Sequence record: NC_052654.1
Reading direction: 5' to 3' (one strand)
Origin: Escherichia phage vB_EcoM-Ro121c4YLVW
Length of the DNA: 64,000 nucleotides
Below are positions 1 to 64,000 of this stretch, one piece after another (positions within the stretch are counted from its first letter, which is position 1; every line of letters begins with the position of its first letter). The notes under the pieces were generated by a model. That model was not told the DNA's origin and searched no databases. It saw only the letters and a list, made by a program, of their open reading frames with translations. Both the position numbers and the translations under genes were made by a program.

Positions 1-253
1 CAAAGTAAGGTGTTACCAATTCTAAACGCTTATTCTTAGGGTTGTATTGGTAAATATCCTCTCCCGAATATTCACTAATCTGTTTCCAACCATCTTTTGT
101 AAGATATTCCGTTTCAGCAGAAACACATCCAGCGGCACCACCATAAATCATAACTTCTGGCATTAAATCCATTGCAAGAGTCTGTTTACCTGGTTGAGCC
201 TTTACTTCAATATCTACTCCAGCTAAACTACCTGCTGCCTTTTTCTTTGCCAC
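1..253 (-). CDS. 5' part of a gene continuing beyond the window start; N-terminus has a glycine-rich GGAAG followed by C-V-S-A-E-T (Hint/intein-like block A resemblance)
   Basis: Open minus-strand frame from GTG (253-251) to window edge, SD GGAGGG 3-4 nt upstream; translation (M)AKKKAAGSLAGVDIEVKAQPGKQTLAMDLMPEVMIYGGAAGCVSAETEYLTKDGWKQISEY... Confidence 0.35.
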   Translation of the reverse strand, partial: MAKKKAAGSLAGVDIEVKAQPGKQTLAMDLMPEVMIYGGAAGCVSAETEYLTKDGWKQISEYSGEDIYQYNPKNKRLELVTPYF

Positions 254-262
254 ATTCCCTCC

Positions 263-607
263 TTATTCAGCAATAATACCTTTTTCTTGCAGTGTTTTAA
301 TATATGTTTGTAAACCTAAAACCTTTCGTCTATCTTGCTCCCAAAGAGCGTTGTTTTGAGTTTGGTTGTTAACAACTTCAGATCTACTAACCCCTTTTGC
401 AATTTGATTTTTAGTGTATGGCACAGGTGTCGATACTTTATCCATCAAATCCGAATCTGGACCTTTAACCTTTTCTATGGCTACAGCCTTACACTCATCA
501 ATAAGAACTGGGGAAACTTTTGTTGATGATGAACAACCCGTCATCATTAGGGGCAAAGCAAGACATACTGCCAGAATTAGTTTTTGCATAATTCGTTGTA
601 TCCTCAT
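263..607 (-). CDS. outer-membrane lipoprotein, candidate o-spanin (signal peptide with lipobox-like LMMTGC)
   Basis: ORF track; N-terminal hydrophobic signal ending in Cys; overlaps the 3' end of the upstream TM/coiled-coil gene as in spanin pairs; true start may be the internal Met at 589. Confidence 0.45.
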   Translation of the reverse strand: MRIQRIMQKLILAVCLALPLMMTGCSSSTKVSPVLIDECKAVAIEKVKGPDSDLMDKVSTPVPYTKNQIAKGVSRSEVVNNQTQNNALWEQDRRKVLGLQTYIKTLQEKGIIAE

Positions 608-890
608 TGATCGTTTGTTTCTTCTTCTCTAAATCTGCTTTTAATTGTGCATTGTTTTTAGACAAGTTGTTTATTTGGGTATTTAATAATGCTCTTTCTT
701 CATCTGCTCTTTTTTGAAGAACATCAAAATCCTGTTTTGCTTTTGCTTGGGCTGCTTGATATAATTGCGCTTGATAGGCAACACCATCTTTGTAGCCAGA
801 CTCATGTATCTTGTTATAAGCAAACATTCCGGCAAGAATAAGAACAACAATTAAAACAAAACCTAATACAGTTTTAGTCTTTAGATTCAT
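498..890 (-). CDS. N-terminal transmembrane + coiled-coil protein, candidate i-spanin
   Basis: ORF track; TM helix (VLGFVLIVVLILAGMF) followed by Q/A/K-rich coiled coil; overlaps the lipoprotein gene. Confidence 0.45.
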   Translation of the reverse strand: MNLKTKTVLGFVLIVVLILAGMFAYNKIHESGYKDGVAYQAQLYQAAQAKAKQDFDVLQKRADEERALLNTQINNLSKNNAQLKADLEKKKQTINEDTTNYAKTNSGSMSCFAPNDDGLFIINKSFPSSY

Positions 891-1089
891 TATCTTCTAC
901 TTCCTCATAAAATTTTATTTTAGGAAGAGAAGGGGCGTTGTTAACTATCTTCTTCACTTCCATCGGTTGAGCCTCCACTAGGATCTCTTCCCACGTCTTC
1001 TCTGTCATCATAAAGTTCTTCCTCCAAGTTCCAAGCCCGTGTGTAATCATTCTTTTTATCTTTATGATAAGAAGAACGGTTAAAATCAT
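874..1089 (-). CDS. hypothetical protein
   Basis: ORF track; co-oriented with neighbours. Confidence 0.3.
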   Translation of the reverse strand: MILTVLLIIKIKRMITHGLGTWRKNFMMTEKTWEEILVEAQPMEVKKIVNNAPSLPKIKFYEEVEDNESKD

Positions 1090-1169
1090 TTTTAACTACA
1101 AAATTGCGCATATTTTATCCTCCTCATATCTGATCTTATCACAAAAGTATATACAATTGCAAGCATTAA

Positions 1170-1203
1170 AAATAAAAAGCCCCTAACCTTTCGGAGAGGG
1201 GTG
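1170..1203 (-). terminator. intrinsic terminator (GC hairpin CCCCT..AGGGG followed by T-tract on minus strand)
   Basis: Hairpin and CTTTTTATTTTT read on minus strand immediately downstream of the 1253..1549 gene stop. Confidence 0.45.
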
Positions 1204-1252
1204 TTAAAAATAACAAGGAGGAGGGGGGCAAAGCCCCAAGAGAGGAGAGGGA

Positions 1253-1549
1253 TTAGATTACGATCTTTTTAGGAACGTCATCTGTATTCTGCACGGCAGG
1301 AGTTTCTTCTTCCATAGCTTCATAATGTTCTTCTAACCATTCTTCTACTTGCTCTTTAATAGCTTTAGCTGCTTGGAAGCGGAGAGGTTTTGCTGCATCC
1401 TTATCATTAACAAGTTCAACAATATATCGCATAGCTTCTAAATAATGCTCTGCAAATAATTCTTTTACACTTGCTTGCGCCGCATCCATTGCGTAGATCT
1501 GTTGCATTTCGGCTGTTGGTCTTCCACGACCACGTTTTAGTTTAGGCAT
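1253..1549 (-). CDS. small DNA-binding protein with AT-hook-like motif (KRGRGRP)
   Basis: ORF track; N-terminal PKLKRGRGRPTA matches the AT-hook RGRP core; rest acidic helical. Confidence 0.45.
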   Translation of the reverse strand: MPKLKRGRGRPTAEMQQIYAMDAAQASVKELFAEHYLEAMRYIVELVNDKDAAKPLRFQAAKAIKEQVEEWLEEHYEAMEEETPAVQNTDDVPKKIVI

Positions 1550-1616
1550 AATAAAATCCTCCTAAACTTTATCTTAACATATAAAAAATAATAAGTCAAG
1601 TTTTATTCAATAGATA

Positions 1617-1641
1617 GCAAAAAGCCTCCAATAAGGAGGCT
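1617..1641 (-). terminator. intrinsic terminator closing the tRNA operon (AGCCTCC-aataa-GGAGGCT hairpin + TTTTT on minus strand)
   Basis: Perfect 7-bp inverted repeat followed, on the minus strand, by a T-run; lies downstream of the last tRNA. Confidence 0.55.
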
Positions 1642-1756
1642 AGTAAATACTGTTAAGTTGAAATGCTTTATTATAATTGTGCGTTAATGAGTCGCACCCC
1701 TCCATCTTAGAAGGAACCAGGCAAGGTCTTCAAAGATACCGCTGGCAAGCGATATT

Positions 1757-1835
1757 TGGAGGCGGGAATCGGATTTGAACCGATGATCTCCAGCATATGA
1801 AACTGGCGAGGACGACCAGACTCCTCTATCCCGCT
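1757..1835 (-). tRNA. tRNA with anticodon CAU (Met or Ile2/lysidine)
   Basis: Hand fold: T-arm ATCGG-TTCAAAT-CCGAT, anticodon stem CCAGT/GCTGG, loop TTCATAT, CCA encoded; A1-C72 mismatch at acceptor end. Confidence 0.6.
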
Positions 1836-1841
1836 ATTATG

Positions 1842-1911
1842 TATCCCGTGCTGGATTCGAACCAGCATCACAATAAGCTGTGGAACTCTTATCCTGTAAG
1901 TCTAACGGGAA
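1842..1911 (-). tRNA. tRNA-like gene with non-canonical anticodon arm (4-bp stem CACA/TGTG with 6-nt loop); possible pseudo-tRNA
   Basis: Canonical T-arm GCTGG-TTCGAAT-CCAGC and 6-bp acceptor pairing, but no 5-bp stem / 7-nt loop anticodon arm can be drawn; about 70 nt. Confidence 0.35.
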
Positions 1912-1913
1912 AC

Positions 1914-1987
1914 TGGTTGTTTCGACAAGAATCGAACTTGTGTCTCACGATTATCAGTCGTGGGTTCTACCATTGAACTACGAAACA
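1914..1987 (-). tRNA. tRNA-Ile (anticodon GAU)
   Basis: Hand fold: acceptor TGTTTCG/CGAAACA, D-arm GTTC..GAAC, anticodon stem CACGA/TCGTG, loop CTGATAA, T-loop TTCGATT, CCA encoded. Confidence 0.7.
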
Positions 1988-1993
1988 TTTAAT

Positions 1994-2070
1994 TGGTCGG
2001 GACGGAGTGATTCGAACACTCGACCTCTCGCTCCCAAAGCGAGCGCACTACCAAGCTGTGCTACGTCCCG
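1994..2070 (-). tRNA. tRNA-Pro (anticodon UGG)
   Basis: Hand fold: acceptor CGGGACG/CGTCCCG, anticodon stem CTCGC/GCGAG, loop TTTGGGA, T-arm GAGTG-TTCGAAT-CACTC, CCA encoded. Confidence 0.7.
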
Positions 2071-2163
2071 TGATAACATTCTAAAGGTACACCGCAAAAG
2101 AAAGTGTTCGGCGGCTCCTCGTTTTTAACTTCACACTTAAGGTAGTGACTCACCTTTGTTATA

Positions 2164-2239
2164 TGGCTGGTCTGTCTGGATTTGAACCAAACCTACGACA
2201 GTCAAAGTGTCGTGTGCTACCGGACTACACTACAAACCA
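2164..2239 (-). tRNA. tRNA-Gln (anticodon UUG)
   Basis: Hand fold: acceptor TGGTTTG/CAGACCA, anticodon stem CGACA/TGTCG, loop CTTTGAC, T-loop TTCAAAT, CCA encoded, 76 nt. Confidence 0.65.
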
Positions 2240-2337
2240 ATAAATCATTTAATGAAGGGCAACCAGAAGAAGTGTGAGAGAAGGAGAAAACCATGAGTAA
2301 AAGAGAAAGTTTTCTGGCAACCCTTTATTAAATAATT

Positions 2338-2411
2338 TGGAGCGTTCTACGAGGATCGAACTCGTGCCGCCGACTTGGAAGGACGGAATGCTACCGCTAC
2401 ACCAAGAACGC
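2338..2411 (-). tRNA. tRNA-Gly (anticodon UCC)
   Basis: Hand fold: acceptor GCGTTCT/AGAACGC, T-arm ACGAG-TTCGATC-CTCGT, anticodon loop CTTCCAA (one T-T in stem), CCA encoded. Confidence 0.6.
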
Positions 2412-2422
2412 CATATATATTT

Positions 2423-2452
2423 ACTATACTACATTTTACTATTTGTTGTCAA
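2423..2452 (-). promoter_or_regulatory. sigma70-like promoter inside the tRNA cluster (TTGACA-N18-TATAGT on minus strand)
   Basis: Consensus -35 with near-consensus -10 read on minus strand, directly upstream of tRNA-Gly. Confidence 0.5.
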
Positions 2453-2725
2453 GACTTTTATTGATTGGGACAGTGACGAGTATCCCGTTGGGTGACTAGC
2501 CCTACGTTCGGTAAGCTAACTTAAAATAATACAAAACCAAAGTCAAATATTATTCTTCGTTGCTGTCGATGGGAGAGCCGCTTCTCATTTTGCCCCATCC
2601 AACCCTACTCCGGTCAAGTTTCGGGTGACTCTTTTTGTGATCAACACAATACTAAGAACACTGTCTTTCGAGCAGACCTTGTGCACAGGATACGACGATC
2701 AATCACAGTGCTCTTAATGTTGTGT
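2453..2725 (-). ncRNA. non-tRNA spacer inside tRNA operon; candidate stable small RNA(s)
   Basis: About 270 bp between tRNA-Thr and the internal promoter with no ORF and no T-loop motif; T4 carries non-tRNA stable RNAs in its tRNA region. Confidence 0.25.
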
Positions 2726-2800
2726 TGGTGCTCCCACACTGAATCGAACAGAGATCCACGGATTACAAAACCGTTGTAATAGCCATTATACTATAGGAGC
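2726..2800 (-). tRNA. tRNA-Thr (anticodon UGU)
   Basis: Hand fold: acceptor GCTCCTA/TGGGAGC (one G-U), anticodon stem ACGGT/TCCGT, loop TTTGTAA, T-loop TTCGATT, CCA encoded. Confidence 0.6.
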
Positions 2801-2806
2801 AATGCT

Positions 2807-2884
2807 GGGACTCGGCAGGATTCGATACCTGCAATTCCAGAAGCCTATTGGCGACTGGGGGGTTTACCTTAACTCTACAAGTCC
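2807..2884 (-). tRNA. tRNA-like gene with aberrant D/anticodon region (anticodon not assignable)
   Basis: Good acceptor pairing GGACTTG/CGAGTCC and T-arm GCAGG..CCTGC (8-nt loop TATCGAAT), but the central region (CCCCCC run) does not give a canonical anticodon arm; no CCA encoded. Confidence 0.3.
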
Positions 2885-2891
2885 ATAATTC

Positions 2892-2977
2892 TGGCGATGA
2901 GTATAGGATTCGAACCTATATTGTTCTTTCGAACACGGATTAACAGTCCGCCGCTTAAACCATTCAGCCAACTCATC
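2892..2977 (-). tRNA. type II (long variable arm) tRNA with anticodon GUU (Asn-decoding anticodon on a Tyr-like body)
   Basis: Hand fold: acceptor GATGAGT/ACTCATC, anticodon stem GCGGA/TCCGT, loop CTGTTAA, variable-arm hairpin GTTC-GAAA-GAAC, T-arm ATAGG-TTCGAAT-CCTAT, CCA encoded. Confidence 0.5.
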
Positions 2978-2983
2978 TTAATT

Positions 2984-3071
2984 TGGTGGTGAGTGATGGA
3001 GTCGAACCACCCGAATCGCAATGATAACAGATTTACAGTCTGCCCCGCTACCCCTACGGAATTAACTCACC
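2984..3071 (-). tRNA. tRNA-Tyr (anticodon GUA), type II
   Basis: Hand fold: acceptor GGTGAGT/ACTCACC, anticodon stem GCAGA/TCTGT, loop CTGTAAA, long variable arm, T-loop TTCGACT, CCA encoded. Confidence 0.6.
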
Positions 3072-3201
3072 TAAATACTAATATTTAAATTCTTTTTAAA
3101 ATAGCCAGTGTTCACACCACTAACTATGAGGTATCGGTAAAGTGGTTACCGCCACTTGCCGAAGATTTACTCTGCTAAAGTAAGCTACATTAAAAAGAAC
3201 T

Positions 3202-3287
3202 TGGCGGTAGATGTAGGACTCGAACCTACACGCCGTTTCCGACTACAGTTTAGCAAACTGTCGTGGCTACCATTTCACCAATCTACC
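3202..3287 (-). tRNA. tRNA-Ser (anticodon GCU), type II
   Basis: Hand fold: acceptor GGTAGAT/ATCTACC, anticodon stem ACAGT/ACTGT, loop TTGCTAA, long variable arm, T-arm TGTAGG-TTCGAGT-CCTACA, CCA encoded. Confidence 0.65.
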
Positions 3288-3292
3288 TAATC

Positions 3293-3383
3293 TGGCGGAA
3301 GGAGGGAGAGTCGAACTCCCAAGGCTCTTTCAAGCTCGGCGGTTTTCAAGACCGTTTTCGTCGCCACATCGATTTGCCCTTCC
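3293..3383 (-). tRNA. tRNA-Ser (anticodon UGA), type II
   Basis: Hand fold: acceptor GGAAGGG/TCCTTCC, anticodon stem CGGT/ACCG, loop CTTGAAA, long variable arm, T-arm GGGAG-TTCGACT-CTCCC, CCA encoded. Confidence 0.6.
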
Positions 3384-3617
3384 ATACTTATAATCTAACA
3401 TAAAATAATGTTTGTTGTCAATAGTTTTTTAAAACATTTTACCATGAATGGTGACTCCACCAACCCCCGTTCTCCACGAACGGTGCTCTTCGAGCATTTA
3501 TGTCTTCTAATATAACCGTGGCCTTTGTTTATAATGTCTGACATACTTGCCTCATTCTCTGCCACCATGATCAGTAGTGGGTTCAAATCACTTGAGCTAA
3601 TTCATGTTAAAATGTTC

Positions 3618-3692
3618 TGGTGTCTTTACAAGGAATCGAACCTTGACTAAGAGTTTAGAAGACTCCTGTGCTATCCATTACACCATAAAGAC
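3618..3692 (-). tRNA. tRNA-Arg (anticodon UCU)
   Basis: Hand fold: acceptor GTCTTTA/TAAAGAC, anticodon stem GGAGT/ACTCT, loop CTTCTAA, T-arm CAAGG-TTCGATT-CCTTG, CCA encoded. Confidence 0.7.
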
Positions 3693-3694
3693 TT

Positions 3695-3769
3695 TGGTGG
3701 CCCTGGCTGGTTTCGATCCAGCTACCTATCGGTTATGAGCCGACAGCTCTCCCATTGAGCTACAGGGCC
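3695..3769 (-). tRNA. tRNA with anticodon CAU (Met elongator or Ile2)
   Basis: Hand fold: acceptor GGCCCTG/CAGGGCC, D-arm GCTC-AATGGGAGA-GC, anticodon loop CTCATAA, T-arm GCTGG-ATCGAAA-CCAGC, CCA encoded. Confidence 0.65.
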
Positions 3770-4015
3770 ATAAATGTGGTAACAGAGACGCTGACGATTG
3801 TAGAGAACCGCTACATTCTCTAAGACCAAGCCCAACTTTCAGCGTAAAAGTTCTTGAGCCGAGACTATTCCTTTTCCTCTTTGGTAGCTAACCTCTGAAG
3901 AAGTAGTCTCTAACACTACCGCAGTGCAAGCCCCTCTTAACAAAAGTCAACGACCCTGTTACCACACTTGATGAACGTATCCTAACATATGAAGGATACG
4001 TTTGTCAATAGTTAT

Positions 4016-4264
4016 TTAAGCATATTCTGCTACTTCTTCACTATCTTTCTTTTCCAGAAGAGCAACAACCAAAGCTTCTGCGTTAAAAGTGTTAATTTCA
4101 AGATCCATCTCTCGCATCAGAGCCAAGAAATCAATAACTTTAACATCTTTAGTGATTACAATAGAAGTTGTACCATTGTTTTCAGATGTGTATTTTTCTG
4201 GATGGAAAAGAAAAACTGCATTGCCGTTACCATCTTCAAACACGTGTTTTTCTAATAGAGACAT
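4016..4264 (-). CDS. hypothetical protein
   Basis: ORF track, start moved to internal Met (MSLLEKH) preceded by AGGAGG. Confidence 0.45.
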   Translation of the reverse strand: MSLLEKHVFEDGNGNAVFLFHPEKYTSENNGTTSIVITKDVKVIDFLALMREMDLEINTFNAEALVVALLEKKDSEEVAEYA

Positions 4265-4272
4265 TGTTCCTC

Positions 4273-4524
4273 CTAATCTGTTAGTTGTTCGTCCTCTACC
4301 AAGTTTGACACGAGAACGTCTGTTATACATTGATGCTGATAAACCCTTTCGGGACTATCATCAAAAGCCAAACCTGTGCAAATAGAACAGAGGTCTGATT
4401 CCTTGATGACTCCATTTTTATCACGTCTGGAGTGGTTTGTCAAATGCCTATTACAAGCACGGCACCTAAAATAAAAACTATTTTGCATATATCCTTCGAA
4501 CCCCAAATGGGGAGTGATCGGCAT
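4273..4524 (-). CDS. hypothetical Cys-rich (zinc-binding?) protein
   Basis: ORF track; CxxC...CxxC pattern. Confidence 0.3.
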   Translation of the reverse strand: MPITPHLGFEGYMQNSFYFRCRACNRHLTNHSRRDKNGVIKESDLCSICTGLAFDDSPERVYQHQCITDVLVSNLVEDEQLTD

Positions 4525-4561
4525 CTCCTCACTTCTAGTTTAGCACGAAGGATATCTTAAG

Positions 4562-4747
4562 TCAACTAGGAATAATTTTATCCTTTTTGGTTTCATAACC
4601 AGTCCAATCTAAATCCTCCCAGCCTTCATCATCGTCTAACACATTGTCATCGTCATAAGATGCAATGTTATAAATAGAACGTGGATTACAAGACATACAA
4701 TCTTTAATAGGTACATGATGCCATTTGCACGGATTCTCGCTAATCAT
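4562..4747 (-). CDS. hypothetical acidic protein
   Basis: ORF track; SD GGAGGTG 5 nt upstream of ATG. Confidence 0.45.
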   Translation of the reverse strand: MISENPCKWHHVPIKDCMSCNPRSIYNIASYDDDNVLDDDEGWEDLDWTGYETKKDKIIPS

Positions 4748-4772
4748 TGCACACCTCCATTCTTGTTAAGAT

Positions 4773-4977
4773 GTTCCGTACTGTACTTCATACTGATCTA
4801 TAGATCAAGTATTATTTATAATAATTTATTATTTTATTTTTAATTGATAGAAGTTGATCTGTACGTACCAGTTCTGATACACTGTACCTGTTTGTTAGAT
4901 CTAATAATTATTTATTATTAATATTTAATAATTATTAATCTAGTACGGAGTACAGTACTTGAGTACAGAGTACTACA
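4773..4977. repeat. AT-rich divergent intergenic region flanked by GTAC-rich imperfect inverted repeats (GTACTGTAC / GTACAGTAC) with GATC palindromes
   Basis: Direct reading: ccgtactgtacttcatactg at about 4775 and gtacggagtacagtacttgagtacagagtac at about 4945 flank about 150 bp of more than 85% A+T; sits between minus- and plus-strand gene blocks. Confidence 0.5.
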
Positions 4978-5227
4978 TCAACAACCTAAAACCTTAACTC
5001 GCTGCGCTCGTTAATAGATTTCTAGGGTAGCATACTTCGAACACAAAAGTCAAGAGTTTTATTAAAATTATTTTCTGTGTGCAAAAACCTTGCTTAAACA
5101 GGTAGCAATAGTATAGCCTATAACATAAGCTTCATAAGAGGCTCGTAGAGCAAGTTCACTTACTAGGTAAGGTGATTTATCATCTTATATATAAAAAGTG
5201 CGTCAGAGACGCGTTTAGGAGGCTAGA

Positions 5228-5551
5228 ATGAGATTTACAAGACAAGAGGTAGTTGTGCTGGACGAAGCAATGACAATGATCGTCTTTTACTACGAGGATA
5301 TCTTCTGTGCAGCATATCATTTAAATGACATTCAGATCGAATGGCAGCAGATAGCATTTTTGTTGGACAAGAGTACTCATTTGGATGGCTTTGAGTATTT
5401 GGAATGGGATGGTGCAAAGGAAGTTAAAATTGTAGGGTTAAATCACGATCAGATTGTTGACATGCAATGTAAGTTGTGTCATTATCAGTTCTCAAACAAA
5501 GTCAAACTCGAAAGGCAATTGGAGGTGGTTAAAGATGATAGCACTAATTAG
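5228..5551 (+). CDS. hypothetical protein
   Basis: ORF track; SD AGGAGG upstream. Confidence 0.5.
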   Translation: MRFTRQEVVVLDEAMTMIVFYYEDIFCAAYHLNDIQIEWQQIAFLLDKSTHLDGFEYLEWDGAKEVKIVGLNHDQIVDMQCKLCHYQFSNKVKLERQLEVVKDDSTN

Positions 5552-5651
5552 TGAGAATCCAGTCCTGACAACAATTGTTCTGATTTTTGCCATGTGTGTG
5601 GTTCACGATGTTCTGGTAAGTTATTTTGACAACAAAGGAGGTAAGAAATGA
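5535..5651 (+). CDS. small membrane protein (38 aa)
   Basis: Internal Met of ORF 5454..5651 preceded by GGAGGTGG; hydrophobic helix. Confidence 0.35.
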   Translation: MIALISENPVLTTIVLIFAMCVVHDVLVSYFDNKGGKK

Positions 5652-5842
5652 AAGACGTTATTCAAATGGTATTCCGTGTAACTCTAGATGGTATACACGT
5701 TGTTAAAGGCACACAGAACTACACAGAAGCGAAAGAACACTTCTTAGAGTGGATTGATACACTGAAGACACAAGATGTGTCCTACAGCCGTGTTACGCTT
5801 ACTGGCGACCATACCCCAATCATGGAGTACGTAAAGAAATGA
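5648..5842 (+). CDS. hypothetical protein
   Basis: ORF track; SD AAGGAGG; stop/start overlap with neighbours. Confidence 0.5.
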   Translation: MKDVIQMVFRVTLDGIHVVKGTQNYTEAKEHFLEWIDTLKTQDVSYSRVTLTGDHTPIMEYVKK

Positions 5843-6078
5843 GCAACTATCCAATTACAGGCGTAACCTATTCTTGTGTAGCAAAAGGTGGTTTATATAC
5901 GGTAGTGGAATTTCCAAAACCTGCCGGAATATCTAAAGTGTTTGATCCTGTGGTTATCTATGAAGATCTTAGAACAGGTCAACGTTACTGGAGATTTGTG
6001 AATGACTTTTTAGATCGTATGGAGGTAGTAAGTGGCGAAAACACCGAAGAAGTTATCAAAGCCAAAGAACGTTACTAA
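5839..6078 (+). CDS. hypothetical protein
   Basis: ORF track; start overlaps upstream stop. Confidence 0.45.
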   Translation: MSNYPITGVTYSCVAKGGLYTVVEFPKPAGISKVFDPVVIYEDLRTGQRYWRFVNDFLDRMEVVSGENTEEVIKAKERY

Positions 6079-6385
6079 GAAACCGAAAAACGAGGTTCTC
6101 AAAGTAGCCAAATCAGTTCCTAAGAAAGATAAATTTGATACGGAGGCATTCGTCTTTGACACACCAATCGAGAAGATTGAAGAAGCGTTGCAACGTCTTG
6201 AGGAGCAGGAGGCAGATCCAATGGCTGAACCACTCACGGCAGACCAAATTTATTGGTGGGGAATATGGACTTTGCAACTACCAGAAGCAAAAAGAAGGGG
6301 AATGACTTCGGTTCCTACTTGTGCAAAAGAAGCGGCTGTGTTAGGTTTGTATGAGAAATCTAAAAAGAGGAGCAAAAAGAAATGA
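6032..6385 (+). CDS. hypothetical lysine-rich protein (GTG start)
   Basis: ORF track; GGAGG upstream of GTG; overlaps 3' end of upstream gene by 47 nt. Confidence 0.4.
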   Translation: MAKTPKKLSKPKNVTKKPKNEVLKVAKSVPKKDKFDTEAFVFDTPIEKIEEALQRLEEQEADPMAEPLTADQIYWWGIWTLQLPEAKRRGMTSVPTCAKEAAVLGLYEKSKKRSKKK

Positions 6386-6663
6386 TCAAGACTTTCCTGA
6401 AGTGTGTAAAAGCAACAGATAACGAGTGGTACTCTGGATTATTCACTGCTGGCAAGAAATACGAGATCCTCAACGGGACAGGCAAGAAGTTTTCTCTCGT
6501 TGTAAACGATGAAGGCACGAAGCAAATGGTATTTGCTGAAAGTTCTGTTTATGGTATTTTTGAAGTAGTGCAAGAAGGCTCTCCAATGATTCTGGAATAT
6601 CATGGCACTAATAAACCATATACTACTATGGATGTTATCAACAATAAGAGGAATGCAAAATGA
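6382..6663 (+). CDS. hypothetical protein
   Basis: ORF track; ATGA stop-start overlap. Confidence 0.5.
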   Translation: MIKTFLKCVKATDNEWYSGLFTAGKKYEILNGTGKKFSLVVNDEGTKQMVFAESSVYGIFEVVQEGSPMILEYHGTNKPYTTMDVINNKRNAK

Positions 6664-6842
6664 TTTTACTTTATTCCGGTAAGGCGAAATACATGCAAGG
6701 TGTTAAACGTGTAGAGGTTACTAAGACAGTAACAATCGGAAAATCTTTTATAGTTTATTATTTCATTATTAATGGGAAGGAGTATGCTGTAGCAAAAACC
6801 TTGGTTGATAATGGTAAAACGTGGAAAGTGGAGGCACTATGA
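6660..6842 (+). CDS. hypothetical protein
   Basis: ORF track; ATGA overlap. Confidence 0.45.
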   Translation: MILLYSGKAKYMQGVKRVEVTKTVTIGKSFIVYYFIINGKEYAVAKTLVDNGKTWKVEAL

Positions 6843-7045
6843 TCCCTGTAGCTGGGTGGGTGGTATTGGCAACACTTAATGGGAATGTTACTGTGGAGAC
6901 TAAAACCATCTTCAAAGCACCAGAAGATTGCTATAACTCCTTGGTAACTTGGCCTCGTGATGATGATGATAAGGCAGAGTATCAGTGTTTTTACATTGAG
7001 GGTAATCCTGTAGAATTTGAGGTTAAAGTGAAGGAGGAAAAATGA
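6839..7045 (+). CDS. hypothetical protein
   Basis: Internal Met of ORF 6821..7045 preceded by GGAGG. Confidence 0.45.
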   Translation: MIPVAGWVVLATLNGNVTVETKTIFKAPEDCYNSLVTWPRDDDDKAEYQCFYIEGNPVEFEVKVKEEK

Positions 7046-7512
7046 GAATTAAAGTAACTAAAGCTTACGATGATAACCCGAAGTTTATCTCTTTGAATAA
7101 GAGTTATGGTGTCGAAAACGGCGATGAGTTCGAGGTTATCGATCTTTTTGAGGACCACGGTTATATTGTCAAAGCCCCAATCACAGAGCAGGCTATTATC
7201 ATCTTACGCACAGAGGCTGTTGAGGTAGGTTCTGATGAGCCTCAATATGACAGCCCATACATGACAGAGTGGATCGTAGCTGTGGATGTTGGAGGTATGG
7301 TTTCTGTACTGAAGGCTCCTAATCTCCATCCTAGTTTTACAGAGAACGGTAAGACAGCTTTGGATTATGGGTTGCCAGAAGATGTTGAGAATACACCGCC
7401 AGGTATGTACCGTTGGATTTGCTCTTTCCATGAAGAGAAGGATTGGGAATCAGGGCTTGTTGATGATTGGCATTTTGAAGTGGAAAGTTCTTTTTTAATC
7501 ATGCCAGCTTAA
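7042..7512 (+). CDS. hypothetical protein
   Basis: ORF track; SD GGAGG. Confidence 0.5.
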   Translation: MRIKVTKAYDDNPKFISLNKSYGVENGDEFEVIDLFEDHGYIVKAPITEQAIIILRTEAVEVGSDEPQYDSPYMTEWIVAVDVGGMVSVLKAPNLHPSFTENGKTALDYGLPEDVENTPPGMYRWICSFHEEKDWESGLVDDWHFEVESSFLIMPA

Positions 7513-7522
7513 AGGAGGTTAT

Positions 7523-7867
7523 ATGAAAGTTTGGATAGATGATATGCGGAACCCAGCCGACTATGGACAGGAGGATGCAATTTGGTTTAAAACGTCACAA
7601 GAAGCTATGGCCTTTCTCAACGATCCTGCTAAACTGTATCGAAGAGTAACCGAGTGGTCTTTTGACAATGATTTAGGTATGGAGTCAGACCAAGATGGGT
7701 ATGATGTTTTCCTGTACCTGGAAGAACTTCTGGCGTTTGGTAAACCTTGCTTTGGTTCACCCACCATTTTCGTGCATACTTCTAATCCCGCCGCTGGGGA
7801 TAAATTCATGCTTGCAAAAGAATCTATGCTGCGTTATGGTATTAAAATGATTCGTGTGCACTACTAA
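7523..7867 (+). CDS. hypothetical protein
   Basis: ORF track; SD AGGAGG. Confidence 0.5.
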   Translation: MKVWIDDMRNPADYGQEDAIWFKTSQEAMAFLNDPAKLYRRVTEWSFDNDLGMESDQDGYDVFLYLEELLAFGKPCFGSPTIFVHTSNPAAGDKFMLAKESMLRYGIKMIRVHY

Positions 7868-7876
7868 GGAGAGAAC

Positions 7877-8020
7877 ATGCATCATTCGGTTTGGTCGGAA
7901 CAAGAAGAGGACGAAGGTTACTTTATCTACCGAGAAGAAGAGGATTGGCCCGACACAAGTAATGATCTTTTACTTCCAGACACTAGTTTTTTCGAGGATA
8001 ACTTAAGAGAGGAGGATTAG
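7877..8020 (+). CDS. small acidic hypothetical protein (about 47 aa)
   Basis: ATG after GGAGAG; fills gap between genes. Confidence 0.3.
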   Translation: MHHSVWSEQEEDEGYFIYREEEDWPDTSNDLLLPDTSFFEDNLREED

Positions 8021-8026
8021 GAAACA

Positions 8027-8383
8027 ATGAGTGGTATTGAAAACAATATTTGTTACCAACCTCTTACCTGGATGGGTGAGGGTCATTATGCGCAACGTGT
8101 TATCGTCTGTGCTGCAAATAAGTATATTTTGAATAATGGTGAAGAGTTAATTATTCCTTGTGTTCGACATGCAAATCCTGTACTATATGCACAGTTAAAC
8201 GTGTTGAAAGAAGCAGGTGTAATCAACAAAACTTTGTGCACACCAGATAATCAAGGCTTTATCGATCAGTATTACAATTGGTGGAGTCGTGCGGATGCTT
8301 ACATCATCGCGGAAAATGCTGACCAGATCGACCATGAGCGTAATGGTCACGACCATGAATTATTTAGCGAGGGATTATACTAA
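8027..8383 (+). CDS. hypothetical protein
   Basis: ORF track; SD GGAGGA. Confidence 0.5.
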   Translation: MSGIENNICYQPLTWMGEGHYAQRVIVCAANKYILNNGEELIIPCVRHANPVLYAQLNVLKEAGVINKTLCTPDNQGFIDQYYNWWSRADAYIIAENADQIDHERNGHDHELFSEGLY

Positions 8384-8934
8384 TGTTTATTACAAGCGAT
8401 TTGCATTTTATGCATAAACGTATTCGAGAGTTTGCTCCTGAATATCGTCCGTGGGAAGATATGGACCACATGACAGAAGCCTTGATCGAAGCATGGAACA
8501 AATGTGCTACTACTCCTGGTGTTAAGATGTGGCATTTGGGCGACTTCTGTTTCGGAACTGAAGAAGATACCCGTAAAATTGCTTCTCGTCTCCAAGGAGA
8601 TATCACCTACTGTGTTGGGAACCATGACTACAGCAAACACCGAGAAGTGCTTGCAGAGTATGGTGAAGTGGTGTATTATGACGAAGTGAAATATCAGAAG
8701 CTGTTCTTCGTCTTAAGTCATTACCCTATGGCCTCCTGGAATAAACAAGGTCGTGGATCAATCATGCTACACGGGCATTCCCACGGATCTTTCCCTGATG
8801 AAGCTTATGGTAAAATGTTAGATGTGGGTTGGGATGCACACGGAAAAATCTTGCATTTTGATGAGATAATTTCTATGATGAGTAAACGAGATATCGTGAC
8901 TGTAGACCATCACAAAATAATCAAAGGAGAGTAA
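8383..8934 (+). CDS. calcineurin-like metallophosphoesterase
   Basis: Motifs SDLH, GDFxFG, GNHD, GHSHG (metallophosphatase signature); ATGA overlap with upstream gene. Confidence 0.65.
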   Translation: MFITSDLHFMHKRIREFAPEYRPWEDMDHMTEALIEAWNKCATTPGVKMWHLGDFCFGTEEDTRKIASRLQGDITYCVGNHDYSKHREVLAEYGEVVYYDEVKYQKLFFVLSHYPMASWNKQGRGSIMLHGHSHGSFPDEAYGKMLDVGWDAHGKILHFDEIISMMSKRDIVTVDHHKIIKGE

Positions 8935-8935
8935 T

Positions 8936-9868
8936 GTGACTAAATTTAATTGCGACGATTTGGTTGAAAAAGGTTTAGTTCATAAGAAAACATATAAAGA
9001 AGGAGAGTATTCTGGTCTATCTGTTCTTAAGTATAAGAACAAAGTTTTCTGGGATAACTTATGGAGCATTGATTCTCGTCTTCTAGAATGTCGCGGAATC
9101 GTTGTTGATGCTGATGACAATGTTGTTATTTGGCCTTTCACTAAGATTTTTAATCGTTTTGAGAATGGCACAGATCTACCATTGGATGAACTTGTAGATG
9201 TGGTTCGTAAAGTAAATGGTTTTATGGCCTCTGTAGGTGTATATAAAGGTCAACTTATTGTATCGACAACAGGAAGCCTTGAATCAGATTTTGCAAGTAT
9301 TGCAAAGAATCGTATTGTTTCAGAGTGTGATGACATAGAACATTTCATCAAATGGACAGAGAGTGCAAAAGCAACTTTCCTTTTTGAAATCTGTGATCCT
9401 TCTGATCCGCATATTGTCGAAGAAGAACCAGGTGCATACTTAATTGGTGCCAGAATTCAAAATCCTGATGGGACAAGTTTTATGTTACCTGAAGGTGCTC
9501 TTGATGGAATTGCTTCTGTCACCAAATTTAAGCGTCCTGAAGTTCATCCAATGGTTAAGTTTTCAGATGTTGTTGAAATGTCTAAACATTGTAAACACGA
9601 AGGGTTTGTAGTTCGTGAAACAAACTATCCGTTCAACTTACTTTTAAAAATTAAATCACCACACTATCTTACTAAGAAGTTTCTTATGCGCGGTGGAGAT
9701 AAAAAGTGGGATCTGATTTGGGATAATCCAAAAAATGCCAAACAAATGGTTGACGAAGAATATTACGCTTTGTTAGAATGGATTCGAAATAATTTTACGA
9801 AGACTCAATGGGCTGCTTTAAATCAGCAAGAGCGACGTGAAAAAATCGAAAACTTTTTTGGAGGATAA
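8936..9868 (+). CDS. ligase-family nucleotidyltransferase, RNA-ligase-like (motif I KVNG, motif V EGFVVRE)
   Basis: GTG start; lysine nucleotidyltransferase motifs with Asn in place of Asp in motif I; sits between phosphoesterase and polynucleotide kinase. Confidence 0.45.
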   Translation: MTKFNCDDLVEKGLVHKKTYKEGEYSGLSVLKYKNKVFWDNLWSIDSRLLECRGIVVDADDNVVIWPFTKIFNRFENGTDLPLDELVDVVRKVNGFMASVGVYKGQLIVSTTGSLESDFASIAKNRIVSECDDIEHFIKWTESAKATFLFEICDPSDPHIVEEEPGAYLIGARIQNPDGTSFMLPEGALDGIASVTKFKRPEVHPMVKFSDVVEMSKHCKHEGFVVRETNYPFNLLLKIKSPHYLTKKFLMRGGDKKWDLIWDNPKNAKQMVDEEYYALLEWIRNNFTKTQWAALNQQERREKIENFFGG

Positions 9869-10273
9869 ATGAAACAACTTATCATTTTACGTGGCGTTTC
9901 AGGTGCTGGTAAATCTACAGTAGCAGAAATTATTTCTGAAGGTTATTGGCCTATCTGTGAGGCAGATCAATATCATTACACAGAGAGTGGTGTTTACGAT
10001 TGGAAGCCAGAAAATGTAGGTAAAGCACACGCATGGTGTCAGGGTATTGTTCGTGATGCTATGGCATCTAATCTTAACAAGATTATTGTTTCTAATACTT
10101 CAACCACAGAGAAAGAACTTAAACCTTATCTAGCTCTTGCTGAAGAGTTTGGTTATCAAGTTATCTCTTTAATTGTTGAAAATAGGCACGGTAATGATTC
10201 AATTCACGAGGTTCCACAATATATCCGTGATCAGCAAGAGAAACGTCTTCGTGGTTCACTTAAACTTCAATAA
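9869..10273 (+). CDS. P-loop polynucleotide-kinase-like protein
   Basis: Walker A GVSGAGKST at N-terminus, size and layout like the T4 Pnk kinase domain. Confidence 0.55.
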   Translation: MKQLIILRGVSGAGKSTVAEIISEGYWPICEADQYHYTESGVYDWKPENVGKAHAWCQGIVRDAMASNLNKIIVSNTSTTEKELKPYLALAEEFGYQVISLIVENRHGNDSIHEVPQYIRDQQEKRLRGSLKLQ

Positions 10274-10282
10274 GGAGAAATA

Positions 10283-10609
10283 ATGCAGATTTATACAGAT
10301 GATCGTAAATATGAGACAATTTTAGATGAAGATACTGGACGAATTACCGTTCTCCGTCACGGTGAAGAGTGGCGTGATGAAACGGGAGACAATTATATCT
10401 TGTCTCTGATTCATCTTATTGAACAAATGCGTGATGATTACGCTGAACTGCATTATGAAAATGAGGCTAATAAAGTAAAATTTGAAAATGAATTAGAAGA
10501 GAAAGAATCCGAAATGGTATATCTAAAAGAAGAGATCTCCCGTTTGGAGGAAGAGATTGATGCTCTTCAAGAAGAGATTTACGAACTCAACAACGAACTG
10601 AACGCTTAA
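10283..10609 (+). CDS. hypothetical coiled-coil protein
   Basis: ORF track; E/L-rich heptads. Confidence 0.45.
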   Translation: MQIYTDDRKYETILDEDTGRITVLRHGEEWRDETGDNYILSLIHLIEQMRDDYAELHYENEANKVKFENELEEKESEMVYLKEEISRLEEEIDALQEEIYELNNELNA

Positions 10610-10618
10610 GGAGGGATT

Positions 10619-10810
10619 ATGAAAAAAGATATCGTTGTTGTTGGTTGGCTGACTTGCCCTTGTGGTAGTAATGACATAACTGTAAACACAGAGGGTGATA
10701 AAAATTATTTATTCTACGGGGATAAAATCACTTGCAATACCTGCGGACGTGTTGGTATTATAGAAACCGATGATTGTTGTGCTTTTGAATCTTGGGATGA
10801 AGAAGAATGA
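10619..10810 (+). CDS. small zinc-ribbon protein (CPCG...CNTCG)
   Basis: ORF track; two CxxC pairs. Confidence 0.45.
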   Translation: MKKDIVVVGWLTCPCGSNDITVNTEGDKNYLFYGDKITCNTCGRVGIIETDDCCAFESWDEEE

Positions 10811-11028
10811 GTACTGCATTTTATGTTCGTAGCGGAGACGAGGATTTTCTAGCTACTTTTGATGACGGTGATCTTGAAGATATGTATGAAGATATGCTTG
10901 ACTATGCCAAAGGGCAAGGTTTCACAAGCATTGATTATATGTTGGCAACATCTACAACGTTACTCGACGCAGATTTGGATGAAGTGTGTAACAGATTGAA
11001 AATTTCAGTTTTTAAATGGGAGGACTAA
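10807..11028 (+). CDS. hypothetical acidic protein
   Basis: ORF track. Confidence 0.4.
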   Translation: MSTAFYVRSGDEDFLATFDDGDLEDMYEDMLDYAKGQGFTSIDYMLATSTTLLDADLDEVCNRLKISVFKWED

Positions 11029-12143
11029 TGCAACAAACAAATCAAACGCTGTATGGTAAAGATTCAAAAGGAAAACTTAAACAGTGGACAGTATATACAG
11101 ATGGTGCAGTTGTTACTGTAGCTCATGGAAGAGTAGGTGGAAAGATCACAGAAAAATCTTATACAGCAGAAGCAAAAAACATTGGTCGTTCCAATGAAAC
11201 AACACCGGAAGAACAAGCTGAACTTGAAGCTTTTGCCAAATGGACAAAACAGTTAAAGAATGGCTATTATAAAACAAAAGAAGAAGCTGAAAACCATGTT
11301 CCTTCCACACCAATGAAATGCCAGGATTATAAAGATTATCCTGAAAGGGTTGTGTTCCCTGGTTATGCACAATACAAACTGAACGGGTTACGTTCTATGA
11401 TTAACATGAAAGGGGAGTGTTTATCAAAAGCTGGGGAAGTGTATAACCTGCCACCTCATTGGAAAGGTATTCCAAACTTTATTAGTGAAGTTGTTGGTCA
11501 TCCTCTTGATGGTGAAGTGTTTGCTGGGTTAGGTGTCCTTAGTCTGCAACAAATTAACAGTGCTTGGAAGAAGCATAATGCAAATACACCTTTGCTGAAT
11601 TATTACGTATACGATATTCCAGTTCCAGGTCTACCGTTTGAAAAACGTGTTGATGCTCTTGCTGCTCTTAAGGCAGTAGTTGAAGATTATGGTCTTGACG
11701 AGCTTATTTGTGTAGTTCATACAGAGTATATTGAAAACCAAGAGCAGTTTGACGCTTTCTATGAAAAAGCTTTACTTGAGAAAGCTGAAGGTGTAGTATA
11801 TCGTAATGCTCACGGAGTTTACGAATTTGATAAACGTTCTTATGACGTTATTAAACGTAAGCCTCGCCACACCCTTGAAGTTAAAGTAACAAATTCAAAA
11901 AGCGATAAAAATGGCGATGGAGTGTTGACAGGTGAGATGGAAAATGGTAAAGTAGTCGAATTCTTAATGCGTAAAGATGCTCATGAGACTATCAATTATC
12001 GTAAAGCAGAGAATGCTTCTACCTTGATTAATCAGTTCGTTGAAATAGAGTATGAAGAATTTTCAGATGAAGGTATTCCAACAAAACCTGTTGGTGTTCG
12101 TATTCGAGAAATGATCCTAGGCACTTGGGAACCAGCAGAGTAA
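11016..12143 (+). CDS. ATP-dependent nucleic-acid ligase-like nucleotidyltransferase (motif I KLNGLR, III LDGEV, V EGVVYR) with N-terminal WGR-like domain
   Basis: Covalent nucleotidyltransferase motifs in correct order; motif I Asp replaced by Asn. Confidence 0.5.
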   Translation: MGGLMQQTNQTLYGKDSKGKLKQWTVYTDGAVVTVAHGRVGGKITEKSYTAEAKNIGRSNETTPEEQAELEAFAKWTKQLKNGYYKTKEEAENHVPSTPMKCQDYKDYPERVVFPGYAQYKLNGLRSMINMKGECLSKAGEVYNLPPHWKGIPNFISEVVGHPLDGEVFAGLGVLSLQQINSAWKKHNANTPLLNYYVYDIPVPGLPFEKRVDALAALKAVVEDYGLDELICVVHTEYIENQEQFDAFYEKALLEKAEGVVYRNAHGVYEFDKRSYDVIKRKPRHTLEVKVTNSKSDKNGDGVLTGEMENGKVVEFLMRKDAHETINYRKAENASTLINQFVEIEYEEFSDEGIPTKPVGVRIREMILGTWEPAE

Positions 12144-12152
12144 GGAGGAAAA

Positions 12153-12347
12153 ATGTTCTTAGCCATTTTAATCGTTTTCAGTGTACTTTCTTTTTATTGT
12201 ATGAATGCTTCGGAAAACTTTCCTAAGAATTCAAAGAAAAGAACCGTATGTGTTGTGATTGATTCATGTATGTCTGGAGTTGGGTATGCGGTAGTTTCTT
12301 GTTTCTTAGCTTATCATTGTTCAAAATACCTGGAGGCATTTTTATGA
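12153..12347 (+). CDS. small membrane protein
   Basis: ORF track; SD AGGAGG; two hydrophobic helices. Confidence 0.45.
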   Translation: MFLAILIVFSVLSFYCMNASENFPKNSKKRTVCVVIDSCMSGVGYAVVSCFLAYHCSKYLEAFL

Positions 12348-12526
12348 TAATTTTAGCAACAATTCTTATGATGCTGATAGCAATTGCTATTGTAATTCTG
12401 GCATCTTTTCCAGCGGATAAATGGTATTTCAATATTCCACGTATGCTTGTTTTCGGTTTCGCAGGAATTTACATGGGTGAGACTGTAGTAAATATTAGCA
12501 ACTTTCTAGAAAGCTATTTTAAATAA
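12344..12526 (+). CDS. small membrane protein
   Basis: Internal Met of ORF 12266..12526 after GGAGG; hydrophobic. Confidence 0.4.
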   Translation: MIILATILMMLIAIAIVILASFPADKWYFNIPRMLVFGFAGIYMGETVVNISNFLESYFK

Positions 12527-12535
12527 GGAGTTATA

Positions 12536-13261
12536 ATGATCGAGAATTTTTTTAAAGATATTAAGTTCGATACTGAATTTTTCAAAAATGCAGCGAAGCA
12601 CGTGATTGATTGGAATGCTAAAGCACGAGGTGGTGAACAACCTGAATTCACTCAAGAGCTATTTATGTCCCAAATCGGATTCGTTCGTGAAGAGCTTAAA
12701 GAGTATGAAACAGCCGCGAAAGTAAACGATCATGTAGAACTCTTGGATGCAGCAGCGGATATTTTTGTAGTATCCAGTTATCTGACCTACATGTTCTTTG
12801 GTGAAGAACATACGATGAATTTCTTGGACTATGCTGTAGGCGATGTTTTTACTCCAACTGTGTATACTGATTTTGATGCTTTGGAACAAACATTTACAGA
12901 GCCAGTTCAAATGGCACTAATGGCTGCTGGTATTATGCGTATGTCTCGTGACACTCTAATCCGTTCAAAATATCCAGAAAAGAAAGTTATTAAAGAGGTA
13001 TTGAAAAGTAATGATTCCAAGTATCCAACTAAACAACAGTTGCTGAAAACTTGGAAAACTTCGGATATCGATTCAGCCATTGCACAAGAATGCGCTGCAA
13101 TTGAAGAACGAAATGCCAATCGTCCAGAAGGGGCATACACTGGTGTTCATGCTGTTTATAATGAAAAACAGAAAGTGTATGTGTTCTTTGATGATAAAGG
13201 TAAGATCATGAAACCATCGACCTTTGTCAAACCTAATATTGCAGGTATTATTAACAAGTAA
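12536..13261 (+). CDS. MazG-like nucleotide pyrophosphohydrolase (tentative)
   Basis: All-alpha profile with E-x-x-E...D acidic motif (EELKEYE...DAAADI). Confidence 0.35.
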   Translation: MIENFFKDIKFDTEFFKNAAKHVIDWNAKARGGEQPEFTQELFMSQIGFVREELKEYETAAKVNDHVELLDAAADIFVVSSYLTYMFFGEEHTMNFLDYAVGDVFTPTVYTDFDALEQTFTEPVQMALMAAGIMRMSRDTLIRSKYPEKKVIKEVLKSNDSKYPTKQQLLKTWKTSDIDSAIAQECAAIEERNANRPEGAYTGVHAVYNEKQKVYVFFDDKGKIMKPSTFVKPNIAGIINK

Positions 13262-13317
13262 TGTTGTAAGCCGCCCTTTACGGGCGGTAATGTGAGATGT
13301 ATTAAATAGGAGGAAAC

Positions 13318-14196
13318 ATGTTTGTAAAATCTTTTAAATCCGCTCTGCCTATGGTTGTTGGTGACAATGCTTCTGTAGCATCCCTTAACAGCATTACAGA
13401 TATTCCTCTGGAATTTGTAACAGCAGAAGGCTCCCAGTCACACACTATCGGTCTTGTTCGTTTCGAAGATGACTCTAAATTTGTAAAAGAGTTTTCAGAT
13501 CTTGAACTGCTTAATGTAGGTCAATCTGTGAAGAAGGTAGATAAAAAGAAAGTTAAACGTATTCTGAATGAACGTCTAGAAGAAATGCGTCAGGACATGG
13601 AGAGCGAAGGTAAAGAGTTTTATGTCGATAAAGAAGTAGTCAAAGCAATGAAGGAAGATATTGAATTTGCACTATTGCCTGAAACAGAACCTGAAGATTT
13701 CTTTAACTATGTTGTCTTGGATAAAACTACGAATCTTCTTTATGTTCTTAATGGAAGTAAAAAGGTTGCAGAAGAGATTACTTCTTTCCTCCGTTCCGTT
13801 CTGGGGACTTTCCCTTCGGTAGGTTTTAGTGTGCACGAAGAAGCTATTGTAAAAGGTTTTGGTGAATTGCTGGAGAATCACGAAGCAGATCGTATTACTC
13901 TCGGAAATTATATCAAAATGGAGGATAGCGAGGGCGTTGTTGTTTGGAGTAAAGAATCCCTATACGAGTCTAAAGCTGTCGAACTAAAAGAAGATGGTAA
14001 AGATGTTGTTGCAATCGGTCTTGAATATGACGGTGTTGTAGATTTCGTAGTGGATAAAGAGTTTAAACTTTCTAAACTACGTTTTCCGAAATATTTTGCA
14101 GACGAAGAAGGCAGTATTGAAGCTTCAGTCCTTCTGTGCTTCAATGAGATTCGAGGTCTGATGGAAGATTTAACCAAAGCAACAATCCTTAAATAA
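13318..14196 (+). CDS. rdgC: RdgC-like recombination-associated protein
   Basis: Length about 290 aa and internal block VVLDKTTNLLYVLNGSKKVAEEITSFLRSVLG resembling E. coli RdgC (recalled, not aligned). Confidence 0.45.
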   Translation: MFVKSFKSALPMVVGDNASVASLNSITDIPLEFVTAEGSQSHTIGLVRFEDDSKFVKEFSDLELLNVGQSVKKVDKKKVKRILNERLEEMRQDMESEGKEFYVDKEVVKAMKEDIEFALLPETEPEDFFNYVVLDKTTNLLYVLNGSKKVAEEITSFLRSVLGTFPSVGFSVHEEAIVKGFGELLENHEADRITLGNYIKMEDSEGVVVWSKESLYESKAVELKEDGKDVVAIGLEYDGVVDFVVDKEFKLSKLRFPKYFADEEGSIEASVLLCFNEIRGLMEDLTKATILK

Positions 14197-14200
14197 GTTC

Positions 14201-14229
14201 TTGACTTGCGGGATTAGTTATGATATTAT
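14201..14229 (+). promoter_or_regulatory. sigma70-like promoter TTGACT-N17-TATTAT
   Basis: Direct reading; followed immediately by hairpin 14230-14258. Confidence 0.5.
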
Positions 14230-14258
14230 GCCTACCTACTTAATGAGGTAGGCTTTTT
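14230..14258 (+). terminator. hairpin CCTACCT..AGGTAGG + TTTTT (terminator/attenuator in 5' leader)
   Basis: 7-bp inverted repeat followed by T-run, then SD of next gene. Confidence 0.4.
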
Positions 14259-14268
14259 AGGAGGCGTT

Positions 14269-14478
14269 ATGAAAAAGATTCTGACAGTCGTTCTTTTAGC
14301 TTTTAGTTTCACAGTAGCAGCAGGTCAAATTACTTTAATCTTGTCTGATTCTGAAGTTAATGGCAATACAAAATATTGCTACTATTCTAACGCTAACCAA
14401 GATGAAGTTATAGCAATCCCGAAAAGTCGTCAATGTCCGTATACTAAAACATTCTCAACAGAGGATGACGATGAATAA
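14269..14478 (+). CDS. small secreted protein (signal peptide)
   Basis: ORF track; N-terminal MKKILTVVLLAFSFTVAAGQ. Confidence 0.5.
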   Translation: MKKILTVVLLAFSFTVAAGQITLILSDSEVNGNTKYCYYSNANQDEVIAIPKSRQCPYTKTFSTEDDDE

Positions 14479-14490
14479 TTAGGGGGAAAT

Positions 14491-15609
14491 ATTAGCGGTT
14501 ATATTTTAATTAAACCTGAAGATCTTCATTTATATGTCAACGAAGAAACAATAGCTGCAATTGATTATGATCAGATCGCTTTCCAAGCAGCGTCTGCATT
14601 AGAGAAAAGAACAATCATTGCGAAGCACATCCCTTCAGGTGCTCAAAAGGAATTTAAAAATAAGACAGAGTTTTGGGGTAAAAGCAAGACTAAAATTGGA
14701 GGTTGGCTAGGAGATACAAATGCAGAAAGAGCCTCCAAAAACAAACGTCCCTTCACAAAGGAAGAGTTCGAAATCATTGATAAGCAATACCCGCCAGAAG
14801 ATATCGGACACACCTTCCAAGCAGCTAAAACAAAAGTCTTAGGTATTCTAAAACATCTACGTTTAGAAAAATATTGCGGAGTTATTGGCGTAGGAAAAAC
14901 TTTCAGACACGCCTTCAAAATGCCTGTAGAATATAAGTCTGAACGATTAGATATCAAACCACTTCAGCTTTCAGAAACCAAAGATTATCTTGTGGAGTTC
15001 CACAATGGTGATGTTGTTACTGTAATAGAGGCTGATGATGAGTTAGAGAAGTATGGTTTCCAAGGTTATAAAGATTATAAAAGGACGGGTAAATTTTCTT
15101 ATATCGTAGTGTCTATAGATAAAGATAGTTTACATACTCCTAGTATCCTTTTTAATTTCTACAAAGAGGATGGAGTATTTAAAAATCCAGATATAATTCT
15201 TATTGACGAGTCTATTGGCGATATATGGATCGTAGATAAAGGTAAAAAGAAAGAAGTTAAAGGTTGGGGCAGTTACTGGTTAGCATATCAGATGCTAATG
15301 GGAGATAAAACAGATAGTATCCGACCTTATCAAGATTTTGATATTAAGTTCGGAGATATTACTTGTTTTAATCTTCTTTCAGCTTGTAAAACTCAAGCAG
15401 AACTTTTCCAAACAGTTAAAGATACTTACTACTCATGGTTCCCAGATGGTGTTAATTTTACTTCTTGGGATGGAGAAGAAGTCCATATGACAACAGATGA
15501 ATGGATAGAAACAATTTTCCAGTTGGTATACATGAAACGCTGGGATAATGACGATACAACATTTGAGAGTATGCTTCAGTCATACATCTCGCAACAGGAG
15601 GCAGAGTGA
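14491..15609 (+). CDS. rnh: RNase H / 5'-3' exonuclease (T4 rnh, FEN family), apparently starting at a non-AUG (ATT) codon
   Basis: 147 sense codons upstream of the first ATG (14920); upstream part IAAIDYDQIAFQAA resembles T4 RNase H ICLIDFSQIALSTA; H3TH-like LMGDKTDSIRPY; SD AGGGGG 4 nt before ATT 14491. Confidence 0.6.
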   Translation: MSGYILIKPEDLHLYVNEETIAAIDYDQIAFQAASALEKRTIIAKHIPSGAQKEFKNKTEFWGKSKTKIGGWLGDTNAERASKNKRPFTKEEFEIIDKQYPPEDIGHTFQAAKTKVLGILKHLRLEKYCGVIGVGKTFRHAFKMPVEYKSERLDIKPLQLSETKDYLVEFHNGDVVTVIEADDELEKYGFQGYKDYKRTGKFSYIVVSIDKDSLHTPSILFNFYKEDGVFKNPDIILIDESIGDIWIVDKGKKKEVKGWGSYWLAYQMLMGDKTDSIRPYQDFDIKFGDITCFNLLSACKTQAELFQTVKDTYYSWFPDGVNFTSWDGEEVHMTTDEWIETIFQLVYMKRWDNDDTTFESMLQSYISQQEAE

Positions 15610-16565
15610 GCAGATTAACAGAAGAGCAGAAAGCAGATATCCTTAGTATGAGTGCAGAGGGTATGTCTTCTCGAAATATTGCAGCAATTGTTTTAGGTAG
15701 CCCAACAAGAAAAAGCACAGTAAATGATTTCCTTGCACGTTTCAGTGGAAGTAAACAAGAACCCGTTAAAAAGAAACAACCAGTTATTAAAATTATTGAT
15801 GTTGAAACTGCACCAGAGATTGCATATACTTTCCGTCGATTCAAAGCCTTCATTTCTCCAGACCAGGTGATTCGCAGAGGTTATTTGTTATCCTACTCTT
15901 CTGCTGACCTGTATACTGGTGAAGTGGAAGGTAAGAACTTGTCTTCTTATCCTCTTTTCGATATTGATCATACAGATGATTGGGAGCTTTGCCAAGATCT
16001 TTGGAACCTTCTGAATGAGGCAGATGTAGTTGTGGCACACAACGGATATAAGTTTGACCGTGCATACATTAACCAACGATTTGCATATCACGATATGGCT
16101 CCTCCTTCTAATTATGTAGTCGTTGATACATTGAAGGCAGCTAAGAAACAATTTGCACTTCCTTCCAACTCCCTTAAAGAAATGGGAGCATATTTCGAAA
16201 CAGAAAGTGAAAAACTGGATAACGAGGGGTTCCCTTTATGGAAAGCATGTTGTGAAGGTGATCGTGATGCTTTTGAACGTATGCAGATTTACAATGATGG
16301 CGATGTTGTTTCACTCCGTGATTTGTATATGAAAATCCTTCCGTGGATTCCACAGCATCCTAACTTATCCGCTTATTACCCAGATGAGAAAGTCCGTTGT
16401 TCTCGTTGCGGCAGTGATCATGTTCACGTTGTTACTGGTAAGCAATACCACACTGCGGTAAGTTCTTTCGATATCATTCGTTGTGAATCTTGTGGAGGTT
16501 TGTCACGTAGTAGAGCAAACACCAGATCCAAAGATAAACGAGCAGCAACTATTATTGGAATCTAA
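15606..16565 (+). CDS. DEDD-family (DnaQ-like) 3'-5' exonuclease with C-terminal zinc finger
   Basis: Motifs IIDVETAPE (exo I) and VVAHNGYKFDRAY (exo II/III); C-terminal CSRCG...CESCGG. Confidence 0.55.
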   Translation: MSRLTEEQKADILSMSAEGMSSRNIAAIVLGSPTRKSTVNDFLARFSGSKQEPVKKKQPVIKIIDVETAPEIAYTFRRFKAFISPDQVIRRGYLLSYSSADLYTGEVEGKNLSSYPLFDIDHTDDWELCQDLWNLLNEADVVVAHNGYKFDRAYINQRFAYHDMAPPSNYVVVDTLKAAKKQFALPSNSLKEMGAYFETESEKLDNEGFPLWKACCEGDRDAFERMQIYNDGDVVSLRDLYMKILPWIPQHPNLSAYYPDEKVRCSRCGSDHVHVVTGKQYHTAVSSFDIIRCESCGGLSRSRANTRSKDKRAATIIGI

Positions 16566-16570
16566 TAATC

Positions 16571-16594
16571 AGGGAGCTTATTGCTCCCTTTTTT
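16571..16594 (+). terminator. intrinsic terminator GGGAGC-ttatt-GCTCCC + TTTTTT
   Basis: Direct reading downstream of exonuclease gene. Confidence 0.6.
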
Positions 16595-16623
16595 ATTGAC
16601 AAAAATTTGATATTAGTGTATAC
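16595..16623 (+). promoter_or_regulatory. sigma70-like promoter TTGACA-N17-TATACT
   Basis: Direct reading. Confidence 0.55.
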
Positions 16624-16651
16624 TCTGCTAACCACAATAAAAGGAGGAAAT

Positions 16652-16879
16652 ATGAGCATTACATTAACAGGTAACGAAATTTTTGAACTGTTTGAAATGT
16701 TAGGTTTGAACTATACCATCGAGAAAGACCCAGATTTACTTGATGTTGAAATAACAATTCAAGAAGATACAGCAATCTACAATAATGATGGTGATGTTAT
16801 CTATCAAGGTAGGGTAGCTTATTATACAGACTACCCAGAAGAAGGCGCAGTAGGAATTCAGGAGGAAAATTATGTCTAA
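16652..16879 (+). CDS. hypothetical protein
   Basis: Internal Met of ORF 16607..16879 preceded by AAGGAGG. Confidence 0.45.
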   Translation: MSITLTGNEIFELFEMLGLNYTIEKDPDLLDVEITIQEDTAIYNNDGDVIYQGRVAYYTDYPEEGAVGIQEENYV

Positions 16880-17273
16880 TGCTTTTGATAATCAGGTTGA
16901 CGGTGATCACTACACAAAAATGGCAATGCAACCTATTGAACTAGCTTATTTGGTTGGTGGCACACCTTGTTTTTGCAAATTGGCAAAATACGCAACACGT
17001 ATTAAAGGTGAACGTCAGATTAACCTAGATAAAGCTATTCATTGTATTGAACTAGAAAGAACCCTTATGCAAAATAACACGTATATGGTTCGTGAAAATT
17101 ACCCATCTATGACAAATGCAGCTAAACATGATCAAGCTATGCTTCTTATTGATTTCTTCACAAAAGATCCTTTAATCCGAGTGGCACTGAAACACATGTA
17201 TAACTCTTCTTATGTAGATGCAGTTGAAGCTATTAAACAACTTAAGGAACGTATTAGTGGCGAGCAATACTAA
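16872..17273 (+). CDS. hypothetical protein
   Basis: ORF track. Confidence 0.45.
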   Translation: MSNAFDNQVDGDHYTKMAMQPIELAYLVGGTPCFCKLAKYATRIKGERQINLDKAIHCIELERTLMQNNTYMVRENYPSMTNAAKHDQAMLLIDFFTKDPLIRVALKHMYNSSYVDAVEAIKQLKERISGEQY

Positions 17274-17451
17274 ACAATATGGAGCAGGAGAAGTTTATAA
17301 AATATTCAACCGAAAAGGTGATAAACTTTTACTAACTTTGACTATTCCAGAAACAATGTGCAAGGCGGGGTTAGACCGCCTTTTGTTTTTTAAACACAAT
17401 ATCCCACCAGGGGAATATACAGCTAAAAAGGTGAGCAATATTGGCAGGTGA
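17218..17451 (+). CDS. hypothetical protein (start uncertain; overlaps upstream gene)
   Basis: ORF track. Confidence 0.3.
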   Translation: MQLKLLNNLRNVLVASNTKQYGAGEVYKIFNRKGDKLLLTLTIPETMCKAGLDRLLFFKHNIPPGEYTAKKVSNIGR

Positions 17452-18016
17452 ACCAAAAATAATGTGGGGTGAAGGAACACCCTGGAAAACACAAGCTGAA
17501 TTTTATACTTATCTTAGGGGATGTTTTAGAAAAGCATGGATGAGACACCCTAATAAAATTAAGGTTATCAATGCAAGGCGTTTTAAAGTTGATCGAGTAG
17601 ATAAAGACGGCAATGTGATGATAGACAAGAAAACTGGAAAACCAAAACAAGTTTGGAATTGTGAGTGCGAAATATGTGGACATAGAGGAGGAATGAAAGA
17701 CTTCCAAGTGGATCATATTCACGCAGCAAAACAACTTCAATGTTTTGATGATATTCCTCTTTTTGTTTTCCGTTTAATCTATGTGAAAGAAGAAGATTTG
17801 CGAATGGTTTGTAAATTGTGCAACTCTATTCTTGCTTATGCAGACAAGCAAGGCATATCTTTTGAAGAAGCAAAAGCTGAAAAAGAAGCGATAGCTTTGT
17901 GTAGAGCTAAGAAAGATAAAGCGTGGCTGAAGAAGCGTAAAATAGAACCTGAAAGCACAGTAGCAAAACGCCGTAAACAAATAGTCAAAATCCTATTGCA
18001 GGAAATTGAAAGTTAG
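17441..18016 (+). CDS. HNH-family nuclease
   Basis: CECEICGH...DHIHA motif; TTG start with AAGGTGA SD. Confidence 0.45.
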   Translation: MAGEPKIMWGEGTPWKTQAEFYTYLRGCFRKAWMRHPNKIKVINARRFKVDRVDKDGNVMIDKKTGKPKQVWNCECEICGHRGGMKDFQVDHIHAAKQLQCFDDIPLFVFRLIYVKEEDLRMVCKLCNSILAYADKQGISFEEAKAEKEAIALCRAKKDKAWLKKRKIEPESTVAKRRKQIVKILLQEIES

Positions 18017-18052
18017 TATAAGATAACTATACTGAAAGAGAGAGGAGGTTTT

Positions 18053-18661
18053 ATGCAGATAGTATGTGATTGGGATTTAGTTGTGGCTCCATTAGATGTT
18101 GCTTGGTTAGAATGGTTGAATAAGATTAGTGGACTTGGTGTTAAGATAGATACATTCACAAAAAATGCAGACTATGATCTTACCAACTACTTTCCTGGTT
18201 TCAGGGAGGAGTTCAATATAGATCCTTACGGATTTCTGGATAATCCTCATCTCTATGATACAATGGGTTTTGTTCCAGGTATGCCAGATTTCTTAAAGTA
18301 TGTTTCAAGGAAAGGTAGCAATCTTTTGATCGCAAGTGTGACAAAAGGTGGTCACTTAAGTTCTAAACATAAGCATGTTTTAAGAACGTTAGATACGATT
18401 GATTTTAGCAAAGGATCTGGTAACGGCTTTTTTGCTACGAAAGAAAAATACTTATTGCCTTGTGATATAGCAATAGATGACAGGGCTGATAACCTACTAT
18501 ATTTTCCAGATGAAGTGGTTAAAATATATTTTAATACGCCTTATAAAGATAACCATCTAGAAGAACTAAAGAAAAAACCAAATGTTGTGATCACAGGTTT
18601 AGAAGATCAGTGGCTAACATGTTTGGATGTTTTTAACACTTTGAACAATTTTAAAAACTAA
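18053..18661 (+). CDS. HAD-superfamily 5'(3')-deoxyribonucleotidase-like protein
   Basis: N-terminal DxD (VCDWDLV) and C-terminal IDDR motif typical of NT5C-type nucleotidases. Confidence 0.45.
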   Translation: MQIVCDWDLVVAPLDVAWLEWLNKISGLGVKIDTFTKNADYDLTNYFPGFREEFNIDPYGFLDNPHLYDTMGFVPGMPDFLKYVSRKGSNLLIASVTKGGHLSSKHKHVLRTLDTIDFSKGSGNGFFATKEKYLLPCDIAIDDRADNLLYFPDEVVKIYFNTPYKDNHLEELKKKPNVVITGLEDQWLTCLDVFNTLNNFKN

Positions 18662-18670
18662 GGAGAAAAA

Positions 18671-19669
18671 ATGACAAAACAGATTTCGGCTAGTATTATT
18701 GCGCATTCCATCACTGAAGACGGAAAAGAGATTGTAACTTTCGAACTTGAATATCCACGTATTATTCATTCAGAACTGATGACTCACCGCCTGTTCAGTC
18801 GTAACGCTGCTTCTAGCCGTGCTATACCTGTTAAAACATTGATCGAAATGGTGCGAAATCAGCCTGCTCGTCCTTATCGTTTTGGGGCTAACCAACCTGG
18901 TATGCAGGACAAAGGTGTTGACCATGATGCTCTTATTGATGCAGGTTATACTGCTCAAGAGTGGTGGGATCTTGCCGCGCTTAGTGCAGCACGTTTTGCA
19001 GAAGAATTCTCTTTGGCAGGGTACCACAAACAAGTTGCAAACCGTCTTCTGGAACCTTTCCAACGAATTAAAACAGTTCTGACAGCAACAGAATATGAAA
19101 ATTTCTGGTGGCTACGTGATGACAAAGAAGCCGATCCTACTATCGAAGCTTTGGCTAAAGAGATGCACAAAGAGTATGAAGGATCTACACCAGAAGTGCT
19201 GAAACCAGGGCAATGGCACACACCTTATGTAGACCATTTCTATGATAGTATTGGCACAGAAGGTGACGATCATTTTGTTTTTGGTGGATACTACGTTCAA
19301 GATGAATCTGGAGAAGTTGTTGTGCTTACTTTGGAAGAAGCCAAAGCTATTTCAGCTTCGTGTTGTGCACAGGTTAGCTATCGTCGTTTAAATGCAACTA
19401 AAGATAAAGCTTTAGATATCTATGGTCGTTTGCTGACTGGGCGTAAGGTTCATGCTTCTCCGTTTGAACATCAAGCTACTCCAATGCAAGAAACATGCGA
19501 ACAATATGGAGAGAACTGTTTTGAAGATTTGTTTATCAATGCTCCTTGGGATTTTAACTCTTGGGAACCAGGTATTACCCATGTAGATCGTAATGGTAAG
19601 TTTTGGTCTGGCAATTTCAAAGGCTGGATTCAACATCGTCAACTTTTAACAAATCATACTAAATGGTGA
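18671..19669 (+). CDS. thyX: flavin-dependent thymidylate synthase ThyX
   Basis: ThyX signature RHRLFSRNAASSRA (RHRx7-8S). Confidence 0.8.
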   Translation: MTKQISASIIAHSITEDGKEIVTFELEYPRIIHSELMTHRLFSRNAASSRAIPVKTLIEMVRNQPARPYRFGANQPGMQDKGVDHDALIDAGYTAQEWWDLAALSAARFAEEFSLAGYHKQVANRLLEPFQRIKTVLTATEYENFWWLRDDKEADPTIEALAKEMHKEYEGSTPEVLKPGQWHTPYVDHFYDSIGTEGDDHFVFGGYYVQDESGEVVVLTLEEAKAISASCCAQVSYRRLNATKDKALDIYGRLLTGRKVHASPFEHQATPMQETCEQYGENCFEDLFINAPWDFNSWEPGITHVDRNGKFWSGNFKGWIQHRQLLTNHTKW

Positions 19670-19685
19670 TCTGTTTAAATAGTTA

Positions 19686-19713
19686 TTGACTTTAGTATTA
19701 GTTTTAGTATAAT
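19686..19713 (+). promoter_or_regulatory. sigma70-like promoter TTGACT-N16-TATAAT, followed by leader hairpin GGGAGGA..TCCTCCC
   Basis: Direct reading. Confidence 0.55.
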
Positions 19714-19767
19714 ATAGCACAATACTGGGAGGAGGTGAGTCCTCCCATTCAAAATGAAGGAGAAAAT

Positions 19768-20178
19768 ATGTCATTAGTAAATACTACAACTTGGGCTACC
19801 GTAAGCATGTCTACTGTAATGTCTACCCCTATCTGGAAACTAGAATCAAATAAACACAATGGCAATATCCCACACGAGAAACAAAATGCTGTTATTAGAG
19901 CGTCGCTTGTAATGCTGGGTATGGCTGAAGATTCACACTATTCTGTTGAGCGTAATGTGAATATCCGAAGCAATAACGATAAGCGAGTAGTGTTTGCAAA
20001 TACAACGCTTTTCACTTTCCCTGTTTCACCTAATTGTGGTTTTAAACGAATCTACCAAGAAAATGATATTTTTCATTTTGGTGATGAAGAATTTACAGGT
20101 TGGGGTGCGTCACATATTAAGATGGATGATTTCGGTAACTCTTATGATCCTGCGAAAGCAGATGATACTAATCAATGA
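19768..20178 (+). CDS. hypothetical protein
   Basis: Internal Met of ORF 19735..20178 preceded by GAAGGAG. Confidence 0.45.
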   Translation: MSLVNTTTWATVSMSTVMSTPIWKLESNKHNGNIPHEKQNAVIRASLVMLGMAEDSHYSVERNVNIRSNNDKRVVFANTTLFTFPVSPNCGFKRIYQENDIFHFGDEEFTGWGASHIKMDDFGNSYDPAKADDTNQ

Positions 20179-20429
20179 GAGGGACAATGACTGATAATAA
20201 ATATGAAGGCTGTGAAATCGAAGTCTATTTTGATGAAACTGTTGGTTGTAATGTAACTGTAATTCTAGACACTTCAAAACGTTTATCTCCTAAAAGACAA
20301 GAAGCAGACCGTCGAGCAAAAGCAAAAGGGTTTGATGACATAACTCATTTTGAAGGTTTTCTATATGCTAATGGACTTTTTAATGAAATGAAGTTCGGTT
20401 ATGATGTAGATGTTTTGAATATGCATTAA
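20175..20429 (+). CDS. hypothetical protein
   Basis: ORF track; ATGA overlap. Confidence 0.45.
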   Translation: MRGTMTDNKYEGCEIEVYFDETVGCNVTVILDTSKRLSPKRQEADRRAKAKGFDDITHFEGFLYANGLFNEMKFGYDVDVLNMH

Positions 20430-20445
20430 TAATAGGGAGGAGAAG

Positions 20446-22686
20446 TTGATTCGTTTTGTAACTAAATCTAACGGTAAGACAGAGGAGTTTAATCCAGAAA
20501 AACTTCGTAAGTGGTCTGAATTTGCAGCAGGTAAACTAAACTGGTCTGAAATTGAATTAGAAGCTGTGAAGCGGTGTTATGACGGTGTGTCTACACGTGA
20601 TCTGCATAAAGCAATGATTGCAGCGTGTATTGACAAGAAAACACAAGCTTACAGTGATATGGCAGGAAGACTTCTTCTGGGTATGATTTACAAACAGGCT
20701 CATGGGGGATACCACAGTATCCCTTCACTGAATACCTTTTATCATGATATGGTAGAACGTGGACATTGGGCTAAAATGGATTATACCGATGAAGAGATCA
20801 AAGAAATCGGTAAGATTGTAAAGCATAATAAAAATCTAACTTATGGTTATTCTGTTTTACGTCAGATGGTAGATAAATATCTTATTCGAGATGCAGTAAA
20901 CGATGTGGTGCATGAGTCTCCACAGTTTCTTTTCATTGGTATCGCAATGAAGGTTATGGAGATCCAACCAAAAGAACGCCGTATAGAAGATATTAAAAAA
21001 CTTTATACTTATGTTAGCGATCTTAAGATTAATCTGCCATCGCCGTATCTGACAACTCTACGAACTCCAATCAAAGGAAGTGCGTCTTGTTGTTTATTCC
21101 GTGCAGACGATACGGCAGAGTCTTTAGCCATTGCTAATTACTTAGCTCATGAGTATACGTTGAATAACGCAGGTATTGGTGTTAATCTTCAAACTCGTGC
21201 CACAGGTCAAGGTGTTAAGAATAATCGTATTATTCATGGTGGTCTTCTTCCGTATCTGAAATGGATGGAAGATAGTGTTGGAGCTTCAAAGCAAGCAAGT
21301 CGTGGAGGTAGTGCTACAGTTACCTTTACCATACTTGAACCAGACTTCGACGATCTGATTCGACTGAAGAATCCAACAACACCTATAGATAAACGAGTAG
21401 ACAAACTGGATTATTCTATTGTTGTTAACCGTTCGTTCTTGCGTCGAGCAGCTAAAAACGAAGACTGGATGTTAGTTAGTTGTGATGATGCTCCTGAACT
21501 TTATGAAGCTTTGTATAAAAGTGAAGAAGAGTTTGATGCAGTTTATGACAAAGTAAGCCGACGTCGCATTAAGAAAAAATTCGTCAAGGCTCGTGATCTT
21601 CTTACAGAGATTATTGTTCAACGTGCAGAAACAGGACGTATTTACATGTTCTTTGCTGACAACGTTAACAACCATACACCTTTCTTGGATACGGTGTATC
21701 AATCAAACCTGTGTCAAGAGATCTTCTTACCAACTAAAGCTTTCCACAGTATGCCGGATCTCTTTACTGGTGAAAATACAGAAGATCAAGAATTGGCTTT
21801 ATGTTTCTTATCTTCTATTGTTGCTGGTCGTGTATTACCTGAAGAATATGAGGATGTTGCATACTACACTGTATTGACAATTGACAACGTTATTGAAACA
21901 ATGGATTATCCATTTAAACATAACGAAATAACTGCTAAAGCACGTAGATCTATTGGTGTAGGCATTACAAACTTAGCACATTACTTGGCAAGTAATTTTG
22001 TAAATTATTCAGATGATTATGCTAAAAAATTAATGCATGAACTTGCAGAACGTCATTACTTTTGGTTGGCAAAAGCCTCTTTGCGTCTGGCTAAGGAAAA
22101 AGGTAATGCAGAATGGATCGATAAGACCAAATGGCCTCAAGGTTGGCTACCAATTGACACCTATGCTAAAGCAGTAGATAGTGTCGGTAACTTTGATCTT
22201 AAAATGGACTGGGAAGGTTTACGTGCTGAAATCATTGAACAAGGTGGTATCCGTAATAGTGTCTTGGCTGCTATTGCACCTAATGAGTCCAGCAGTTTGG
22301 TAAGCAATACTACTAACTCTCTGTACCCTGTTCGTGATACTATTATGTATAAACAAAGTCAGAAAGGTAGTGTATTATTTATTGTTCCAGACTACGAAAA
22401 ACTGAAAATGTTCTACCAATCCGCCTGGGATACTCCGGCTAAAGATCTTGCAGAAATGTATGGTATCTTTACCAAGTTTACGGACCAAGGAATTTCTTGT
22501 GATTCTTGGCTAGATTATTCTAAATTGGTAGGTGGACGTTTATCAGTGAAAGCCGAGATGCAGTTTATTCTGAATTTTGCTAGATTGGGTGGCAAGTCAT
22601 TGTATTACCTTAATAGTAGAACAAAATCAGCAGATTCTTTAGCACAAGAAGATTCTGATGGTGGTTGTGAAGCTTGCAAGATGTGA
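20446..22686 (+). CDS. nrdA: ribonucleoside-diphosphate reductase large subunit (class Ia NrdA)
   Basis: N-terminal ATP-cone, active-site NLCQEI, size 746 aa; TTG start after GGGAGGAG. Confidence 0.9.
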   Translation: MIRFVTKSNGKTEEFNPEKLRKWSEFAAGKLNWSEIELEAVKRCYDGVSTRDLHKAMIAACIDKKTQAYSDMAGRLLLGMIYKQAHGGYHSIPSLNTFYHDMVERGHWAKMDYTDEEIKEIGKIVKHNKNLTYGYSVLRQMVDKYLIRDAVNDVVHESPQFLFIGIAMKVMEIQPKERRIEDIKKLYTYVSDLKINLPSPYLTTLRTPIKGSASCCLFRADDTAESLAIANYLAHEYTLNNAGIGVNLQTRATGQGVKNNRIIHGGLLPYLKWMEDSVGASKQASRGGSATVTFTILEPDFDDLIRLKNPTTPIDKRVDKLDYSIVVNRSFLRRAAKNEDWMLVSCDDAPELYEALYKSEEEFDAVYDKVSRRRIKKKFVKARDLLTEIIVQRAETGRIYMFFADNVNNHTPFLDTVYQSNLCQEIFLPTKAFHSMPDLFTGENTEDQELALCFLSSIVAGRVLPEEYEDVAYYTVLTIDNVIETMDYPFKHNEITAKARRSIGVGITNLAHYLASNFVNYSDDYAKKLMHELAERHYFWLAKASLRLAKEKGNAEWIDKTKWPQGWLPIDTYAKAVDSVGNFDLKMDWEGLRAEIIEQGGIRNSVLAAIAPNESSSLVSNTTNSLYPVRDTIMYKQSQKGSVLFIVPDYEKLKMFYQSAWDTPAKDLAEMYGIFTKFTDQGISCDSWLDYSKLVGGRLSVKAEMQFILNFARLGGKSLYYLNSRTKSADSLAQEDSDGGCEACKM

Positions 22687-22692
22687 TGAAAC

Positions 22693-22715
22693 TAGGGGCT
22701 TCGGCCCCTTTTTAT
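22693..22715 (+). terminator. intrinsic terminator AGGGGC-TTCG-GCCCCT + TTTTT
   Basis: Direct reading; same hairpin recurs at 28862 and 40961. Confidence 0.6.
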
Positions 22716-22730
22716 TGAGGAGAATTTTAA

Positions 22731-23816
22731 ATGGCAGCAATTAATTTACACAATGAAGTTTACAAAACAGGAAAATATCCAGTATTTTTAGGGGAACAAT
22801 TAGGGATTTTTGATTCTGTTAACGTAACTTATCCAGAGATGCACAAACTCTACAAACTTCAAAAAGCACAAGATTGGGATGAGAATGAAGTCAATCTGGA
22901 TCAAACACGTAAAGATTTCGTAGCTTGTTCTAAAAACAACTATGATGTTATGATTAAAAACTTATCGTTCCAATGGGAAAATGATTCTCTTGCAAAATCA
23001 ATCATCACTTTGTTCTCTCCATTCTTGAGTAACAATGAAGCCTGTGCTATGATGATGAAGCAGAGTGAAATGGAAGTTCTCCATGCGTTAACGTATTCTG
23101 AAATAATCCGTCAATGTACTCCAGATCCAATCGAAGTCATCAATCAGATTATGATTAATGATAAAATTTTCAATCGTATGGGTATCATTGCTGATATCAT
23201 GGGTCAGTTGGAAGAAGCTGGTCATAAGTATGCTCTAGGATTGATTGAAGCTAACGATGAACTTCGACTGCTGATTCTTAAAGGGATGGTAGCCCTGATT
23301 GGATTAGAAGGTATTCAGTTTATATCTTCCTTCTCTGCTACTTTTGCTATGGCAGAACAACAACTGTTTGTTGGGGCTTGTAAACTGATCCAGAAAATTA
23401 TGCTAGATGAAATCTTGCATGTTAAGATGGATTACGCTGTAATTGATGCATTGATGCATGACCCAATTTGGCGTAAAATTTACGAAGATAATATTGAAGA
23501 GTTGACTTTGATCCTCGACACTGTTGTTGAACAAGAGGAACAGTGGTGTGACTACCTGTTTAGTGAAGGGCGTTTTATTGTAGGTCTTAACGCCGAATTG
23601 TCTAAACAGTGGGTTTATTTCAATGCTGCTCCTATTTATCGTCGATTGAAAATGAAAGCCAAGTTTAAAGCACCTAAACATAGTCCTTTAGCTTGGATGG
23701 AAAAATGGTTGAATCCTGATTTGATTCAGTCAGCAGCCCAAGAGATTCAGTTAACTAATTACAAATTGAATTCAGCTAACAAAGATCTCTCTGATGATGA
23801 GGAGCTTGACTTCTAA
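22731..23816 (+). CDS. nrdB: ribonucleoside-diphosphate reductase small subunit NrdB
   Basis: Size and position after nrdA, ferritin-like helical profile with conserved E/H ligands. Confidence 0.8.
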   Translation: MAAINLHNEVYKTGKYPVFLGEQLGIFDSVNVTYPEMHKLYKLQKAQDWDENEVNLDQTRKDFVACSKNNYDVMIKNLSFQWENDSLAKSIITLFSPFLSNNEACAMMMKQSEMEVLHALTYSEIIRQCTPDPIEVINQIMINDKIFNRMGIIADIMGQLEEAGHKYALGLIEANDELRLLILKGMVALIGLEGIQFISSFSATFAMAEQQLFVGACKLIQKIMLDEILHVKMDYAVIDALMHDPIWRKIYEDNIEELTLILDTVVEQEEQWCDYLFSEGRFIVGLNAELSKQWVYFNAAPIYRRLKMKAKFKAPKHSPLAWMEKWLNPDLIQSAAQEIQLTNYKLNSANKDLSDDEELDF

Positions 23817-24025
23817 TGATTTTGAGATGTGTTGGTATAATCGACACATTCAAAGACGTTTTTGATAAAGGGGCTTCTTATGAAGCCTCTGAAATGAAGA
23901 ATGGTTTTTGTGATGTATTCGGTAAACGCCTGAAGAAAAACGGCGATCCTTGGCTAGGAGTTATGTCTTGTGGTCATATTATTGTAAATGGTGTTGCCAA
24001 ATTTGAAATAATTAAGGAGGAATAG
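23816..24025 (+). CDS. hypothetical protein
   Basis: ORF track; ATGA overlap with nrdB stop. Confidence 0.4.
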   Translation: MILRCVGIIDTFKDVFDKGASYEASEMKNGFCDVFGKRLKKNGDPWLGVMSCGHIIVNGVAKFEIIKEE

Positions 24026-24177
24026 TGGCTGAAAAACTTATTTTTTGTCCTGTGTGCGGTGGGACGGGACAGATGGAAGTGGAAATTATGGTAACATTTC
24101 CTTGCCTGAATTGTCATGGTGAGGGGCGAGTAGTAGTCTTTGAAAAAGAAGGGTTGGAGGTAGAAGATGGAGAGTGA
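24025..24177 (+). CDS. small zinc-ribbon protein (CPVCGG...CLNCHG)
   Basis: GTG after AAGGAGG; two CxxC pairs. Confidence 0.35.
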   Translation: MAEKLIFCPVCGGTGQMEVEIMVTFPCLNCHGEGRVVVFEKEGLEVEDGE

Positions 24178-24331
24178 AAAAGAGTATGTCCGCATTCCAC
24201 GAGAATTAACAGATCACATTGCAGAAGCAATAGCTTTCGAAGCTAGATGTTGTGGAGGTATTGCTTACGATATTTATGAAGCAATTATTAAAGCTGCTCA
24301 AGAAGAGGAGGAGATGAATAATGGGTATTGA
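24167..24331 (+). CDS. small hypothetical protein
   Basis: ATG after GGAGGT; overlaps neighbours at both ends. Confidence 0.3.
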   Translation: MESEKEYVRIPRELTDHIAEAIAFEARCCGGIAYDIYEAIIKAAQEEEEMNNGY

Positions 24332-24647
24332 TATCGAATGGCGTATGTTACAGGGTGCACCATATGATAAATGGAAAGAAATATTTGGAGACGACCCACA
24401 AGTTGAAGACCAGTTCGATGGGGACTTTAATTGGTTTCTCTGCGAAGGTTTGGGCTTGGAAAACATTTCCCCGTGGTACGATGCAGATCCTGAAGATTGT
24501 GTCTTCGGTGTCAAGCTGTGTAGCGGCTGTGGTGCTTGTGCCATAGACCTCACAAGCTTAAATAAAAAAGCGAATGAGATCTATTTTGAACTGCTTAATA
24601 AGTATAATATTGAAACTGAAACATTAGTATCACAAAACGTCTGGTAA
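24321..24647 (+). CDS. hypothetical Cys-containing protein
   Basis: ORF track. Confidence 0.45.
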   Translation: MGIDIEWRMLQGAPYDKWKEIFGDDPQVEDQFDGDFNWFLCEGLGLENISPWYDADPEDCVFGVKLCSGCGACAIDLTSLNKKANEIYFELLNKYNIETETLVSQNVW

Positions 24648-24656
24648 GGAGAACTG

Positions 24657-25649
24657 ATGCGCTATCTGGTAACAGGTGGTCTTGGTTTTATTGGGAGTGC
24701 CGTGGTGCGCTCTCTTTGTCAAGATCCTAATAACGAAGTTTTTGTCGTTGATAAGATGAGCTATGCAGCAGATATTGAGAATGTAGGCGATATCACTCAC
24801 GTTAAACTAAGCATGACAGATTTGGCAAACGAAGCCCAAGTAAAAAGTTTAGTAGTAGAGTGCAATCCCGATTTCATCATTCACTTAGCGGCAGAGAGTC
24901 ATGTGGATAATTCTATCAAGAATCCACGAGTTTTCATCGACTCCAATATTATTGGTACATACAATTTATTGGAAGCTGCAAGGCTCCTCCCAAAGAATAA
25001 ACTGAAGATGTTCGTACACGTCTCCACAGACGAAGTGTACGGCGATATGGCAGACTCTGGCGTTCCCTTTACCGAAGAGACAGCTTATGCCCCTTCAAGC
25101 CCATACAGTGCGTCTAAGGCAGCATCTGACCATCTTGTGAAAGCTTGGCACCGTACCTACGATTTGCCTGTTGTGATAACCAACTGCTCCAATAACTTTG
25201 GACCTTATCAACATCCAGAAAAGCTGATCCCAAAAATCATCACAAGTATTTTGACGAATAAAGAGATTCCGGTGTATGGTAAAGGCGATCAGGTGCGAGA
25301 CTGGCTTTTTGTTGAGGATCATGCGAGAGCTATTCTTCAAGTGGCAACAGGTGGAGAACCAGGCCAAACGTATAACGTTGGAACACGTAATCCCAAAACC
25401 AATATGGAGATCATCTATATGGTTTGTGACTACATGGATGCTGTACATCCAGAAGCAGGAACCTACCCTTCTTCCAACTTGATAACTTTTGTTGAAGATC
25501 GTAAAGGACATGACTTGCGTTATGAAATCAATCCTTCTAAGATAGAGTCTGAACTGGGTTGGAGTGCAAACTCTACATTTGAACAAGATCTCTACTCAAC
25601 GATTGAATGGTACTTAAACAACCCTCAATGGTGGAGTGAGAAGATTTAA
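24657..25649 (+). CDS. rmlB: dTDP-glucose 4,6-dehydratase
   Basis: Rossmann GGLGFIGS, catalytic YxxxK (YSASK), SDR-extended family length. Confidence 0.85.
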
Positions 25650-25657
25650 GGAGGGCT

Positions 25658-26536
25658 ATGAAAGGTATTATTTTGGCTGGAGGAAGTGGAACCCGCCTTC
25701 ATCCGGTAACACGCAGCGTGAGCAAGCAATTGCTCCCTGTGTATGACAAACCCATGATCTACTACCCTTTATCGGTATTGATGTTGGCTGACATTAAGGA
25801 TATCTTAATCATCACCACACCAGGCGATCAGGAAGACTTTGAGTATCTTCTCGGAGATGGGTCTATGTTTGGGATAAAACTCACTTACGCAATCCAATCC
25901 GAGCCACGAGGTCTTGCGGACGCTTTCATCATCGGTAAAGATTTTATCGGAGAAGACTCTGTTGCTCTTATTTTAGGTGACAACCTATTCTTCGGACAAA
26001 GCTTTGGTAAACTACTGATTAACGCCAGTGAGATGGTAGATGTTTGGGGCGGAGCTTGTATCTTCGGGTATTTGGTGAAAGATCCTGAACGATTCGGTGT
26101 GGTTGAATTTGGGAGTAATCGTCAAGCTATTTCTATTGAAGAGAAACCTGAAAATCCTAAATCAGATTACGCTGTCACAGGTTTGTATTTCTATGATAAC
26201 TCTGTTGTTCAACGTGCATTAGAAGTAACCCCTTCCGCGCGTGGAGAACTGGAGATCACAGATATCAATCGCAGCTACCTCGAAGACAGGAAGTTACAAG
26301 TGGAAGTTCTCGGACGAGGATTTACTTGGCTTGACACAGGAACACACGCCAGTCTGATGGAAGCTGGTCAATTCGTGCAGACTATTGAGAACCGGCAAGG
26401 ATTGAAGATTGCGTGCCTGGAAGAAATTGCTTTCAAAAAAGGGTGGATTTCTTTAGAGACTTTGGTGTATCATGGAAACTCACTGAAGAAAACAGAATAC
26501 GGGCAATACCTACTCAAATTAGCGGAGAGAAAATGA
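25658..26536 (+). CDS. rmlA: glucose-1-phosphate thymidylyltransferase
   Basis: N-terminal [16 protein letters not shown] nucleotidyltransferase signature; 292 aa. Confidence 0.85.
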
Positions 26537-27099
26537 AAGTAGAAAAAACAAAAATTGAAGGTGCGGTAATTATCAAACCAGACGTTTATAAAGATGATCG
26601 TGGTTTCTTTTTAGAAACATATAATGAACAAAAATACGAAGATATTATTGGTAGACAAACTTTCGTTCAAGATAACATGTCTAAATCAAACTTCGGTGTT
26701 TTGCGAGGAATGCACTTTCAAACAAATAATCCGCAAGGTAAGCTTGTTCGTTGTGTAAGTGGGGAAGTATTGGATTTCGCTGTAGACCTACGTAAAGATA
26801 GTCCTACTTACGGTGCTTGGGACGGTGTTGTTCTTCGTGCACGACACCATACACAGTTCTGGCTTCCACCTGGTTTGGCACATGGTTTTATAGTGTTGAG
26901 TATGGATGCTATCTTCGAATACAAATGCACAACTCCATACGACCCTTCCAGCGAACAAAGTTTACGTTGGGATGATCCTGATATAGGGATTGATTGGGGC
27001 TTCGATATGATTTTTGACGAAGATTTTAAACCTATCTTATCAACAAAAGATGCAATGGCTAAGTCTTTTCAACAGCTACGTAGCGAGGGTGTATGCTAA
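26533..27099 (+). CDS. rmlC: dTDP-4-dehydrorhamnose 3,5-epimerase
   Basis: Cupin-type RmlC (about 188 aa) beginning [14 protein letters not shown]; ATGA overlap with rmlA. Confidence 0.8.
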
Positions 27100-27935
27100 C
27101 ATATCTGGTATTGGGCGGTAATGGACAACTGGGACAAGCTTTACGTAAAGTGGCTCCTTCAAATGTATCTTTAATTTATCCTAAAGAACGTGTAGATATT
27201 ACAAATTTTGAAGCTGTGCGAAACGCTATTGTTGAAGATTATGTAGATGGTGTTATTAATTGCGCTGCTTATACGGCTGTAGATAAAGCAGAACATGATT
27301 TTGCTACTGCTTTGGCTGTTAATTCCTACGGCCCTGCAAACATTGCAGCAGTGTGCAGTAAACTTAAAATTGATTTTGTGCATATTTCTACAGACTATAT
27401 TTTTAATTACTCTCATCCTATTTTTGAAGATACTACACCTAACCCAATAAACAATTATGGGTATACGAAAGAACTTGGTGAAAAAATGGTGCGAGGAGTT
27501 AACCCAAATGCATATATTATTCGAACAGCCTCGGTATATAGCGAATTTGGAAATAACTTTCTAAAAACCATGTTGTCTCGCTATAATGATGGACAACGTG
27601 ATTTTATTATTGTTGCTGATCAGTTCTCTTGTCCAACATATGCTCCAGATTTAGCAGAAGCTATTTTTGAAGTATTAAAAACAGGTTGGTCAAGGTCTGT
27701 TAAGACTTACCATTTTGCAGGAAGCCATCTTATTTCTTGGGCGGAGTTTGCGGAAAAGATCTTGACACAGATGCCAGAACCTGTTAAGATATCGGCGGTA
27801 TCAGCTTCAACCTATAATGCTCCAGCAGCACGTCCGGTGAAGTCACAATTAGTAACCAGTCACTATCTTACAAAATCAGATTTAAATAAAGGTATTGAAC
27901 GGTCTTTAGCAGTATTACTTAATAAGGAGAGGTAA
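27093..27935 (+). CDS. rmlD: dTDP-4-dehydrorhamnose reductase
   Basis: Rossmann LVLGGNGQLG; completes the B-A-C-D operon. Confidence 0.75.
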   Translation: MLTYLVLGGNGQLGQALRKVAPSNVSLIYPKERVDITNFEAVRNAIVEDYVDGVINCAAYTAVDKAEHDFATALAVNSYGPANIAAVCSKLKIDFVHISTDYIFNYSHPIFEDTTPNPINNYGYTKELGEKMVRGVNPNAYIIRTASVYSEFGNNFLKTMLSRYNDGQRDFIIVADQFSCPTYAPDLAEAIFEVLKTGWSRSVKTYHFAGSHLISWAEFAEKILTQMPEPVKISAVSASTYNAPAARPVKSQLVTSHYLTKSDLNKGIERSLAVLLNKER

Positions 27936-28195
27936 TGGAATTTGTAATTTTTGGTAAACCTAACTGTCAATTTTGCGAAATGTCAAAACAACTATTAACC
28001 ATGCGCAATAAACAGTTTGAATATTTAAGTCTTGACCAAGACTACGATTTAGAATCAATGACTAAAACAGTTGTTGATCTTACCGGAGTTCCTCCACGCA
28101 CATTTCCACAAATTCTGTCTGAAGTGAACGGGGAGGTAACATACGTAGGCGGTTTTACCGAACTGCGTGATCTCATGGCTCAAATTGCGGAGTAA
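27935..28195 (+). CDS. glutaredoxin/NrdH-like thioredoxin-fold protein (CQFC)
   Basis: CxxC after beta-strand near N-terminus; 86 aa. Confidence 0.55.
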   Translation: MEFVIFGKPNCQFCEMSKQLLTMRNKQFEYLSLDQDYDLESMTKTVVDLTGVPPRTFPQILSEVNGEVTYVGGFTELRDLMAQIAE

Positions 28196-28199
28196 CACT

Positions 28200-28349
28200 T
28201 ATGAAAAGTAAACAGAAACGTAAGATCTTTTCTCGTGCTTTGGCAAATGAGCTGAAGTCCAACATAAAGAAAACGAAACCAAAACGTGAAACTTCTCCAG
28301 AACATCTGTTGTTTAATGAGTTGGATCACGGAGTAGGAGACGACGAATA
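28200..28349 (+). CDS. small basic hypothetical protein
   Basis: Short ORF filling gap. Confidence 0.25.
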
Positions 28350-28357
28350 GGAAGTAA

Positions 28358-28858
28358 ATGGCTAAAGTAGTAGATGAGTTTGATATGCTACGAGTCGATG
28401 AAGGACTGAAGCTTACTGTTTATCAAGACCATCTTGGTTATTGGACAGTCGGCATAGGACACCTTCTGACTAAAATAAAAGATAAAGCAAAGGCTATTCA
28501 AATCTTAGATAATCTCCTTGGTCGTAAGACCAATGGAGTTATCACAGAAAAAGAAGCCCGTCAAATCTTTGCTGACGATGTTGCAAAAGTGAAGAGAGAC
28601 ATAAAAAACAGTGCTATCTTATCACCAATCTATGATAAGGTGAGTGATACTCGTAAATTGGGAATAATCAACATGGTTTTCCAGTTGGGGTTAAAAGGTG
28701 CTGAAGGGTTTAAAAATAGCTTGACTTTAATCAGCAATGCATATTATACTCAAGCAGGTAAAAACATGCGTAAAAGCCGATGGTATAGCCAGACGCCAAA
28801 CCGTGCTGAACGAGTAATTAAAGTTCTGACTTCTGGAACTTTAGATGCTTACAACTAA
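28358..28858 (+). CDS. e: T4-type lysozyme (endolysin, gene e homolog)
   Basis: EMLRVDEGLKLTVYQD..GYWTVGIGHLLTK matches T4 lysozyme catalytic region (Glu, Asp, Thr). Confidence 0.9.
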   Translation: MAKVVDEFDMLRVDEGLKLTVYQDHLGYWTVGIGHLLTKIKDKAKAIQILDNLLGRKTNGVITEKEARQIFADDVAKVKRDIKNSAILSPIYDKVSDTRKLGIINMVFQLGLKGAEGFKNSLTLISNAYYTQAGKNMRKSRWYSQTPNRAERVIKVLTSGTLDAYN

Positions 28859-28860
28859 TA

Positions 28861-28880
28861 AAGGGGCTTCGGCCCCTTCT
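28861..28880 (+). terminator. hairpin AGGGGC-TTCG-GCCCCT
   Basis: Direct reading. Confidence 0.45.
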
Positions 28881-28895
28881 AAAAGGAGTGCTACT

Positions 28896-29654
28896 ATGGG
28901 AAATAAAACCGCAGCTAAAACACAACGGCAGAAACTGGCTAATTCAGCAAAGATTGAAAGCCGTTATGCAGCAAAAGCGGTAGGTAATGACGATTACCGT
29001 TTAGATGAATTTATGCCTGAAGGGGACCAAAATAAGATTGTTCAAAGCATGATTTGGAATGATCTGACTGTTGTAAATGCTCCGGCAGGGACTGGTAAAA
29101 CCTCTGTTGCTTTATGGAAAGCTTTGCAGATGCTTCGTTCAGGAGACTTCCGTAAACTACTTTTTATCAAGAACCCTACTGAAGTCGGAGATGACCAGAT
29201 TGGTTTCTTGTCTGGGGATAAAACAGATAAACTAGCAGCACACTATGAATCTACAAAACGTATTTTCCAGCAATTCATGACAGCCAACAAATTGGAAAAC
29301 GATATTGGATCAGGTAAGATCGAATTGAATATTCCTAACTATTTGTTGGGGGCTACCCTGGATAATACAATCGTCATTATTGACGAAGCACAACTCATGT
29401 CAACAGAAACACTTAAACTTCTTATTGAACGTGCAGGTATTAATACGCATGTTATTGTATTAGGCGATGTTCGCCAGACATATGCAATTAAAAAACGTAG
29501 CAATGGTCTGCATCAAATTTTGGAACTTTTATATCCAGAAAATGAAGAAGGTGTTCGTGAGCCAATTGTAGATTTTATTGGATACGTTGAACTGACAACG
29601 GACGATAATAAACGTGGACGTTTGTCTAAACTGATTACTGAAGTGTTTATTTAA
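28896..29654 (+). CDS. phoH: PhoH-like ATPase
   Basis: Walker A NAPAGTGKTS; start moved to Met after AAAAGGAG. Confidence 0.75.
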   Translation: MGNKTAAKTQRQKLANSAKIESRYAAKAVGNDDYRLDEFMPEGDQNKIVQSMIWNDLTVVNAPAGTGKTSVALWKALQMLRSGDFRKLLFIKNPTEVGDDQIGFLSGDKTDKLAAHYESTKRIFQQFMTANKLENDIGSGKIELNIPNYLLGATLDNTIVIIDEAQLMSTETLKLLIERAGINTHVIVLGDVRQTYAIKKRSNGLHQILELLYPENEEGVREPIVDFIGYVELTTDDNKRGRLSKLITEVFI

Positions 29655-29686
29655 TAATGTGGCAGGGAAGCCATTTATAAGGAGGA

Positions 29687-30190
29687 TTGATGGGTGTAGC
29701 AACAATAGCTATCGGAAGAAGCGGTATAGATGAGTGCTATCAAACGGGACTCGTAAAACCTAACGAATTTCGTCAAATTTGTGTAAACCATATTGAAAAA
29801 GAGATTGCTCTTACTTTAGAGAATATGACCCTCCGAGATAAACTGGAAATGTTTAAATGTTGGTGTCTAGGAGAAGATTGGCTTTTAAACCATTTTCAAG
29901 AACTTTCTGATAGTAAAGAAAGCTTGTTTGATTGTATAATAGGAATAGCTGGCTCCGATCCTAGCCTTCTGCACATAACAGAAGAAGAGGCGAAGTTACT
30001 GTTCTTAAGTAATTTGTTTAATAAGAAAGCACTGCTTGTTCGTGATTGTAGTGATCTTCTTAATAACCCGCTCGCAACGTCTGATCAAATTTTTGTTGAC
30101 AAAGAGACACTACGTGCGATAGAATACATCTGCAAATATGTGAATGGCGGGAAAGCGGTTCTTAAAACATTAACAGAGGAGGAAGAATAG
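29687..30190 (+). CDS. hypothetical protein
   Basis: ORF track. Confidence 0.45.
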   Translation: MMGVATIAIGRSGIDECYQTGLVKPNEFRQICVNHIEKEIALTLENMTLRDKLEMFKCWCLGEDWLLNHFQELSDSKESLFDCIIGIAGSDPSLLHITEEEAKLLFLSNLFNKKALLVRDCSDLLNNPLATSDQIFVDKETLRAIEYICKYVNGGKAVLKTLTEEEE

Positions 30191-30882
30191 TGACGACAAT
30201 TATTGCAACCAAAAATAAGATTTTGAGTGACGGTAAGGTAACTTTTGGTGGACGTGTAGATTCTATTAATTTCAAAAAGGTCCGAAAAATTGGAGATTAC
30301 CTTGTAGGTGGTGCTGGTCGTCTGACCTCCGTGCTTTCTTTCTTTCAATGGTTTGAACAAAATCTACAGTGCGAAGCAGCACGTGATGCTGTCCCTGGTT
30401 TGATGATTCACTCTGATCCAGATAAAGAAGATGAAGAGTTTATTGCACTTGTTGTTCATCCAGACGGACGTATTTTCCTGCACGAAGGTAATAACCCAAC
30501 ACGTGCATATCCGATTGATGAAGAATATTATGCGGTAGGAAGCGGGTCAGACTTTGCTTTAGCTGCTCTTGATGCAGGGGCAACACCAGAACAGGCTATG
30601 GAAGTAGCTAAAAAGCGAGATGCTTTTTCTGGTGGTGAAACATTTATTGAAGAACAAGACGAGATTATTGAATTAACAGATGATGATTTAGAAAACTTCT
30701 CCAAAGAAGAATTGATCAATCTTTTGAAATTCGGTAATCCCTACGGTGAAGAAGAACCTCGTAACGTGGCAGGTAACGAGGCGGATACTGAAGAAAAATC
30801 TGTTGCAGAAAACAACTTGACTTCTAAATCTGAAAATATTAATCTCGTAAATGTGGCGGATTTCGAAGGAACCGCTATTTAA
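30190..30882 (+). CDS. HslV-like Ntn-hydrolase peptidase
   Basis: N-terminal MTTIIAT (Thr nucleophile after Met), GG and AVGSGSDFALAA blocks; acidic C-terminal extension. Confidence 0.5.
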   Translation: MTTIIATKNKILSDGKVTFGGRVDSINFKKVRKIGDYLVGGAGRLTSVLSFFQWFEQNLQCEAARDAVPGLMIHSDPDKEDEEFIALVVHPDGRIFLHEGNNPTRAYPIDEEYYAVGSGSDFALAALDAGATPEQAMEVAKKRDAFSGGETFIEEQDEIIELTDDDLENFSKEELINLLKFGNPYGEEEPRNVAGNEADTEEKSVAENNLTSKSENINLVNVADFEGTAI

Positions 30883-30887
30883 CAAAC

Positions 30888-30908
30888 TGCCCCTTCGGGG
30901 GCATTTCT
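30888..30908 (+). terminator. intrinsic terminator GCCCC-TTCG-GGGGC + TTTCTT
   Basis: Direct reading. Confidence 0.5.
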
Positions 30909-30927
30909 TAAACATAGGAGATTAATA

Positions 30928-31362
30928 ATGTTACAAGTTCCTGCTAAGTTTGTTGAAGGCGCTATCCACTCTTACCGTCAAACATGTAAGAGGGCAAGAA
31001 ACTGTTTAGATGGTCTGGTGGCAAAAACCTATACTGTTGAAAAGAAGAAACGTTGGTTTGGCAAAGATGTTTACGAAGTTAATATTTTTGGTGAACATAA
31101 ACTAAACCACGATACTCCTGAAAACATGTTAGAAATATTTCTAAGAGATGACAAAATATCTCCTATGGATTACCAACTTTTAAAATTTTATGATTCTTCT
31201 TTGGCTATTGATAAGTTTGTTGAAGATATTCTGTCTAGAAAAACAGATAAAAACACTTATCCTCTAGAGGCTGATCAAATAGGATTATTAAACGAGATTT
31301 CATCCTTTAAAGAGTTGGATAATATTACAAAAGAGGAGATTTTAGATGGCATTAGATTATGA
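30928..31362 (+). CDS. hypothetical protein
   Basis: ORF track. Confidence 0.45.
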   Translation: MLQVPAKFVEGAIHSYRQTCKRARNCLDGLVAKTYTVEKKKRWFGKDVYEVNIFGEHKLNHDTPENMLEIFLRDDKISPMDYQLLKFYDSSLAIDKFVEDILSRKTDKNTYPLEADQIGLLNEISSFKELDNITKEEILDGIRL

Positions 31363-31855
31363 TCGCCCAACGAGCGATTATTATCCGACACCGCAAAAAG
31401 CAATCAATAGTTTGTTTAGTGTTATAGATTTCAAAAATCTAAAGGAAGAAGGTTGGGTTTTTGCAGAACCTTGCAGAGGTGAAGCTGAAGCGATTTATCG
31501 CCATTTTCCTGAAGGTTCAGAATATTGCGAACTTGAAGAAGGTAAAGATTATTTTAGTCATGAATGGGAAAATCGTCCCGACATTATAATCACAAATCCT
31601 CCATTTAAGTTAGCAATGGAGTTCTTGGAAAAGAGCTTAAAAGAGGCGGATGTTTGTATTTATCTTCTTCGGTTGGGCTTCTTGGAGTCAAAGAAACGAC
31701 GAGAGTTCCATCAAAAGAATCCACCAACAAACCTTATAGTCCTTTCAGAACGGCCTTCGTTTGTTGCAGGTGGAACAGATAAGACAGCATACGCTTGGTA
31801 TGTATACGACCCAAAGAATCGTTTGGGCCTCTCTCAACCATTTTATTTTGTTTAA
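31346..31855 (+). CDS. phage Dam-type N6-adenine DNA methyltransferase (small, NPPF motif)
   Basis: IIITNPPF catalytic motif in about 170-aa protein. Confidence 0.5.
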   Translation: MALDYDRPTSDYYPTPQKAINSLFSVIDFKNLKEEGWVFAEPCRGEAEAIYRHFPEGSEYCELEEGKDYFSHEWENRPDIIITNPPFKLAMEFLEKSLKEADVCIYLLRLGFLESKKRREFHQKNPPTNLIVLSERPSFVAGGTDKTAYAWYVYDPKNRLGLSQPFYFV

Positions 31856-31867
31856 GGAGTGTGAACT

Positions 31868-32104
31868 ATGGGTAAACTAATTATGACAGTGGCTATTGAT
31901 TTTGATGAAGTAGATGAAAGCCTCAACCTTTCACTTTCTACTGACGTAGATGGCGAAATGGATAATATTGAAGCAGCTACTGCTCTTTTCTTCAAAAAAG
32001 CCATTGAAGTTTATGCCGAACATGCTGCAAATCAGGCAGTAGATTACGGTGGTATCGTGCGAGCTTTAGTTCACTCTACCGAGGGCAATGACTGGGAAGA
32101 TTAA
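31868..32104 (+). CDS. hypothetical acidic protein
   Basis: ORF track. Confidence 0.4.
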   Translation: MGKLIMTVAIDFDEVDESLNLSLSTDVDGEMDNIEAATALFFKKAIEVYAEHAANQAVDYGGIVRALVHSTEGNDWED

Positions 32105-32307
32105 TGGCTTACAATTATTACTGCATTTATGCACATGAAAAGAAAAAAGGTGACACTGGGACTAACGTTTATGCAGAGTCCGAATCTCATGCAAAAGAGA
32201 TTGGTGCTATCCTTTTATCACGCTGGACTGGAAATAATTACAGTGCAGAAGATATGTTTGCAGAAGTGGATTCTAGTATCCAAGAAGACAACATAACAAC
32301 TACGTGA
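32104..32307 (+). CDS. hypothetical protein
   Basis: ORF track. Confidence 0.4.
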   Translation: MAYNYYCIYAHEKKKGDTGTNVYAESESHAKEIGAILLSRWTGNNYSAEDMFAEVDSSIQEDNITTT

Positions 32308-32352
32308 TATACTTATACTCCCTTTTCGGAGGGAGTATTTTAAGGAGGGATT

Positions 32353-32547
32353 ATGCAGAGCGGAGAAGAACTTTTAGAGAAACAATTCTCAACGCGTCAA
32401 CAAGCTTTAAGTTATATGGTTTTTCTAAGCAATCTTGATGTGAATGAGATACTTTTACGGCGCGAAGGTAATTTCTGGAGCGTTAAATATCATGCAACAA
32501 GGTCTGTAATCTACCTGGAAGAGGCGGAATTCTCTTTGGTAGAATGA
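32353..32547 (+). CDS. hypothetical protein
   Basis: ORF track; SD AAGGAGGG. Confidence 0.45.
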   Translation: MQSGEELLEKQFSTRQQALSYMVFLSNLDVNEILLRREGNFWSVKYHATRSVIYLEEAEFSLVE

Positions 32548-33134
32548 TCCGAGGAGTAGTTATGCGTTCAACTTTCACTGGCAAAATAAATGCTGGTTTG
32601 ATTTTTACAGCAGTAAGCATTCTTAGCAAAAAGTTTAAAGTTGTTAACTTACCTGTGTGTGTCGATTTCGATCATGTTTTTGATCCTTCGAACCCCACTC
32701 GTTGCATAGTAAGGAGTAATGTTGAAAACCCAACAGAAAATCTTTTTTATGTAACAAAACCATCTCAAAGCATACTTAACCAGGTTGAGGCGAAATTGAT
32801 ACCTAACGGTAAATATTACTCCTTTTTACCTTGTAAGTCGGTTGAAGTAGAGAATAGCAATACTTTCGCTAATAACTTGTCTGTATTCGTTTTCTTTGTT
32901 TCACAGGAAGACGAAACAGATGAAATGGTAGCAACAGTGAGATCACTTTATGACTCTTTAGGGGTTGTTTATAGTCAACAGGTGTGCGAAAATAATAAAT
33001 CCTGTGTAGATTTCATTATCAACGGTATTTGTGTTTGTAGAGTAGAATCTTTTTGGCTGCACGATACATATGTGACTGTAGCAGAGGTTATATCTGAACC
33101 AAGATTTAGTCATGCGGTTTCGTTAATAATTTGA
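32544..33134 (+). CDS. hypothetical protein
   Basis: ORF track. Confidence 0.45.
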   Translation: MIRGVVMRSTFTGKINAGLIFTAVSILSKKFKVVNLPVCVDFDHVFDPSNPTRCIVRSNVENPTENLFYVTKPSQSILNQVEAKLIPNGKYYSFLPCKSVEVENSNTFANNLSVFVFFVSQEDETDEMVATVRSLYDSLGVVYSQQVCENNKSCVDFIINGICVCRVESFWLHDTYVTVAEVISEPRFSHAVSLII

Positions 33135-33144
33135 GGAGGAAGGA

Positions 33145-33474
33145 ATGGAAATTACTACAGAACAAGCCCTTATCGACGAGGGTCGTAAAATCTTAGAAAA
33201 GTATTTAGGGGAGATTCATAAAACCCCTGGCTATTTGGGTTGGAGAATTGTTGAAGCTGTAGATTTCCTTCCTCGTAACAGTAAAAGCGTCGAAATGCGA
33301 TCTCTTTTCTTATTAGTAAAGGTGGACGGGGATACACCTTTTAAAGATGCCGCAGAACATATTGAAAAAGTTGAAGAGAAAGCTTATGCAGAATTTGCCG
33401 ATCTTGTTTTAGAACAAGAGATTGAAGGAAAGGTGAATATTTTTATTTTCTTAGATTTTGAGGAGGATAAGTGA
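33145..33474 (+). CDS. hypothetical protein
   Basis: ORF track. Confidence 0.45.
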   Translation: MEITTEQALIDEGRKILEKYLGEIHKTPGYLGWRIVEAVDFLPRNSKSVEMRSLFLLVKVDGDTPFKDAAEHIEKVEEKAYAEFADLVLEQEIEGKVNIFIFLDFEEDK

Positions 33475-34214
33475 TCATACACAGAGAAATTACTGTTAAA
33501 AGCGATCAAGATCTTTTTATAATTGGAGATCTACACGGTTGTTATAATTTGTATGAAAAAGGAAAGGCAAAGTTAGGTATCCGAGATACAGATGTGGTTG
33601 TATCTCTAGGAGATCTTACTGACCGTGGAAAGCAAAACTTTCGTTGTGTTTTAGAATTTACTCGTAAACACAATCGCTACGCTATTCGTGGCAATCATGA
33701 AGACATGATGATTAAAGGTATGCTGGAAGGAGATCGTAGCTACTACGAGTGTTGGTATCAAAATGGAGGATATACGGTCTTTGAAGAATGTGGTGAAGAA
33801 GGAGCTACAGCCTTAGCAATGATGACAGAAGATTTACCTGTTGTTCTCATTGTTAACTACAGAGGCATGAAACTTGCGTTTATTCATGGTGGGTATCCAT
33901 CTTCTTTGGAATATCTCCCTGTAACAGATATTCCAGAATACATTTCGAAGATGACAAAAACACAGGAAAACCGTTTTGCTGAAGCACTTATGTGGGACAG
34001 AGATATGGTAGACTGTGCTAAAGAGGGAATGAAACTTCCTGTTGTGATGGGTGTGGATTATGTGTTTCATGGACACTCTTATGTAAAAACACCTATTATC
34101 AATGCGAATCGTGTTTATATGGATACTGGATCTGTGTTCAATAATAACTTAACATTTGCTTATTTCGATATGGACGGTGGTCTTCAATTTTATTCAACTC
34201 TTGAGGAGGATTAA
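33471..34214 (+). CDS. PPP-family Ser/Thr protein phosphatase (lambda-phosphatase-like)
   Basis: GDLHG, GDLTDRG, GNHE metallophosphatase motifs. Confidence 0.7.
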   Translation: MIIHREITVKSDQDLFIIGDLHGCYNLYEKGKAKLGIRDTDVVVSLGDLTDRGKQNFRCVLEFTRKHNRYAIRGNHEDMMIKGMLEGDRSYYECWYQNGGYTVFEECGEEGATALAMMTEDLPVVLIVNYRGMKLAFIHGGYPSSLEYLPVTDIPEYISKMTKTQENRFAEALMWDRDMVDCAKEGMKLPVVMGVDYVFHGHSYVKTPIINANRVYMDTGSVFNNNLTFAYFDMDGGLQFYSTLEED

Positions 34215-34522
34215 TGTATAAGATTACAATTATTCAAAGTGTAGGTAATATCCGTAAAGAAGTTATCTTAGAAACAGAAGATGTTAATCTTGTTCGTGAG
34301 ATTGTTCTTAAGGAAGATAACCTGCAAGCTGTAGAATCAGATGCACCGAATCTTATGGTGGATCAAGAATATTCTGAACTTCGTCGTATTTTTGAAGAGA
34401 TTCAGAAGAAAGAAACACAACCTACCATAAAACCTTTTGGCCCTTATGATCCGAGCAATCCTAGCAGTCCTTGGATCATGAGAAATACGGAACCCTATAC
34501 ACCTTTTGAAATTACTTGTTGA
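34214..34522 (+). CDS. hypothetical protein
   Basis: ORF track. Confidence 0.4.
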   Translation: MYKITIIQSVGNIRKEVILETEDVNLVREIVLKEDNLQAVESDAPNLMVDQEYSELRRIFEEIQKKETQPTIKPFGPYDPSNPSSPWIMRNTEPYTPFEITC

Positions 34523-34529
34523 GGTGATT

Positions 34530-35111
34530 ATGGCAGAACTGTTCTATACGGGAGTTGGAAGTAGAGACATATCCGAAGAAGAGTGGGCTTTGATGGTAGG
34601 CATAGGGAAATGGCTTTCAAACCTTGGGTTTAAATTAAGGTCTGGGAAGGCAGAGGGTAGTGATTCTGCTTTTGAAACAGGTGTCCAAGAGTCTGAAAAT
34701 CCTACTAACAAGGAGATTTATGTTCCTTGGGAAAATTTCAAAGGTAATCAGATTCCAGGGGATGTTATTGTTCTTGCAAAACCAGATACAATGAACTATG
34801 CTATCTCTGTGCAATGGATCAAAGATGTTCACCCAGCCTATGAAAAGCTTAAGCAGGGTGCTAGAAAATTGCACCAACGTAATGTGCATCAAGTGTTAGG
34901 TAGAGATTTGGAGAATCCTGCTCCATCATGTTTCTTGTTGGCTTGTGCTAATACTGATAAACATGGAGATGCAAAAGGTGGAACAGCTACGGCTTGGAAG
35001 ATAGCTAAAGCCAATAATGTTCCTTGTTTAAACATTCGTGGGAAAACAAAACAAGAGATTTACGATTTTCTACGACCTTTGGTAATGAGGGCAATAACAA
35101 GTGATTCCTAA
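34530..35111 (+). CDS. Rossmann-like SLOG/DprA-like nucleotide-binding protein (tentative)
   Basis: GVGSR...SGKAEGSD glycine-rich pattern; start moved to Met after GAGGTG. Confidence 0.3.
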   Translation: MAELFYTGVGSRDISEEEWALMVGIGKWLSNLGFKLRSGKAEGSDSAFETGVQESENPTNKEIYVPWENFKGNQIPGDVIVLAKPDTMNYAISVQWIKDVHPAYEKLKQGARKLHQRNVHQVLGRDLENPAPSCFLLACANTDKHGDAKGGTATAWKIAKANNVPCLNIRGKTKQEIYDFLRPLVMRAITSDS

Positions 35112-35613
35112 ACGTAAACGTGGTGAACAAAGAACAAACTTGGCAGAAATCTTAGATTACAACATGGTTAATGATGTGACAAAAGAAATTCTGCCTGTTG
35201 TAGAAGATATTCTTCAAAGAGGGTTACGATTCTGCTCGGATCGGGTGCATTTCATGTGGACACATAAAAGTGACTCCGCTTTGAATTTCTATCCTTTGGA
35301 TTATACTCTGAACAATACAGAGATGAAAGATATCAACAAATACTTAATGGGATATAAAGATATAACCGAAACCGTTCTTGGAGAATTGGCAGAAATCTTG
35401 GCTAACGATATCCTTAGAAATATTAATAAGGCTCTTGACAGAAGCCCAGCAGGAGTAGTAGTATCTTTTGCTGTGCCAGATATGGTTAAATATGAGTCTA
35501 CAATACCTAATAAAGCTTATGCCTTTCTTCGGAGAGACGTTCGTGGAAATGTGTTGGAGATGGAGTCAAACTACAAGATTGAGGAGGTTTTATGGCAGAG
35601 TTCGGATCAGTAA
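35101..35613 (+). CDS. hypothetical protein (GTG start)
   Basis: ORF track. Confidence 0.4.
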   Translation: MIPKRKRGEQRTNLAEILDYNMVNDVTKEILPVVEDILQRGLRFCSDRVHFMWTHKSDSALNFYPLDYTLNNTEMKDINKYLMGYKDITETVLGELAEILANDILRNINKALDRSPAGVVVSFAVPDMVKYESTIPNKAYAFLRRDVRGNVLEMESNYKIEEVLWQSSDQ

Positions 35614-35882
35614 CAAGTTTTGAAAGTAACTTCGTTACCGCTTGGGAAGCTTGGGATGAAATGGGTGTTGGGGAACTTTATTTTTACAATGTAACACTAC
35701 GTCCAGAGTATGCTTACCTGGTACCAGAAGGAACAGTTCAAATTGGCATGTATCTGTCTTCTCAAGACGGTGTTGTTCAATTTGAGTTTTATTCAAACAC
35801 AACGGACAACGAATTTACATATCGTGCATTTCATGTCAACATGTCTTTAGGAGAGGAGAAATTTTATGACGACCAAGTTTAA
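35592..35882 (+). CDS. hypothetical protein
   Basis: ORF track. Confidence 0.4.
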   Translation: MAEFGSVTSFESNFVTAWEAWDEMGVGELYFYNVTLRPEYAYLVPEGTVQIGMYLSSQDGVVQFEFYSNTTDNEFTYRAFHVNMSLGEEKFYDDQV

Positions 35883-36063
35883 AACAGTAGAAGAAGCCGT
35901 AAAAGCAGCTTATGAGGCTTTAGCGGAAGCAGAGCAGTTAGCAGATGAGACTGGTAAAGGTTTCCGTTTCTCCCCTGAATATGGGATGGGTGGCTATTAT
36001 GATCCAGAAGATGAAAATGAGAATACTGGAACAAATTGGCATCCATCTTCTTTAAGTTGTTAA
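35866..36063 (+). CDS. small protein, C-terminal W-H-P-S-S-L-S-C family member 1
   Basis: ORF track; shares C-terminal WxSSxC tail with two downstream genes. Confidence 0.45.
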   Translation: MTTKFKTVEEAVKAAYEALAEAEQLADETGKGFRFSPEYGMGGYYDPEDENENTGTNWHPSSLSC

Positions 36064-36074
36064 TAGGAGGTAGA

Positions 36075-36350
36075 GTGGGAATCGAAGATATCAAAGGTTA
36101 TAAGGCGCATACTGACGATAAGATTGGCAAGGTTAACGCTATTAAAGATGCAGAAGAGCGTTTAGGTTTAATCTTCAAAGCTTTAGAGGAAGAGTATTGT
36201 GAAGCATATCATGGGTCTTTTGACGGCACAGAAAAAGAATTAGGTCTTGCATACGAACGTATTGATCAAATCCGTTGTGCTATTAGACATTTAAAAGAAG
36301 CTAGTATGTGGGCTTGTCGTTCAGTTTTCCAACCAGAGGAGAAATACTAA
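36075..36350 (+). CDS. hypothetical protein (GTG start)
   Basis: GTG after AGGAGG within ORF 36036..36350. Confidence 0.4.
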   Translation: MGIEDIKGYKAHTDDKIGKVNAIKDAEERLGLIFKALEEEYCEAYHGSFDGTEKELGLAYERIDQIRCAIRHLKEASMWACRSVFQPEEKY

Positions 36351-36568
36351 TGAGTGATCGTAATGTTGAAGAATTAACTGAAAAAGCCCAAGCTATTATG
36401 GCTTTAGTGGACGAACTTACAAAAGAAGCTGAAGATGCTGGTTTTGGTCTTAGTTTAGAAAATGACGCAATCTGTTTTGAAGATTGGCAATCCTCTTCTT
36501 GTTATGGTGAAGGTGATGATGGTTTCGTCGTTAATTCTCAAGGTGTTTGGCACAGTAGTAGCTGTTAA
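36350..36568 (+). CDS. small protein, C-terminal W-H-S-S-S-C family member 2
   Basis: Internal Met after GAGGAG. Confidence 0.45.
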   Translation: MSDRNVEELTEKAQAIMALVDELTKEAEDAGFGLSLENDAICFEDWQSSSCYGEGDDGFVVNSQGVWHSSSC

Positions 36569-36577
36569 GGAGAGATT

Positions 36578-36850
36578 GTGGAGTCTGAAGGCGAACTGCT
36601 GATAAAAAAGAAAGTTAAAGAGATGGAACAAGCACAAAGAAAGTTTCGTAAGGAGATTGAAGAACTTTGTGAACAGTTTCAGGAACAAGCTTGGATAGGT
36701 GACTACGGTAACGGAGAAACTTATTACCCTACAGGAACGCCAGCCGCAGATCACTATATTGATTTCATTTGTGAAGATTATGGTGTAGAGTTGGATGAAA
36801 ATGGTTTAACCACAAGAGGTGTTTGGATCTCTTCTTCCTCAATGTGTTAG
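36578..36850 (+). CDS. small protein, C-terminal W-I-S-S-S-S-M-C family member 3
   Basis: ORF track; GTG start after AAGGAGAG. Confidence 0.45.
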   Translation: MESEGELLIKKKVKEMEQAQRKFRKEIEELCEQFQEQAWIGDYGNGETYYPTGTPAADHYIDFICEDYGVELDENGLTTRGVWISSSSMC

Positions 36851-36858
36851 TAAATAAT

Positions 36859-36881
36859 AACCCGCTTCGGCGGGTTTTTTA
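36859..36881 (+). terminator. intrinsic terminator ACCCGC-TTCG-GCGGGT + TTTTTT
   Basis: Direct reading. Confidence 0.6.
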
Positions 36882-36910
36882 TTGACAGGAATCTGGAAGC
36901 TTGATAAACT
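36882..36910 (+). promoter_or_regulatory. sigma70-like promoter TTGACA-N17-TAAACT
   Basis: Direct reading. Confidence 0.45.
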
Positions 36911-36940
36911 TAACCTATCAACCAATAGAGGAGAAATATT

Positions 36941-37882
36941 ATGGTGTTAATTGGTAGCCGTGCATTGCAAATTCATGCTATGGACATGGGAAAAGACTTG
37001 TATCGCCCTTGTGTAGATTTAGATTACCTGTGTACAGAACAAGAGTGGGAAGAATTATCAAAAATGTTCTCTCAAGAGGAGTTTGTTGAACTTGTAGAAC
37101 GTAAAGGAAACAAAGGCCATGTCAAAATGATAGCTGGTGCACATTTGGAATACGATATTGCTTCTCAAGGAGATAGCACAGAAGCTTTGATTAGTTATTG
37201 TGAAGATTCTGATGATGTTCGTCGAACTTACGCTGGACATGTTGTTGCTCCTTTAGATGTGCTCTACCTTCTTAAAATGAGTCATCGTTTTAAAAAGGAT
37301 AGTCCTCACTTCTTTAAAACTATGAAAGATATTCATTTCATGCGGTCACTGGGCGCAAAGATCCCAGAAAATCTTAAGAGTATTTATGAGTTGCGTGAGA
37401 AAGAAACATACACTTACTCTCATCCGAACTTAAACGTAAAAAGTAAAGACTTTTTTAAAGGTGATGAGGTTCCGTATGTTTATGATCATGATTCTATCCA
37501 TGAAGCAATCGCGGTAATGGATGCTCCGGCATATAAATCTTATATGAAAGATGGAAGTGAAGTTATGACCAGCAAAGAAAAGTTTTTTGCTCAACCAAAA
37601 CATGTGCGCCTGTTAGGTGTTTATGAAGAAGCGTGTGTTTTGGCTTTGGAACGTTCACAAATTCCTTTCGGTGGAGAGATCGGAGGTCCAACCCCTAAGC
37701 AAAGTTTTATAATGGCTTTATCTAAAGTCTGCACATCCATCACTAGTGGTTGGTTTAGGGAATATGCTTGGGAAAACTTTTATGTTGTTATTAAGCTATA
37801 TGAAAACATGGGCGAAAACGACTATGTTGAACGTTTTAAAGCTAATCAACATGTAGTAAAGCCTTTTGAAGGAGGTTATTAA
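36941..37882 (+). CDS. hypothetical protein (313 aa)
   Basis: ORF track. Confidence 0.5.
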   Translation: MVLIGSRALQIHAMDMGKDLYRPCVDLDYLCTEQEWEELSKMFSQEEFVELVERKGNKGHVKMIAGAHLEYDIASQGDSTEALISYCEDSDDVRRTYAGHVVAPLDVLYLLKMSHRFKKDSPHFFKTMKDIHFMRSLGAKIPENLKSIYELREKETYTYSHPNLNVKSKDFFKGDEVPYVYDHDSIHEAIAVMDAPAYKSYMKDGSEVMTSKEKFFAQPKHVRLLGVYEEACVLALERSQIPFGGEIGGPTPKQSFIMALSKVCTSITSGWFREYAWENFYVVIKLYENMGENDYVERFKANQHVVKPFEGGY

Positions 37883-37883
37883 T

Positions 37884-38279
37884 ATGTGTGGATATCTTTC
37901 AGAAAGTTATTTCAAAGTGACGCACGAGGATTTAGAAAAAGCACGATTGAAACTGACAGCTATTATTGAATACTCTAATACTGTTGATCACAGATTAAAG
38001 ACTACTAAAGTATCTGTTCCTTGTTGGTTAGGTTTACGGCATAAAATAATGTCTCAACATGACCATGTTGTTCGAGAGATGCATGGTTGGTGTTGGTTTC
38101 ACGATGTGGCTCTGCATTTTGGTTATATTACAGAAGAAGAGCATAGATTCTGTGAACTAACATATCGTATTCCAACCCTTCACGATTTAGATTTGTGGAA
38201 GAAAGCAAACGAGATTTTTCTTACAGAAAGTGATTGGCGTAAAGTTATGGCTTGTCTTGAATGGAGGGGTAATGAGTAA
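37884..38279 (+). CDS. hypothetical protein
   Basis: Internal Met of ORF 37866..38279 after GGAGG. Confidence 0.45.
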   Translation: MCGYLSESYFKVTHEDLEKARLKLTAIIEYSNTVDHRLKTTKVSVPCWLGLRHKIMSQHDHVVREMHGWCWFHDVALHFGYITEEEHRFCELTYRIPTLHDLDLWKKANEIFLTESDWRKVMACLEWRGNE

Positions 38280-38955
38280 AACAGTTTTGTCTATGTTTGA
38301 CGGATCTGGGATCATGGTGTTACGTTATGCCGAAGCAGGTCACAAGTGTTTTTGTGTAAACGCTGATGAAGGGGATCACGGTAAATACGAGGTTAGGATG
38401 GAGCACCCAAACATAACCTATGTGAATGCCTGGATAGATTCTACATTCAACCCTGAAGATCATGGGATACCTAAACCCGATATTATTTTTGGATTTCCAC
38501 CTTGCACTATGTTAGCAGGTAGTGGTAGCAAACACGAACGCAGCACAGAGGAATTGGATGAAGCTTTAGCTAATATTCGTGTAGTGGAAGCTTTGGGTAA
38601 CAAATATAATGTTCCTTGGATGATTGAGAACCCAGTAGGTAAACTTTCAACCTTATGGCGTAAACCCGATTTTTACTTTGATCCTTATGAGTATGGTGGG
38701 TATTTGTTTGAAGAGGAAGGAAGCTTTCATCCTAAAATGCCTACCCGTGATGGGTATACAAAGAAAACTTGTATTTGGCACGGCAATGGTTTTGTTCAAC
38801 CAGTGAAGAAACCAGTAGATCATATAGGCTGCTTCTGGGGTTGGAAAAGCTTAGGTGGAGCTAGTGCAAAAACAAAACAACTTAGATCACTAACCGCACG
38901 TGGTTTTGCTCGTGCAGTGTTTTTGTCTAACAATCTTCTAGATAAGGAGAAATAA
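38272..38955 (+). CDS. C5-cytosine-methyltransferase-like SAM-dependent enzyme (tentative)
   Basis: Motif order FDGSG (I), GFPPC (IV, PC), ENP (VI-like), R-rich C-terminus; short for a complete Dcm. Confidence 0.4.
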   Translation: MSKTVLSMFDGSGIMVLRYAEAGHKCFCVNADEGDHGKYEVRMEHPNITYVNAWIDSTFNPEDHGIPKPDIIFGFPPCTMLAGSGSKHERSTEELDEALANIRVVEALGNKYNVPWMIENPVGKLSTLWRKPDFYFDPYEYGGYLFEEEGSFHPKMPTRDGYTKKTCIWHGNGFVQPVKKPVDHIGCFWGWKSLGGASAKTKQLRSLTARGFARAVFLSNNLLDKEK

Positions 38956-39608
38956 TGTTAAATTCAAAACCAGTGGTTGCTTATCAAGTAGATCGTAATG
39001 ATGGTGAAGGAAGTGTTGTTATTTTCAGTACACACGGTCTTGAGGCTCGTCGAAAAGGTGCATATCGTTTAGAATGTGAGTTTGAAGACTGCACAAGCCA
39101 CCGTGTCAAACAATTCGATCAATATGCTGATAAAGGCTTCGTCCCTATCAAAGCGTTACTGGAAGATGGTTGGTGGGTATATTCTGCTTTTGATTACTCA
39201 AAACTGGAGGAGTCAGCTTCGTGCGCCTCCGAGATCGAATATGATGATTACTATGACACTCTATACCTTCCAGAATGGCTTGTCTTTTCTCCTGATGAGA
39301 GAAGTGTCTGGAAAACGTGGGAAGAAATGGAGAGACATGCGTATAGCATCAATGAAGCTTTAGATCGTAAAACTTGGTTTATTGAGGCAGTAAAGGCGGC
39401 ATACCCCCAATTCTCATTCTGTGATTTCACTGGCGGCCCAGGATACATTACACATACAGCCTCTTTTGAGTTTCCTGGTTCACGTTATAAGGGTAATGTT
39501 TATTGGGACTGGGATGAAAATAAACAACCTTCGGCTCAAGACTTCCGTTGCTATGTTTGTCAAGGCGATCAAGAAGCCCTTGACAAATACCTACAAAATC
39601 TGGTATAG
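38955..39608 (+). CDS. hypothetical protein
   Basis: ORF track. Confidence 0.45.
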   Translation: MLNSKPVVAYQVDRNDGEGSVVIFSTHGLEARRKGAYRLECEFEDCTSHRVKQFDQYADKGFVPIKALLEDGWWVYSAFDYSKLEESASCASEIEYDDYYDTLYLPEWLVFSPDERSVWKTWEEMERHAYSINEALDRKTWFIEAVKAAYPQFSFCDFTGGPGYITHTASFEFPGSRYKGNVYWDWDENKQPSAQDFRCYVCQGDQEALDKYLQNLV

Positions 39609-39624
39609 TGCCAGCATCTGAACA

Positions 39625-39653
39625 AAGCCTCCTGTTTCAGGGGGCTTTTCTTT
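39625..39653 (+). terminator. intrinsic terminator AGCCTCCTG-tttc-AGGGGGCT + TTTTCTTTT
   Basis: Direct reading. Confidence 0.55.
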
Positions 39654-39666
39654 TATAGGAGGGAAT

Positions 39667-40152
39667 ATGTTTCAAGTAAATGTCAATGTGCATAATAGTT
39701 ACTCTGATTGTGAAACGTGTGGCTATAATTCATCTAATGTTATTCGTATTAGTGGCGATTTAGGAGAAGCTTCTTTTGGAGAAGAAGCAAGTTGCTTTAG
39801 TGGTATGGATGCAGAATGGAATGATATTGCACATTGGTTAGTGAGCAAACTAAAAGAAAAAGAGAAACCATTTCCTACTCTGCTTGATCGTTCTCTTGTG
39901 GAAGATGCAGGTAAAGCATATGCAGACTATGCGTATGCAGACGGGAAATATTTGGAAGATGATAAGGCTAACCATTTGCTTTATGTTTACTATGAAGCTG
40001 AATCTGCCTACGATAATTATTACAGCATGTCTAACATCCTACGTCTGTTTGCAGAGTTTGATATTTATTTCGAAGTAGAATTTTCAGAAGATGATACTTA
40101 CGAGTACAATTCTTATGATCCATTTGAGGAGGAAGAATGCCAAGACGAGTGA
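39667..40152 (+). CDS. hypothetical acidic protein
   Basis: ORF track. Confidence 0.45.
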   Translation: MFQVNVNVHNSYSDCETCGYNSSNVIRISGDLGEASFGEEASCFSGMDAEWNDIAHWLVSKLKEKEKPFPTLLDRSLVEDAGKAYADYAYADGKYLEDDKANHLLYVYYEAESAYDNYYSMSNILRLFAEFDIYFEVEFSEDDTYEYNSYDPFEEEECQDE

Positions 40153-40952
40153 TTTTTGTAAGCGGTGCAGGTTTAAGTGCAGACAGTGGGATTCGAACAT
40201 TTAGAACAGACACAGATAGTGGTCGTGCTTTATGGGAAGAATATGATTTAGAAGAGGTCTGCGATATTGGAGCTTTCCAAGCAGGTTATCGTGTTAGAAC
40301 ATCTCCAGATCTTCCAGTGGTCGGTGGTGTAGACGAGAACGGTATGGATTTGTATGCCAAAACACACGAATTTTATAACAAAAGACGTGTTGAGCTTAAA
40401 GATGTACAACCTAATGCTGCACATATTCAAATAGCAAAGTGGTTTAAGGAATATCCTAACCAAATAGTAAACTTGACAACAAACGTTGATGATCTACTAG
40501 AGCGAGCAGGTGTAGACAGAGATTCTGTTATTCACGTACACGGATATCTTCCTGAAGTAGTTTACCGTATGCATCCCGGAGATTACAAAACACTGGTAGA
40601 TATTGGTTACAATAGTATAAACATAGATGATTATAACTGGGTGAAGCCTAATGTTGTATTTTTTGGTGAGGCTGCACCTTTGTATGCAGATATGGCTCAC
40701 TTGTTCGATACTTTGACCATGCAAGATTTGGTTGTAGTAGTAGGATGTTCAAACCAAGTTATCAATTTTAATTGGGAATTATTTCCTGCACTTAGTATGG
40801 GTACAAAAATGGTTGTAGTTAACCCTGGAGTTAATTACGAAGAAACACTTCTCTATGAAGATCGTGGAGTTTTTGTTTACCGAGAAAAAGCTGCAACAGC
40901 CTTCAGCAATGAAGGTTTCATTAAAATGGTCGAAGACCACTTAAACAAATAA
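40137..40952 (+). CDS. Sir2-family (sirtuin-like) NAD-dependent protein
   Basis: N-terminal FVSGAGLSADSGIRTFR matches sirtuin NAD-binding signature; VHVHGYL catalytic His region. Confidence 0.65.
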   Translation: MPRRVIFVSGAGLSADSGIRTFRTDTDSGRALWEEYDLEEVCDIGAFQAGYRVRTSPDLPVVGGVDENGMDLYAKTHEFYNKRRVELKDVQPNAAHIQIAKWFKEYPNQIVNLTTNVDDLLERAGVDRDSVIHVHGYLPEVVYRMHPGDYKTLVDIGYNSINIDDYNWVKPNVVFFGEAAPLYADMAHLFDTLTMQDLVVVVGCSNQVINFNWELFPALSMGTKMVVVNPGVNYEETLLYEDRGVFVYREKAATAFSNEGFIKMVEDHLNK

Positions 40953-40960
40953 ACCACTCA

Positions 40961-40983
40961 AGGGGCTTCGGCCCCTTTCTTAT
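40961..40983 (+). terminator. intrinsic terminator AGGGGC-TTCG-GCCCCT + TTTCTT
   Basis: Direct reading. Confidence 0.55.
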
Positions 40984-40995
40984 TAGGAGAATAAA

Positions 40996-41268
40996 ATGAC
41001 TGAAGAAATCCGTGATTACTACCTTGCACATTACGTTTACTACTTTGCCAATGCTACACAAAAAGGGGAAGGTAATCTTTACTTGGCAACAGGACATGGA
41101 ACAGGCGTTAGGAAATCAAATATTGATAATGCCTTGGCTCAAGTGGCTGCGGGGCTAGAAGATAAACTTCAAACACCTGTAGTTGTAGTGATGCAAAATA
41201 TAAATTACCTAGCAAGTTGTACTGAAACCGAATTTAACGCGTCTGAGACGCAATCTAACGAAGAATAA
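40996..41268 (+). CDS. hypothetical protein
   Basis: ORF track; SD AGGAGAA. Confidence 0.45.
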   Translation: MTEEIRDYYLAHYVYYFANATQKGEGNLYLATGHGTGVRKSNIDNALAQVAAGLEDKLQTPVVVVMQNINYLASCTETEFNASETQSNEE

Positions 41269-41282
41269 AACAAAGGCACCCA

Positions 41283-41312
41283 AGTGGGTGCCTTTTCTAT
41301 TTTAGAGCGTCT
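41283..41312. terminator. bidirectional terminator between convergent gene blocks (GGCACCC-aagt-GGGTGCC flanked by T/A runs)
   Basis: Direct reading. Confidence 0.55.
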
Positions 41313-41337
41313 CTGTTCGATTTAGGTGGGTTCTAGC

Positions 41338-41568
41338 TTACTTGTGTAGTGCTCTCTCGTATAACTCAATGATCAATTCATCCTCTACTGTAATACGCGC
41401 CATTTGATCCGTCTTAAGTATTGTTGGTTGGTAGTGGTGCATTTCACTATTGATACTACAATCCCATTCGTCATAACCTAAATACTCTCCTACATGGACC
41501 TTAACCATAAAGGGAAACGGGTTATCTACCAAAAATGCCATACAACCTTCTTCGATTTTATTTAACAC
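41338..41568 (-). CDS. hypothetical protein
   Basis: ORF track. Confidence 0.4.
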   Translation of the reverse strand: MLNKIEEGCMAFLVDNPFPFMVKVHVGEYLGYDEWDCSINSEMHHYQPTILKTDQMARITVEDELIIELYERALHK

Positions 41569-41596
41569 ACGACCTCCTATTGCTACAGATATGAAA

Positions 41597-41620
41597 AAAC
41601 CCGCCGAAGCGGGTTCTATT
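41597..41620 (-). terminator. intrinsic terminator ACCCGC-TTCG-GCGGGT + TTTTTT (minus strand), flanked by 10-bp direct repeat ctattgctac
   Basis: Direct reading. Confidence 0.5.
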
Positions 41621-41659
41621 GCTACGATAGGATCACTATCCTATAGTATTGTTTCTGTG

Positions 41660-41941
41660 TCAAGCCTTAGCGTAGAAAAACTTCTCATATTCAGATTTTG
41701 TTACGATTGTGGGGCAATCTTTTGTTCCATCCTCGATAACAGGGGCTTCTACCATTCTGGTGTTGAATAAGCAATAAGTTCCACGCATGTAAATACCCAG
41801 TTTTGTTTCTACGATGTGCTCTTTACTTACGCTTGAAAACTTAATCTCACCATCGGAGTCTCTTATAGCAATAAGCGCATGTTCGGGCCAATCTTTTCCT
41901 TTTGCTCCTAAAGCATTATACAATTCTTGAACGAGTTCCAT
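41660..41941 (-). CDS. hypothetical protein
   Basis: ORF track. Confidence 0.4.
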   Translation of the reverse strand: MELVQELYNALGAKGKDWPEHALIAIRDSDGEIKFSSVSKEHIVETKLGIYMRGTYCLFNTRMVEAPVIEDGTKDCPTIVTKSEYEKFFYAKA

Positions 41942-41953
41942 ATGACCTCCTTA

Positions 41954-42127
41954 TTAAATAACAAATTTTTCTTCTTCTGGCTTATCGTAATCTGGAGAAT
42001 AAACATGTGCGGGATTAAAACCTTTAAAATTTCCGCGACCTTTACGTGGACAGTTGAATGTGCGAGCTTGATGATCCCCAAAAGATTTCCCACAATGCAT
42101 ACATTTAAAATCAGTGCGTTTAGTCAT
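41954..42127 (-). CDS. small zinc-finger protein
   Basis: Internal Met (MTKRTDFKCMHCG) after AAGGAG; CxxC...C motif. Confidence 0.4.
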   Translation of the reverse strand: MTKRTDFKCMHCGKSFGDHQARTFNCPRKGRGNFKGFNPAHVYSPDYDKPEEEKFVI

Positions 42128-42182
42128 GCCATATCTCCTTTTAAAAGGCTGCACCTATTGAAGATGCAGCTTTGATAGATTA

Positions 42183-42284
42183 TTTAGATGAGTCTAAAAT
42201 GTCTTTTACTTTTGCCGTGATAACGTCTTGATATTTGTTAATAAGATAGCCTACAACTACACCTACGATAAATGAAACCATTAT
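42183..42284 (-). CDS. small membrane peptide (about 33 aa)
   Basis: ATG after AAGGAGAAATA; single hydrophobic helix. Confidence 0.25.
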
Positions 42285-42290
42285 TTCTCC

Positions 42291-42899
42291 TTATTTAAGT
42301 GGTGAGAGAACAATCTCTCGGTTTTTTAAGAACCAAAGCACGTCATCTTGATCATAGTCTGATCCCTCTGTAGTAGAATTTTTGATAGAATCAAAAAACC
42401 AACGAGGTATACCAAAACAACTTCCAGATGACTGCATGTCTTTCTGCGACATTTTAAATGTGATTGGAAAATCACAATTATCAATCTCTCGGATATCTGC
42501 TGAAGATAAGATTGTAACTTCAACCAGTTCGTCGTTAGATGTAGTATCGTTGTCTTCCTGAATAATGTCAAATGCTTTTTGCACATCTTTTGCATCTAAT
42601 GTTAAACCTGTGGCTTTCTGAAAAGCCGAAACAAAAATTAGAGCTTCTTCAGAGCAAGGGGCTTCCAGCAAATGAGCCATAATAGGTGACAAGCAAATGT
42701 TAAGATCTTTGTCATACCAACGAACAATCCACACAGGCGTTGCTCCGTTTTGTTTGTCACGAGCCAAAATTGTAACGTGCTGACCTTCTTCTGGTATATG
42801 ATACAAACCAGAAAAACCAGGACCTGTAGTAGATTTTTTGACACGCGCTACGTGTCCAACTTCTAAAGGATCTTTACCATCCCAAATCTTCTCTTCCAT
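42291..42899 (-). CDS. hypothetical protein (202 aa)
   Basis: ORF track. Confidence 0.45.
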   Translation of the reverse strand: MEEKIWDGKDPLEVGHVARVKKSTTGPGFSGLYHIPEEGQHVTILARDKQNGATPVWIVRWYDKDLNICLSPIMAHLLEAPCSEEALIFVSAFQKATGLTLDAKDVQKAFDIIQEDNDTTSNDELVEVTILSSADIREIDNCDFPITFKMSQKDMQSSGSCFGIPRWFFDSIKNSTTEGSDYDQDDVLWFLKNREIVLSPLK

Positions 42900-42907
42900 A
42901 TAACCTC

Positions 42908-43171
42908 CTAAATAACATCTTTGAAATAGTGAATCACTTCAATATTATGGTACAAAGTGCTTCGCTCTTTTGTGTACTCTGTTTTAGTAACAAACACTTT
43001 TGCAATACCGTACTTATGCGCTGGTAGGCTTGGATTGGTTTGCATAATTTCTTTCACTACACTTATAGTTTCGTGCTCGGATTCCCAATAAGTGAAGTAA
43101 CCCTCACCATCAACGATTAAAGACTCGTTTTCAAGATCTACAAAACAGAAAAATATTGACGGATGGCTCAT
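42908..43171 (-). CDS. hypothetical protein
   Basis: ORF track. Confidence 0.4.
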   Translation of the reverse strand: MSHPSIFFCFVDLENESLIVDGEGYFTYWESEHETISVVKEIMQTNPSLPAHKYGIAKVFVTKTEYTKERSTLYHNIEVIHYFKDVI

Positions 43172-43335
43172 TCTTTTTCTTCAACCTTCCTCAAAGCTTT
43201 TTGATCGAATATGGCGTGTTGCAATTCCCCGTTTTCATCGAACCAAGTTACTTTACAAGATTCACCATAACTTTCTATTACTGTCATTTGTTTGTTTGCA
43301 CCTTTAAGGCAAACCACATCACCTACTTGCATCAT
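43168..43335 (-). CDS. small hypothetical protein (about 55 aa)
   Basis: ATGA stop-start coupling at both ends. Confidence 0.3.
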   Translation of the reverse strand: MMQVGDVVCLKGANKQMTVIESYGESCKVTWFDENGELQHAIFDQKALRKVEEKE

Positions 43336-43781
43336 GATTGAGTTCCTTTTTGTTTTTCAATAGCTGCACGAATTTCTGCTAAAGGTTCTGCTACCAAGTC
43401 TTCAACTTCTTGGATTTGTTCATTCATCACATCACGAACCATTTGAATACGCTCTTCAAGGGAAACAGCAAGTTCATCTGCATAAGCCATATTAAGAACG
43501 TGGTAGAAATTTTCTTGTGCACTTAAAGCACCAGATAACAAATAATCCTGATCTTCCTCTGGTAAAAGCATGTGTTGCTCATATTCAGCAAAAGTGTTTT
43601 TGTTAATCTCAAGCAAAGCACCCATCATAACATCATACTGATAATCTTTATGACCAGGGTTGTTTAAAATAACATCTTCAAAAATATTAAGAAGAATCTT
43701 AGTAACAAAAGCATTGTTTTCGGCACCTTCCATCTGACGGATTACCGTGATTACTTCTTTTTCTTTAGCGTTTTGGCTCAT
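43332..43781 (-). CDS. hypothetical protein
   Basis: ORF track. Confidence 0.45.
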   Translation of the reverse strand: MSQNAKEKEVITVIRQMEGAENNAFVTKILLNIFEDVILNNPGHKDYQYDVMMGALLEINKNTFAEYEQHMLLPEEDQDYLLSGALSAQENFYHVLNMAYADELAVSLEERIQMVRDVMNEQIQEVEDLVAEPLAEIRAAIEKQKGTQS

Positions 43782-43971
43782 AGTGTTTCTCCTCTGATTC
43801 TATTTGGATATAACCTGTGGTTTTGCACGGGTTACACTCGTAAATTTGACCTACGTCCGCCATAACATATCCTGCACCACCACAATAGGGGCAAGGCATA
43901 GGAGGACAAGGTATGGACGTAGTGATTGTTACGACATTATCAATTTCCAACATTTTCGCCATTACTACCAT
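43765..43971 (-). CDS. small zinc-ribbon protein
   Basis: ORF track; CPYCGG...CNPCK. Confidence 0.4.
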   Translation of the reverse strand: MVVMAKMLEIDNVVTITTSIPCPPMPCPYCGGAGYVMADVGQIYECNPCKTTGYIQIESEEKHYEPKR

Positions 43972-44213
43972 TCCGCTATTAACGTCAAACCAAGTGCATC
44001 GTTAAAACGCTCAACATTTGAGTATAGGTATGGAGGGGTTATTTGCTCTAAAATTTGTGCTGCTTCCACTTGGTGTTCTATGTTTTGAGAAGTTCGGGCA
44101 TAAACTAAGACACCCATTTTATTCAAAATAAAAACAGAATCAGACCCATCCAGCTTATCAACGGCTGCATACATTTTAGTCATATTTTCTCCTGGATTAC
44201 CATTCAGCAACAA
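43965..44213 (-). CDS. hypothetical protein
   Basis: ORF track. Confidence 0.4.
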   Translation of the reverse strand: MLLNGNPGENMTKMYAAVDKLDGSDSVFILNKMGVLVYARTSQNIEHQVEAAQILEQITPPYLYSNVERFNDALGLTLIAEW

Positions 44214-44412
44214 GACTAGGATTCATAGCAAAAGCTTTGAAAGTTGTTATGTCATGACTAACATTAAAACTAACACCTTTTACTTTCTCTAGTATTTGAA
44301 CTTTTGTCTCTCCGTCCCACGGTAGGATGATAACACCATCTCCTGTGATCAACCACCAATGGTTCTCTCCATCTCGTGAATCTTTTGCTTTGTATAGAAA
44401 ATTGGAACTCAT
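44197..44412 (-). CDS. hypothetical protein
   Basis: ORF track; SD AGGAGGAAG. Confidence 0.45.
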   Translation of the reverse strand: MSSNFLYKAKDSRDGENHWWLITGDGVIILPWDGETKVQILEKVKGVSFNVSHDITTFKAFAMNPSLVAEW

Positions 44413-44450
44413 TCTTCCTCCTGTTCGGTATTATTCACCTGTGAGACACA

Positions 44451-44479
44451 ATGTAACACAAGCTTTGTGAGTTTGTCAA
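44451..44479 (-). promoter_or_regulatory. sigma70-like promoter TTGACA-N17-TTACAT (minus strand)
   Basis: Direct reading within 360-bp intergenic region with short direct repeats (TTGATAGGT x2, ACTATAGG x2). Confidence 0.4.
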
Positions 44480-44772
44480 GGATCTAATTACATTCTACAG
44501 AAGAAGAGGGTTAATAACTATAGGAATAGTCTTACTATAGGTGCAATACTAGTTAAGACTTAGATTGATAGGTAAGACTTATCTTAAACAGATAATTGAT
44601 AGGTGAATCAGCATTGACTTTTTCAAAAAAATATGGTACCCTAAACATATGTTTACGAGCGATAGCGAGTAGTAGATTTCTATATAATAATGTTTCATGT
44701 TACTCACGATAGTGAGGTATGAAACGTAAGTGAAGGTAGATAAACTATGATCATCTATCTACCATCTATTAA

Positions 44773-44982
44773 TCAGTATAGATCCAATGTTAGACTAACA
44801 GTTATCCAACAAACAATAACAGTCCATATAACAAGTAATGATCTACAAACTACATCCCATTCAAATACATTGTATGTTAACCATTCTCCCATCACAACAC
44901 AAGAACCTAACCAACATCCAACAATAACTATAATCCAATAAAAGAATCCTACAGTAGAGTATATAGCAAAAGCTTTTAACAT
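44773..44982 (-). CDS. small membrane protein
   Basis: ORF track; SD GGAGGAAAG; two TM helices. Confidence 0.45.
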   Translation of the reverse strand: MLKAFAIYSTVGFFYWIIVIVGCWLGSCVVMGEWLTYNVFEWDVVCRSLLVIWTVIVCWITVSLTLDLY

Positions 44983-45395
44983 CTTTCCTCCAGAAGTTGT
45001 TCAACAGTTTGACGAGTATGATTGTCCCAGTAAACCTTAGTGAAGTCAAGAGTCCCTTGTTCGTTTCTCTTAGTTTCGAAGAAGTATCCGCCTTCTCTTT
45101 CTACTCTGTCTCTAATGTGCTCTATAAGGTGCTTTTTACAAGATGCTGATAAACAATAGTCATACTCCCCACGAAGCAATGCTATAGCTGCAAGCCTGTT
45201 ATCACCAACTTGAGATATTGTCCAAGAAAGCATACTACCTTTTATACCTAAAGGTGTTTGTCGAATGGAATATCCACCATGCCGACTGATAGAAATTATG
45301 GCAAGTGGTTCTCCTGTTAGGGATCTTCCTAATGCACCTTCTGTTGGACTTCCTTCAATAACACGTTTGAAAAAAGCTTTGATCTTACCTAACAT
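44976..45395 (-). CDS. hypothetical protein
   Basis: ORF track. Confidence 0.45.
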   Translation of the reverse strand: MLGKIKAFFKRVIEGSPTEGALGRSLTGEPLAIISISRHGGYSIRQTPLGIKGSMLSWTISQVGDNRLAAIALLRGEYDYCLSASCKKHLIEHIRDRVEREGGYFFETKRNEQGTLDFTKVYWDNHTRQTVEQLLEERC

Positions 45396-45413
45396 AAGTC
45401 CCCCTTAAAAACT

Positions 45414-45548
45414 TACTTGTTTAAAGTATCTCTTACTTGTTCTGCTTGACGTTTAGTAATAAAAGTCCCAACCGAAACGTTAAATTCATTGACTACAGAG
45501 AACGATCCATCACGATTCTCACGAATATTAAACAATTTCTTACTCATT
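45414..45548 (-). CDS. small hypothetical protein (about 44 aa)
   Basis: ATG after GGAGGTAGAA. Confidence 0.25.
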
Positions 45549-45743
45549 TCTACCTCCTTCGATGCTTTGTGCCGTACCATCCCAAGCCATTAGAATATTT
45601 GCCAATAGTTCACGAGGCTCTTTAAACCAAACTTCCATTTCATCAAGAATCTCGTCCGTGTCGTAAGTATAACCTGGAACACCAAGTTCGCATTTCTTAA
45701 GATAGCTTTCTAACCAGCGGTGATAATTCTTAACCCCATTCAT
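45540..45743 (-). CDS. hypothetical protein
   Basis: ORF track. Confidence 0.4.
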   Translation of the reverse strand: MNGVKNYHRWLESYLKKCELGVPGYTYDTDEILDEMEVWFKEPRELLANILMAWDGTAQSIEGGRNE

Positions 45744-46068
45744 ACTGTGCTACCTTTTCTTTTACCCAATCTACACGATCTTTATCATAATGTTGAGTGC
45801 CAAGGAAAAGACCATTGTGGAAACTTTCCTCACCGAAAGGATAAATCGGATCTAAACCATCTTCTTCAAATAACATTTTTAGTCTCTGTGATGTAGATTT
45901 CTTAGTTTCTGAGTTGTAGTTTGTGGTTATAAGCCAATCTTCCAAACAACGACACAAACCTTGACGAGAATCCCAAGGAAAAACACAATCTCCGACAGGA
46001 GCTTGTTCAGCCCATTTCAACCAGCCTTTAAAAAAGTTATACAGTATGTAGTCTTCAGTGTAATACAT
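45730..46068 (-). CDS. paralogous family A member (GLCxCL / PF(N,G) / R-x-x-WVKDR motifs)
   Basis: Start moved to Met after AAGGAGGAG; shares motifs with five other ORFs in this block. Confidence 0.5.
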   Translation of the reverse strand: MYYTEDYILYNFFKGWLKWAEQAPVGDCVFPWDSRQGLCRCLEDWLITTNYNSETKKSTSQRLKMLFEEDGLDPIYPFGEESFHNGLFLGTQHYDKDRVDWVKEKVAQYEWG

Positions 46069-46119
46069 TATCTCCTCCTTTACGTATACAATAACACCCC
46101 GAAGAACGGGGTGCAACTG

Positions 46120-46731
46120 TTATTTAATCTGTTTGAAAATTTCGTTTGGAACGGTACCGTTTAAAATACCTTCTACGATCTCCTGTGCAGACGTGTAAGA
46201 GAGTCCAAAAGAAGCTACGCCTAAAATTGCCTCCTTCAAAGGATCTGGCAGGGGTTCAAAATTACCTGCAACAAAGCCACCTGCACAAGCAGCGCCTTCA
46301 TCATCCCAGAAAACAACTGCTACATCGTTACCATGCGAAGTTGTGCGATGTGCAATAACTTCAACTTCTGTTCCTTCTTTAGGAACAGAATAAGAACTGT
46401 CCCAAGAATATCTTTCCAAATCAGGAACAAAGATAACCTTTTCACCTACTGGCGGCAGTTCACAACGATAATACCAAGAATTTTTTTCGTTCATTGTTTT
46501 ATTTTCCTCCACGTCTTCAAAAGTAACGATCCAATCGTAGCCGTAAGAAAACGGATATTTTAGATCTAAAGAATAAGTTTGACCTAGATCGTCCTCAACA
46601 AGAACCATCCTGTCAAAGTTTGCGATGTTAGGATTATGTTTAATGATAGGGTATGTTTCCCCTACAGTAAATTGCCCCAAATGGTAAAGTTCATCTCTCC
46701 AAGTAATTTGGATATGAGTGCATTGAATCAT
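46120..46731 (-). CDS. hypothetical protein (203 aa)
   Basis: ORF track. Confidence 0.45.
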   Translation of the reverse strand: MIQCTHIQITWRDELYHLGQFTVGETYPIIKHNPNIANFDRMVLVEDDLGQTYSLDLKYPFSYGYDWIVTFEDVEENKTMNEKNSWYYRCELPPVGEKVIFVPDLERYSWDSSYSVPKEGTEVEVIAHRTTSHGNDVAVVFWDDEGAACAGGFVAGNFEPLPDPLKEAILGVASFGLSYTSAQEIVEGILNGTVPNEIFKQIK

Positions 46732-46735
46732 AAAA

Positions 46736-47008
46736 TCACCCCCAAGAAATATTTATATATCTTACAATGTTTGCACTGTCTAAAGCCATGTTTGCACCAC
46801 ACCCACGCTCGCGCCAGTAACTAACAATACCTTCACAGATACTCTCTTGTATCTTCTTATCACTTGGCATTTCTAGTATAAGACTTGGATTGTGGATGTT
46901 TATGTTATAATATCCTTCCTCTGCGGCTTGAGCTACCAATTTACTTACTTTTTCAAAGTACGGGGAATTAGTGGCATCTGCCATTGTTTTTAAGGTTTGT
47001 CTATCCAT
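46736..47008 (-). CDS. hypothetical protein
   Basis: ORF track. Confidence 0.4.
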   Translation of the reverse strand: MDRQTLKTMADATNSPYFEKVSKLVAQAAEEGYYNINIHNPSLILEMPSDKKIQESICEGIVSYWRERGCGANMALDSANIVRYINISWG

Positions 47009-47373
47009 TATTCTGCCTCATCATAGAAGAAATCCAACTCTTGTTCCAGTTGTTTAACTCGATCCTTAACCCACTGTACACGTTTTTCATTAAACATGCA
47101 ACGTTTTTCCTTACACTCTTGCTCAAAAGATTTTGCTGTGTTAAACGGGAAAGTTGTATCTAAACCAGCATTTTCAAAACTGGCTAATTGCATACCATAA
47201 ACAGAATATGCTAAAGAATGATCGGCTCGAAATTCATCACTTATATACATACGTAGACCTCGGCATAAGCCAACATCAGCGTAACCACTTTCTCGTGGAA
47301 AGAGACGGAGGTGTTCTAACCAATTATTATAGAAATCTAAAAGAATCCTCTTACACTTCAAATCAATTGTCAT
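47008..47373 (-). CDS. paralogous family A member
   Basis: Start moved to Met after GAAGGAGAAAC; motifs FYNNWL, GLCRGL, FPFN, VQWVKDRV. Confidence 0.5.
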   Translation of the reverse strand: MTIDLKCKRILLDFYNNWLEHLRLFPRESGYADVGLCRGLRMYISDEFRADHSLAYSVYGMQLASFENAGLDTTFPFNTAKSFEQECKEKRCMFNEKRVQWVKDRVKQLEQELDFFYDEAE

Positions 47374-47773
47374 AAAAAGTTTCTCCTTCATCGAACAAGT
47401 TGGCAAGATTGTTCACCGCAATTTGGGTGGAAAGAAGACAACTGTTTGCAGACACATAAGCACGGGCTATTTTGTAAACATAAGCTTTCGTATTGCAATC
47501 TTCTAAAATCGGAAGACTTTCATCGATAGCATCTATAACACTAAACATTACATCTAAAACTTTAATGGTGAGTGTTGTATTTGTATCTTCGTAACCTTTT
47601 TCAATCCGACCTGAATAGAAAGTATAGTCCTCAACAGTTCGTCGTTTAAATTGGCGCATAAAATCAGAACCATCTGTAGCAGAATTGAACAAATTTTCAA
47701 AAAATACCTCCCATCCGGCAAAAAGGGCTGACAGCATGATTAAGTGGTCTACAGATTCATTTTCTTGTTTCAT
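47363..47773 (-). CDS. hypothetical protein
   Basis: ORF track. Confidence 0.4.
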   Translation of the reverse strand: MKQENESVDHLIMLSALFAGWEVFFENLFNSATDGSDFMRQFKRRTVEDYTFYSGRIEKGYEDTNTTLTIKVLDVMFSVIDAIDESLPILEDCNTKAYVYKIARAYVSANSCLLSTQIAVNNLANLFDEGETFYDN

Positions 47774-47781
47774 ATCCTCTC

Positions 47782-48459
47782 CTATTTAATGTTCAATCTA
47801 GCACACAAGCGAGAAACAGTTTTAGCATCCCACTTACCACCACGTGCTGTTGCGATTTTCTTACTATTGAATTTTTCAGCAATAGTTTTGTAAGGTGTAT
47901 TTAAATCTCTAAGGATCTCCAAGCGTTCACGGAATGTCTCTGCAAAAGCGTCTGCTTTAACAGAATTGTATTCCATTTTTCCTTTTCTACGTGCAGCGGC
48001 AGTTTTAGGATTAGCACTGCCTAATAAAACACCTTTGCTTTTTGCTACAGCAAGACCCTTTTTAATACGATCAGCAATACCTCTGACTTCTTGTTCAGCC
48101 AGAACAGACAGAAGCTGTATAACCATTTTATCTGCATCTGGCATGATGGCTATCTTAACATCGATCATTTCTAGAAGAGTTGCTACGGAGGCGTTGTTAC
48201 GACCCAAGCGGTCAACTTTAGCTACCAATAAAGTTGCTCCGGTAGCTTTACACATTTCAACCGCTTTGACCAGTTCCTTACGTTGCTTCCAATCGCCCTT
48301 ACCCGAATAGTATTCAGAAAATTGACCAATAACTTCAGCATCAGGCACAGAGTCTAAGAAGTAACGGATATCGTTCTCTTGGCTCTCCATACCATATTGT
48401 GCCTCACCTTTTTTCTGTTTAGAAAGACGACTGTAAACAACAAACTTTTTCATAACCAC
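47782..48459 (-). CDS. small serine recombinase (resolvase/invertase family)
   Basis: N-terminal VYSRLSKQKK (catalytic Ser region), LLVAKVDRLGRN, C-terminal HTH-like basic tail; 225 aa. Confidence 0.7.
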   Translation of the reverse strand: MVMKKFVVYSRLSKQKKGEAQYGMESQENDIRYFLDSVPDAEVIGQFSEYYSGKGDWKQRKELVKAVEMCKATGATLLVAKVDRLGRNNASVATLLEMIDVKIAIMPDADKMVIQLLSVLAEQEVRGIADRIKKGLAVAKSKGVLLGSANPKTAAARRKGKMEYNSVKADAFAETFRERLEILRDLNTPYKTIAEKFNSKKIATARGGKWDAKTVSRLCARLNIK

Positions 48460-48482
48460 TCCTAAACCATTGCTGTATTCTC

Positions 48483-48511
48483 ACTTTACAAAACGAATAA
48501 ACACTTGTCAA
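48483..48511 (-). promoter_or_regulatory. sigma70-like promoter TTGACA-N17-TAAAGT driving the recombinase gene
   Basis: Direct reading on minus strand. Confidence 0.45.
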
Positions 48512-48523
48512 GGTATTTATTAT

Positions 48524-48736
48524 TTACAGCCATTCTACTTTTAAGCAGTATTCTTCGACATGTTGTTTACGCTTGTTTTTGTCTATGTAAGTGTATTCAA
48601 CAAATGTCCCAAGATAATCCTTGTCCACATTGTGTTGGCTATTAATTGGACATTTAGTACGACAAACCCGTTGCCACTGACGAAGAATTACGGCTTTGTT
48701 TTTAGGATCAAAGGGATGAGGGTAATGTGCCTTCAT
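48524..48736 (-). CDS. hypothetical protein
   Basis: ORF track. Confidence 0.4.
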   Translation of the reverse strand: MKAHYPHPFDPKNKAVILRQWQRVCRTKCPINSQHNVDKDYLGTFVEYTYIDKNKRKQHVEEYCLKVEWL

Positions 48737-49060
48737 TCACGCCTCCTGTTTTAGTCGAAAAATATTTTGAATAACTAGAGATGTATAGTTATCACTTAGT
48801 CCCATAAGTTCTACTTCCAAGTTTCGAATATCTTCCACCGTAGGAGGATATGTTGGTAAAAATGCTTGAGCATTGCCAGATCCGACCTCATTGCTGTAAG
48901 CAGTTGTAAAATTGTAAGATACAAAACATGAAACACCTTTTTGTCGGTACCCGATTAATCGACGAATACACCAGATAAGAGCCAAACCTATGAGAACACC
49001 TCCTAAACCAGCCAACAAGAAGGATAAGTTCATAATAGCTTCGTTAACAACTGCTTGCAT
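48737..49060 (-). CDS. membrane protein
   Basis: ORF track; TM helix. Confidence 0.4.
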   Translation of the reverse strand: MQAVVNEAIMNLSFLLAGLGGVLIGLALIWCIRRLIGYRQKGVSCFVSYNFTTAYSNEVGSGNAQAFLPTYPPTVEDIRNLEVELMGLSDNYTSLVIQNIFRLKQEA

Positions 49061-49070
49061 TCTTTTCTCC

Positions 49071-49418
49071 TTAGTTATGTAAACCCAAATGTGCTACAAC
49101 TTCTCTACGATAAGATAACTGCATAGCGATTTTATAGCCAGGATGAAAACCATTTACATCAATGTCATCAAACCAAACCTCAAACGAACCGTGCTTAAGG
49201 GTCATTAAGTTGATATACCATTCGATAGTATAATGATCGTTAGCAATACCTTCGATGTAAAACTCTCGGCAACAATGAGATAAATCTTCACTTGTTTCAC
49301 GTTTCCAGTCTTTGATAGCACCCTTCTCTTTAGCTTTATTCAGAATGTGGATCAGGTCTTCAACTTGCATATTCTCTCCTTTAGTTCCAACTAATAACGA
49401 TGTGTTTGATAATCCCAA
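49071..49418 (-). CDS. hypothetical protein
   Basis: ORF track. Confidence 0.4.
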   Translation of the reverse strand: MGLSNTSLLVGTKGENMQVEDLIHILNKAKEKGAIKDWKRETSEDLSHCCREFYIEGIANDHYTIEWYINLMTLKHGSFEVWFDDIDVNGFHPGYKIAMQLSYRREVVAHLGLHN

Positions 49419-49935
49419 AAATACTGTGCTCTGCGGTTGCCAATGTTACATCCAAACCTTTTGCACGTAGCATTGTAGCTACAACATTTGCCCCTCTTTT
49501 CTGTTCACTTATCTGTTCATAAGAAGAAGGGTTATTGCACAAACCAAAACTGGAAGGTTCAAAGTATTTTTCAAACTTCCCTTGTTCTGCACAATCTTCA
49601 ATCTCTAATAGAACGGCGTCTACCATTTCAGTAAAATGGGAATTTGCTTGCAGTGCTTTATTACGCAGTTTATCACGTAAACTTCCCGTAGATTCTTCCT
49701 GCTCTTCTGTCTGTCCATCTTCACAGAAAGGATGAAGTTCAGCCCAGTCCCAAGCATCTCCTTCTAAAGCAAATGGAGTGTTGTAATTGAAGAAAGTGCA
49801 GCGCGGATATTCCCCGTTGAAAGAATCTTTCAGCAGAATATATTTCTTACCGTTTGCATGGAAGAGTTCTCCTTTGATAACCTTACCTACAAGGATATCA
49901 CTGTTAGTGGAACGGGTGCAAATAAATTTTTTCAT
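49381..49935 (-). CDS. hypothetical protein
   Basis: ORF track. Confidence 0.4.
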   Translation of the reverse strand: MKKFICTRSTNSDILVGKVIKGELFHANGKKYILLKDSFNGEYPRCTFFNYNTPFALEGDAWDWAELHPFCEDGQTEEQEESTGSLRDKLRNKALQANSHFTEMVDAVLLEIEDCAEQGKFEKYFEPSSFGLCNNPSSYEQISEQKRGANVVATMLRAKGLDVTLATAEHSIFGIIKHIVISWN

Positions 49936-49997
49936 GATTTTCTCCTCTTTGTTTCGATGAGATGATTATGACAAAGACAGATCCTTCTGTCAACTAT

Positions 49998-50219
49998 TTA
50001 TTTCCATTCCCCTTGGTGTTCTTTGATCTCATAAGAGTAGTATTCGAACATGCTCATACAAACCACACCAGACATTTCTAAACAAAGAGGTTTACTATTA
50101 TAAAAGGCACTTATCATTCTTCCAGCTTTATCTGCTGACTCTTTAGTATCACATCCGCAAACTGTTCTCACCCAAGGATTAGGGCCATCATACTTAAGAC
50201 GCACAATCCACATGATCAT
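49998..50219 (-). CDS. hypothetical protein
   Basis: ORF track. Confidence 0.4.
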   Translation of the reverse strand: MIMWIVRLKYDGPNPWVRTVCGCDTKESADKAGRMISAFYNSKPLCLEMSGVVCMSMFEYYSYEIKEHQGEWK

Positions 50220-50443
50220 TCTTCCATCTCAAACCATTCAGGGAACACTTTGCGGAAGACCCGCGTGTTTTCTAAGAGAAATTCCAACTCTTTTTCCAAA
50301 TCTGCGTTCCAACCGTTTATTTTAACACGGATTGCCAATGCACTTGCACGGCGACTCAATTCTTGACAGATTGGATCACGCAGAACTATTGAGTCATAAA
50401 ACTGACAAACAGCCTCAAGTTCATACCAGTTATAATCCGACAT
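50216..50443 (-). CDS. hypothetical protein
   Basis: ORF track. Confidence 0.4.
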   Translation of the reverse strand: MSDYNWYELEAVCQFYDSIVLRDPICQELSRRASALAIRVKINGWNADLEKELEFLLENTRVFRKVFPEWFEMEE

Positions 50444-50769
50444 TATTCATCCTCCTCTGCAATACGATCTCTTACCCAATTAATCCTGTCCACGTTCAGG
50501 TGACATACCTCTGCATCTGATTCTAAGATATATGCATCGTAGTTCTCATTGAAAGGGAGTGCTTGACTCAACCCTTTGTGGTAAAACTGTGCGTGCATTT
50601 CATCTGACAAGATTGTTATAATGGGGTTGTAATTACCTCTGTGCACATAATCGAACAAGTTGGCACACAAACCACAATCCCGCCGAAAAGGTTTACCATC
50701 AGGAGCACCAACATCAATCCATGCTAGATAAATTTTATAAAACTCCATCAACCTTGTGCTTGTTTTCAT
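50443..50769 (-). CDS. paralogous family A member
   Basis: SD GAGGTGG; motifs FYKIYLAWI, GLCANL, LPFN, INWVRDRI. Confidence 0.5.
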   Translation of the reverse strand: MKTSTRLMEFYKIYLAWIDVGAPDGKPFRRDCGLCANLFDYVHRGNYNPIITILSDEMHAQFYHKGLSQALPFNENYDAYILESDAEVCHLNVDRINWVRDRIAEEDE

Positions 50770-51007
50770 TTAGCCACCTCGTTAGTTTTTCTTGCTCTTT
50801 GTTTGCGCGTTCTAAGCTTCTGAACTTTAAACAGAGGGAACGAGAATCCCTACCCATGCACAAGCTTTCATCTAAGCTGTGCTCCCCAACCAACCAAAGA
50901 GAGTATGTTTGAACATCTAACCCATAGTTTCTGTCTTTCCATAATCTCACCCCAAGAACATCAAAAGGAGCTTCCGCGACTAAAGAAAGAAACCGATCTT
51001 TATTCAT
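50735..51007 (-). CDS. hypothetical protein
   Basis: ORF track. Confidence 0.35.
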   Translation of the reverse strand: MNKDRFLSLVAEAPFDVLGVRLWKDRNYGLDVQTYSLWLVGEHSLDESLCMGRDSRSLCLKFRSLERANKEQEKLTRWLNENKHKVDGVL

Positions 51008-51069
51008 ATTACACCACCTTGCTCACGTTGATAATGTATGTATACCATACATAAAATAAATGTCAAGGC

Positions 51070-51270
51070 TTATCGACACAGATAGTTGTAACGATCTGCT
51101 TTATCCTCGGCTTCAGCAAAGTCAGCAATCAAGGAAGTTTTGAGTTCTTCCAACTCTTTCACCCAAGAGTCGTAATCGTTCTGTGTTTCTCCAATAGTTT
51201 GGAGAAAACAATCGTCGTAGCCAATAGACATGGCTAACTCGATAATACGTTCCAGTTTTTCTTCCATCAC
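51070..51270 (-). CDS. hypothetical protein
   Basis: ORF track. Confidence 0.4.
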   Translation of the reverse strand: MMEEKLERIIELAMSIGYDDCFLQTIGETQNDYDSWVKELEELKTSLIADFAEAEDKADRYNYLCR

Positions 51271-51629
51271 TTCTCTCCTTCTACAGACTTCTGTTTAACA
51301 TAAAAGTAAGCACCACGAGCAAGATACAAATCATGTTCAATATCGCTCACAGGAAAACCATCTGGATTTTTAAAACCGTCTTCTACAGCCAAAATGAGAG
51401 ATCGTAAACTGATAGCTAACAACTCCATTTGATCTTGTAGTTTTCTATTTTCTGCATAAAGGTTTTTGCATTTTTGTTCTGCATTTTTCCATTGTTCTAA
51501 TGCATGATCATAGTTTCGCATAAGGATAGCTTTTTCTTGTTCACGTTTAAAAGTTTCTTCACAAATGAAACCCGTGCCTAAACCAGTTTCTTCATCTTTG
51601 ACAAACACTTCAACAAAATCTTTAGACAT
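51267..51629 (-). CDS. hypothetical coiled-coil protein
   Basis: Start moved to internal Met after AGGAGATAAT. Confidence 0.4.
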   Translation of the reverse strand: MSKDFVEVFVKDEETGLGTGFICEETFKREQEKAILMRNYDHALEQWKNAEQKCKNLYAENRKLQDQMELLAISLRSLILAVEDGFKNPDGFPVSDIEHDLYLARGAYFYVKQKSVEGEK

Positions 51630-51630
51630 A

Positions 51631-51894
51631 TTATCTCCTATTTGCTTTTGGATACTCCCAACCCTCTGGGAGATCTTCTTTACACATCCACTCAAAAGGC
51701 CAGCGACAATAACTGTGCCACTTTCCATCGAGATACAAGCAATCTTCATCCACTGGTCCACAAGGGTTGATAACTACAACACACCCTTTTGCTCGCCAAT
51801 ATTGAACTATTTCAGGGTAAAAACAAGAAACGTCGGTCCACTCCCAAATACGTTCATCATTCAAACGGTATGCTGCTGGCAATGTCTCTTTCAT
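51631..51894 (-). CDS. Cys/Trp-rich hypothetical protein
   Basis: ORF track. Confidence 0.4.
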   Translation of the reverse strand: MKETLPAAYRLNDERIWEWTDVSCFYPEIVQYWRAKGCVVVINPCGPVDEDCLYLDGKWHSYCRWPFEWMCKEDLPEGWEYPKANRR

Positions 51895-51898
51895 ATTA

Positions 51899-52345
51899 TT
51901 AAACCTCTGTCAAAGAGAAACGCCAATCCTTACTACTACCTACACCAAGGAAGATATAGTCTCCGGTACTAACGGAATATCTCCAAGCGGGAATCCAATC
52001 AGGAATCTCTGGCTTATGGCTGTAGCCATAACGCTCGCCACTCGAATCTGTTGCAATATAATTAACAAATTCAGGAACCTCTAAAGTTTCACCTTGATAC
52101 TCTACACGCTTGAAGCCATCTTCCACTTCTTTCTCACCTTCTACCAGAAGGGCAAGAAATTTGATGTGAGGGCAAGTGAAATCTTGTCCTGGATAACGTG
52201 AACGGATATCTGTTAACAATGCGACTACAGCATCCGATAACTCTTTATAATCCTCATATCTTACAAATGTGCCTTCTGTCGGATCATCAGGACACAAACG
52301 CCAAACATCGTTGCAGTTTACAGCGTAATGTCTCATTTTAGTCAT
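51899..52345 (-). CDS. hypothetical protein
   Basis: ORF track. Confidence 0.45.
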   Translation of the reverse strand: MTKMRHYAVNCNDVWRLCPDDPTEGTFVRYEDYKELSDAVVALLTDIRSRYPGQDFTCPHIKFLALLVEGEKEVEDGFKRVEYQGETLEVPEFVNYIATDSSGERYGYSHKPEIPDWIPAWRYSVSTGDYIFLGVGSSKDWRFSLTEV

Positions 52346-52354
52346 AAATCCCCC

Positions 52355-52753
52355 TTATCGTTGCGTACAATCAGCTTCTAGAGTAAGAACATTCGTTATT
52401 GTTTTATCATTTTTTAGAAATGCAAACCAAGCCAAAGTGTCTCGATACTCTGTGCGCATCATTACTACTTCAGTAGTGCCAATAAATTGTTGTGAACCGT
52501 ACATAGCACTACCATCTTTACTTTTTTCTCCTGTGTATTGCAGAATGCCACTCATCAAAGCACCACCTGAATTTTTAAGGATAAAGGAGTTATCTTTATT
52601 AATGACAACAGAAGCCATTTTCTTAGGACCAGAAATCACTTCACCTTTCAGATTTTTAACAACCACATCTGACACACACTCATAAACTTGAGACGCATTT
52701 GCTGTTCCAAGTGATGCAACGAGTAGCAATAAACCTACAATGATCTTTTTCAT
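52355..52753 (-). CDS. secreted protein (signal peptide)
   Basis: ORF track; N-terminal MKKIIVGLLLLVASLGTANA. Confidence 0.45.
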   Translation of the reverse strand: MKKIIVGLLLLVASLGTANASQVYECVSDVVVKNLKGEVISGPKKMASVVINKDNSFILKNSGGALMSGILQYTGEKSKDGSAMYGSQQFIGTTEVVMMRTEYRDTLAWFAFLKNDKTITNVLTLEADCTQR

Positions 52754-52848
52754 ATAAACTCTCCTCTTTATTTACCCGACGCGCCCCTGTTGGGCGGAAA
52801 GGGTTGTACGCAAAATTTTTAGCTCCAATCGTCGGGTGTCCCGACTCC

Positions 52849-53055
52849 TTACGCTTTTAATGTTTTAACAGAATGACAAGCTTTGCAAACCATAACCGGA
52901 ACAAGTTCATCTCCATTATCCGCATAAATCACTGTTTTCTTCATTCTGCCACCGCATGAACAATACTCTGTATGATCCGCAGGAATATTAAATATTCCGT
53001 AATCACTTTCATACTGTTTCTTACATATGGACACTGCTTTCGTAAAACAAGACAT
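52849..53055 (-). CDS. small zinc-ribbon protein
   Basis: ORF track; CxC...CxxC. Confidence 0.4.
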   Translation of the reverse strand: MSCFTKAVSICKKQYESDYGIFNIPADHTEYCSCGGRMKKTVIYADNGDELVPVMVCKACHSVKTLKA

Positions 53056-53057
53056 GC

Positions 53058-53279
53058 CTACTCCGCAAGAACCTTCACTTCGTCAGAGAAGAATACGTAA
53101 TCACAACCTTCCCAAACATCTTCTTCAAACCACTCCCATCCCTCGACTTTGGACATTTCTTCTATCGTAACAAAGAATGTTGTCATATCCTCACTAACAA
53201 GATGTGCTTCAACAACAAAAGGAATCTGAACATTCTCAAAACCAACATAACCCAATACATCACAAACTCTAATTTTCAT
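53058..53279 (-). CDS. paralogous family B member (MKIR..., W-x-W-F-E-E, DYVFF)
   Basis: ORF track; similar to 56571..56792. Confidence 0.45.
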   Translation of the reverse strand: MKIRVCDVLGYVGFENVQIPFVVEAHLVSEDMTTFFVTIEEMSKVEGWEWFEEDVWEGCDYVFFSDEVKVLAE

Positions 53280-53280
53280 A

Positions 53281-53481
53281 TTATGCTCCTTTGTAGATTA
53301 TGTTGGTGCGTTCACACTCTGCCACCAGCAAGCGATTAGCAATGTTGTCCATAGGAACATCAATCTCTACGCTCCAAGCGTTGATATACACTTCTTCAAT
53401 CTTTGCTCCAAGCATTTGTGCGATCAGAGCAACAGCGCCAGCATACTCAAGTTTAATCTCAATTACCATTTTGCACCTCAA
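53281..53481 (-). CDS. hypothetical protein
   Basis: ORF track. Confidence 0.4.
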   Translation of the reverse strand: MRCKMVIEIKLEYAGAVALIAQMLGAKIEEVYINAWSVEIDVPMDNIANRLLVAECERTNIIYKGA

Positions 53482-53483
53482 GG

Positions 53484-53720
53484 TTATTTGTCTTGCTTGT
53501 ATCTTACAAGGCGATCACACTCCAGGTCAAGAAATTTCTCCGCATTTCGTTCATGTTTGAGCACAATACATTGTTCTTTCCAGTCTGTAGCTCTTTGCTG
53601 CGCTGCTCCTGGGTCAAAATCCCAAAGCCATGCCGCGAAAAGAACAACCATAACAATTACCAAGAAACTAAACACTATTGGCATTGCACATCCTCCTGTG
53701 TAGCATGATCTTTTACCCAT
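53484..53720 (-). CDS. small membrane protein
   Basis: ORF track; TM helix. Confidence 0.4.
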   Translation of the reverse strand: MGKRSCYTGGCAMPIVFSFLVIVMVVLFAAWLWDFDPGAAQQRATDWKEQCIVLKHERNAEKFLDLECDRLVRYKQDK

Positions 53721-53989
53721 TTTATACGGGCAGCATTCAAATGCAATAGCCCGTTTCTTTGTGCAAAATCATATTTAAACCAGTCTCCGTCATCAAACGG
53801 GTATTCTTCAGACAATCCTGCTTCTCGAAATTGCATTTGCATTTCATAATTTAGGTCATCATAACCACCAGACCAAAGATAGAGGCAACTGCACAAACCT
53901 TTATCGTGCCAGAAAGGATTATTATCTGGAGCACCAGCTAACAGCCAATTATGATAGGCTTGATAAAATTCTTTAAGTTCTTCTGACAT
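53675..53989 (-). CDS. paralogous family A member
   Basis: SD AGGGGG; motifs FYQAYHNWL, GLCSCL, YPFD, IKWVKDH. Confidence 0.5.
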   Translation of the reverse strand: MSEELKEFYQAYHNWLLAGAPDNNPFWHDKGLCSCLYLWSGGYDDLNYEMQMQFREAGLSEEYPFDDGDWFKYDFAQRNGLLHLNAARIKWVKDHATQEDVQCQ

Positions 53990-54187
53990 TTAACCCCCTG
54001 TGTACAGTGTTGAAAGATACACAGCAAAAGCATTCTCGGCTGTTTTAACCTCCTCTTCAAGATCTTCACGCTCTGCTGGCGTTAGCGCATTTCGCACAGC
54101 AGCGTCTGCTTCTCGGATTTTTCTTACTAAACGTGAAACATCTTTCAGTTGTTGAAAAGTAGCCATAATCTTCCTCCTTTTAGTCAA
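53990..54187 (-). CDS. hypothetical protein
   Basis: ORF track. Confidence 0.4.
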   Translation of the reverse strand: MTKRRKIMATFQQLKDVSRLVRKIREADAAVRNALTPAEREDLEEEVKTAENAFAVYLSTLYTGG

Positions 54188-54479
54188 ACCAGTTGTATTC
54201 GGAAGGGTAACGAGCGTAGTTTGGCTTGTACCCCAGTCTTTTCATCTTAACAGACATACGAGTGAAGCCAAAGGTTGTTTTGCCCTTAGACATAAACTTC
54301 TTCCCACTCTTCATTGGCTTCTTAGGGTTTTTGATCGTCTGGTGTAACGCTCGCGCAAGCCACAAAGTGTATGCGCTCGGCACTTGATTAACTTTCATCT
54401 TGTTACCTTTCATCGAAACCTCCTCAGTGAACTTCGTGCCAAGTGCCAAACTCTTCTGCTGATACTTTAGGAACGGCAT
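54180..54479 (-). CDS. hypothetical basic protein
   Basis: ORF track. Confidence 0.4.
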   Translation of the reverse strand: MPFLKYQQKSLALGTKFTEEVSMKGNKMKVNQVPSAYTLWLARALHQTIKNPKKPMKSGKKFMSKGKTTFGFTRMSVKMKRLGYKPNYARYPSEYNWFD

Positions 54480-54651
54480 GAGTTTCTCGGTATTTGTTTA
54501 AAGCTTTCTCAATGGCTGTAGCAAAAACATCTTGTGATTTATAAGGCATATAATAAGAGCGTCCCATGTATGCCACTGCATCACGTAATTCTTCTGCTTG
54601 CTCTTGTGTAACTGTCAATGTGATAGTAACCATTATTTCACCTCCGACCAA
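54424..54651 (-). CDS. hypothetical protein
   Basis: ORF track. Confidence 0.35.
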   Translation of the reverse strand: MVGGEIMVTITLTVTQEQAEELRDAVAYMGRSYYMPYKSQDVFATAIEKALNKYRETHAVPKVSAEEFGTWHEVH

Positions 54652-54932
54652 TCAATAGTGATCCACTCGTATGCCCCGTTCAGATCCATTTCTTTATAAA
54701 CAATAAGCCCACGCTCACGAAGAATTGCTACTGCTTCATCCATCCACTTCACCTGATTGTAGATCTCCCCTGGGTGGGTAGGGGAATTATCCAGACCAAA
54801 ATCAGATGGCGTGAAATTTCTTGAAGAGTTTCCCGCTCGTGCTTCAGCAAAACATGTCTCGATCACTTCTTCAACAGGGAAGTTGAAGGAAGCTTCTTTT
54901 GCAATACGGCGTAACTGTTCGGTCAGATTCAT
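54633..54932 (-). CDS. hypothetical protein
   Basis: ORF track. Confidence 0.4.
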   Translation of the reverse strand: MNLTEQLRRIAKEASFNFPVEEVIETCFAEARAGNSSRNFTPSDFGLDNSPTHPGEIYNQVKWMDEAVAILRERGLIVYKEMDLNGAYEWITIDWSEVK

Positions 54933-54959
54933 TTTATTCTCCTTTCGTTGTGCGAAACA

Positions 54960-55397
54960 TTACAGCAGATCTAATGCTTTCAACTCTTCTTTCAATGATT
55001 CAGGCAGGTCACATTCAATGTCAATCAGAGATAACAAGTGACCAACAATGCCTTCCAGATGTTGATACTCACTATAACTTATAAATTCAGAATTGTAAAC
55101 AGAAACATCCTTAGTTTCTTTCACAACTTCCCCCGCAGACACGCACATAAAAAAGTTACGCTCTCCGCGAGCTAACAATATCTCCCAACTTCTGAACGGA
55201 TACTGTCCAGCTTCAATAATATCTCCGCTGTCCAATAAGGTCAATGAGCAAACAGACCCTGATTCACTAACATCTTCGACGCGGAAACAAGACCCTTCAA
55301 TCAAAGCTGCCATTTTGAAATTTTCATCAGAGATCATAGAGAAAGCTTCACATGCAGCTTTGCTTTTGAAACAGTAAACAGCATTAATTTTAAACAT
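54960..55397 (-). CDS. hypothetical protein
   Basis: ORF track. Confidence 0.45.
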   Translation of the reverse strand: MFKINAVYCFKSKAACEAFSMISDENFKMAALIEGSCFRVEDVSESGSVCSLTLLDSGDIIEAGQYPFRSWEILLARGERNFFMCVSAGEVVKETKDVSVYNSEFISYSEYQHLEGIVGHLLSLIDIECDLPESLKEELKALDLL

Positions 55398-55409
55398 AAC
55401 ATTCTCCTT

Positions 55410-55868
55410 TTAAACAAAAGATACGCCGATGGTAGCAACAACCAAACGTTTATAAACTTCAACCTCTTCTGTAGGATTAGCCATTTTATGCTCCGCTGCT
55501 TCTTTCAAAGCTTCTTCATAATTTTGAGATCCAGAAATACAGGTGTCACCAGTCATTACAACATACCACTCTTCTTTTGTTGTATCAACAGGTTCTTCTT
55601 GGGGTTTTCCACGACCACCACGAACACCACCGTCAACAAAATAATCTATATGAGCAGAATTGATTATGTAACGATCCCCATCACCAGCAGTGATAATACC
55701 ATCTCTCATACCTATTACAACCATTGACAAGATATTACCATTTGCATCAGTGCTCAACACCTCGAAAAAATTCTCTCCAATGATAGCCGCAATACTGTTA
55801 TCAAAGGTAGAATATAGTCGCATATAATCCTCATCCTGGAAACGGTAGACATGACCTTCTTTAAACAT
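55410..55868 (-). CDS. hypothetical protein
   Basis: ORF track. Confidence 0.45.
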   Translation of the reverse strand: MFKEGHVYRFQDEDYMRLYSTFDNSIAAIIGENFFEVLSTDANGNILSMVVIGMRDGIITAGDGDRYIINSAHIDYFVDGGVRGGRGKPQEEPVDTTKEEWYVVMTGDTCISGSQNYEEALKEAAEHKMANPTEEVEVYKRLVVATIGVSFV

Positions 55869-56322
55869 TGCTCTCTCCTCCTAGTTCATCATACCATTTC
55901 AAAGCGTCTTTTGGAAGCATACCAAAATCTTCTTTTAGCTCTTTTTCAATCTCTTCTTGCATTTCCATCAGCATTTTCAATTGACGGACTTTTTTGTGCA
56001 TAGCCACATTCCTTTCATTAAGGTTTGTCACTACATTATTTGCACGACTCGGTGGAAACGACAAAGGTTTCACGGGAAGATAATCTTCGATATTATCTAG
56101 TGCGTTACGAAAATTATGATCCAAGAAACGCACATCTACACGATTGTAATCGGCAGCTACAACAGTGAACACTTTAAACGGCACATTGGATAAAGTATGT
56201 TGCACACAGACAGTACCCATATTACCTTCAATTTTACTGGTAACTTCCAGCACACCTGTATGAGCACTAACATAATCGTGAACACATTGCACATAGGCTG
56301 CCAGTATAGTGAATTGTCTCAT
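55861..56322 (-). CDS. hypothetical protein
   Basis: ORF track. Confidence 0.45.
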   Translation of the reverse strand: MRQFTILAAYVQCVHDYVSAHTGVLEVTSKIEGNMGTVCVQHTLSNVPFKVFTVVAADYNRVDVRFLDHNFRNALDNIEDYLPVKPLSFPPSRANNVVTNLNERNVAMHKKVRQLKMLMEMQEEIEKELKEDFGMLPKDALKWYDELGGESNV

Positions 56323-56567
56323 TTTCTACCTCCCCATAATGCTAACATTTTATTGAAAATGGAAACGCGTCGTGCGCGAGATGCCATATCATAATTCATT
56401 CTTTCCGTCTCTGCAAGAAATTGATCTACGGTAATCAACGCTTTTGTCTTCTCTTTCAGAGTTTGCATATTCATCCATTCACATTCAGAGTACCAATTAT
56501 CGAAATACAAACTATCGAGAAGATCCATTGCTGCTTCATTCTGTTGTGGTGTGATCATTGCACACAA
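56319..56567 (-). CDS. hypothetical protein
   Basis: ORF track. Confidence 0.4.
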   Translation of the reverse strand: MCAMITPQQNEAAMDLLDSLYFDNWYSECEWMNMQTLKEKTKALITVDQFLAETERMNYDMASRARRVSIFNKMLALWGGRK

Positions 56568-56570
56568 CCC

Positions 56571-56792
56571 TTAATAGACAATTTCATATTCGTGAGGAAA
56601 GAAAACATAATCTTCCCCTTCTCGTGCATCTATCTCGTCCCAAAACCATTCCTGCACTTCCATCATCTTCGAGAATCGCACATGAGCAAGCCCACTGTAT
56701 TCCACCGTAGCTTCCAACACAAGTGGGAATTTTGCACGGGTAAGTCCTTTATAACCACCATCATTCTCAATACGAATTTTCATGCGTTTCAT
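56571..56792 (-). CDS. paralogous family B member
   Basis: ORF 56571..56801 with probable start at second Met; MKIRIENDGG...VQEWFWDEID...DYVFF. Confidence 0.45.
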   Translation of the reverse strand: MKRMKIRIENDGGYKGLTRAKFPLVLEATVEYSGLAHVRFSKMMEVQEWFWDEIDAREGEDYVFFPHEYEIVY

Positions 56793-56793
56793 G

Positions 56794-57003
56794 TTATGCA
56801 TCCTTCAGACCCTTAATAAAGTAACGACCAACCGGATTCCCTCGGAAGTATTCGTTAATGAAATCGATAACACACGTTTCACTGCCTGTCACAACGGACG
56901 GCTTAAAGTTTTGGAATTCTACAGCTACACGGCTGGCTTTAGCCAGTGCTTGCACACGTGTAGGATCAGTCAAGAACATTGTGACAGTTTTCAAATTCTT
57001 CAT
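56794..57003 (-). CDS. hypothetical protein
   Basis: ORF track. Confidence 0.4.
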   Translation of the reverse strand: MKNLKTVTMFLTDPTRVQALAKASRVAVEFQNFKPSVVTGSETCVIDFINEYFRGNPVGRYFIKGLKDA

Positions 57004-57052
57004 TTCATCTCCTCATTGGCTATCTGCTATGTCATCCATTATACAAACATCT

Positions 57053-57436
57053 TTATTCAATGCAAGCATTATTTGCATCTTCAATGCGATCTTTCACCCA
57101 TTGCACACGAAACTTGTTGGTATGACACGCTAAAGCTATACACTCTGAAAGGTAATCCATGCAATCTGCATTGAACGGAAGATTGTAGTCCAGCCCTGCA
57201 CATGTAAATTGTTTCCTCATTTCATATTTCAAACGGTCTAACAAATGATCACGCCATCTTCTATCTTCTTCTCTAGTTGTCTCACCAACAAAATCATCTA
57301 CATAGTCTACCAGACAACCACATAAGCCACTCGTTGTGCGATTCATTGCAGGATAGTTGGCAATCCATGCTTTATAGAAGCGAAGCAATGTTGCACTACT
57401 CAACGGAATACTATTTGTCATTTTTCTCTCCTTCAT
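57053..57436 (-). CDS. paralogous family A member
   Basis: SD AAGGAGAG; motifs FYKAWI, GLCGCL, LPFN, VQWVKDRI. Confidence 0.5.
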   Translation of the reverse strand: MKERKMTNSIPLSSATLLRFYKAWIANYPAMNRTTSGLCGCLVDYVDDFVGETTREEDRRWRDHLLDRLKYEMRKQFTCAGLDYNLPFNADCMDYLSECIALACHTNKFRVQWVKDRIEDANNACIE

Positions 57437-57755
57437 AATCTTGAATTCTATCTAGCACCCATTGTATACGATGTTTGTTTTTATGGCAAATATGTTTTTT
57501 ATGTTCGAAGGTGTATTCCTCATAACCACCTTCATTAAACGGGAAATTGTAATCCAATCCTGCACCAATAAACTGTGATTTCATCTCCTGTTGTAGACGA
57601 GGTAACAGTTCATCAGGATATGTTCCCTCTACATACTTAATCAAACATATGCACAAACCACTCGTTGTGTGACCTTCTACCTCACCAGCAAGCCAAGCTT
57701 TGTAAAACTTCATTAGACGTAAACTGCTCAACGGAACATTTTTACTCTTTTGCAT
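57411..57755 (-). CDS. paralogous family A member
   Basis: SD GAGGAGA; motifs FYKAWL, GLCICL, FPFN, IQWVLDRI. Confidence 0.5.
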   Translation of the reverse strand: MQKSKNVPLSSLRLMKFYKAWLAGEVEGHTTSGLCICLIKYVEGTYPDELLPRLQQEMKSQFIGAGLDYNFPFNEGGYEEYTFEHKKHICHKNKHRIQWVLDRIQDYEGEKNDK

Positions 57756-57759
57756 GACA

Positions 57760-59270
57760 ATCTCCTCTCATCGTTAGCCATCTTTCATGGCAATCATCAA
57801 TCACCAACATCATACGATCAATCTTAGGGAATTACAATCGAATTATCATAGGGGATTCCTATCAATTATCCCATATATACCGATTATTTTTGACACCCCA
57901 CTCTTGTATAAAAAGTAACCCAAAATATCTACGGGGAGAGATTATTTCGGGACACCCTGTTTCATAGCAATCATGGCAAGAATATCTAATAGAATCAATA
58001 TGATATGGCAAAAATCATGGCGCATACGTAAGAAGTGCTTAACGCGAATTTTCGGGCCGTCAGGTCCACGCAGCGACAATTCCCAAATATCATGCGAATG
58101 AGAATAATTATCATTCGTATTCAATGACTTATGCAAGGCTCATGCCAACATAGCGACAAGGTGGGCCACTTGATTATAAATCACACAAACACTTATTTAT
58201 CAATGGTTTGGCAACTTCATCATATGACGGAACAATGTCAACTGATCCCGCTCATGACAAGCAGACTATTATTTATATGAGAATGATTATTATTTAAACG
58301 TTTATTAACATATAAACTAAAATAAATCAAGAATTTTCTGATTTTATTTACGTTTAAGAGAAGGTGCTCAACATATCGCTACGCGATAGTATTCGCCCCC
58401 AAAAGATTAGCCTTTATTTTCTTGTATGTTTATACACTGCGTGTACATCTATGTGCACACTATGCAACCTGTCGCTATTCGCTCATGTTGCTACGTGCAA
58501 TTATTCATCTTGCTAATGATTTCATATTGTAACTATTACAATGACTATTGTTATTGCGCTAATGTTATGATCTTGGTAATTACATATAATGCTAATAATA
58601 AGCCAGCGCAATAAGTGTAAGCGTCATTACGCTTGCAATTATTGCAAGCTACGCAGTAACAAGAAATAACCGTCACCGATGGTTATGATTGTTGGGGTGT
58701 AGTTGGCTTATTATTAGCTCGCTATGTGTCCGGCATAGCGTGCTAATGATGACTCTGTGAATGATTCGTTTTGTAATGATTTCATTCAGGCACTATTTTG
58801 CTAATAGTTATTATTTTAATGGTTTCGTTTGTTATTGTTCGTTAGTTGGTTGTTTTGTCGTGTTATCGTTATCTTGCTTAGTATTCATCATGGTTTGATT
58901 GTTTGTCATTATCAATCATCTTGCTATTATTCCTTTGATTATGATTAGTTTGCTTATTGTTTTAGGTTGTTGGTTGGTTAGTTGTTGCGAACTATTATCA
59001 ACATTATAGTTATGCACTTATATTGCATAGATAAACATGGATAGATGATAATGGTTATCATTGCACCAGAAAGGAGGTAAAAGGGTGTTTTTGATGGTTT
59101 GTTGTTGGTTGTTGATCGATTTTAACCGCTTTAAATGGCTCTCTAACAGCCTGTTACCCTGGGAGGTATGGTTATTCATTTAATGGTTGATTAGCTTGAT
59201 ACCACTATTTATTCAGTTTTGTTCTGTGTCGGTTTTCCATAGGCGGAATCTATCAACATTGTTCGGGCAA
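57760..59270. repeat. 1.5-kb non-coding, repeat-rich region (GCTAAT-type short direct repeats, palindromes, G+T-skewed tract)
   Basis: No credible ORF; repeated gctaatg / gtaatgatttcat / ttgttattg motifs; palindromes aagcgtcattacgctt and cttgcaattattgcaag; long GT-rich tract 58800-59000. Confidence 0.5.
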
Positions 59271-59297
59271 AAAGAAAGGGCGCTTGGTGCGCCCCTT
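59271..59297 (-). terminator. intrinsic terminator GGGCGC-ttggt-GCGCCC + TTTCTTT (minus strand)
   Basis: Direct reading. Confidence 0.55.
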
Positions 59298-59310
59298 GTT
59301 TTGTTGTCGA

Positions 59311-59730
59311 TTATAACGCTTCATAGATTGAGTAGATCCGGTTTGCCAGGTCATTACGAAAGCGGAATTTTTCATCACGTTTAATCATCAGATCCTTAAA
59401 ACCGCATTCTTTCAAGGCTTCATTAACTTTATGGCGGCAAACGTTCATATTATCCTGCGCGTCACCAATAAACTTATTACTGTGATGCATTGCTTTGATC
59501 TCTTCCTCTAATACCAGGGCAACTACACGGACCGGATCAAGCTGATATGCGGTAACATCCATGCGGCATTGTAAACGGCTTTTAACATCGTTTACAGGAT
59601 ACACTGCAACCTCTTCCCCGTCAACGTTCACGATAACCAATTTACCATCGATTTCGAAGCCTTTGGCGGCGCTACCGTGACAAAAAGCGTTATCGAAGGA
59701 GTAAGCTGGATTATTTGATTTAATGTTCAT
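59311..59730 (-). CDS. hypothetical protein
   Basis: ORF track; own promoter and terminator. Confidence 0.5.
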   Translation of the reverse strand: MNIKSNNPAYSFDNAFCHGSAAKGFEIDGKLVIVNVDGEEVAVYPVNDVKSRLQCRMDVTAYQLDPVRVVALVLEEEIKAMHHSNKFIGDAQDNMNVCRHKVNEALKECGFKDLMIKRDEKFRFRNDLANRIYSIYEAL

Positions 59731-59775
59731 GATGTTGTCCTTTGTTTCGTTTCGTTGTTTGCTGCCAGTAAGTTA

Positions 59776-59804
59776 AATATAATATAACGCCGATCCCCTG
59801 TCAA
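59776..59804 (-). promoter_or_regulatory. sigma70-like promoter TTGACA-N17-TATATT (minus strand)
   Basis: Direct reading. Confidence 0.55.
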
Positions 59805-59837
59805 TAGGGGATAGCGCATTATTTACATTTCTTTACG

Positions 59838-59865
59838 TTAAAGGGCGCTTAGTGCGCCCTTGTAT
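59838..59865 (-). terminator. hairpin GGGCGC-ttagt-GCGCCC (terminator between monocistronic units)
   Basis: Direct reading. Confidence 0.45.
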
Positions 59866-59869
59866 AATC

Positions 59870-60238
59870 TTACTTTGTGCTGTTGTAAACGTTATCGCGT
59901 TCAACCATCAGGGCAAGGCGGATCAGTTGATCAGTTGTATCGCTTAAGCTTTTAGGCCATGTTTTACTGTTCCAGCTATCAAGATTAGATTGAATATATG
60001 TATCAATGGCTTGATCCATGTTGTCAAACAAGTTTTCTTCTAAGCTCTCGGCTGTTTCACACTGGAAAGCATTAGCCACACTATTAATCAGTAAGCAAGC
60101 CAGTAAATCAGCGTTACGCCAATTTTTACGGATAGTTTCATCTGTCAGATAACCAACGAGATTAACCTTTGCGCCAGTGGTGGACGTTGCGATCACTTCT
60201 TGCGCTTTTTCAACTGCTTTAATTGCTGATTTGCTCAT
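59870..60238 (-). CDS. hypothetical protein
   Basis: ORF 59870..60316 with start moved to Met after AGAGGAAAATAAA; upstream part overlaps promoter. Confidence 0.45.
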   Translation of the reverse strand: MSKSAIKAVEKAQEVIATSTTGAKVNLVGYLTDETIRKNWRNADLLACLLINSVANAFQCETAESLEENLFDNMDQAIDTYIQSNLDSWNSKTWPKSLSDTTDQLIRLALMVERDNVYNSTK

Positions 60239-60287
60239 TTTATTTTCCTCTTTGTGGGCTTGCTGTATTGCTTGCCCTACGAGATAA

Positions 60288-60316
60288 ATAATAATATAAG
60301 GGTGATCCGGTGTCAA
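60288..60316 (-). promoter_or_regulatory. sigma70-like promoter TTGACA-N17-TATTAT (minus strand)
   Basis: Direct reading. Confidence 0.55.
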
Positions 60317-60490
60317 TAGGTAGAATTGTAAAGATTCGATAGTTTATCTCTTTGATGTTTTGTTGTTTGATAGGTGTTAGCTATCAATATATAGCGGGGT
60401 CGTCCGGTGATTATCTTCCCTGTTGCCAGTGCCGCCCGTTCAATAAGCATAACAAAAAACAGGACAAAAACAAGCCCTGTTTTGTAAAGA

Positions 60491-60694
60491 TTAGATGATC
60501 TGCATATCCTCCACGATAATTTCTAATTTCCAAACAAGATGATCTAAGCTCCCTGATAAAAATGATTCCGATACATAACCGCCATCGGATACCGTAGCAA
60601 GGATCTCGCCATTTGCTTGCTCTTTGATTTGAACATCCAGGCGGTTAGCCTTTGCTTTATTCAGGACGGCGATCAGGCGGTTAGCTGTAGTCAT
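60491..60694 (-). CDS. hypothetical protein
   Basis: ORF 60491..60745; first 17 codons are translation of the leader hairpin repeat, so start moved to internal Met. Confidence 0.4.
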   Translation of the reverse strand: MTTANRLIAVLNKAKANRLDVQIKEQANGEILATVSDGGYVSESFLSGSLDHLVWKLEIIVEDMQII

Positions 60695-60699
60695 GGTGT

Positions 60700-60728
60700 T
60701 TCCTTCCAGTGGTGAGCGGCACCATTGC
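60700..60728 (-). repeat. GC-rich 5'-leader hairpin repeat (GTAGGGCGGCAATGGTGCCGCTCAC family), copy 1
   Basis: Near-identical copies at about 62040, 63285 and 63650, each 10-30 nt upstream of a minus-strand start codon. Confidence 0.55.
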
Positions 60729-60777
60729 CGCCCTACAAAACACATCTTACACTATCCGGCACATTGTGCAAGCTATT

Positions 60778-60969
60778 TTAAATCTTATCGCCAATATAAT
60801 CTGATCTGTTCTTCTCTGTCATGCGCTTTAATAATTCTTGCATATTGCTTATAGCTTGCAAGGTGTCTTCTTCCAGACTTGAATCAACATAATCAGGATC
60901 ATTCTTCACCTTGCTATAGTTGTGATAGCGTAACGCTGCTAATACCTTTCTAACTTGTTCCACGTTCAT
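60778..60969 (-). CDS. hypothetical protein
   Basis: ORF track. Confidence 0.4.
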   Translation of the reverse strand: MNVEQVRKVLAALRYHNYSKVKNDPDYVDSSLEEDTLQAISNMQELLKRMTEKNRSDYIGDKI

Positions 60970-61115
60970 AATGTACCCTTAAAATAGTGTGCCGATGGAA
61001 GATAGCAGGTCACTAACAACTAAAACCAGATCTACTATCACATATCTAATCAGGAAGGGGATAAGCGCCAGCGTCGCTACTATGATCCCCATTGTGATGA
61101 TCACCTTTCTCATCG

Positions 61116-61400
61116 TTAGCGGCTTACGTAGGCTTTACCGTTTACGGTCATCGGTATGGCTTCAAGGTCTGGATCTTCCTTAAGGTCGCGTGCAAGCTCA
61201 CCGCAGCGGATACCCTCGAATCCGTGATATTCTGTTACACCGTCGTTAAATGTTTTAGCGGCAAGGCATAGGCGATAATTAACGCCGATCCGGTTTATTG
61301 CGTTGATATCGGTTAGCGTGATGGATTCTGGCAACTCATTAGCCAGTACAGGCGCGTTAATACCAACAACCAGGGCAACTACTGCGATCATCTTTTTCAT
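61116..61400 (-). CDS. secreted protein (signal peptide)
   Basis: ORF track; MKKMIAVVALVVGINAPVLA. Confidence 0.45.
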   Translation of the reverse strand: MKKMIAVVALVVGINAPVLANELPESITLTDINAINRIGVNYRLCLAAKTFNDGVTEYHGFEGIRCGELARDLKEDPDLEAIPMTVNGKAYVSR

Positions 61401-61454
61401 GTGTCTATCCTCTTCCTATTGCGTTTAATGGGGCGTTACCGCCCCGCTTATGGT

Positions 61455-61691
61455 TTATTGATTGATGTTATGATGAAAGTTATTTTCTTCAATAGCTTTT
61501 AAAATAAAAGCCGTGATCGCTTTCGTGTCTACTTGTTCGAACGTATCAGAATAAGCCCAATAATAATCATCCCCTACTTTCGGCGGGTAAACCTGGACAA
61601 GGAGATCGCCACCTGGTTGATCTATAAGCTCAACATGCAAGCCGGATGATTCAGCGGTTTTAACGGCGTTTAATACTGTTGCAATACTCAT
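61455..61691 (-). CDS. hypothetical protein
   Basis: ORF track. Confidence 0.4.
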   Translation of the reverse strand: MSIATVLNAVKTAESSGLHVELIDQPGGDLLVQVYPPKVGDDYYWAYSDTFEQVDTKAITAFILKAIEENNFHHNINQ

Positions 61692-61735
61692 AATCTTTCC
61701 CTTTCTGATGTGGGGCGTTGCCGCCCCTTTGTTGA

Positions 61736-62035
61736 TTAGATCGCTGTTTCCAGTAGTTCGGCTAACGTCTTACCGCCTGATAGTTGGTCTAACGTTTGCT
61801 CTTCTGGCAAGAAATTAGCTGATATTAATCCGACTTGATTTCCTTTGTGCCAATTAGCTTGACGGATGATTCCATCCTTTAAAGATTTTACCGCCATTGT
61901 GCAACCGTCGCCAAATGATTCATTTTTATGATCCATTACTTCATAAGCGCCCAGCTTGCTGCTGTTAGGCACCATTAATGCGAATACATCACCAACAACC
62001 AGTTTTTCTACGGTAACAATAGCGATAGTTTCCAT
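61736..62035 (-). CDS. hypothetical protein
   Basis: ORF track. Confidence 0.4.
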   Translation of the reverse strand: METIAIVTVEKLVVGDVFALMVPNSSKLGAYEVMDHKNESFGDGCTMAVKSLKDGIIRQANWHKGNQVGLISANFLPEEQTLDQLSGGKTLAELLETAI

Positions 62036-62116
62036 TTTACTTTCCTCATTATCGGCGGCACCATTGCCGCCCTACGTGGTAAATATTAGCACACTGGCGA
62101 TCTGTGTCAATACTTT

Positions 62117-62503
62117 TTATTCAATATAAATCAAATTATCTTCACCAATGTAAGCCGACACGTTCGGCATAAACTTAGCTGCATTGGTTAGGCGGTTCGC
62201 CGTGTTAGTGGTGTATATTTCAGGGCGATCCCAAAAGCCTACGCCGTGACTGTTACGGGTAAAATGTAAATCATTCCCGATCTGGTTGGCTGTTGCGCCG
62301 TCGCTCATTGCCTCAGAGATAGCGGCATTATTGGCATCACAAAACGCCGCCACGTCACGTATGATCCGCTGATGGGCTTGATCTGAAAATTCATAATCAG
62401 TCATGTCATCTATAAAATTACCTTCATGATCCCTTGCGGATTCAGCAAAAATAAAGGCTTCTTTATAACCGTTGATGATTTCAATAATGATTTCTGTTTT
62501 CAT
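62117..62503 (-). CDS. hypothetical protein
   Basis: ORF track. Confidence 0.45.
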   Translation of the reverse strand: MKTEIIIEIINGYKEAFIFAESARDHEGNFIDDMTDYEFSDQAHQRIIRDVAAFCDANNAAISEAMSDGATANQIGNDLHFTRNSHGVGFWDRPEIYTTNTANRLTNAAKFMPNVSAYIGEDNLIYIE

Positions 62504-62724
62504 GCTGTACGCTCGACAATAATAATGGTTTGCGGTATCTCGTTTTCTACTACTAATAAGGCTTTTTTCTGCGTGATAGATATTTTAACACGTTGTAAAG
62601 TAGCGGTAAAATCTTTCATTTCATTATGCGCGGATTTAGTGCAATGCCAGATCTCAGGCTTACCTATTTGCAAGCCGCGTAAAAATTCTGTTTTACCTGT
62701 CTTATTCGTGATCATTTGATTCAC
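62500..62724 (-). CDS. hypothetical protein
   Basis: ORF track; ATGA overlap. Confidence 0.4.
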   Translation of the reverse strand: MNQMITNKTGKTEFLRGLQIGKPEIWHCTKSAHNEMKDFTATLQRVKISITQKKALLVVENEIPQTIIIVERTA

Positions 62725-62902
62725 CTTAACCGATACCGTGGGAAGATAGGATCATATTAGCCATAGTTGCAACCACTCCAACCGATAACGCCAGGCCCAC
62801 TATTACAACCGTGAAAATTTTCTCTAACATGATTCTACCCTCATTAATGGGCGTTGCCTTATTGCCCCGCCCTACGAAATACATTCTATCAGATAACAAA
62901 TT

Positions 62903-63049
62903 ATCGTCAAGATTTATTTTTTACTTCCCAAACGGAAAATTCGCTGCCTGTTGGGATCATCTTTTTAATCTTGTTTGCTGCCGCTACCAGGTCAACGGCT
63001 TGCACTGTAATAATATAACCAATTGTCGAGGCTGTTGCGTTGAAAGTTT
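62903..63049 (-). CDS. small hypothetical protein (about 48 aa)
   Basis: Minus-strand ATG downstream of hairpin GGCGGGA-TTAA-TCCCGCC. Confidence 0.25.
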
Positions 63050-63097
63050 TCATTATATTACCCTTTAATACAGGCGGGATTAATCCCGCCTTGTTGA

Positions 63098-63268
63098 TTA
63101 CTCTTCATCGTCGCCGTTATAGTATTCAATGCCATTTTCATCGGTTACGGTGATGTTAACGCCACCGATAGCAACACGATCACGGGCAAACGTCATGGCT
63201 TCATTTAAATCTTCAGACCAAAAAATATTGTGACCTTTGCGCGATACATAAAACATAGTCGGGATCAT
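63098..63268 (-). CDS. hypothetical protein
   Basis: ORF 63098..63352 with start moved to internal Met (upstream codons are the hairpin repeat). Confidence 0.35.
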   Translation of the reverse strand: MIPTMFYVSRKGHNIFWSEDLNEAMTFARDRVAIGGVNITVTDENGIEYYNGDDEE

Positions 63269-63353
63269 GATTTGTTTCTCTTCTGTTGTGAGCGGTGGAC
63301 CATTCCGCCGCCCTATGTGGTAAACTTTACTACGTTGTTTGCGTGCTGTCAAA

Positions 63354-63638
63354 TTATTTTTTAATGTTTTGCCCTACAAAATTAATCATTTCCTTAAGCT
63401 GTCTCTCTGTCATGATCGTACCTGGTAACTCTTCTTTAATTTCTTCCGGTAAATAAATATTACCGCGCCAGGTTAACAAACAACCGTTTTGATCTTCGCA
63501 GATAGAATAGGAAAACATCCACTCGCAATCATTTTCAAGCTCCCAAAAACACAAAAAGTCTTCTTTCCCTAAGTTTTCAACGGTTAAACATAATCCGCGA
63601 CGTGCTGCATAATTAGTTAGGCTTTTTGTGATTTTCAT
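63354..63638 (-). CDS. hypothetical protein
   Basis: ORF 63354..63689 with start moved to internal Met (MKITKSL). Confidence 0.4.
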   Translation of the reverse strand: MKITKSLTNYAARRGLCLTVENLGKEDFLCFWELENDCEWMFSYSICEDQNGCLLTWRGNIYLPEEIKEELPGTIMTERQLKEMINFVGQNIKK

Positions 63639-63717
63639 GATTTTTCTCTCTTCTTGTGAGCGGCACCATTGCCGCCCTACAAGATACATATTACCAGACT
63701 AAGCCGACTTGTCAAAC

Positions 63718-63828
63718 TATTTTTTCTTTTTCTTTGCTTCCAACCGTCTAAGGTTACGGCTTGACTTATTGCGCAAGGCGCTTAGATCGTCGTACCCTTT
63801 CCATGCTTGCATATCTTTCGGATTCATG
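63718..63828 (-). CDS. small basic hypothetical protein (about 36 aa)
   Basis: ATG after AAGGGGATAAC. Confidence 0.2.
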
Positions 63829-63840
63829 TTATCCCCTTAC

Positions 63841-63957
63841 TTGTTAGCCGGATTATATGCCAGGACCGCGCCGCTTGCTTTCACGCTTTCCGCTTCATAG
63901 TTGCGCAGATCGTTTTCTGTAAGGTTGAGCGCGATCACTTCCTCGATCTCAACGTCA
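63841..63957 (-). CDS. small hypothetical protein, may extend beyond the window
   Basis: Minus-strand ORF at window edge. Confidence 0.2.
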
Positions 63958-64000
63958 GCGGCAAGGGCGATCTCTTTGATAATGTCTGCTGTTTTCATAG

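Follow-up and report, generated by a model that had tools for sequence, protein, structure and literature searches.

Nucleotidyltransferases (NTases) of the Pol-beta type transfer NMP to hydroxyl groups. In the CitD/CitX and MdcC/MdcG pairs, an enzyme of the NTase superfamily that is encoded nearby loads the invariant serine of a carrier protein with a phospho-linked group, and in RiPP clusters, such as those of the class II lanthipeptides and prochlorosins, several precursor genes lie upstream of one modifying enzyme. In the MenAT1 pair, the small helical protein MenA1 (68 aa), which is encoded upstream, blocks the NTase MenT1, and it is the helix of MenA1 that carries the function, its C-terminus being dispensable or disordered (PMC10435456). 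NTases of the MenT type can also phosphorylate active-site Ser/Thr (PMC11375011).

The locus described here lies in a 64-kb segment of a Phapecoctavirus genome (Stephanstirmvirinae), and this whole stretch of 64,000 nucleotides is called the window below. By analogy with the described systems, it would work most like a MenAT-type pair of small protein and NTase, or like an arrangement of one enzyme and its clients.

Organization of the locus

Four tightly packed genes occupy positions 35866-36850 on the + strand, each with a good ribosome-binding site according to the ORF listing and the sequence. The original prediction described three of them as encoding proteins with a W...C tail, the first two being separated by a gene without the motif, and the coordinates, the sequences and the RefSeq calls agree with this description; in phage Mt1B1_P17, which is 99.7% identical to the window, the RefSeq gene calls have the same coordinates and all four products are named 'hypothetical'. 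The three tail genes are called A, C and D, and the gene that follows D is called the enzyme gene.

35866..36063, + strand: tail gene A, 65 aa; PHROG 899 match, E 1.2e-12; minimal 'YGMGG' subtype
36075..36350, + strand: Vs.4/Acb2 homologue, 91 aa; Pfam PF24729, E 5.8e-17; PDB 7UQ2, E 1.4e-28
36350..36568, + strand: tail gene C, 72 aa; PHROG 899 match, E 1.4e-05; motif present twice
36578..36850, + strand: tail gene D, 90 aa, GTG start; PHROG 899 match, E 5.1e-14
36859..36876, + strand: intrinsic-terminator-like hairpin followed by a T-run, directly 3' of gene D
36882..36910, + strand: sigma-70-like promoter (TTGACA, 17 nt, TAAACT, with TG), a consensus match only, 5' of the enzyme gene
36941..37882, + strand: DUF7277+DUF7275 protein (Pfam), the enzyme, 313 aa; next gene after D

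Because gene D is separated from the enzyme gene by both the hairpin and the promoter-like site, co-transcription of the two is not obvious. The tail genes are set among early/accessory genes and not among structural ones. Over a 4-kb stretch that was compared, Escherichia phage vB_EcoM-Ro121lw is 100% identical to the window, and at least 80% of the same stretch is covered at high identity in 63 phage records.

The gene between A and C stands apart from the other three. Its product matched T4 Vs.4 (PDB 7UQ2) by phmmer and PF24729 with the E values listed above, and it is the only product of the array to match the Acb2_Tad1 hairpin domain, for which A, C and D gave no match. On these sequence matches it is a close homologue of Vs.4/Acb2, the cyclic-nucleotide sponge that acts against CBASS, and falls outside the tail family. 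In a relative that is 77% identical (L004), genes A, C and D are contiguous with no Acb2 gene between them, and the rV5-like relatives L005-L007 have no Acb2 gene within their loci, so the gene is an insertion into the array that is specific to its lineage. T4-like loci have their Acb2 homologue about 5-7 kb downstream instead of inside the array.

A protein family defined by its C-terminus

The product of gene A is laid out as an amphipathic helix, F-x-F, YGMGGYY and then NWHPSSLSC-COOH; it ends in ...TGTNWHPSSLSC, the codons of the tail lying at 36037-36060. The product of gene C ends in ...SQGVWHSSSC, with the terminal VWHSSSC-COOH at 36548-36565, and holds a second, internal copy of the motif, DWQSSSC-YGEG, at 36485-36502. 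The product of gene D ends in ...TRGVWISSSSMC (GVWISSSSMC-COOH, tail codons 36824-36847) and also contains GDYGNGETYYP. The arrangement in which a helix is followed by F-x-F ... YGxGxTY(Y/F) was found in A as FRFSPEYGMGGYY and in D as AWIGDYGNGETYY, and gene C has at the corresponding region a variant, ICFEDWQSSSCYGEGDDGF, which is common to its T4-like counterpart. All three proteins are acidic (pI 4.05-4.40).

The results of several searches showed that the tails belong to related proteins. When the window is divided into stop-to-stop ORF segments with a minimum of 30 aa, 1093 in all, only A, C and D have the pattern W-x-[SAPTN]-S-x(1-4)-C at the C-terminus, and the tail is found family-wide, which together rule out chance similarity of the three ends. 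Each of the three products matches PHROG 899 independently, and the alignments reach the last positions of the profile. Gene A, which was not included in the family HMM built from A7, matched that model with E 4.5e-17 and resembles gp193 of Enterobacter phage Entb_45 in the YGMGG region, and gene C matched gp192 of the same phage (BLASTP E 3e-10), which has the same double motif. On such evidence A, C and D are true paralogues of one family, and since each has a counterpart subtype in T4-like phages, these paralogues are old and have been retained separately.

Two further ORFs of the window were considered as degenerate members and rejected, as neither matched the family HMM at E <= 10. One of them, at 35101-35613 (170 aa, ending in LWQSSDQ), has homologues in L004, L005 and L007 that are without any tail; the other, at 34214-34522, ends in ...PFEITC.

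The family is large. A sensitive search seeded with A, C, D and their first matches collected 85 proteins, when 1.84 billion representatives were searched exhaustively with a profile, 243 clusters (clustered at 50% identity) reached E <= 1e-3, and tblastn with one tail member matched 437 phage records, including phages of Escherichia, Aeromonas, Enterobacter, Klebsiella, Shigella, Citrobacter and Serratia. Across the family the products are folded proteins of 65-120 aa. PHROG 899 has no assigned function, and all members of the tail family and of its enzyme family encountered in this analysis are annotated as hypothetical or are mis-annotated, except for two Acinetobacter enzyme genes that are labelled putative nucleotidyltransferase. 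Searches of Pfam and NCBIfam with A, C and D found no model, and profile searches of PDB sequences with the tail family gave nothing meaningful. In the literature searched we found nothing on PHROG 899, on DUF7275, on the RB69 ORFs of the family or on the tail motif, nor did the tail family turn up there in connection with phage MenT-like enzymes or with Acb2 in Phapecoctavirus.

The check that had been named for the tail, its presence in homologues from related phages, came out in its favor: the motif is kept in homologues from unrelated phage groups, and among 75 aligned sequences no columns are invariant but the W, the two S and the terminal C, which are invariant in a 31-sequence alignment as well. 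Nearly invariant in the larger alignment are the Y, G, G, T and Y of YGxGxTY and a G two residues N-terminal to the W. The terminal Cys was present in 127 of the 139 new representatives from the profile search, and many members carry extra internal W-(D/E/N)-S-S units. In 188 distinct tail ORFs the W and the final Cys are 7 residues apart in 145 cases, 5 apart in 37 and 8 apart in 6, and yet the Cys is the last residue in all 188; that the spacing varies and the Cys is always last suggests that the free end matters, and not packing alone. The stop codon after the Cys is TAA in 151 of the 188 ORFs, and selenocysteine or read-through at the end of the tail was rejected, since the stops are mostly TAA and not TGA. 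By the alignments, the tail is the defining and conserved feature of this family of small phage proteins.

The tail in the predicted structure of gene D

The AF2 model of the gene D product, made with the family alignment, has a mean pLDDT of 95.3 and consists of a helix at 4-34, which agrees with the helical N-terminal half of the original prediction, short strands at 38-40 and 47-50, two short helices and, at the C-terminal end, a strand at 82-85 (VWIS) and a helical turn at 86-89. In this model the tail of D is the last strand and helical turn of a confidently folded small domain rather than a loose appendage. The second conserved motif, YGxGxTYY, is found in the same small domain. Comparison of the model with PDB structures gave no fold match.

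The position and composition of the tail bear on two of the roles that had been suggested for it, lipidation or targeting and metal binding. That the C-terminal Cys is lipidated, or that the tail directs the proteins to the membrane or the virion, would have the conserved terminal Cys as its sole support and is extremely unlikely: the Cys stands at the very end, after S, M or polar residues, with neither the CaaX geometry (Cys at position -4) nor a CC/CXC end, the proteins are acidic and soluble and contain neither a hydrophobic segment nor a signal peptide, no prenyltransferase, acyl transferase or other lipid transferase is encoded nearby, and the genes are early/accessory and not structural.

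An intramolecular metal site is not supported, as the tail offers one invariant Cys only. An intermolecular version, in which the terminal Cys thiolates and carboxylates of several subunits would form a metal site or an intersubunit disulfide shaped by the Trp and Ser residues, would suit an invariant Cys that is the only one, stands last and varies in its distance from W-x-S-S, and the long amphipathic helices could drive oligomerization; it is nevertheless highly improbable, because the alignments contain no conserved His, Asp or second Cys ligand and because the linkage to the enzyme would be left unexplained.

Linkage of the tail genes with the downstream gene

To describe how the tail genes and the enzyme gene are distributed relative to each other, loci were recruited with the enzyme alignment and with the YGMGG tail-subfamily alignment separately. 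The enzyme direction gave 59 IMG/VR loci, recruited by the DUF7275 protein alone at identities down to 38%, and in 51 of them the 3.5 kb upstream contain 1-5 tail ORFs on the strand of the enzyme gene. Among the 13,052 ORF segments of these loci 157 have the tail pattern, and 151 of the 157 lie in the upstream 3.5 kb. Three of the eight loci scored negative do have tails right next to the enzyme gene, in variant form (NWDGSSC, EWYESRC and DWDVSWC), and in L058 two tail ORFs are placed just downstream of it. In the tail direction, the enzyme was found directly downstream on the same strand in 49 of 52 loci recruited by the YGMGG subtype, and in the remaining three the contig ends less than 900 nt past the tail gene, so that 49 of 49 evaluable loci carry the enzyme. 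The dependence is asymmetric: tails without the enzyme were seen in none of the evaluable loci, whereas the enzyme occurs without tails in L008-10, in L038 and in the actinophage branch.

The genes around the pair vary among lineages. RB69 and Entb_45 (Tevenvirinae) have three to five tail genes in tandem and an enzyme homologue a few hundred bases past them, beyond one small unrelated ORF, and there the pair lies between e.3 and e.2; in Acinetobacter phage Berthold it lies between gp41 and gp61, and elsewhere, also in contigs of jumbo phages larger than 350 kb, its neighbors are RNR, glutaredoxin or tRNA clusters. Because many of the counted loci come from T4-like phages that are related to one another, the counts overstate the number of independent events, and the argument for linkage therefore rests on the diversity of contexts and not on the raw counts. 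On the gene neighborhoods, the tail genes and the enzyme are near-obligately paired, which points to an undescribed two-part phage module.

As a separate observation, tRNA genes are found within 8 kb in 18 of 70 loci, which is suggestive, not compelling; most of the 18 are T4-like-sized contigs with the tRNA cluster 4-7 kb upstream.

A rival explanation is that each tail protein acts on its own in anti-defence, as a sponge, mimic or inhibitor, that the tail is a ligand-binding, target-binding or purely structural motif, and that adjacency to the enzyme reflects a common hyperplastic accessory region and no functional tie. It would be in line with the small size, acidity and multiple copies of the proteins and with their accessory-region setting, with the genuine sponge gene inserted inside their array, with the place of the tail within the fold of the AF2 model, and with the terminator-like hairpin and promoter-like site that separate gene D from the enzyme gene. 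Like Acb2/Vs.4 and other phage sponges, the tail proteins are small and abundant in large lytic phages, where they occupy the same accessory regions. Hitch-hiking, however, leaves the two-way linkage, the constant order and strand and the differing flanks unexplained. By tblastn, the enzyme was found in 117 of 119 loci, in comparison to 5-9 loci, all rV5-like, for most other neighbors in the window; the exceptions were the Acb2 gene in 16 loci and a lambda-type phosphatase in 15. In addition, Pfam and PDB searches revealed no sequence or fold similarity to Acb2/Vs.4 or to other known sponges or anti-defence families, and the pattern of a conserved basic/aromatic pocket typical of sponges is missing from the tail proteins. 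This explanation is improbable in our judgment.

The downstream enzyme

The original prediction had also proposed that the tails may be recognized by a common partner, and the gene downstream of D, linked to the tail genes in both search directions and encoding a MenT-like NTase-fold protein, is now a concrete candidate. The AF2 model of the enzyme has a pLDDT of 86, and its closest structures in the fold search were as follows.

MenT1: 11.7
TglT: 10.2
ANT(2''): 9.9
Megavirus poly(A) polymerase: 9.4
MenT4: 8.9
LnuA: 8.6

The N-terminal part of the enzyme is, as modelled, a Pol-beta-type nucleotidyltransferase fold. In 45 diverse homologues G5, S6, D26, D28 and E70, the residues of the catalytic GS..DxD..E motif, are invariant, so that the motif is intact and the NTase is apparently active. 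The extra C-terminal domain of about 170 aa is helical and has many invariant polar residues of its own in the same homologues (among them H115, R116, K119, D182, H183, D184, H187, E229, E230, E237, R238 and a CTSITSGWFRE block). The enzyme sequence had no match among PDB sequences.

With the enzyme as query, tblastn matched 713 phage records. A cellular origin was rejected, as one scan of 185,579 species genomes with two peptide patterns from the enzyme alignment gave a single match, which is a MAG contig. In distant DUF7275 enzymes, from actinophages and one Vibrio phage, a different small protein follows the enzyme gene, and homology of the tail family to that protein was rejected (hhalign probability 1%).

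The fold of the enzyme brings the MenAT1 and AbiE pairs into consideration. Under a toxin-antitoxin-like arrangement, the enzyme would be a MenT-like NTase that modifies tRNA and the upstream small helical proteins would be its inhibitors or regulators, timing or restraining its action on host or phage tRNAs. The enzyme fold is consistent with this arrangement, as is, weakly, the proximity of tRNA genes in the 18 of 70 loci. It is, however, unlikely on several grounds. The part of the tail proteins that is invariant in the family is the C-terminal tail and not the helix, the opposite of MenA1; a single inhibitor would suffice, and up to five long-maintained paralogues per locus would be unexpected; and the enzyme is seen without tails and tails never without the enzyme, where toxin-antitoxin logic would call for the opposite. 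The tail profiles A3 and A7 retrieved no MenA1 or AbiEi chain from PDB sequences at E <= 10, and homology of the tail proteins to the cognate antitoxins MenA1, MenA3 and AbiEi was not found. The enzyme itself differs from those of MenAT1 and AbiE in having no match to Pfam DUF1814 at E <= 1 and in its extra domain, and the module differs from both pairs in its 1-5 paralogues and in its occurrence in lytic phages.

Tail proteins as putative clients of the enzyme

The explanation we favor, and to which we would give a little less than an even chance, is that A, C and D are clients of the downstream NTase-fold enzyme, the tail being a shared recognition or acceptor element and the diverged bodies serving separate jobs. 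It would be the simplest account of the near-obligate adjacency in a fixed order, of the 1-5 long-maintained paralogues per locus, of the invariant Ser-rich end that finishes in Cys, of an apparently active NTase and of the asymmetric dependence, in which the need of the tails for the enzyme and the occurrence of the enzyme alone fit clients that depend on their enzyme.

We infer a physical interaction with the tail as its interface, a covalent modification, a chemistry on the tail and a biological role along the following lines. The family would consist of ancient phage-restricted paralogues with a long N-terminal helix, a small beta unit containing YGxGxTYY and an invariant C-terminus of the form G-x-W-x-S-S-S-x(0-3)-Cys-COOH, which would be recognized by the single downstream enzyme. 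In the most likely chemistry, the tail would enter the active site of the enzyme and the hydroxyl of a tail Ser would accept a nucleotidyl or phosphoryl group; because Pol-beta NTases use hydroxyl acceptors and NTases of the MenT type phosphorylate Ser/Thr, a tail Ser would be a natural acceptor. The role of the invariant terminal Cys in this scheme is putative, and its thiol or carboxylate may join a follow-up step. The diverged bodies would then give each paralogue its own job, which, considering the early/accessory gene setting and the Acb2 insertion, would probably be counter-defence or host takeover.

Several observations argue against clients of this kind. As the tail of D is modelled as a strand and helical turn within the fold, structural needs may account for its conservation, and it may lack the freedom to reach into an active site. 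The nearest structural relatives of the enzyme have tRNA or small molecules, and not other proteins, as their substrates; terminator-like and promoter-like sites are present between D and the enzyme gene; and in remote branches of the enzyme family the small partner protein is a different one.

A more specific form of the client reading, which we regard as possible but tentative, is that the module is an undescribed phage system of post-translational modification, in which the enzyme covalently modifies the W-x-S-S-S-x-x-Cys end of 1-5 acidic clients. The modification could be O-nucleotidylylation or phosphorylation of Ser, or it could begin with Ser activation and elimination, after which the terminal Cys would attack to form a lanthionine-like staple.

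The described systems with modified partners resemble the module in part. The CitD/CitX and MdcC/MdcG pairs are similar by analogy, in that a small acidic protein with an invariant Ser is encoded near an NTase-superfamily enzyme, but no sequence or fold relation to them was found, the motif here is placed at the extreme C-terminus and ends in Cys, and citrate-lyase and malonate-decarboxylase genes are not present. The likeness to RiPP clusters lies in the 1-5 tandem small genes directly upstream of one same-strand enzyme gene and in tail Ser and Cys residues a few positions apart, as in lanthionine-forming pairs; unlike in RiPPs, it is the C-terminal 'core' that is invariant and the rest that varies, the products are folded proteins, and no LanB/LanM/LanKC, radical-SAM or YcaO Pfam domain was found among the window neighbors. 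Ubiquitin-like and Pup-like proteins, which end in Gly-Gly or Gly-Gly-Gln/Glu and are served by an E1-like or PafA-like ligase, differ from the tail proteins, which end in S-x-x-C and whose neighboring enzyme has an NTase fold and is not E1-like or GS-like.

Implications

If such a modification takes place, it would arm the clients for distinct tasks in host takeover or anti-defence. Sequenced phages with the tail family and its enzyme number in the hundreds and comprise T4-like, rV5-like, Acinetobacter, Aeromonas and jumbo phages. The near-obligate pairing of the two, together with the reactive-looking Ser-Ser-Ser...Cys-COOH end, provides a testable hypothesis for a new enzyme-client or regulatory system, for which RB69 and other E. 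coli phages could serve as models. With an Acb2 gene inside the array and a location in an accessory region, a counter-defence role is plausible, which makes the module a candidate for anti-defence discovery.

Gene neighborhood of the tail-gene and enzyme module

Features of the window
1757-3769, - strand: cluster of 10 tRNA genes
33471-34214, + strand: lambda/NinI-type Ser/Thr metallophosphatase gene
34531-35111, + strand: 'DprA-like' gene (FYTGVGSR...GxxxGSD), upstream of the tail-gene array
36075-36350, + strand: close homologue of T4 Vs.4/Acb2 (PDB 7UQ2, E 1.4e-28), inside the tail-gene array
36859-36910, + strand: strong terminator-like hairpin (AACCCGC-TTCG-GCGGGTT, then a T-run) 3' of tail gene D, and, directly 3' of it, a promoter-like site (TTGACA-17-TAAACT)

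Since a terminator-like hairpin and a promoter-like site follow gene D, the enzyme gene may be transcribed separately from the tail genes in the window phage. The Vs.4/Acb2 protein of T4, whose homologue lies within the window's array, acts as a cyclic-nucleotide sponge against CBASS; the tail array of the rV5-like relatives L004-L007 lacks this gene, and in T4-like loci an Acb2 homologue lies about 5-7 kb 3' of the enzyme gene. The 'DprA-like' gene seems to encode a nucleotide-binding domain of Rossmann type (DprA/SLOG-like) that stands alone, and conservation of this gene was limited to the rV5-like clade (9 loci).

Of the 119 loci, 15 have a metallophosphatase gene of this type a few kb or less from the module; L013, L027, L056, L066, L079, L094 and L107 are examples, and some of the 15 are jumbo-phage contigs unrelated to the window's clade. 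The phosphatase could be a third, looser component of the module, pairing a phosphatase with a Ser-rich tail; its recurrence could also be coincidence.

Of the 70 loci examined, 18 have transfer RNA genes no more than 8 kb from the module (positions include L038 6612-7564; L046 7293-7384; L056 6741-6894 and 8748-8822; L068 7836-7908), and in several non-T4-like contigs these genes directly adjoin it. The window's own cluster lies 32 kb away on the opposite strand. This proximity is of interest because the nearest structural relatives of the enzyme are the MenT toxins, which target tRNA 3' ends.

Aberrant loci

In RB69, a frameshift appears to split the gene that corresponds to the D subtype into ORF139c, ending in ...YYPKGEIVSQWYEK, and ORF138c, whose frame ends in GAWVSSPALC (L002 3995-4301). 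Either this gene is a pseudogene, or the reference genome was sequenced or annotated incorrectly here. In a single contig (L058 7410-9911), a DUF7275 protein beginning MSHRFKK lacks the nucleotidyltransferase domain; a 132-aa P-loop ORF (GAPGTGKT) lies 5' of its gene and two tail-like ORFs, ending in YWQSSRC and VWYSSRC, lie 3'. This arrangement may be a domain swap in which a kinase-like partner replaces the nucleotidyltransferase, or it may be an assembly artefact.

Small partners of the distant enzymes

Tail genes are absent next to the distant DUF7275/DUF7277 enzymes of Streptomyces phage Annadreamy, Gordonia phage Smoothie and Vibrio phage K406 (L116 4100-4792, L117 4103-4863, L119 4174-4539). 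Directly 3' of these enzymes are one or two copies of a different conserved small protein (...F-x-K-x-G-Y-Y-x-S-W/Y...D-G...E-V-x-P-x-x-K-x-I-T-x-Y), for which homology to the tail family was rejected (hhalign probability 1%). The small partners of the enzyme family may therefore differ from branch to branch.

What the first reader, a model, noticed from the sequence alone, without database searches (positions are those of the whole stretch)
40137..40952. Phage-encoded Sir2-like (sirtuin-fold) protein
The N-terminus FVSGAGLSADSGIRTFR matches the sirtuin NAD-binding signature (GAGIS-x-x-SGIP-x-FR) and a VHVHGY catalytic-His region follows. In bacteria, Sir2 domains are frequent effectors of anti-phage systems that deplete NAD+; a phage-borne copy could be a protein deacylase or ADP-ribosyltransferase that modifies host targets, or a decoy or regulator of host Sir2-based defence.
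Basis: partly seen in the sequence, partly recalled or inferred. Interest (0 to 1): 0.6.

Follow-up and report, generated by a model that had tools for sequence, protein, structure and literature searches.

The report
Known zinc-less phage sirtuin gene
This is a real, almost certainly active sirtuin (NAD+-using) enzyme gene in an E. coli phage, but it belongs to a large phage sirtuin family that is already annotated and discussed in print, and whose true substrate (proteins or damaged RNA) has still not been tested.

Summary
ORF 40137..40952 (+, 271 aa) is a true sirtuin: Pfam SIR2 E=1.9e-22; AlphaFold model pLDDT 89.8; best structural matches are E. coli CobB, Sir2-Af1 and SIRT5. The NAD-binding, Asn/Asp and catalytic His residues are invariant in 119 close relatives.

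It is not new. The window is a phAPEC8-like Phapecoctavirus. The protein is 100% identical to an annotated gene of phage Schickermooser, matches phrog_2162 over its full length, and has homologues in about 980 phage records, including T5. Two papers already treat this family: one noted the missing zinc site and proposed protein deacetylation, the other predicted a Tpt1/KptA-like RNA-repair role.

It is unrelated to defence Sir2 (no PADLOC hit, no partner domain, CobB-like fold), and invariant catalytic residues argue against a decoy.

The clade keeps the CobB acyl pocket, including the Y-x-x-R anion-binding pair. It has lost all four zinc cysteines and the Pro of the VxP substrate loop, and carries an invariant Cys at the CobB Ala76 position.

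In T5-like, rV5/Mydo-like and jumbo phages the gene sits beside RNA-end-healing genes. In this phage that module lies about 27–32 kb away.

The substrate is unresolved: deacylase about 0.4, RNA 2'-phosphate transfer about 0.33. Interest is low to moderate.

The parts
40137..40952 (+). Sirtuin gene (271 aa), a member of the zinc-less phage sirtuin clade (phrog_2162). Key residues: G10-A11-G12-x-S14, F22-R23, C42, Y80-x-x-R83, N116/D118, H135 (catalytic), F176-G-E178, G203-C-S205, N229.
40126..40132 (+). Shine-Dalgarno sequence GAGGAGG, 4 nt upstream of the ATG. It lies inside the 3' end of the upstream ORF.
   Evidence: read directly from the sequence
39667..40152 (+). Upstream 161-aa acidic ORF (phrog_9509, function unknown) that overlaps the sirtuin start by 16 nt. 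It is lineage-specific: replaced or absent in divergent relatives.
39624..39648 (+). Intrinsic terminator-like hairpin that closes the upstream operon, so the 161-aa ORF and the sirtuin form a bracketed two-gene unit.
   Evidence: ARNOLD terminator in the Schickermooser annotation
40960..40977 (+). Intrinsic terminator-like hairpin (GGGGCTTCGGCCCC followed by a T-run) directly after the sirtuin stop codon.
38272..38955 (+). Context: short C5-cytosine-methyltransferase-like gene (motifs FDGSG, FPPC, ENP; phrog_757). It stays linked to the sirtuin in this lineage and abuts it in Grimontviridae.
7523..10273 (+). Context, about 27-32 kb away: the RNA-end-healing module that flanks the sirtuin in rV5/Mydo-like phages. 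It comprises the cREC homologue 7523..7867, calcineurin-like phosphoesterase 8383..8934, T4-Rnl1-like RNA ligase 8936..9868 and kinase-only PNK 9869..10273.

Best explanation
The gene encodes a catalytically competent, single-domain sirtuin of the phage-specific zinc-less clade (phrog_2162, the family of T5 gene T5.102 and the KVP40-type Sir2). This clade derives from class-III (CobB/SIRT5-like) sirtuins.

Shown: the fold, the NAD+ site, the catalytic Asn/Asp/His, and a CobB-like acyl pocket including the anion-binding Tyr80/Arg83 pair are all present and invariant.

Inferred mechanism: the enzyme binds NAD+ and expels nicotinamide when an oxygen nucleophile held in that pocket attacks C1'' of the ribose. 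His135 then activates the ribose 2''-OH to resolve the adduct.

My leading candidate for the nucleophile is an acyl-lysine on a host or phage protein, probably a negatively charged acyl group such as succinyl or malonyl, given the Y-x-x-R pair. That would make the protein an NAD+-dependent protein deacylase expressed with the phage's early/middle nucleotide-metabolism genes. The choice of substrate is inference, not demonstration, and is only slightly favoured over the RNA 2'-phosphate rival.
For: - Pfam SIR2 scores well above its cutoff.
- The closest solved sequences and structures are deacylases: E. coli CobB, Sir2-Af1, SIRT5, Sir2Tm. The AF2 model has pLDDT 89.8 and pTM 0.87. Foldseek against CobB gives E=5e-17 and TM 0.83-0.85.
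- Residue mapping uses the alignment plus the CobB mutant names in the PDB titles. CobB Y92, R95, N130, D132, H147, V187, F190 and V219 correspond to phage Y80, R83, N116, D118, H135, V173, F176 and V208. All are invariant in 119/119 close cluster representatives.
- The FGE-x-PL substrate loop is conserved with CobB.
- In this window the gene is not next to RNA-repair genes. It sits at the end of a nucleotide-metabolism/auxiliary cluster.
- An earlier in-silico and transcript study of the KVP40-type homologue reached the same deacetylase reading (PMC5107563).
Against: - No biochemical test of any member was found.
- All NCBIfam CobB models score far below their cutoffs, for example 106 against 243 and 86 against 320, so this is not a CobB orthologue.
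- The zinc Cys4 site is gone.
- By gap-free extension of the alignment, the Pro of the substrate-binding V-x-P loop (CobB P221) is Asn or Asp in every close member. CobB Ala76 is an invariant Cys.
- In four other lineages the neighbours are RNA-end-healing or ADP-ribose-processing enzymes. No acetyltransferase or metabolic-enzyme neighbour was seen in any lineage examined.
- From general knowledge, the host already has CobB.
Confidence: 0.4

Rival explanations
1. RNA-repair sirtuin, a Tpt1/KptA analogue, as predicted by Iyer, Burroughs, Anantharaman and Aravind 2022. The nucleophile would be the 2'-phosphate left at an RNA (tRNA) repair junction or end. The enzyme would transfer it to NAD+, releasing nicotinamide and ADP-ribose 1''-2'' cyclic phosphate. 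That would complete repair of tRNAs cut by host anticodon nucleases, together with the phage RNA ligase, kinase-only PNK, cREC/2H/HAD/calcineurin phosphoesterases and Nudix/MazG/macro enzymes.
For: - Independently reproduced here. In rV5-like MaxBurger the order is RNA ligase - cREC - sirtuin, with PNK, a phosphoesterase and tRNAs alongside.
- In a Mydo-like Klebsiella phage the order is RNA ligase - cREC homologue - PNK - sirtuin - DNA ligase - MazG.
- In an Erwinia jumbo phage the order is 2H/Acb1-family - sirtuin - Nudix - cREC, with NAMPT upstream.
- In 29 of 32 T5-like loci a HAD_SAK_2 'RNA repair' phosphatase lies two small ORFs downstream.
- In Grimontviridae, a calcineurin phosphatase, MazG-like and Poa1p-like macrodomain genes lie nearby.
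- 2H, Poa1p-type macro and Nudix enzymes are those that would digest the Tpt1 product (established tRNA-splicing biochemistry).
- The invariant Tyr80/Arg83 anion-binding pair could hold a phosphate (my inference).
- The window phage carries the complete partner set and 10 tRNAs.
- Published prediction: PMC9503650 section 3.7.3.
Against: - In this phage the sirtuin is about 27-32 kb from the RNA-repair module. In the slot it occupies in Mydo-like phages (between PNK and DNA ligase), the reference annotation lists only three small ORFs.
- No neighbour is universal across the 10 lineages.
- The clade is strongly acidic, with median pI 4.97 and net charge -6 to -19, and has no RNA-binding domain.
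- The hydrophobic lysine-tunnel residues of CobB are retained.
- No sirtuin has been shown to act on RNA, and no experimental test was found.
Confidence: 0.33
2. A protein (or DNA) ADP-ribosyltransferase or a plain NAD+ glycohydrolase that reprogrammes or shuts down the host. It would be analogous in role to T4 Alt/ModA/ModB or to SirTM-type sirtuins.
For: Sirtuin chemistry allows ADP-ribosyl transfer (PMC9503650). NAD+ salvage genes lie near the sirtuin in several lineages: NAMPT in 3 lineages and an NMNAT-like gene in 2. That fits a heavy NAD+ consumer. One GenBank record labels it 'putative Sir2-like transferase'.
Against: No macrodomain partner lies next to the gene here, unlike SirTM systems. 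The pocket is CobB-like, including Y-x-x-R. The structural neighbours are deacylases. NAMPT linkage fits any NAD+-consuming reaction equally well.
Confidence: 0.15
3. Counter-defence decoy, sponge or regulator aimed at host Sir2-based immunity (ThsA, DSR, SIR2-HerA, SPARSA).
For: Only the shared superfamily name, plus the general fact that phages counter NAD+-depleting defences.
Against: PADLOC gives no significant match. The fold neighbours are housekeeping-type sirtuins, not immune SIR2. All catalytic residues are under strict conservation, which a decoy would not need. In the papers read here, the described phage counter-measures to NAD+ depletion are NAD+ reconstitution pathways, not sirtuins.
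Confidence: 0.03

Closest known systems
Phage sirtuin family phrog_2162 (T5 gene T5.102; KVP40/nt-1-type Sir2; rV5, Mydo-like and jumbo-phage sirtuins)
   Same: It matches the family HMM over its full length (E=2.8e-104). It is 100% identical to Schickermooser gp056, 52% to T5, 46-47% to Vequintavirus and 36% to nt-1. It shares the zinc-less small domain and the same invariant residues.
   Different: In this lineage the gene sits away from the RNA-repair module, next to a C5-MTase-like gene. It also carries the optional insert of about 25 residues (positions ~47-72) that the 249-258-aa members lack.
E. coli CobB and other class-III sirtuins (SIRT5, Sir2-Af1): NAD+-dependent lysine deacylases
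   Same: Same two-domain fold (TM 0.83-0.85), the GAGxS...FR NAD site, N/D/H catalytic residues, the Y-x-x-R pair, the FGE loop and the acyl-pocket residues.
   Different: Only about 27% identical, and far below the NCBIfam CobB cutoffs. There are no zinc cysteines. Ala76 is replaced by an invariant Cys and Pro221 of the VxP loop by Asn/Asp. The protein is acidic.
Tpt1/KptA RNA 2'-phosphotransferase
   Same: Possible functional analogy. It also consumes NAD+ and releases nicotinamide. The phage sirtuin occupies RNA-ligase/PNK/phosphoesterase neighbourhoods in several lineages.
   Different: An entirely different fold, with no sequence match. The activity is untested for any sirtuin. The neighbourhood is absent in this window.
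Defence-associated SIR2 NADases (ThsA, DSR1/2, SIR2-HerA, SIR2-APAZ)
   Same: Same broad Rossmann-type SIR2 superfamily. These also lack the zinc site (from established knowledge).
   Different: No PADLOC or SIR2_2 match, no sensor or partner domain, and a CobB-like rather than immune-type structure.
SirTM (macrodomain-linked ADP-ribosylating sirtuins)
   Same: Sirtuin fold, and possible ADP-ribosyl-transfer chemistry.
   Different: No adjacent macrodomain gene here. The class-III Y-x-x-R pocket is retained.

Membership tests
Sirtuin superfamily (Pfam SIR2, PF02146) | HMM score above the gathering threshold | tested here: met
   80.5 bits against a cutoff of 24, E=1.9e-22
Sirtuin superfamily (Pfam SIR2, PF02146) | Rossmann NAD-binding domain plus small domain; GAGxS and FR motifs | tested here: met
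   AF2 model pLDDT 89.8; Foldseek TM 0.83-0.85 to CobB; G10-A11-G12-x-S14 and F22-R23 invariant
Sirtuin superfamily (Pfam SIR2, PF02146) | Catalytic His and the TxNxD Asn/Asp | tested here: met
   H135 = CobB H147; N116/D118 = CobB N130/D132; 119/119 invariant
Sirtuin superfamily (Pfam SIR2, PF02146) | Cys4 zinc ribbon in the small domain | tested here: not met
   Only C42 and C204 are conserved, and neither lies in the ribbon. There are 0 Cys between HG and KPNVV in the close clade. More distant relatives keep CxxC...CxxC at the same length. Previously noted for KVP40-type members (PMC5107563).
Phage sirtuin clade (phrog_2162) | Full-length match to the family profile, and residence in virulent phage genomes | tested here: met
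   E=2.8e-104, residues 2-271; 982 phage records carry a homologue; 100% identical to QBQ80209.1 / YP_009823722.1
CobB-type class-III deacylase (NCBIfam NF040867, NF001753 and related models) | Score above the curated equivalog/subfamily cutoff | tested here: not met
   Best scores 106.3 against 243, 85.9 against 320 and 84.9 against 318
CobB-type class-III deacylase | Y-x-x-R pair that binds acidic acyl groups (CobB Y92/R95, SIRT5 Y102/R105) | tested here: met
   Y80 and R83 align to CobB Y92/R95 and are invariant in 119/119
CobB-type class-III deacylase | NAD+-dependent removal of acyl groups from lysine | not testable with these tools
   Needs an enzyme assay. No published assay of any phage member was found.
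Defence-associated SIR2 (ThsA, DSR, SIR2-HerA, SPARSA) | Match to defence-system SIR2 profiles, and a fused or adjacent sensor/partner (SLOG, HerA, pAgo, DSR C-terminal region) | tested here: not met
   The best PADLOC hit is E=0.017 over 37 residues. The protein is a single 271-aa domain. None of the ten neighbours scanned has such a domain.
SirTM | Operonic macrodomain partner | tested here: not met
   No Macro domain in the ten neighbouring ORFs scanned
Tpt1/KptA (considered as a functional analogue only) | KptA/Tpt1 fold (PF01885) | tested here: not met
   Only PF02146 matches. Any likeness would be in reaction chemistry, not family membership.
Tpt1/KptA (considered as a functional analogue only) | Genomic linkage to RNA ligase and end-healing enzymes | tested here: inconclusive
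   Met in the rV5/Mydo-like, jumbo and T5-like lineages. Not met in this window, where the module lies about 27-32 kb away.

The most novel reading that the evidence does not exclude
The zinc-less phage sirtuin clade, including this gene, does not act on proteins at all. Instead it is a sirtuin-fold RNA 2'-phosphotransferase (or RNA/DNA-end ADP-ribosyltransferase). It would use its Tyr80/Arg83 anion pocket to hold a phosphate and would complete phage repair of tRNAs cut by host anticodon nucleases. That would be the first nucleic-acid-directed sirtuin. The idea was already put forward by comparative genomics in 2022, so the novelty would lie in proving it.
Probability: 0.33. Interest if true: 0.7.

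Novelty: already known. Interest (0 to 1): 0.25.

Why it matters
As a finding it adds little. The gene is already annotated in GenBank and RefSeq, has its own PHROG family, and has been analysed in two papers.

What remains open is the substrate of a very widespread phage enzyme: about 980 phage records, including the model phage T5. If it turns out to be a Tpt1-like RNA-repair enzyme, that would extend sirtuin chemistry to nucleic acids and add a step to phage counter-measures against tRNA-cleaving defences. If it is a deacylase, it would be a clear case of a virulent phage rewriting the host acyl-proteome. Either result is directly testable with T5 or BASEL-collection phages.

Tried and rejected
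1. **Defence-type Sir2 or decoy.** Rejected. There is no PADLOC or SIR2_2 match, the fold is CobB-like, and the catalytic residues are invariant.
2. **The 90-aa downstream ORF 40996..41268 as a second sirtuin.** Some records (ESCO13, Ro121lw) label it 'Sir2-like protein'. Rejected: it matches phrog_15991 (function unknown) and has no SIR2 match.
3. **T5.105 as a sirtuin.** RefSeq labels it 'Sir2'. Rejected: it is Pfam HAD_SAK_2.
4. **An obligate functional pair with the C5-MTase-like gene 38272..38955.** The linkage is real in two lineages. But the MTase family is widespread in 44-50-kb phage contigs and prophages, well below the 58-kb-and-larger genomes and long contigs in which the sirtuin was found, so this is probably synteny. 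I ran no further search on it.
5. **An obligate pair with the overlapping 161-aa upstream ORF.** It is lineage-specific, and is replaced or absent in L014, L046 and L060.
6. **A universal conserved neighbour of the sirtuin.** None exists across the 10 lineages.
7. **Experimental characterisation in the literature.** Seven full-text searches found none.
8. **NAD+ salvage genes in this phage.** None is annotated in the near-identical Schickermooser genome. It has only a NADAR (DUF1768) protein and a Ter/PRTase cluster, both outside the window.
Full report
**Observation.** The ORF 40137..40952 (+ strand, 271 aa) is present as described. It has a GAGGAGG ribosome-binding site 4 nt upstream of the ATG. 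Its start overlaps the end of an upstream 161-aa ORF by 16 nt. The quoted N-terminal motif is exact. The second quoted string is off by one residue: the sequence reads VIHVHGY.

Statistical support is strong:
- Pfam SIR2 E=1.9e-22, 80.5 bits against a cutoff of 24.
- PHROG phrog_2162 'Sir2 (NAD-dependent deacetylase)' E=2.8e-104 over residues 2-271.
- E. coli CobB 1S5P E=7.6e-19.

**Where it comes from, and whether it is new.** The window is 99.6-99.8% identical to phAPEC8-like myoviruses of genus Phapecoctavirus, such as ESCO25, Schickermooser and ESCO13. The protein is 100% identical to Schickermooser gp056 (QBQ80209.1 / YP_009823722.1), which is annotated 'putative NAD-dependent protein deacetylase' or 'Sir2 (NAD-dependent deacetylase)'.

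A tblastn search finds homologues in 982 phage records. These include T5 (52% identity), Epseptimavirus (about 60%), Vequintavirus (46-47%), Grimontviridae (49%), KVP40-like Vibrio phages (36%) and jumbo phages. The large protein database gives 1801 relatives at E<=1e-5. The 50%-identity representative library gives 2191 at E<=1e-3.

Two papers already deal with this family:
- Skliros et al. 2016 (PMC5107563) modelled the KVP40-type phage Sir2/CobB. They noted the absence of the zinc ligand, listed T5 and other phages as carriers, measured transcript levels during infection, and proposed deacetylation of host enzymes such as Acs.
[quoted passage not shown] From gene neighbourhoods they predicted a KptA-like role in removing RNA 2'-phosphates during RNA repair.

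I found no biochemical or genetic test of any member.

**Anatomy of the protein.** I aligned 36 clade members of 56-94% identity (A1) and then checked 119 cluster representatives. The following positions are invariant:
- G10-A11-G12-x-S14, S17-G18 and F22-R23 (NAD binding)
- Y80-x-x-R83
- N116-V117-D118
- H135-G136
- V173, F176, E178, S205, V208 and N229

The AlphaFold2 model is confident, with mean pLDDT 89.8 and pTM 0.87. It shows the Rossmann domain plus a small domain. The best Foldseek matches are CobB (E=5e-17, TM 0.83-0.85 normalised to the target), Sir2-Af1, SIRT5 and Sir2Tm. No defence-type SIR2 appears in the 50 best matches listed.

I mapped CobB residues onto the phage protein using the HMMER alignment to the CobB crystal chains. 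The numbering is anchored by the A76G and I131C substitutions visible in the mutant chains and named in the PDB titles. The correspondences are:

| CobB residue | Phage residue |
|---|---|
| A76 | C42 |
| Y92 / R95 | Y80 / R83 |
| N130 / I131 / D132 | N116 / V117 / D118 |
| H147 | H135 |
| V187 | V173 |
| F190 | F176 |
| V219 / Y220 / P221 | V208 / I209 / N210 |

The P221-N210 pairing comes from extending the alignment one residue without a gap.

So the catalytic centre and the acyl pocket of a class-III sirtuin are retained. That includes the Tyr/Arg pair, which in CobB and SIRT5 binds the carboxylate of succinyl- or malonyl-lysine (established knowledge).

The clade departs from CobB in five ways:
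- There are no zinc cysteines. The 37-40-residue module between HG and KPNVVFFGE contains 0 Cys in the close clade, while more distant relatives of the same length carry CxxC...CxxC with the same 'IGY...KPNVV' pattern. The metal site was therefore lost within this family.
- An invariant Cys sits at the CobB Ala76 position.
- Asn (112) or Asp (7), never Pro, sits at the Pro of the substrate-binding VxP loop.
- There is a variable insert at about residues 47-72, which the 249-258-aa members lack.
- The protein is uniformly acidic, with median pI 4.97.

It also scores far below every NCBIfam CobB cutoff, so it is not a CobB orthologue.

**Context in the window.** The gene is the second-to-last gene of a long + strand cluster. 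That cluster contains ThyX, NrdAB, RmlABCD, glutaredoxin, PhoH, an HslV-like protein, methyltransferases and a NinI/calcineurin-like phosphatase. It converges on a - strand cluster of small ORFs at a bidirectional terminator (41272..41295).

The 161-aa ORF and the sirtuin are bracketed by terminator-like hairpins at 39624..39648 and 40960..40977. Seven such sites were found, against 1.2 expected from shuffles. The immediate neighbours have no known function: phrog_9509, phrog_8514 and phrog_15991.

The 90-aa downstream ORF is called 'Sir2-like protein' in some records. It is not a sirtuin.

**Context across lineages.** I compared 66 loci. They comprised 59 from IMG/VR, six annotated phages and the window. 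By gene content they fall into 10 lineages. No neighbour is universal. Recurrent partners, by lineage:
- **T5-like (32 loci).** A HAD_SAK_2 'Swiss Army Knife RNA repair' phosphatase (T5.105) lies two small ORFs downstream in 29 loci.
- **rV5/Mydo-like (16 loci).** Rnl1-type RNA ligase, a cREC cyclic-phosphate-processing domain, kinase-only PNK, calcineurin-like phosphoesterase, MazG, ATP-dependent DNA ligase, tRNA genes, and often NAMPT.
- **An Erwinia jumbo phage.** A 2H/Acb1-family phosphoesterase, then the sirtuin, then Nudix, then cREC, with NAMPT and an NMNAT-like gene upstream.
- **Grimontviridae.** A C5-MTase-like gene overlaps the sirtuin start. Poa1p-like macrodomain, MazG-like and metallophosphatase genes lie nearby.

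This reproduces the published RNA-repair association.

In the window's own lineage the association is broken. The cREC homologue (7523..7867), phosphoesterase (8383..8934), RNA ligase (8936..9868), PNK (9869..10273), DNA ligase (11016..12143), MazG (12536..13261) and ten tRNAs (1757..3769) are all present. But they lie about 27-32 kb from the sirtuin.

What stays linked here is the block DUF7275 - C5-MTase-like - 217-aa ORF - small ORF - sirtuin. It survives inversion of the flanking genes in L046 and L060. The MTase-like family, however, is widespread in phages and prophages on contigs (44-50 kb) far smaller than the sirtuin-bearing genomes, so I read this as synteny rather than a functional pair.

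**Mechanism.** This much is shown: an intact sirtuin NAD+ site and catalytic triad, and a CobB-like pocket under strict purifying selection. A decoy or a dead enzyme is therefore very unlikely.

This much is inferred: the enzyme cleaves nicotinamide from NAD+ when an oxygen nucleophile bound in the pocket attacks C1''. His135 then activates the 2''-OH to resolve the adduct. Both leading substrates fit that chemistry.

- **Acyl-lysine (deacylase, about 0.40).** It is favoured by direct homology, by the retained lysine tunnel and FGE loop, by the Y-x-x-R pair, and by the lack of RNA-repair neighbours in this window.
- **RNA 2'-phosphate (Tpt1-like, about 0.33).** It is favoured by the gene neighbourhoods in four lineages. 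It is also favoured by the nearby 2H, macro and Nudix enzymes, which would process ADP-ribose cyclic phosphate, and by the fact that the Tyr/Arg pair could equally well hold a phosphate. Counting against it are the acidic charge, the lack of any RNA-binding module and the broken linkage here.
- **Protein or DNA ADP-ribosyltransferase, or NADase (about 0.15).**
- **Defence decoy or regulator (about 0.03).**

The feature is already known: it is annotated, it has a PHROG family, and both its missing zinc site and its RNA-repair neighbourhoods are published.

The details added here are modest:
- residue-level mapping onto the CobB acyl pocket;
- the invariant Cys42 and the lost VxP proline;
- evidence that the zinc ribbon was lost from a Cys4 ancestor of the same length;
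- relocation of the gene away from the RNA-repair module in Phapecoctavirus;
- the recurrent C5-MTase-like neighbour.

The open question is the real substrate of a very widespread phage enzyme. It is worth an experiment, but as a scan finding this is ordinary.

Noticed in passing
window 40996..41268 (+): This 90-aa ORF just downstream of the sirtuin is labelled 'Sir2-like protein' in the ESCO13 and Ro121lw records. It matches only phrog_15991 (function unknown) and has no SIR2 domain. This looks like an annotation slip of one gene.
   Followed up: yes
L004 7139..7645 (T5 gene T5.105): RefSeq T5 labels this 168-aa protein 'Sir2 (NAD-dependent deacetylase)' through phrog_18062. Pfam identifies it as HAD_SAK_2, the HAD phosphatase of 'Swiss Army Knife' RNA-repair proteins. 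In the same vein, the Sir2 homologue of Pectobacterium phage DU_PP_V (P0061) is named 'tail assembly protein'.
   Followed up: yes
window 7523..13261 and 1757..3769: A complete RNA-end-healing module: cREC homologue, calcineurin-like phosphoesterase, T4 Rnl1-like RNA ligase, kinase-only PNK, ATP-dependent DNA ligase and MazG. It lies next to a cluster of 10 tRNA genes. In Mydo-like phages the sirtuin sits between PNK and DNA ligase. Here the reference annotation lists three small ORFs in that gap.
   Followed up: partly
window 38272..38955 (+): A short (227 aa) C5-cytosine-methyltransferase-like protein with motifs FDGSG, FPPC and ENP. It has no Pfam hit at E<=0.01 and lacks an obvious target-recognition domain. 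It stays linked to the sirtuin through rearrangements in this lineage and overlaps the sirtuin start in Grimontviridae. The family is otherwise widespread in phages and prophages.
   Followed up: partly
window 36941..37882 (+); L006 1843..2604: A DUF7277+DUF7275 protein (phrog_2141) lies about 2.3 kb upstream of the sirtuin, both here and in the distantly related Vibrio phage nt-1 (33% identity). Its function is unknown.
   Followed up: no
window 39580..39648 (+): A near-consensus sigma-70-like promoter (TTGACA, 18 nt, TG-n-TATAGT; 11 of 12 matches) ends at 39609. An 11-bp-stem terminator hairpin (39624..39648) follows immediately, so transcripts from this promoter would run straight into a terminator. 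The reason for this arrangement is unexplained.
   Followed up: no
window 41272..41295: A perfect palindromic hairpin with T-runs on both strands. It would act as a bidirectional terminator where the + strand auxiliary-gene cluster meets the - strand cluster of small ORFs.
   Followed up: no
window 32562..33134 (+): A 190-aa protein carries the PHROG label 'histidyl tRNA synthetase' (phrog_4806). It is far too short for one and has no Pfam match. The reference genome annotates a second protein with the same PHROG-derived label elsewhere (Schickermooser gp202). The label is doubtful.
   Followed up: no
proteins P0140-P0200: More distant relatives of the phage sirtuin keep a CxxC...CxxC zinc ribbon of the same length, with the same 'IGY...KPNVV' pattern. 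The zinc-less state is therefore derived. In the wider family, Cys occupies the CobB Ala76 position in 101 of 128 representatives.
   Followed up: partly
L072 26124..26666 and 1..8055 (Schickermooser genome, outside the window): The same phage encodes a NADAR (DUF1768) protein and a Ter-type cluster (TerD, vWA-TerF, TelA, TerC, PRTase, HAD hydrolase). No NAMPT or NMNAT is annotated, unlike many other sirtuin-bearing phages.
   Followed up: no

What the first reader, a model, noticed from the sequence alone, without database searches (positions are those of the whole stretch)
45730..57755. Six-member paralogous family of small proteins (about 105-130 aa) scattered through the minus-strand block
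ORFs ending at 46068, 47373, 50769, 53989, 57436 and 57755 share an ordered motif set: F-Y-x-x-(W/Y)-(L/I) near the N-terminus, G-L-C-x-C-L, an aromatic-rich segment with (Q/K)-F, (Y/L/F)-P-F-(N/D/G), and a C-terminal R-(V/I)-x-W-V-(K/L/R)-D-R-(I/V). Each has its own strong SD, and sequences outside the motifs are highly diverged. Repeated duplication and diversification of a small protein inside a hyperplastic block of early genes is the pattern expected for host-takeover or anti-defence effectors. I do not recognise the fold or family.
Basis: seen in the sequence. Interest (0 to 1): 0.8.

Follow-up and report, generated by a model that had tools for sequence, protein, structure and literature searches.

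The report
Six-copy N4 gp3-like early phage proteins
The six small genes are real, diverged copies of one gene family that is widespread in phages of Proteobacteria (it includes gene 3 of coliphage N4), sits among the first genes at the genome end, has a confidently predicted helical fold unlike any solved structure, and has no known function.

Summary
Six minus-strand ORFs encode collinear homologues that are 24-51% identical. Each matches PHROG family phrog_2510 on its own (E 1e-25 to 1e-31). No other ORF in the window, and no other ORF in 148,000 of the 149,471 bases of the closest relative, belongs to the family.

The window is a Phapecoctavirus (phAPEC8-like myovirus). The family is large: about 1,700 clusters at 50% identity. 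Where its source can be seen it is phage-borne. It is unnamed in Pfam and NCBIfam, and it includes coliphage N4 gp3.

AlphaFold gives a compact five-helix domain (pLDDT 94). This model has no match among solved structures, but it matches uncharacterised proteins of many phages.

Family genes lie in early or left-end gene blocks. Here, two of them are the first genes after the probable genome terminus. Copy number changes between near-identical phages (6, 7 and 9), and natural two- and three-domain fusions are common. Orthologues are under purifying selection (pN/pS 0.12), the same as their neighbours.

The function is not shown. My best inference is an early, host-directed binding effector. 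A database label, 'anti-restriction nuclease', fails the test: there is no similarity to T4 Arn. The finding is a good target for experiments, but not a surprise in kind.

The parts
45730..46068 (-). Family member 1, 112 aa (orthologue of phAPEC8 gp211). It is the most divergent of the six.
   Evidence: (phrog_2510 E 4e-27). pI 4.7.
47008..47373 (-). Family member 2, 121 aa (phAPEC8 gp214). It has Met in place of the usually conserved His before the N..R..WV motif.
   Evidence: (E 2e-26).
50443..50769 (-). Family member 3, 108 aa (phAPEC8 gp222). This is the protein whose structure was predicted.
   Evidence: (E 3e-31). AlphaFold2 model with pLDDT 94.4 and pTM 0.87, five helices.
53675..53989 (-). 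Family member 4, 104 aa (phAPEC8 gp233). It is the most acidic (pI 4.5, net charge -10).
   Evidence: (E 9e-29).
57053..57421 (-). Family member 5, 122 aa (phAPEC8 gp244). The start is corrected from 57436 to 57421. It is the second gene after the non-coding gap and the tandem partner of member 6 (51% identical).
   Evidence: (E 6e-25).
57411..57755 (-). Family member 6, 114 aa (phAPEC8 gp245). It is the first gene of the minus-strand block, directly after the non-coding gap.
   Evidence: (E 6e-26).
50005..50147 (-). Site where a seventh member is missing. These 143 bp stand in place of 449 bp in phAPEC8 that carry most of gp219 (a family member, 106 aa) and part of the neighbouring gp220. Phage phiWec179 also has this member.
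   Evidence: Breakpoints from blastn. HMM scans.
57756..59275 (.). A non-coding gap of about 1.5 kb upstream of the block. It probably holds the physical genome terminus and the early promoters. It is bounded on its far side by a terminator-like hairpin at 59297-59275.
   Evidence: At least ten GenBank records of relatives begin or end at positions that map to window 58115-58440. In phi92 the equivalent block starts just after the 343-bp left terminal repeat. No Rfam family and no notable repeats were found.

Best explanation
The six genes are paralogues of a phage-restricted protein family, best called N4 gp3-like (PHROG phrog_2510 and its satellites).

Each encodes one soluble domain of about 100 residues. 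The domains are mostly acidic and rich in aromatic residues, and fold as five helices. The domain has a conserved interior and a conserved, mostly polar group of residues in its C-terminal half (Y80, E83, H90, N92, R95, W98, D101, R102, plus the invariant P72-F73 loop and C35). The outward faces of the helices are almost free to vary.

The genes lie at the end of the genome that, by analogy with N4 and T7-like phages, is expressed first. The two tandem copies are the first genes after the probable terminus.

My inference is that these proteins act by binding, soon after DNA entry, to host proteins (host takeover or counter-defence). On this view the shared core and patch provide a common scaffold or a common contact, and the variable surfaces give each paralogue its own target. 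They probably work as dimers or pseudo-dimers.

What is shown: the homology, the predicted fold, the distribution in phages, the position in genomes, the copy-number turnover, the natural fusions and the purifying selection. What is inferred: the time of expression in this phage, binding as the mode of action, the host as the target, and dimerisation.
For: Homology and size of the family:
- The exhaustive profile search found 1,704 representatives at 50% identity with E<=1e-3, and 694 with E<=1e-10.
- N4 gp3 is a member (E 2e-21). GenBank notes on phages JWAlpha and PhiW-14 link their copies to N4 gp3 and to phAPEC8.

Fold:
- The single-domain model has pLDDT 94.4.
- Foldseek against viral models gives 17 matches at E<1e-3, all uncharacterised phage proteins, with TM-score up to 0.87.

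Phage-only distribution:
- tblastn finds 256 phage records and 631 places.
- It finds a single plasmid hit, on a non-mobilizable plasmid that carries phd/doc and dUTPase genes and looks like a phage-plasmid.
- Metagenomic contexts are blocks of small unknown genes.

Early or left-end position.

Copy number:
- Six in the window, and six in the 148,000 of 149,471 bases scanned of the closest relative, 536P1.
- Seven in phAPEC8, nine in phiWec179 and two in phi92.
- One member-sized indel was mapped.

Fusions:
- 21 of 185 retrieved proteins have two or three family domains.
- The model of a two-domain protein is compact (pLDDT 92, pTM 0.82).

Selection: pN/pS is 0.12 for the family and 0.10 for its neighbours.

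Conservation pattern.

Charge: the six have pI 4.5-7.0, and the family median is 5.2.
Against: - No experiment, and no homology to any characterised protein, bears on the function. No paper on N4 gp3 or this family was found in ten literature searches.
- The many conserved polar residues, with an invariant Cys and an invariant Arg, fit a shared catalytic or ligand-binding site at least as well as a simple binding scaffold.
- Orthologues do not evolve faster than their neighbours.
- The phi92-like phages tested in the BASEL study are very sensitive to restriction systems and to the Fun/Z system. phi92 itself carries two members. So any counter-defence activity is not broad.
- The model coordinates could not be inspected. 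Whether the conserved residues are buried or exposed therefore rests only on helical periodicity.
Confidence: 0.45

Rival explanations
1. The domain is a small enzyme. An invariant cysteine at the N-terminus of helix 2 (C35) would act together with H90, N92, E57, Q61 and R95 to modify or cleave a host target covalently. Paralogues would differ in substrate, and a few would be inactive.
For: - C35, R95, P72 and F73 are invariant in 123 diverse members.
- E57, Q61 and N92 are conserved at 90% or more, and H90 at 77%.
- In two-domain fusions, R, P and the first-domain C are invariant and the second-domain C is kept in at least 90% of sequences.
- In helices 4 and 5 the conserved face is offset from the hydrophobic face by 79-105 degrees, which suggests a conserved, partly exposed patch.
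Against: - H90 is not invariant. Member 47008-47373 has Met, and others in the family have Tyr or Phe.
- A five-helix domain of 100 residues with no strands is an unusual frame for a Cys-His enzyme.
- The distances between these residues could not be measured.
Confidence: 0.15
2. The proteins are sponges for small immune-signalling molecules. They would oligomerise and sequester cyclic nucleotides or ADP-ribose derivatives made by host defence systems. Different paralogues would take different signals.
For: - The proteins are small, probably early, phage-only and multi-copy.
- Tandem fusions suggest that the working unit has at least two domains.
- Conserved polar residues lie on the inward faces of helices and could line a pocket.
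Against: - No structural match to any solved protein was found, and the libraries searched hold solved phage proteins of many kinds.
- No PADLOC or Pfam relation was found.
- Nothing in the data points to a ligand.
Confidence: 0.1
3. The proteins are anti-restriction proteins of the T4 Arn or DNA-mimic kind, as two database entries for orthologues of members 2 and 5 are labelled ('Anti-restriction nuclease').
For: - The label appears on CAM6581850.1 and CAM6585526.1.
- Most members are acidic.
- The genes are the first at the genome end, as ocr is in T7. That comparison rests on established knowledge of T7, not on a test here.
Against: - There is no similarity to T4 Arn. hhalign gives probability 0.05%, and hmmsearch gives E 1.4.
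- No solved structure of any kind came up in the fold or sequence searches.
- The net charge, -0.1 to -10 per roughly 110 aa, is far below that of DNA mimics. That comparison is from my own knowledge of Ocr.
- phi92-like phages tested in BASEL are exceptionally susceptible to type I, II and III restriction systems, and phi92 carries two members.
- Every other named member I read is 'hypothetical' or 'uncharacterized'.
Confidence: 0.06
4. The proteins serve the phage's own programme, for example as cofactors of early-to-middle transcription or of replication, rather than acting on host proteins.
For: - N4 gp3 lies directly after gp1 and gp2, the cofactors of N4 RNA polymerase II. The N4 review also says that an unidentified protein is needed at middle promoters.
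- In the T1-like phage Sf12 the member lies between replication and repair genes.
- Purifying selection matches that of the neighbouring genes.
Against: - The family occurs in phages with quite different transcription strategies: N4-like, T7-like, T1-like, rV5/phi92-like and PhiW-14.
- Most members are acidic, which argues against DNA binding.
- A copy number that runs from 1 to 9 and changes between near-identical genomes is not what a core regulatory factor would show.
Confidence: 0.12

Closest known systems
Coliphage N4 gp3 (YP_950481.1) and its N4-like homologues
   Same: It is a member of the same family (profile E 2e-21). It is 104 aa with the same collinear motifs (FL..Y..WL, GLC, LPFN, CHLN..R..W). 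It lies in the early left-end region, between gp2 and the RNA polymerase II genes.
   Different: N4 has a single copy, while this phage has six. No function has been described for gp3 in the N4 review I read, so the link gives a name and a time of expression, not a mechanism.
PHROG families phrog_2510, phrog_6418, phrog_27059 and phrog_2176
   Same: All six proteins match phrog_2510 strongly. Of 123 diverse members, 123, 118, 101 and 49 match these four families respectively.
   Different: All four are annotated 'unknown function'. The phrog_2510 profile is 219 positions long because it includes two-domain fusions, and the window proteins cover only one half of it.
T4 Arn (the protein the 'anti-restriction nuclease' label refers to; an inhibitor of McrBC)
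   Same: It is a small, acidic phage protein, and two orthologues here carry the same name in one E. coli assembly.
   Different: No sequence or profile similarity was found, and no solved structure matched the model. I judge the label to be an annotation error.
T7 Ocr (gp0.3), as a functional analogy only
   Same: It is the first gene at the genome end that enters first, and it is small, acidic and helical. This comparison is from established knowledge of T7.
   Different: No homology was found, and no solved structure matched the model at all. The charge density here is much lower, and this family is multi-copy.

Membership tests
N4 gp3-like family (phrog_2510 group) | Significant profile match over the whole domain | tested here: met
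   All six match phrog_2510 at E 6e-25 to 3e-31. With the family profile, N4 gp3 scores E 2e-21 and the six score E 1e-25 to 2e-37.
N4 gp3-like family (phrog_2510 group) | Collinear conserved residues: L7, F10, Y11, G33-L34-C35, E57, Q61-F62, L67, P72-F73, N92, R95, W98-V99 | tested here: met
   C35, P72, F73 and R95 are invariant across 123 sequences that include the six. The other listed residues are conserved at 90% or more. Some of the six depart at E57 or Q61 (members 1 and 2) and at N92 (member 1 has Asp).
N4 gp3-like family (phrog_2510 group) | Same predicted fold as other members | tested here: met
   The model of member 3 matches BFVD models of homologues from Rhizobium, Burkholderia, Achromobacter, Delftia, Pectobacterium and Klebsiella phages (TM-score 0.79-0.87, E down to 3e-7). 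Only one of the six was modelled.
N4 gp3-like family (phrog_2510 group) | Expression in the early phase of infection | not testable with these tools
   Only the position supports this: the genes are next to the probable terminus, and the N4 member lies in the early region. No transcriptome was found.
T4 Arn-type anti-restriction proteins | Sequence or profile similarity to T4 Arn | tested here: not met
   hhalign gives probability 0.05%. hmmsearch with the family profile gives E 1.4.
DNA-mimic anti-restriction proteins (Ocr, ArdA) | Very high density of negative surface charge, and fold similarity | tested here: not met
Phage proteins of solved structure, including signal-sponge proteins | Fold or sequence similarity to any solved structure | tested here: not met
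Any Pfam, NCBIfam or PADLOC family | A match above the curated threshold | tested here: not met
   Nothing reaches threshold for the six. In the Pfam scan of 123 members, no family was matched by more than 2 members.

The most novel reading that the evidence does not exclude
The N4 gp3-like domain is a new fold class of immediate-early phage effector. Its invariant Cys/Arg-centred site would carry one shared chemistry or one shared contact, either an enzymatic modification or the recruitment of a host machine. Its hypervariable faces would retarget that activity. The six to nine paralogues of Phapecoctavirus would then form an arsenal that disables several different host immune or housekeeping factors, and the single N4 copy would be the minimal version.
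Probability: 0.2. Interest if true: 0.75.

Novelty: new member of a known kind. Interest (0 to 1): 0.45.

Why it matters
The family is one of the larger pieces of phage 'dark matter'. It has about 1,700 clusters at 50% identity. It occurs in at least six unrelated groups of lytic phages of Alpha-, Beta- and Gammaproteobacteria. It has a confident predicted structure that resembles nothing solved.

It sits where phages keep their first-strike genes, and it is gained and lost between near-identical genomes. That makes it a well-defined and cheap target for experiments. N4 offers a single-copy knockout, Phapecoctavirus offers a natural series of 6, 7 and 9 copies, and four invariant residues are ready for mutagenesis.

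If the family proves to be a counter-defence or host-takeover module, it would annotate thousands of genes at once. If it proves dispensable, it is an ordinary accessory family.

Tried and rejected
- Pfam, NCBIfam and PADLOC scans of the six proteins, and a Pfam scan of 123 members, found nothing.
- The AFDB50 fold library was not available.
- The 'Anti-restriction nuclease' label was followed to T4 Arn and rejected.
- A second word-indexed homologue search with a broad alignment returned fewer hits than the first.
- Domain fusions were uninformative. There was one fusion to DUF551, and the other extensions have no Pfam match.
- I looked for a conserved partner gene next to members in several phages and saw none.
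- Promoter-like sites are not enriched over shuffled sequence (57 against 47 +/- 6.6), so they say nothing about timing.
- The 1.5-kb gap holds no Rfam family and no notable repeats.
- Ten literature searches found no functional study of this family.
Full report
**What is there.**
The window is part of a Phapecoctavirus genome (a phAPEC8-like myovirus of Escherichia, subfamily Stephanstirmvirinae). The region 45000-58000 is 98.4% identical to Phapecoctavirus 536P1 and 97.0% identical to phAPEC8. It matches 177 phage records in all.

In phAPEC8 they correspond to gp211, gp214, gp222, gp233, gp244 and gp245, all annotated as hypothetical.

Their products align collinearly, with 15 invariant columns. 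Pairwise BLASTP E-values run from 6e-4 to 4e-20, and identities from 24 to 51%. The adjacent pair 57053/57411 is the closest.

Each protein on its own matches PHROG family phrog_2510 at E 6e-25 to 3e-31. A profile built from the six finds only the six among all six-frame ORFs of the window. A broader family profile finds six copies, and no more, in the 148,000 of 149,471 bases scanned of 536P1.

One correction is needed. The fifth ORF most likely starts at 57421, behind GAAGGAGAG, which gives 122 aa as in phAPEC8. It does not start at the SD-less ATG at 57436.

**How big the family is, and what it contains.**
An exhaustive HMMER search of 1.84 billion representative proteins found 1,704 with E<=1e-3 and 694 with E<=1e-10.

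tblastn finds the family in 256 phage records, at 631 places. The hosts include Escherichia, Klebsiella, Salmonella, Erwinia, Rhizobium, Achromobacter, Ralstonia, Delftia and Xanthomonas.

The plasmid collection gave a single hit, on a non-mobilizable plasmid that carries phd/doc and dUTPase genes and looks like a phage-plasmid. The metagenomic contigs that carry members look like phage early regions, made of blocks of small unknown genes.

The most useful link is this: coliphage N4 gp3 (104 aa) is a member (E 2e-21). GenBank notes on Achromobacter phage JWAlpha ('similar to phAPEC8_0044 and gp3 of N4') and on Delftia phage PhiW-14 had already connected these proteins.

No source gives a functional name, apart from two entries of one E. 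coli assembly that are labelled 'Anti-restriction nuclease'. I tested that label against T4 Arn, the protein that the name refers to. hhalign gives a probability of 0.05%, and hmmsearch gives E 1.4. The label is not supported.

**Structure.**
AlphaFold2, run with a 31-sequence alignment, gives a confident model of the 108-aa member (pLDDT 94.4, pTM 0.87). It has five helices, at residues 5-19, 34-42, 50-64, 77-85 and 93-107, and two long ordered loops.

Against solved structures:
- Foldseek finds nothing with E<=1e-3.
- A sequence profile of 123 members finds no PDB chain even at E<=10.

Against predicted viral structures there are 17 matches at E<1e-3 (TM-score up to 0.87). All are uncharacterised phage proteins.

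Pfam, NCBIfam and PADLOC recognise nothing. The four related PHROG families are all of unknown function.

**Conservation.**
Across 123 diverse members:
- C35, P72, F73 and R95 are invariant.
- L7, F10, Y11, G33, L34, E57, Q61, F62, L67, N92, W98 and V99 are conserved at 90% or more.
- S4, L38, M58, A65, G66, N74, Y80, E83 and H90 are conserved at 70-90%.

Thirty-seven of the 108 positions carry almost no information.

In helices 1-3 the conserved face coincides with the hydrophobic face (2-43 degrees apart), as expected for a bundle core. In helices 4 and 5 the conserved face is offset by 79-105 degrees, because of conserved polar residues (E83, N92, R95, D101, R102).

I read this as a conserved core, a possibly conserved polar patch in the C-terminal half, and freely varying outer faces. 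I could not inspect the coordinates, so this reading rests on sequence periodicity alone.

The six proteins have pI 4.5-7.0 and net charge -0.1 to -10. The family median pI is 5.2. The window proteins are soluble by hydropathy (GRAVY -0.43 to -0.77).

**Position in genomes.**
In the window the block of about 40 small minus-strand genes begins at 57755, after a non-coding gap of 1.5 kb. At least ten independent GenBank records of relatives start or stop at positions that map to window 58115-58440.

In phi92 the equivalent block starts just after the annotated 343-bp left terminal repeat, and gp006 and gp010 are family members. So the two tandem copies are very probably the first genes at a physical genome end.

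In podovirus-size records the family lies 0.4-6.5 kb from the left end:
- In N4 it is gene 3, at 1214-1528, between the early genes gp1/gp2 and the RNA polymerase II genes gp15/gp16.
- In JWAlpha it is gene 8.
- In Rhizobium phage RHph_N37 it is genes 2 and 3, and gene 3 is a two-domain fusion.

In the T1-like phage Sf12 it lies among small genes between the helicase/VRR-NUC genes and an exonuclease gene.

Early expression in this phage is therefore inferred from position, not shown. I found no Phapecoctavirus transcriptome.

**Dynamics.**

| Phage | Copies found |
|---|---|
| Window and 536P1 | 6 |
| phAPEC8 | 7 |
| phiWec179 | 9 (three in tandem at the left end) |
| phi92 (left 22.7 kb) | 2 |
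| PhiW-14 (12-kb stretch) | 3 |
| N4 (left 9 kb) | 1 |
| Sf12 (10-kb stretch) | 1 |

The missing seventh copy in the window is a clean indel. Window 50005-50147 replaces 449 bp of phAPEC8 that carry most of gp219 and part of gp220.

Twenty-one of the 185 retrieved proteins are fusions of two or three family domains. The model of one two-domain protein is compact and confident (pLDDT 92, pTM 0.82). This suggests, but does not prove, that single-domain members pair up.

Between the window and phAPEC8, family orthologues have pN/pS 0.12 (47 synonymous and 24 non-synonymous differences). The other block genes have 0.10. The genes therefore encode constrained proteins. Change happens by gain, loss and replacement of genes rather than by fast point substitution.

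**Surroundings.**
Among the ten largest neighbouring proteins I scanned, the only recognisable one is a serine recombinase/resolvase (47782-48459). The others match PHROG families of unknown function.

The block holds further small paralogue sets:
- 49381-49935 with 54633-54932.
- 53058-53279 with 56571-56801.
- 54960-55397 with 55410-55868, which both match phrog_3710.

**Interpretation.**
The family identity is well supported. It can be summed up as N4 gp3-like, phage-restricted, with a five-helix fold unlike any solved structure, left-end position, multi-copy and subject to turnover.

The function is not known. I commit, at about 45%, to an early-expressed effector that acts by binding, probably as a dimer, to host proteins. 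On this view the variable faces set the specificity of each paralogue.

The main alternatives are a small Cys-dependent enzyme (15%), a phage-internal regulatory cofactor (12%) and a sponge for immune signals (10%).

An Arn-like or DNA-mimic anti-restriction role is unlikely (6%), for three reasons:
- There is no similarity to Arn.
- The negative charge is only modest.

**Novelty and score.**
The genes are members of a family that is already catalogued (PHROGs, GenBank cross-notes) but has never been characterised. Multi-copy families of small accessory genes are a familiar feature of large phages. I therefore file this as a new member of a known kind.

I score interest at 0.45. It is a solid, well-delimited target with an unexplored fold and a model-phage handle (N4 gp3), but it is not surprising in kind, and I have no evidence on its mechanism.

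Noticed in passing
window 57756-59275: A non-coding, AT-rich gap of about 1.5 kb lies between a terminator-like hairpin (59297-59275) and the first gene of the block. Many GenBank records of relatives begin or end inside it, at positions that map to window 58115-58440, so it probably holds the genome terminus or terminal repeat and the early promoters. No Rfam family and no strong repeats were found.
   Followed up: partly
window 49381-49935 and 54633-54932 (possibly also 46736-47008): This is a second paralogous pair in the same block (E 6e-8, 31% identity). Both proteins end in an I.I.W motif. A 90-aa ORF ending in 'YINISWG' may be a third member, but it is not BLAST-significant.
   Followed up: partly
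window 53058-53279 and 56571-56801: This is a third paralogous pair of proteins of about 75 aa (E 2e-10, 37% identity), of unknown function.
   Followed up: no
window 54960-55397 and 55410-55868: These adjacent genes both begin with MFK and both match phrog_3710 (unknown function). They look like another tandem duplicate.
   Followed up: partly
window 47782-48459: A serine recombinase/resolvase gene (Pfam Resolvase, E 5e-18; PHROG 'DNA invertase') sits in the middle of the block of small unknown genes, between family members 2 and 3. Its role in a lytic myovirus is not obvious.
   Followed up: partly
window 49965-49993: This is the best sigma-70-like site inside the block (TTGACA, 17 nt, CATAAT, with a TG extension; 11 of 12 matches). 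It overlaps a short palindromic hairpin (49976-49991) and lies about 10 bp from the breakpoint where the seventh family member is missing.
   Followed up: no
window 1757-3769: A cluster of ten tRNA genes lies on the minus strand (Met x2, Ile, Pro, Gln, Gly, Thr, Asn, Ser, Arg).
   Followed up: no
window 53484-53720: This 78-aa ORF has a strongly hydrophobic N-terminal segment (IVFSFLVIVMVVLFAAWLW). Its start overlaps the 3' end of family member 4 by 46 nt. It may be a small membrane protein translated by coupling to member 4.
   Followed up: no
database entries CAM6581850.1 and CAM6585526.1 (orthologues of window 57053-57421 and 47008-47373): One E. coli assembly, which evidently contains phage contigs, names these proteins 'Anti-restriction nuclease'. 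They show no similarity to T4 Arn, so this looks like an annotation error that could spread to other records.
   Followed up: yes
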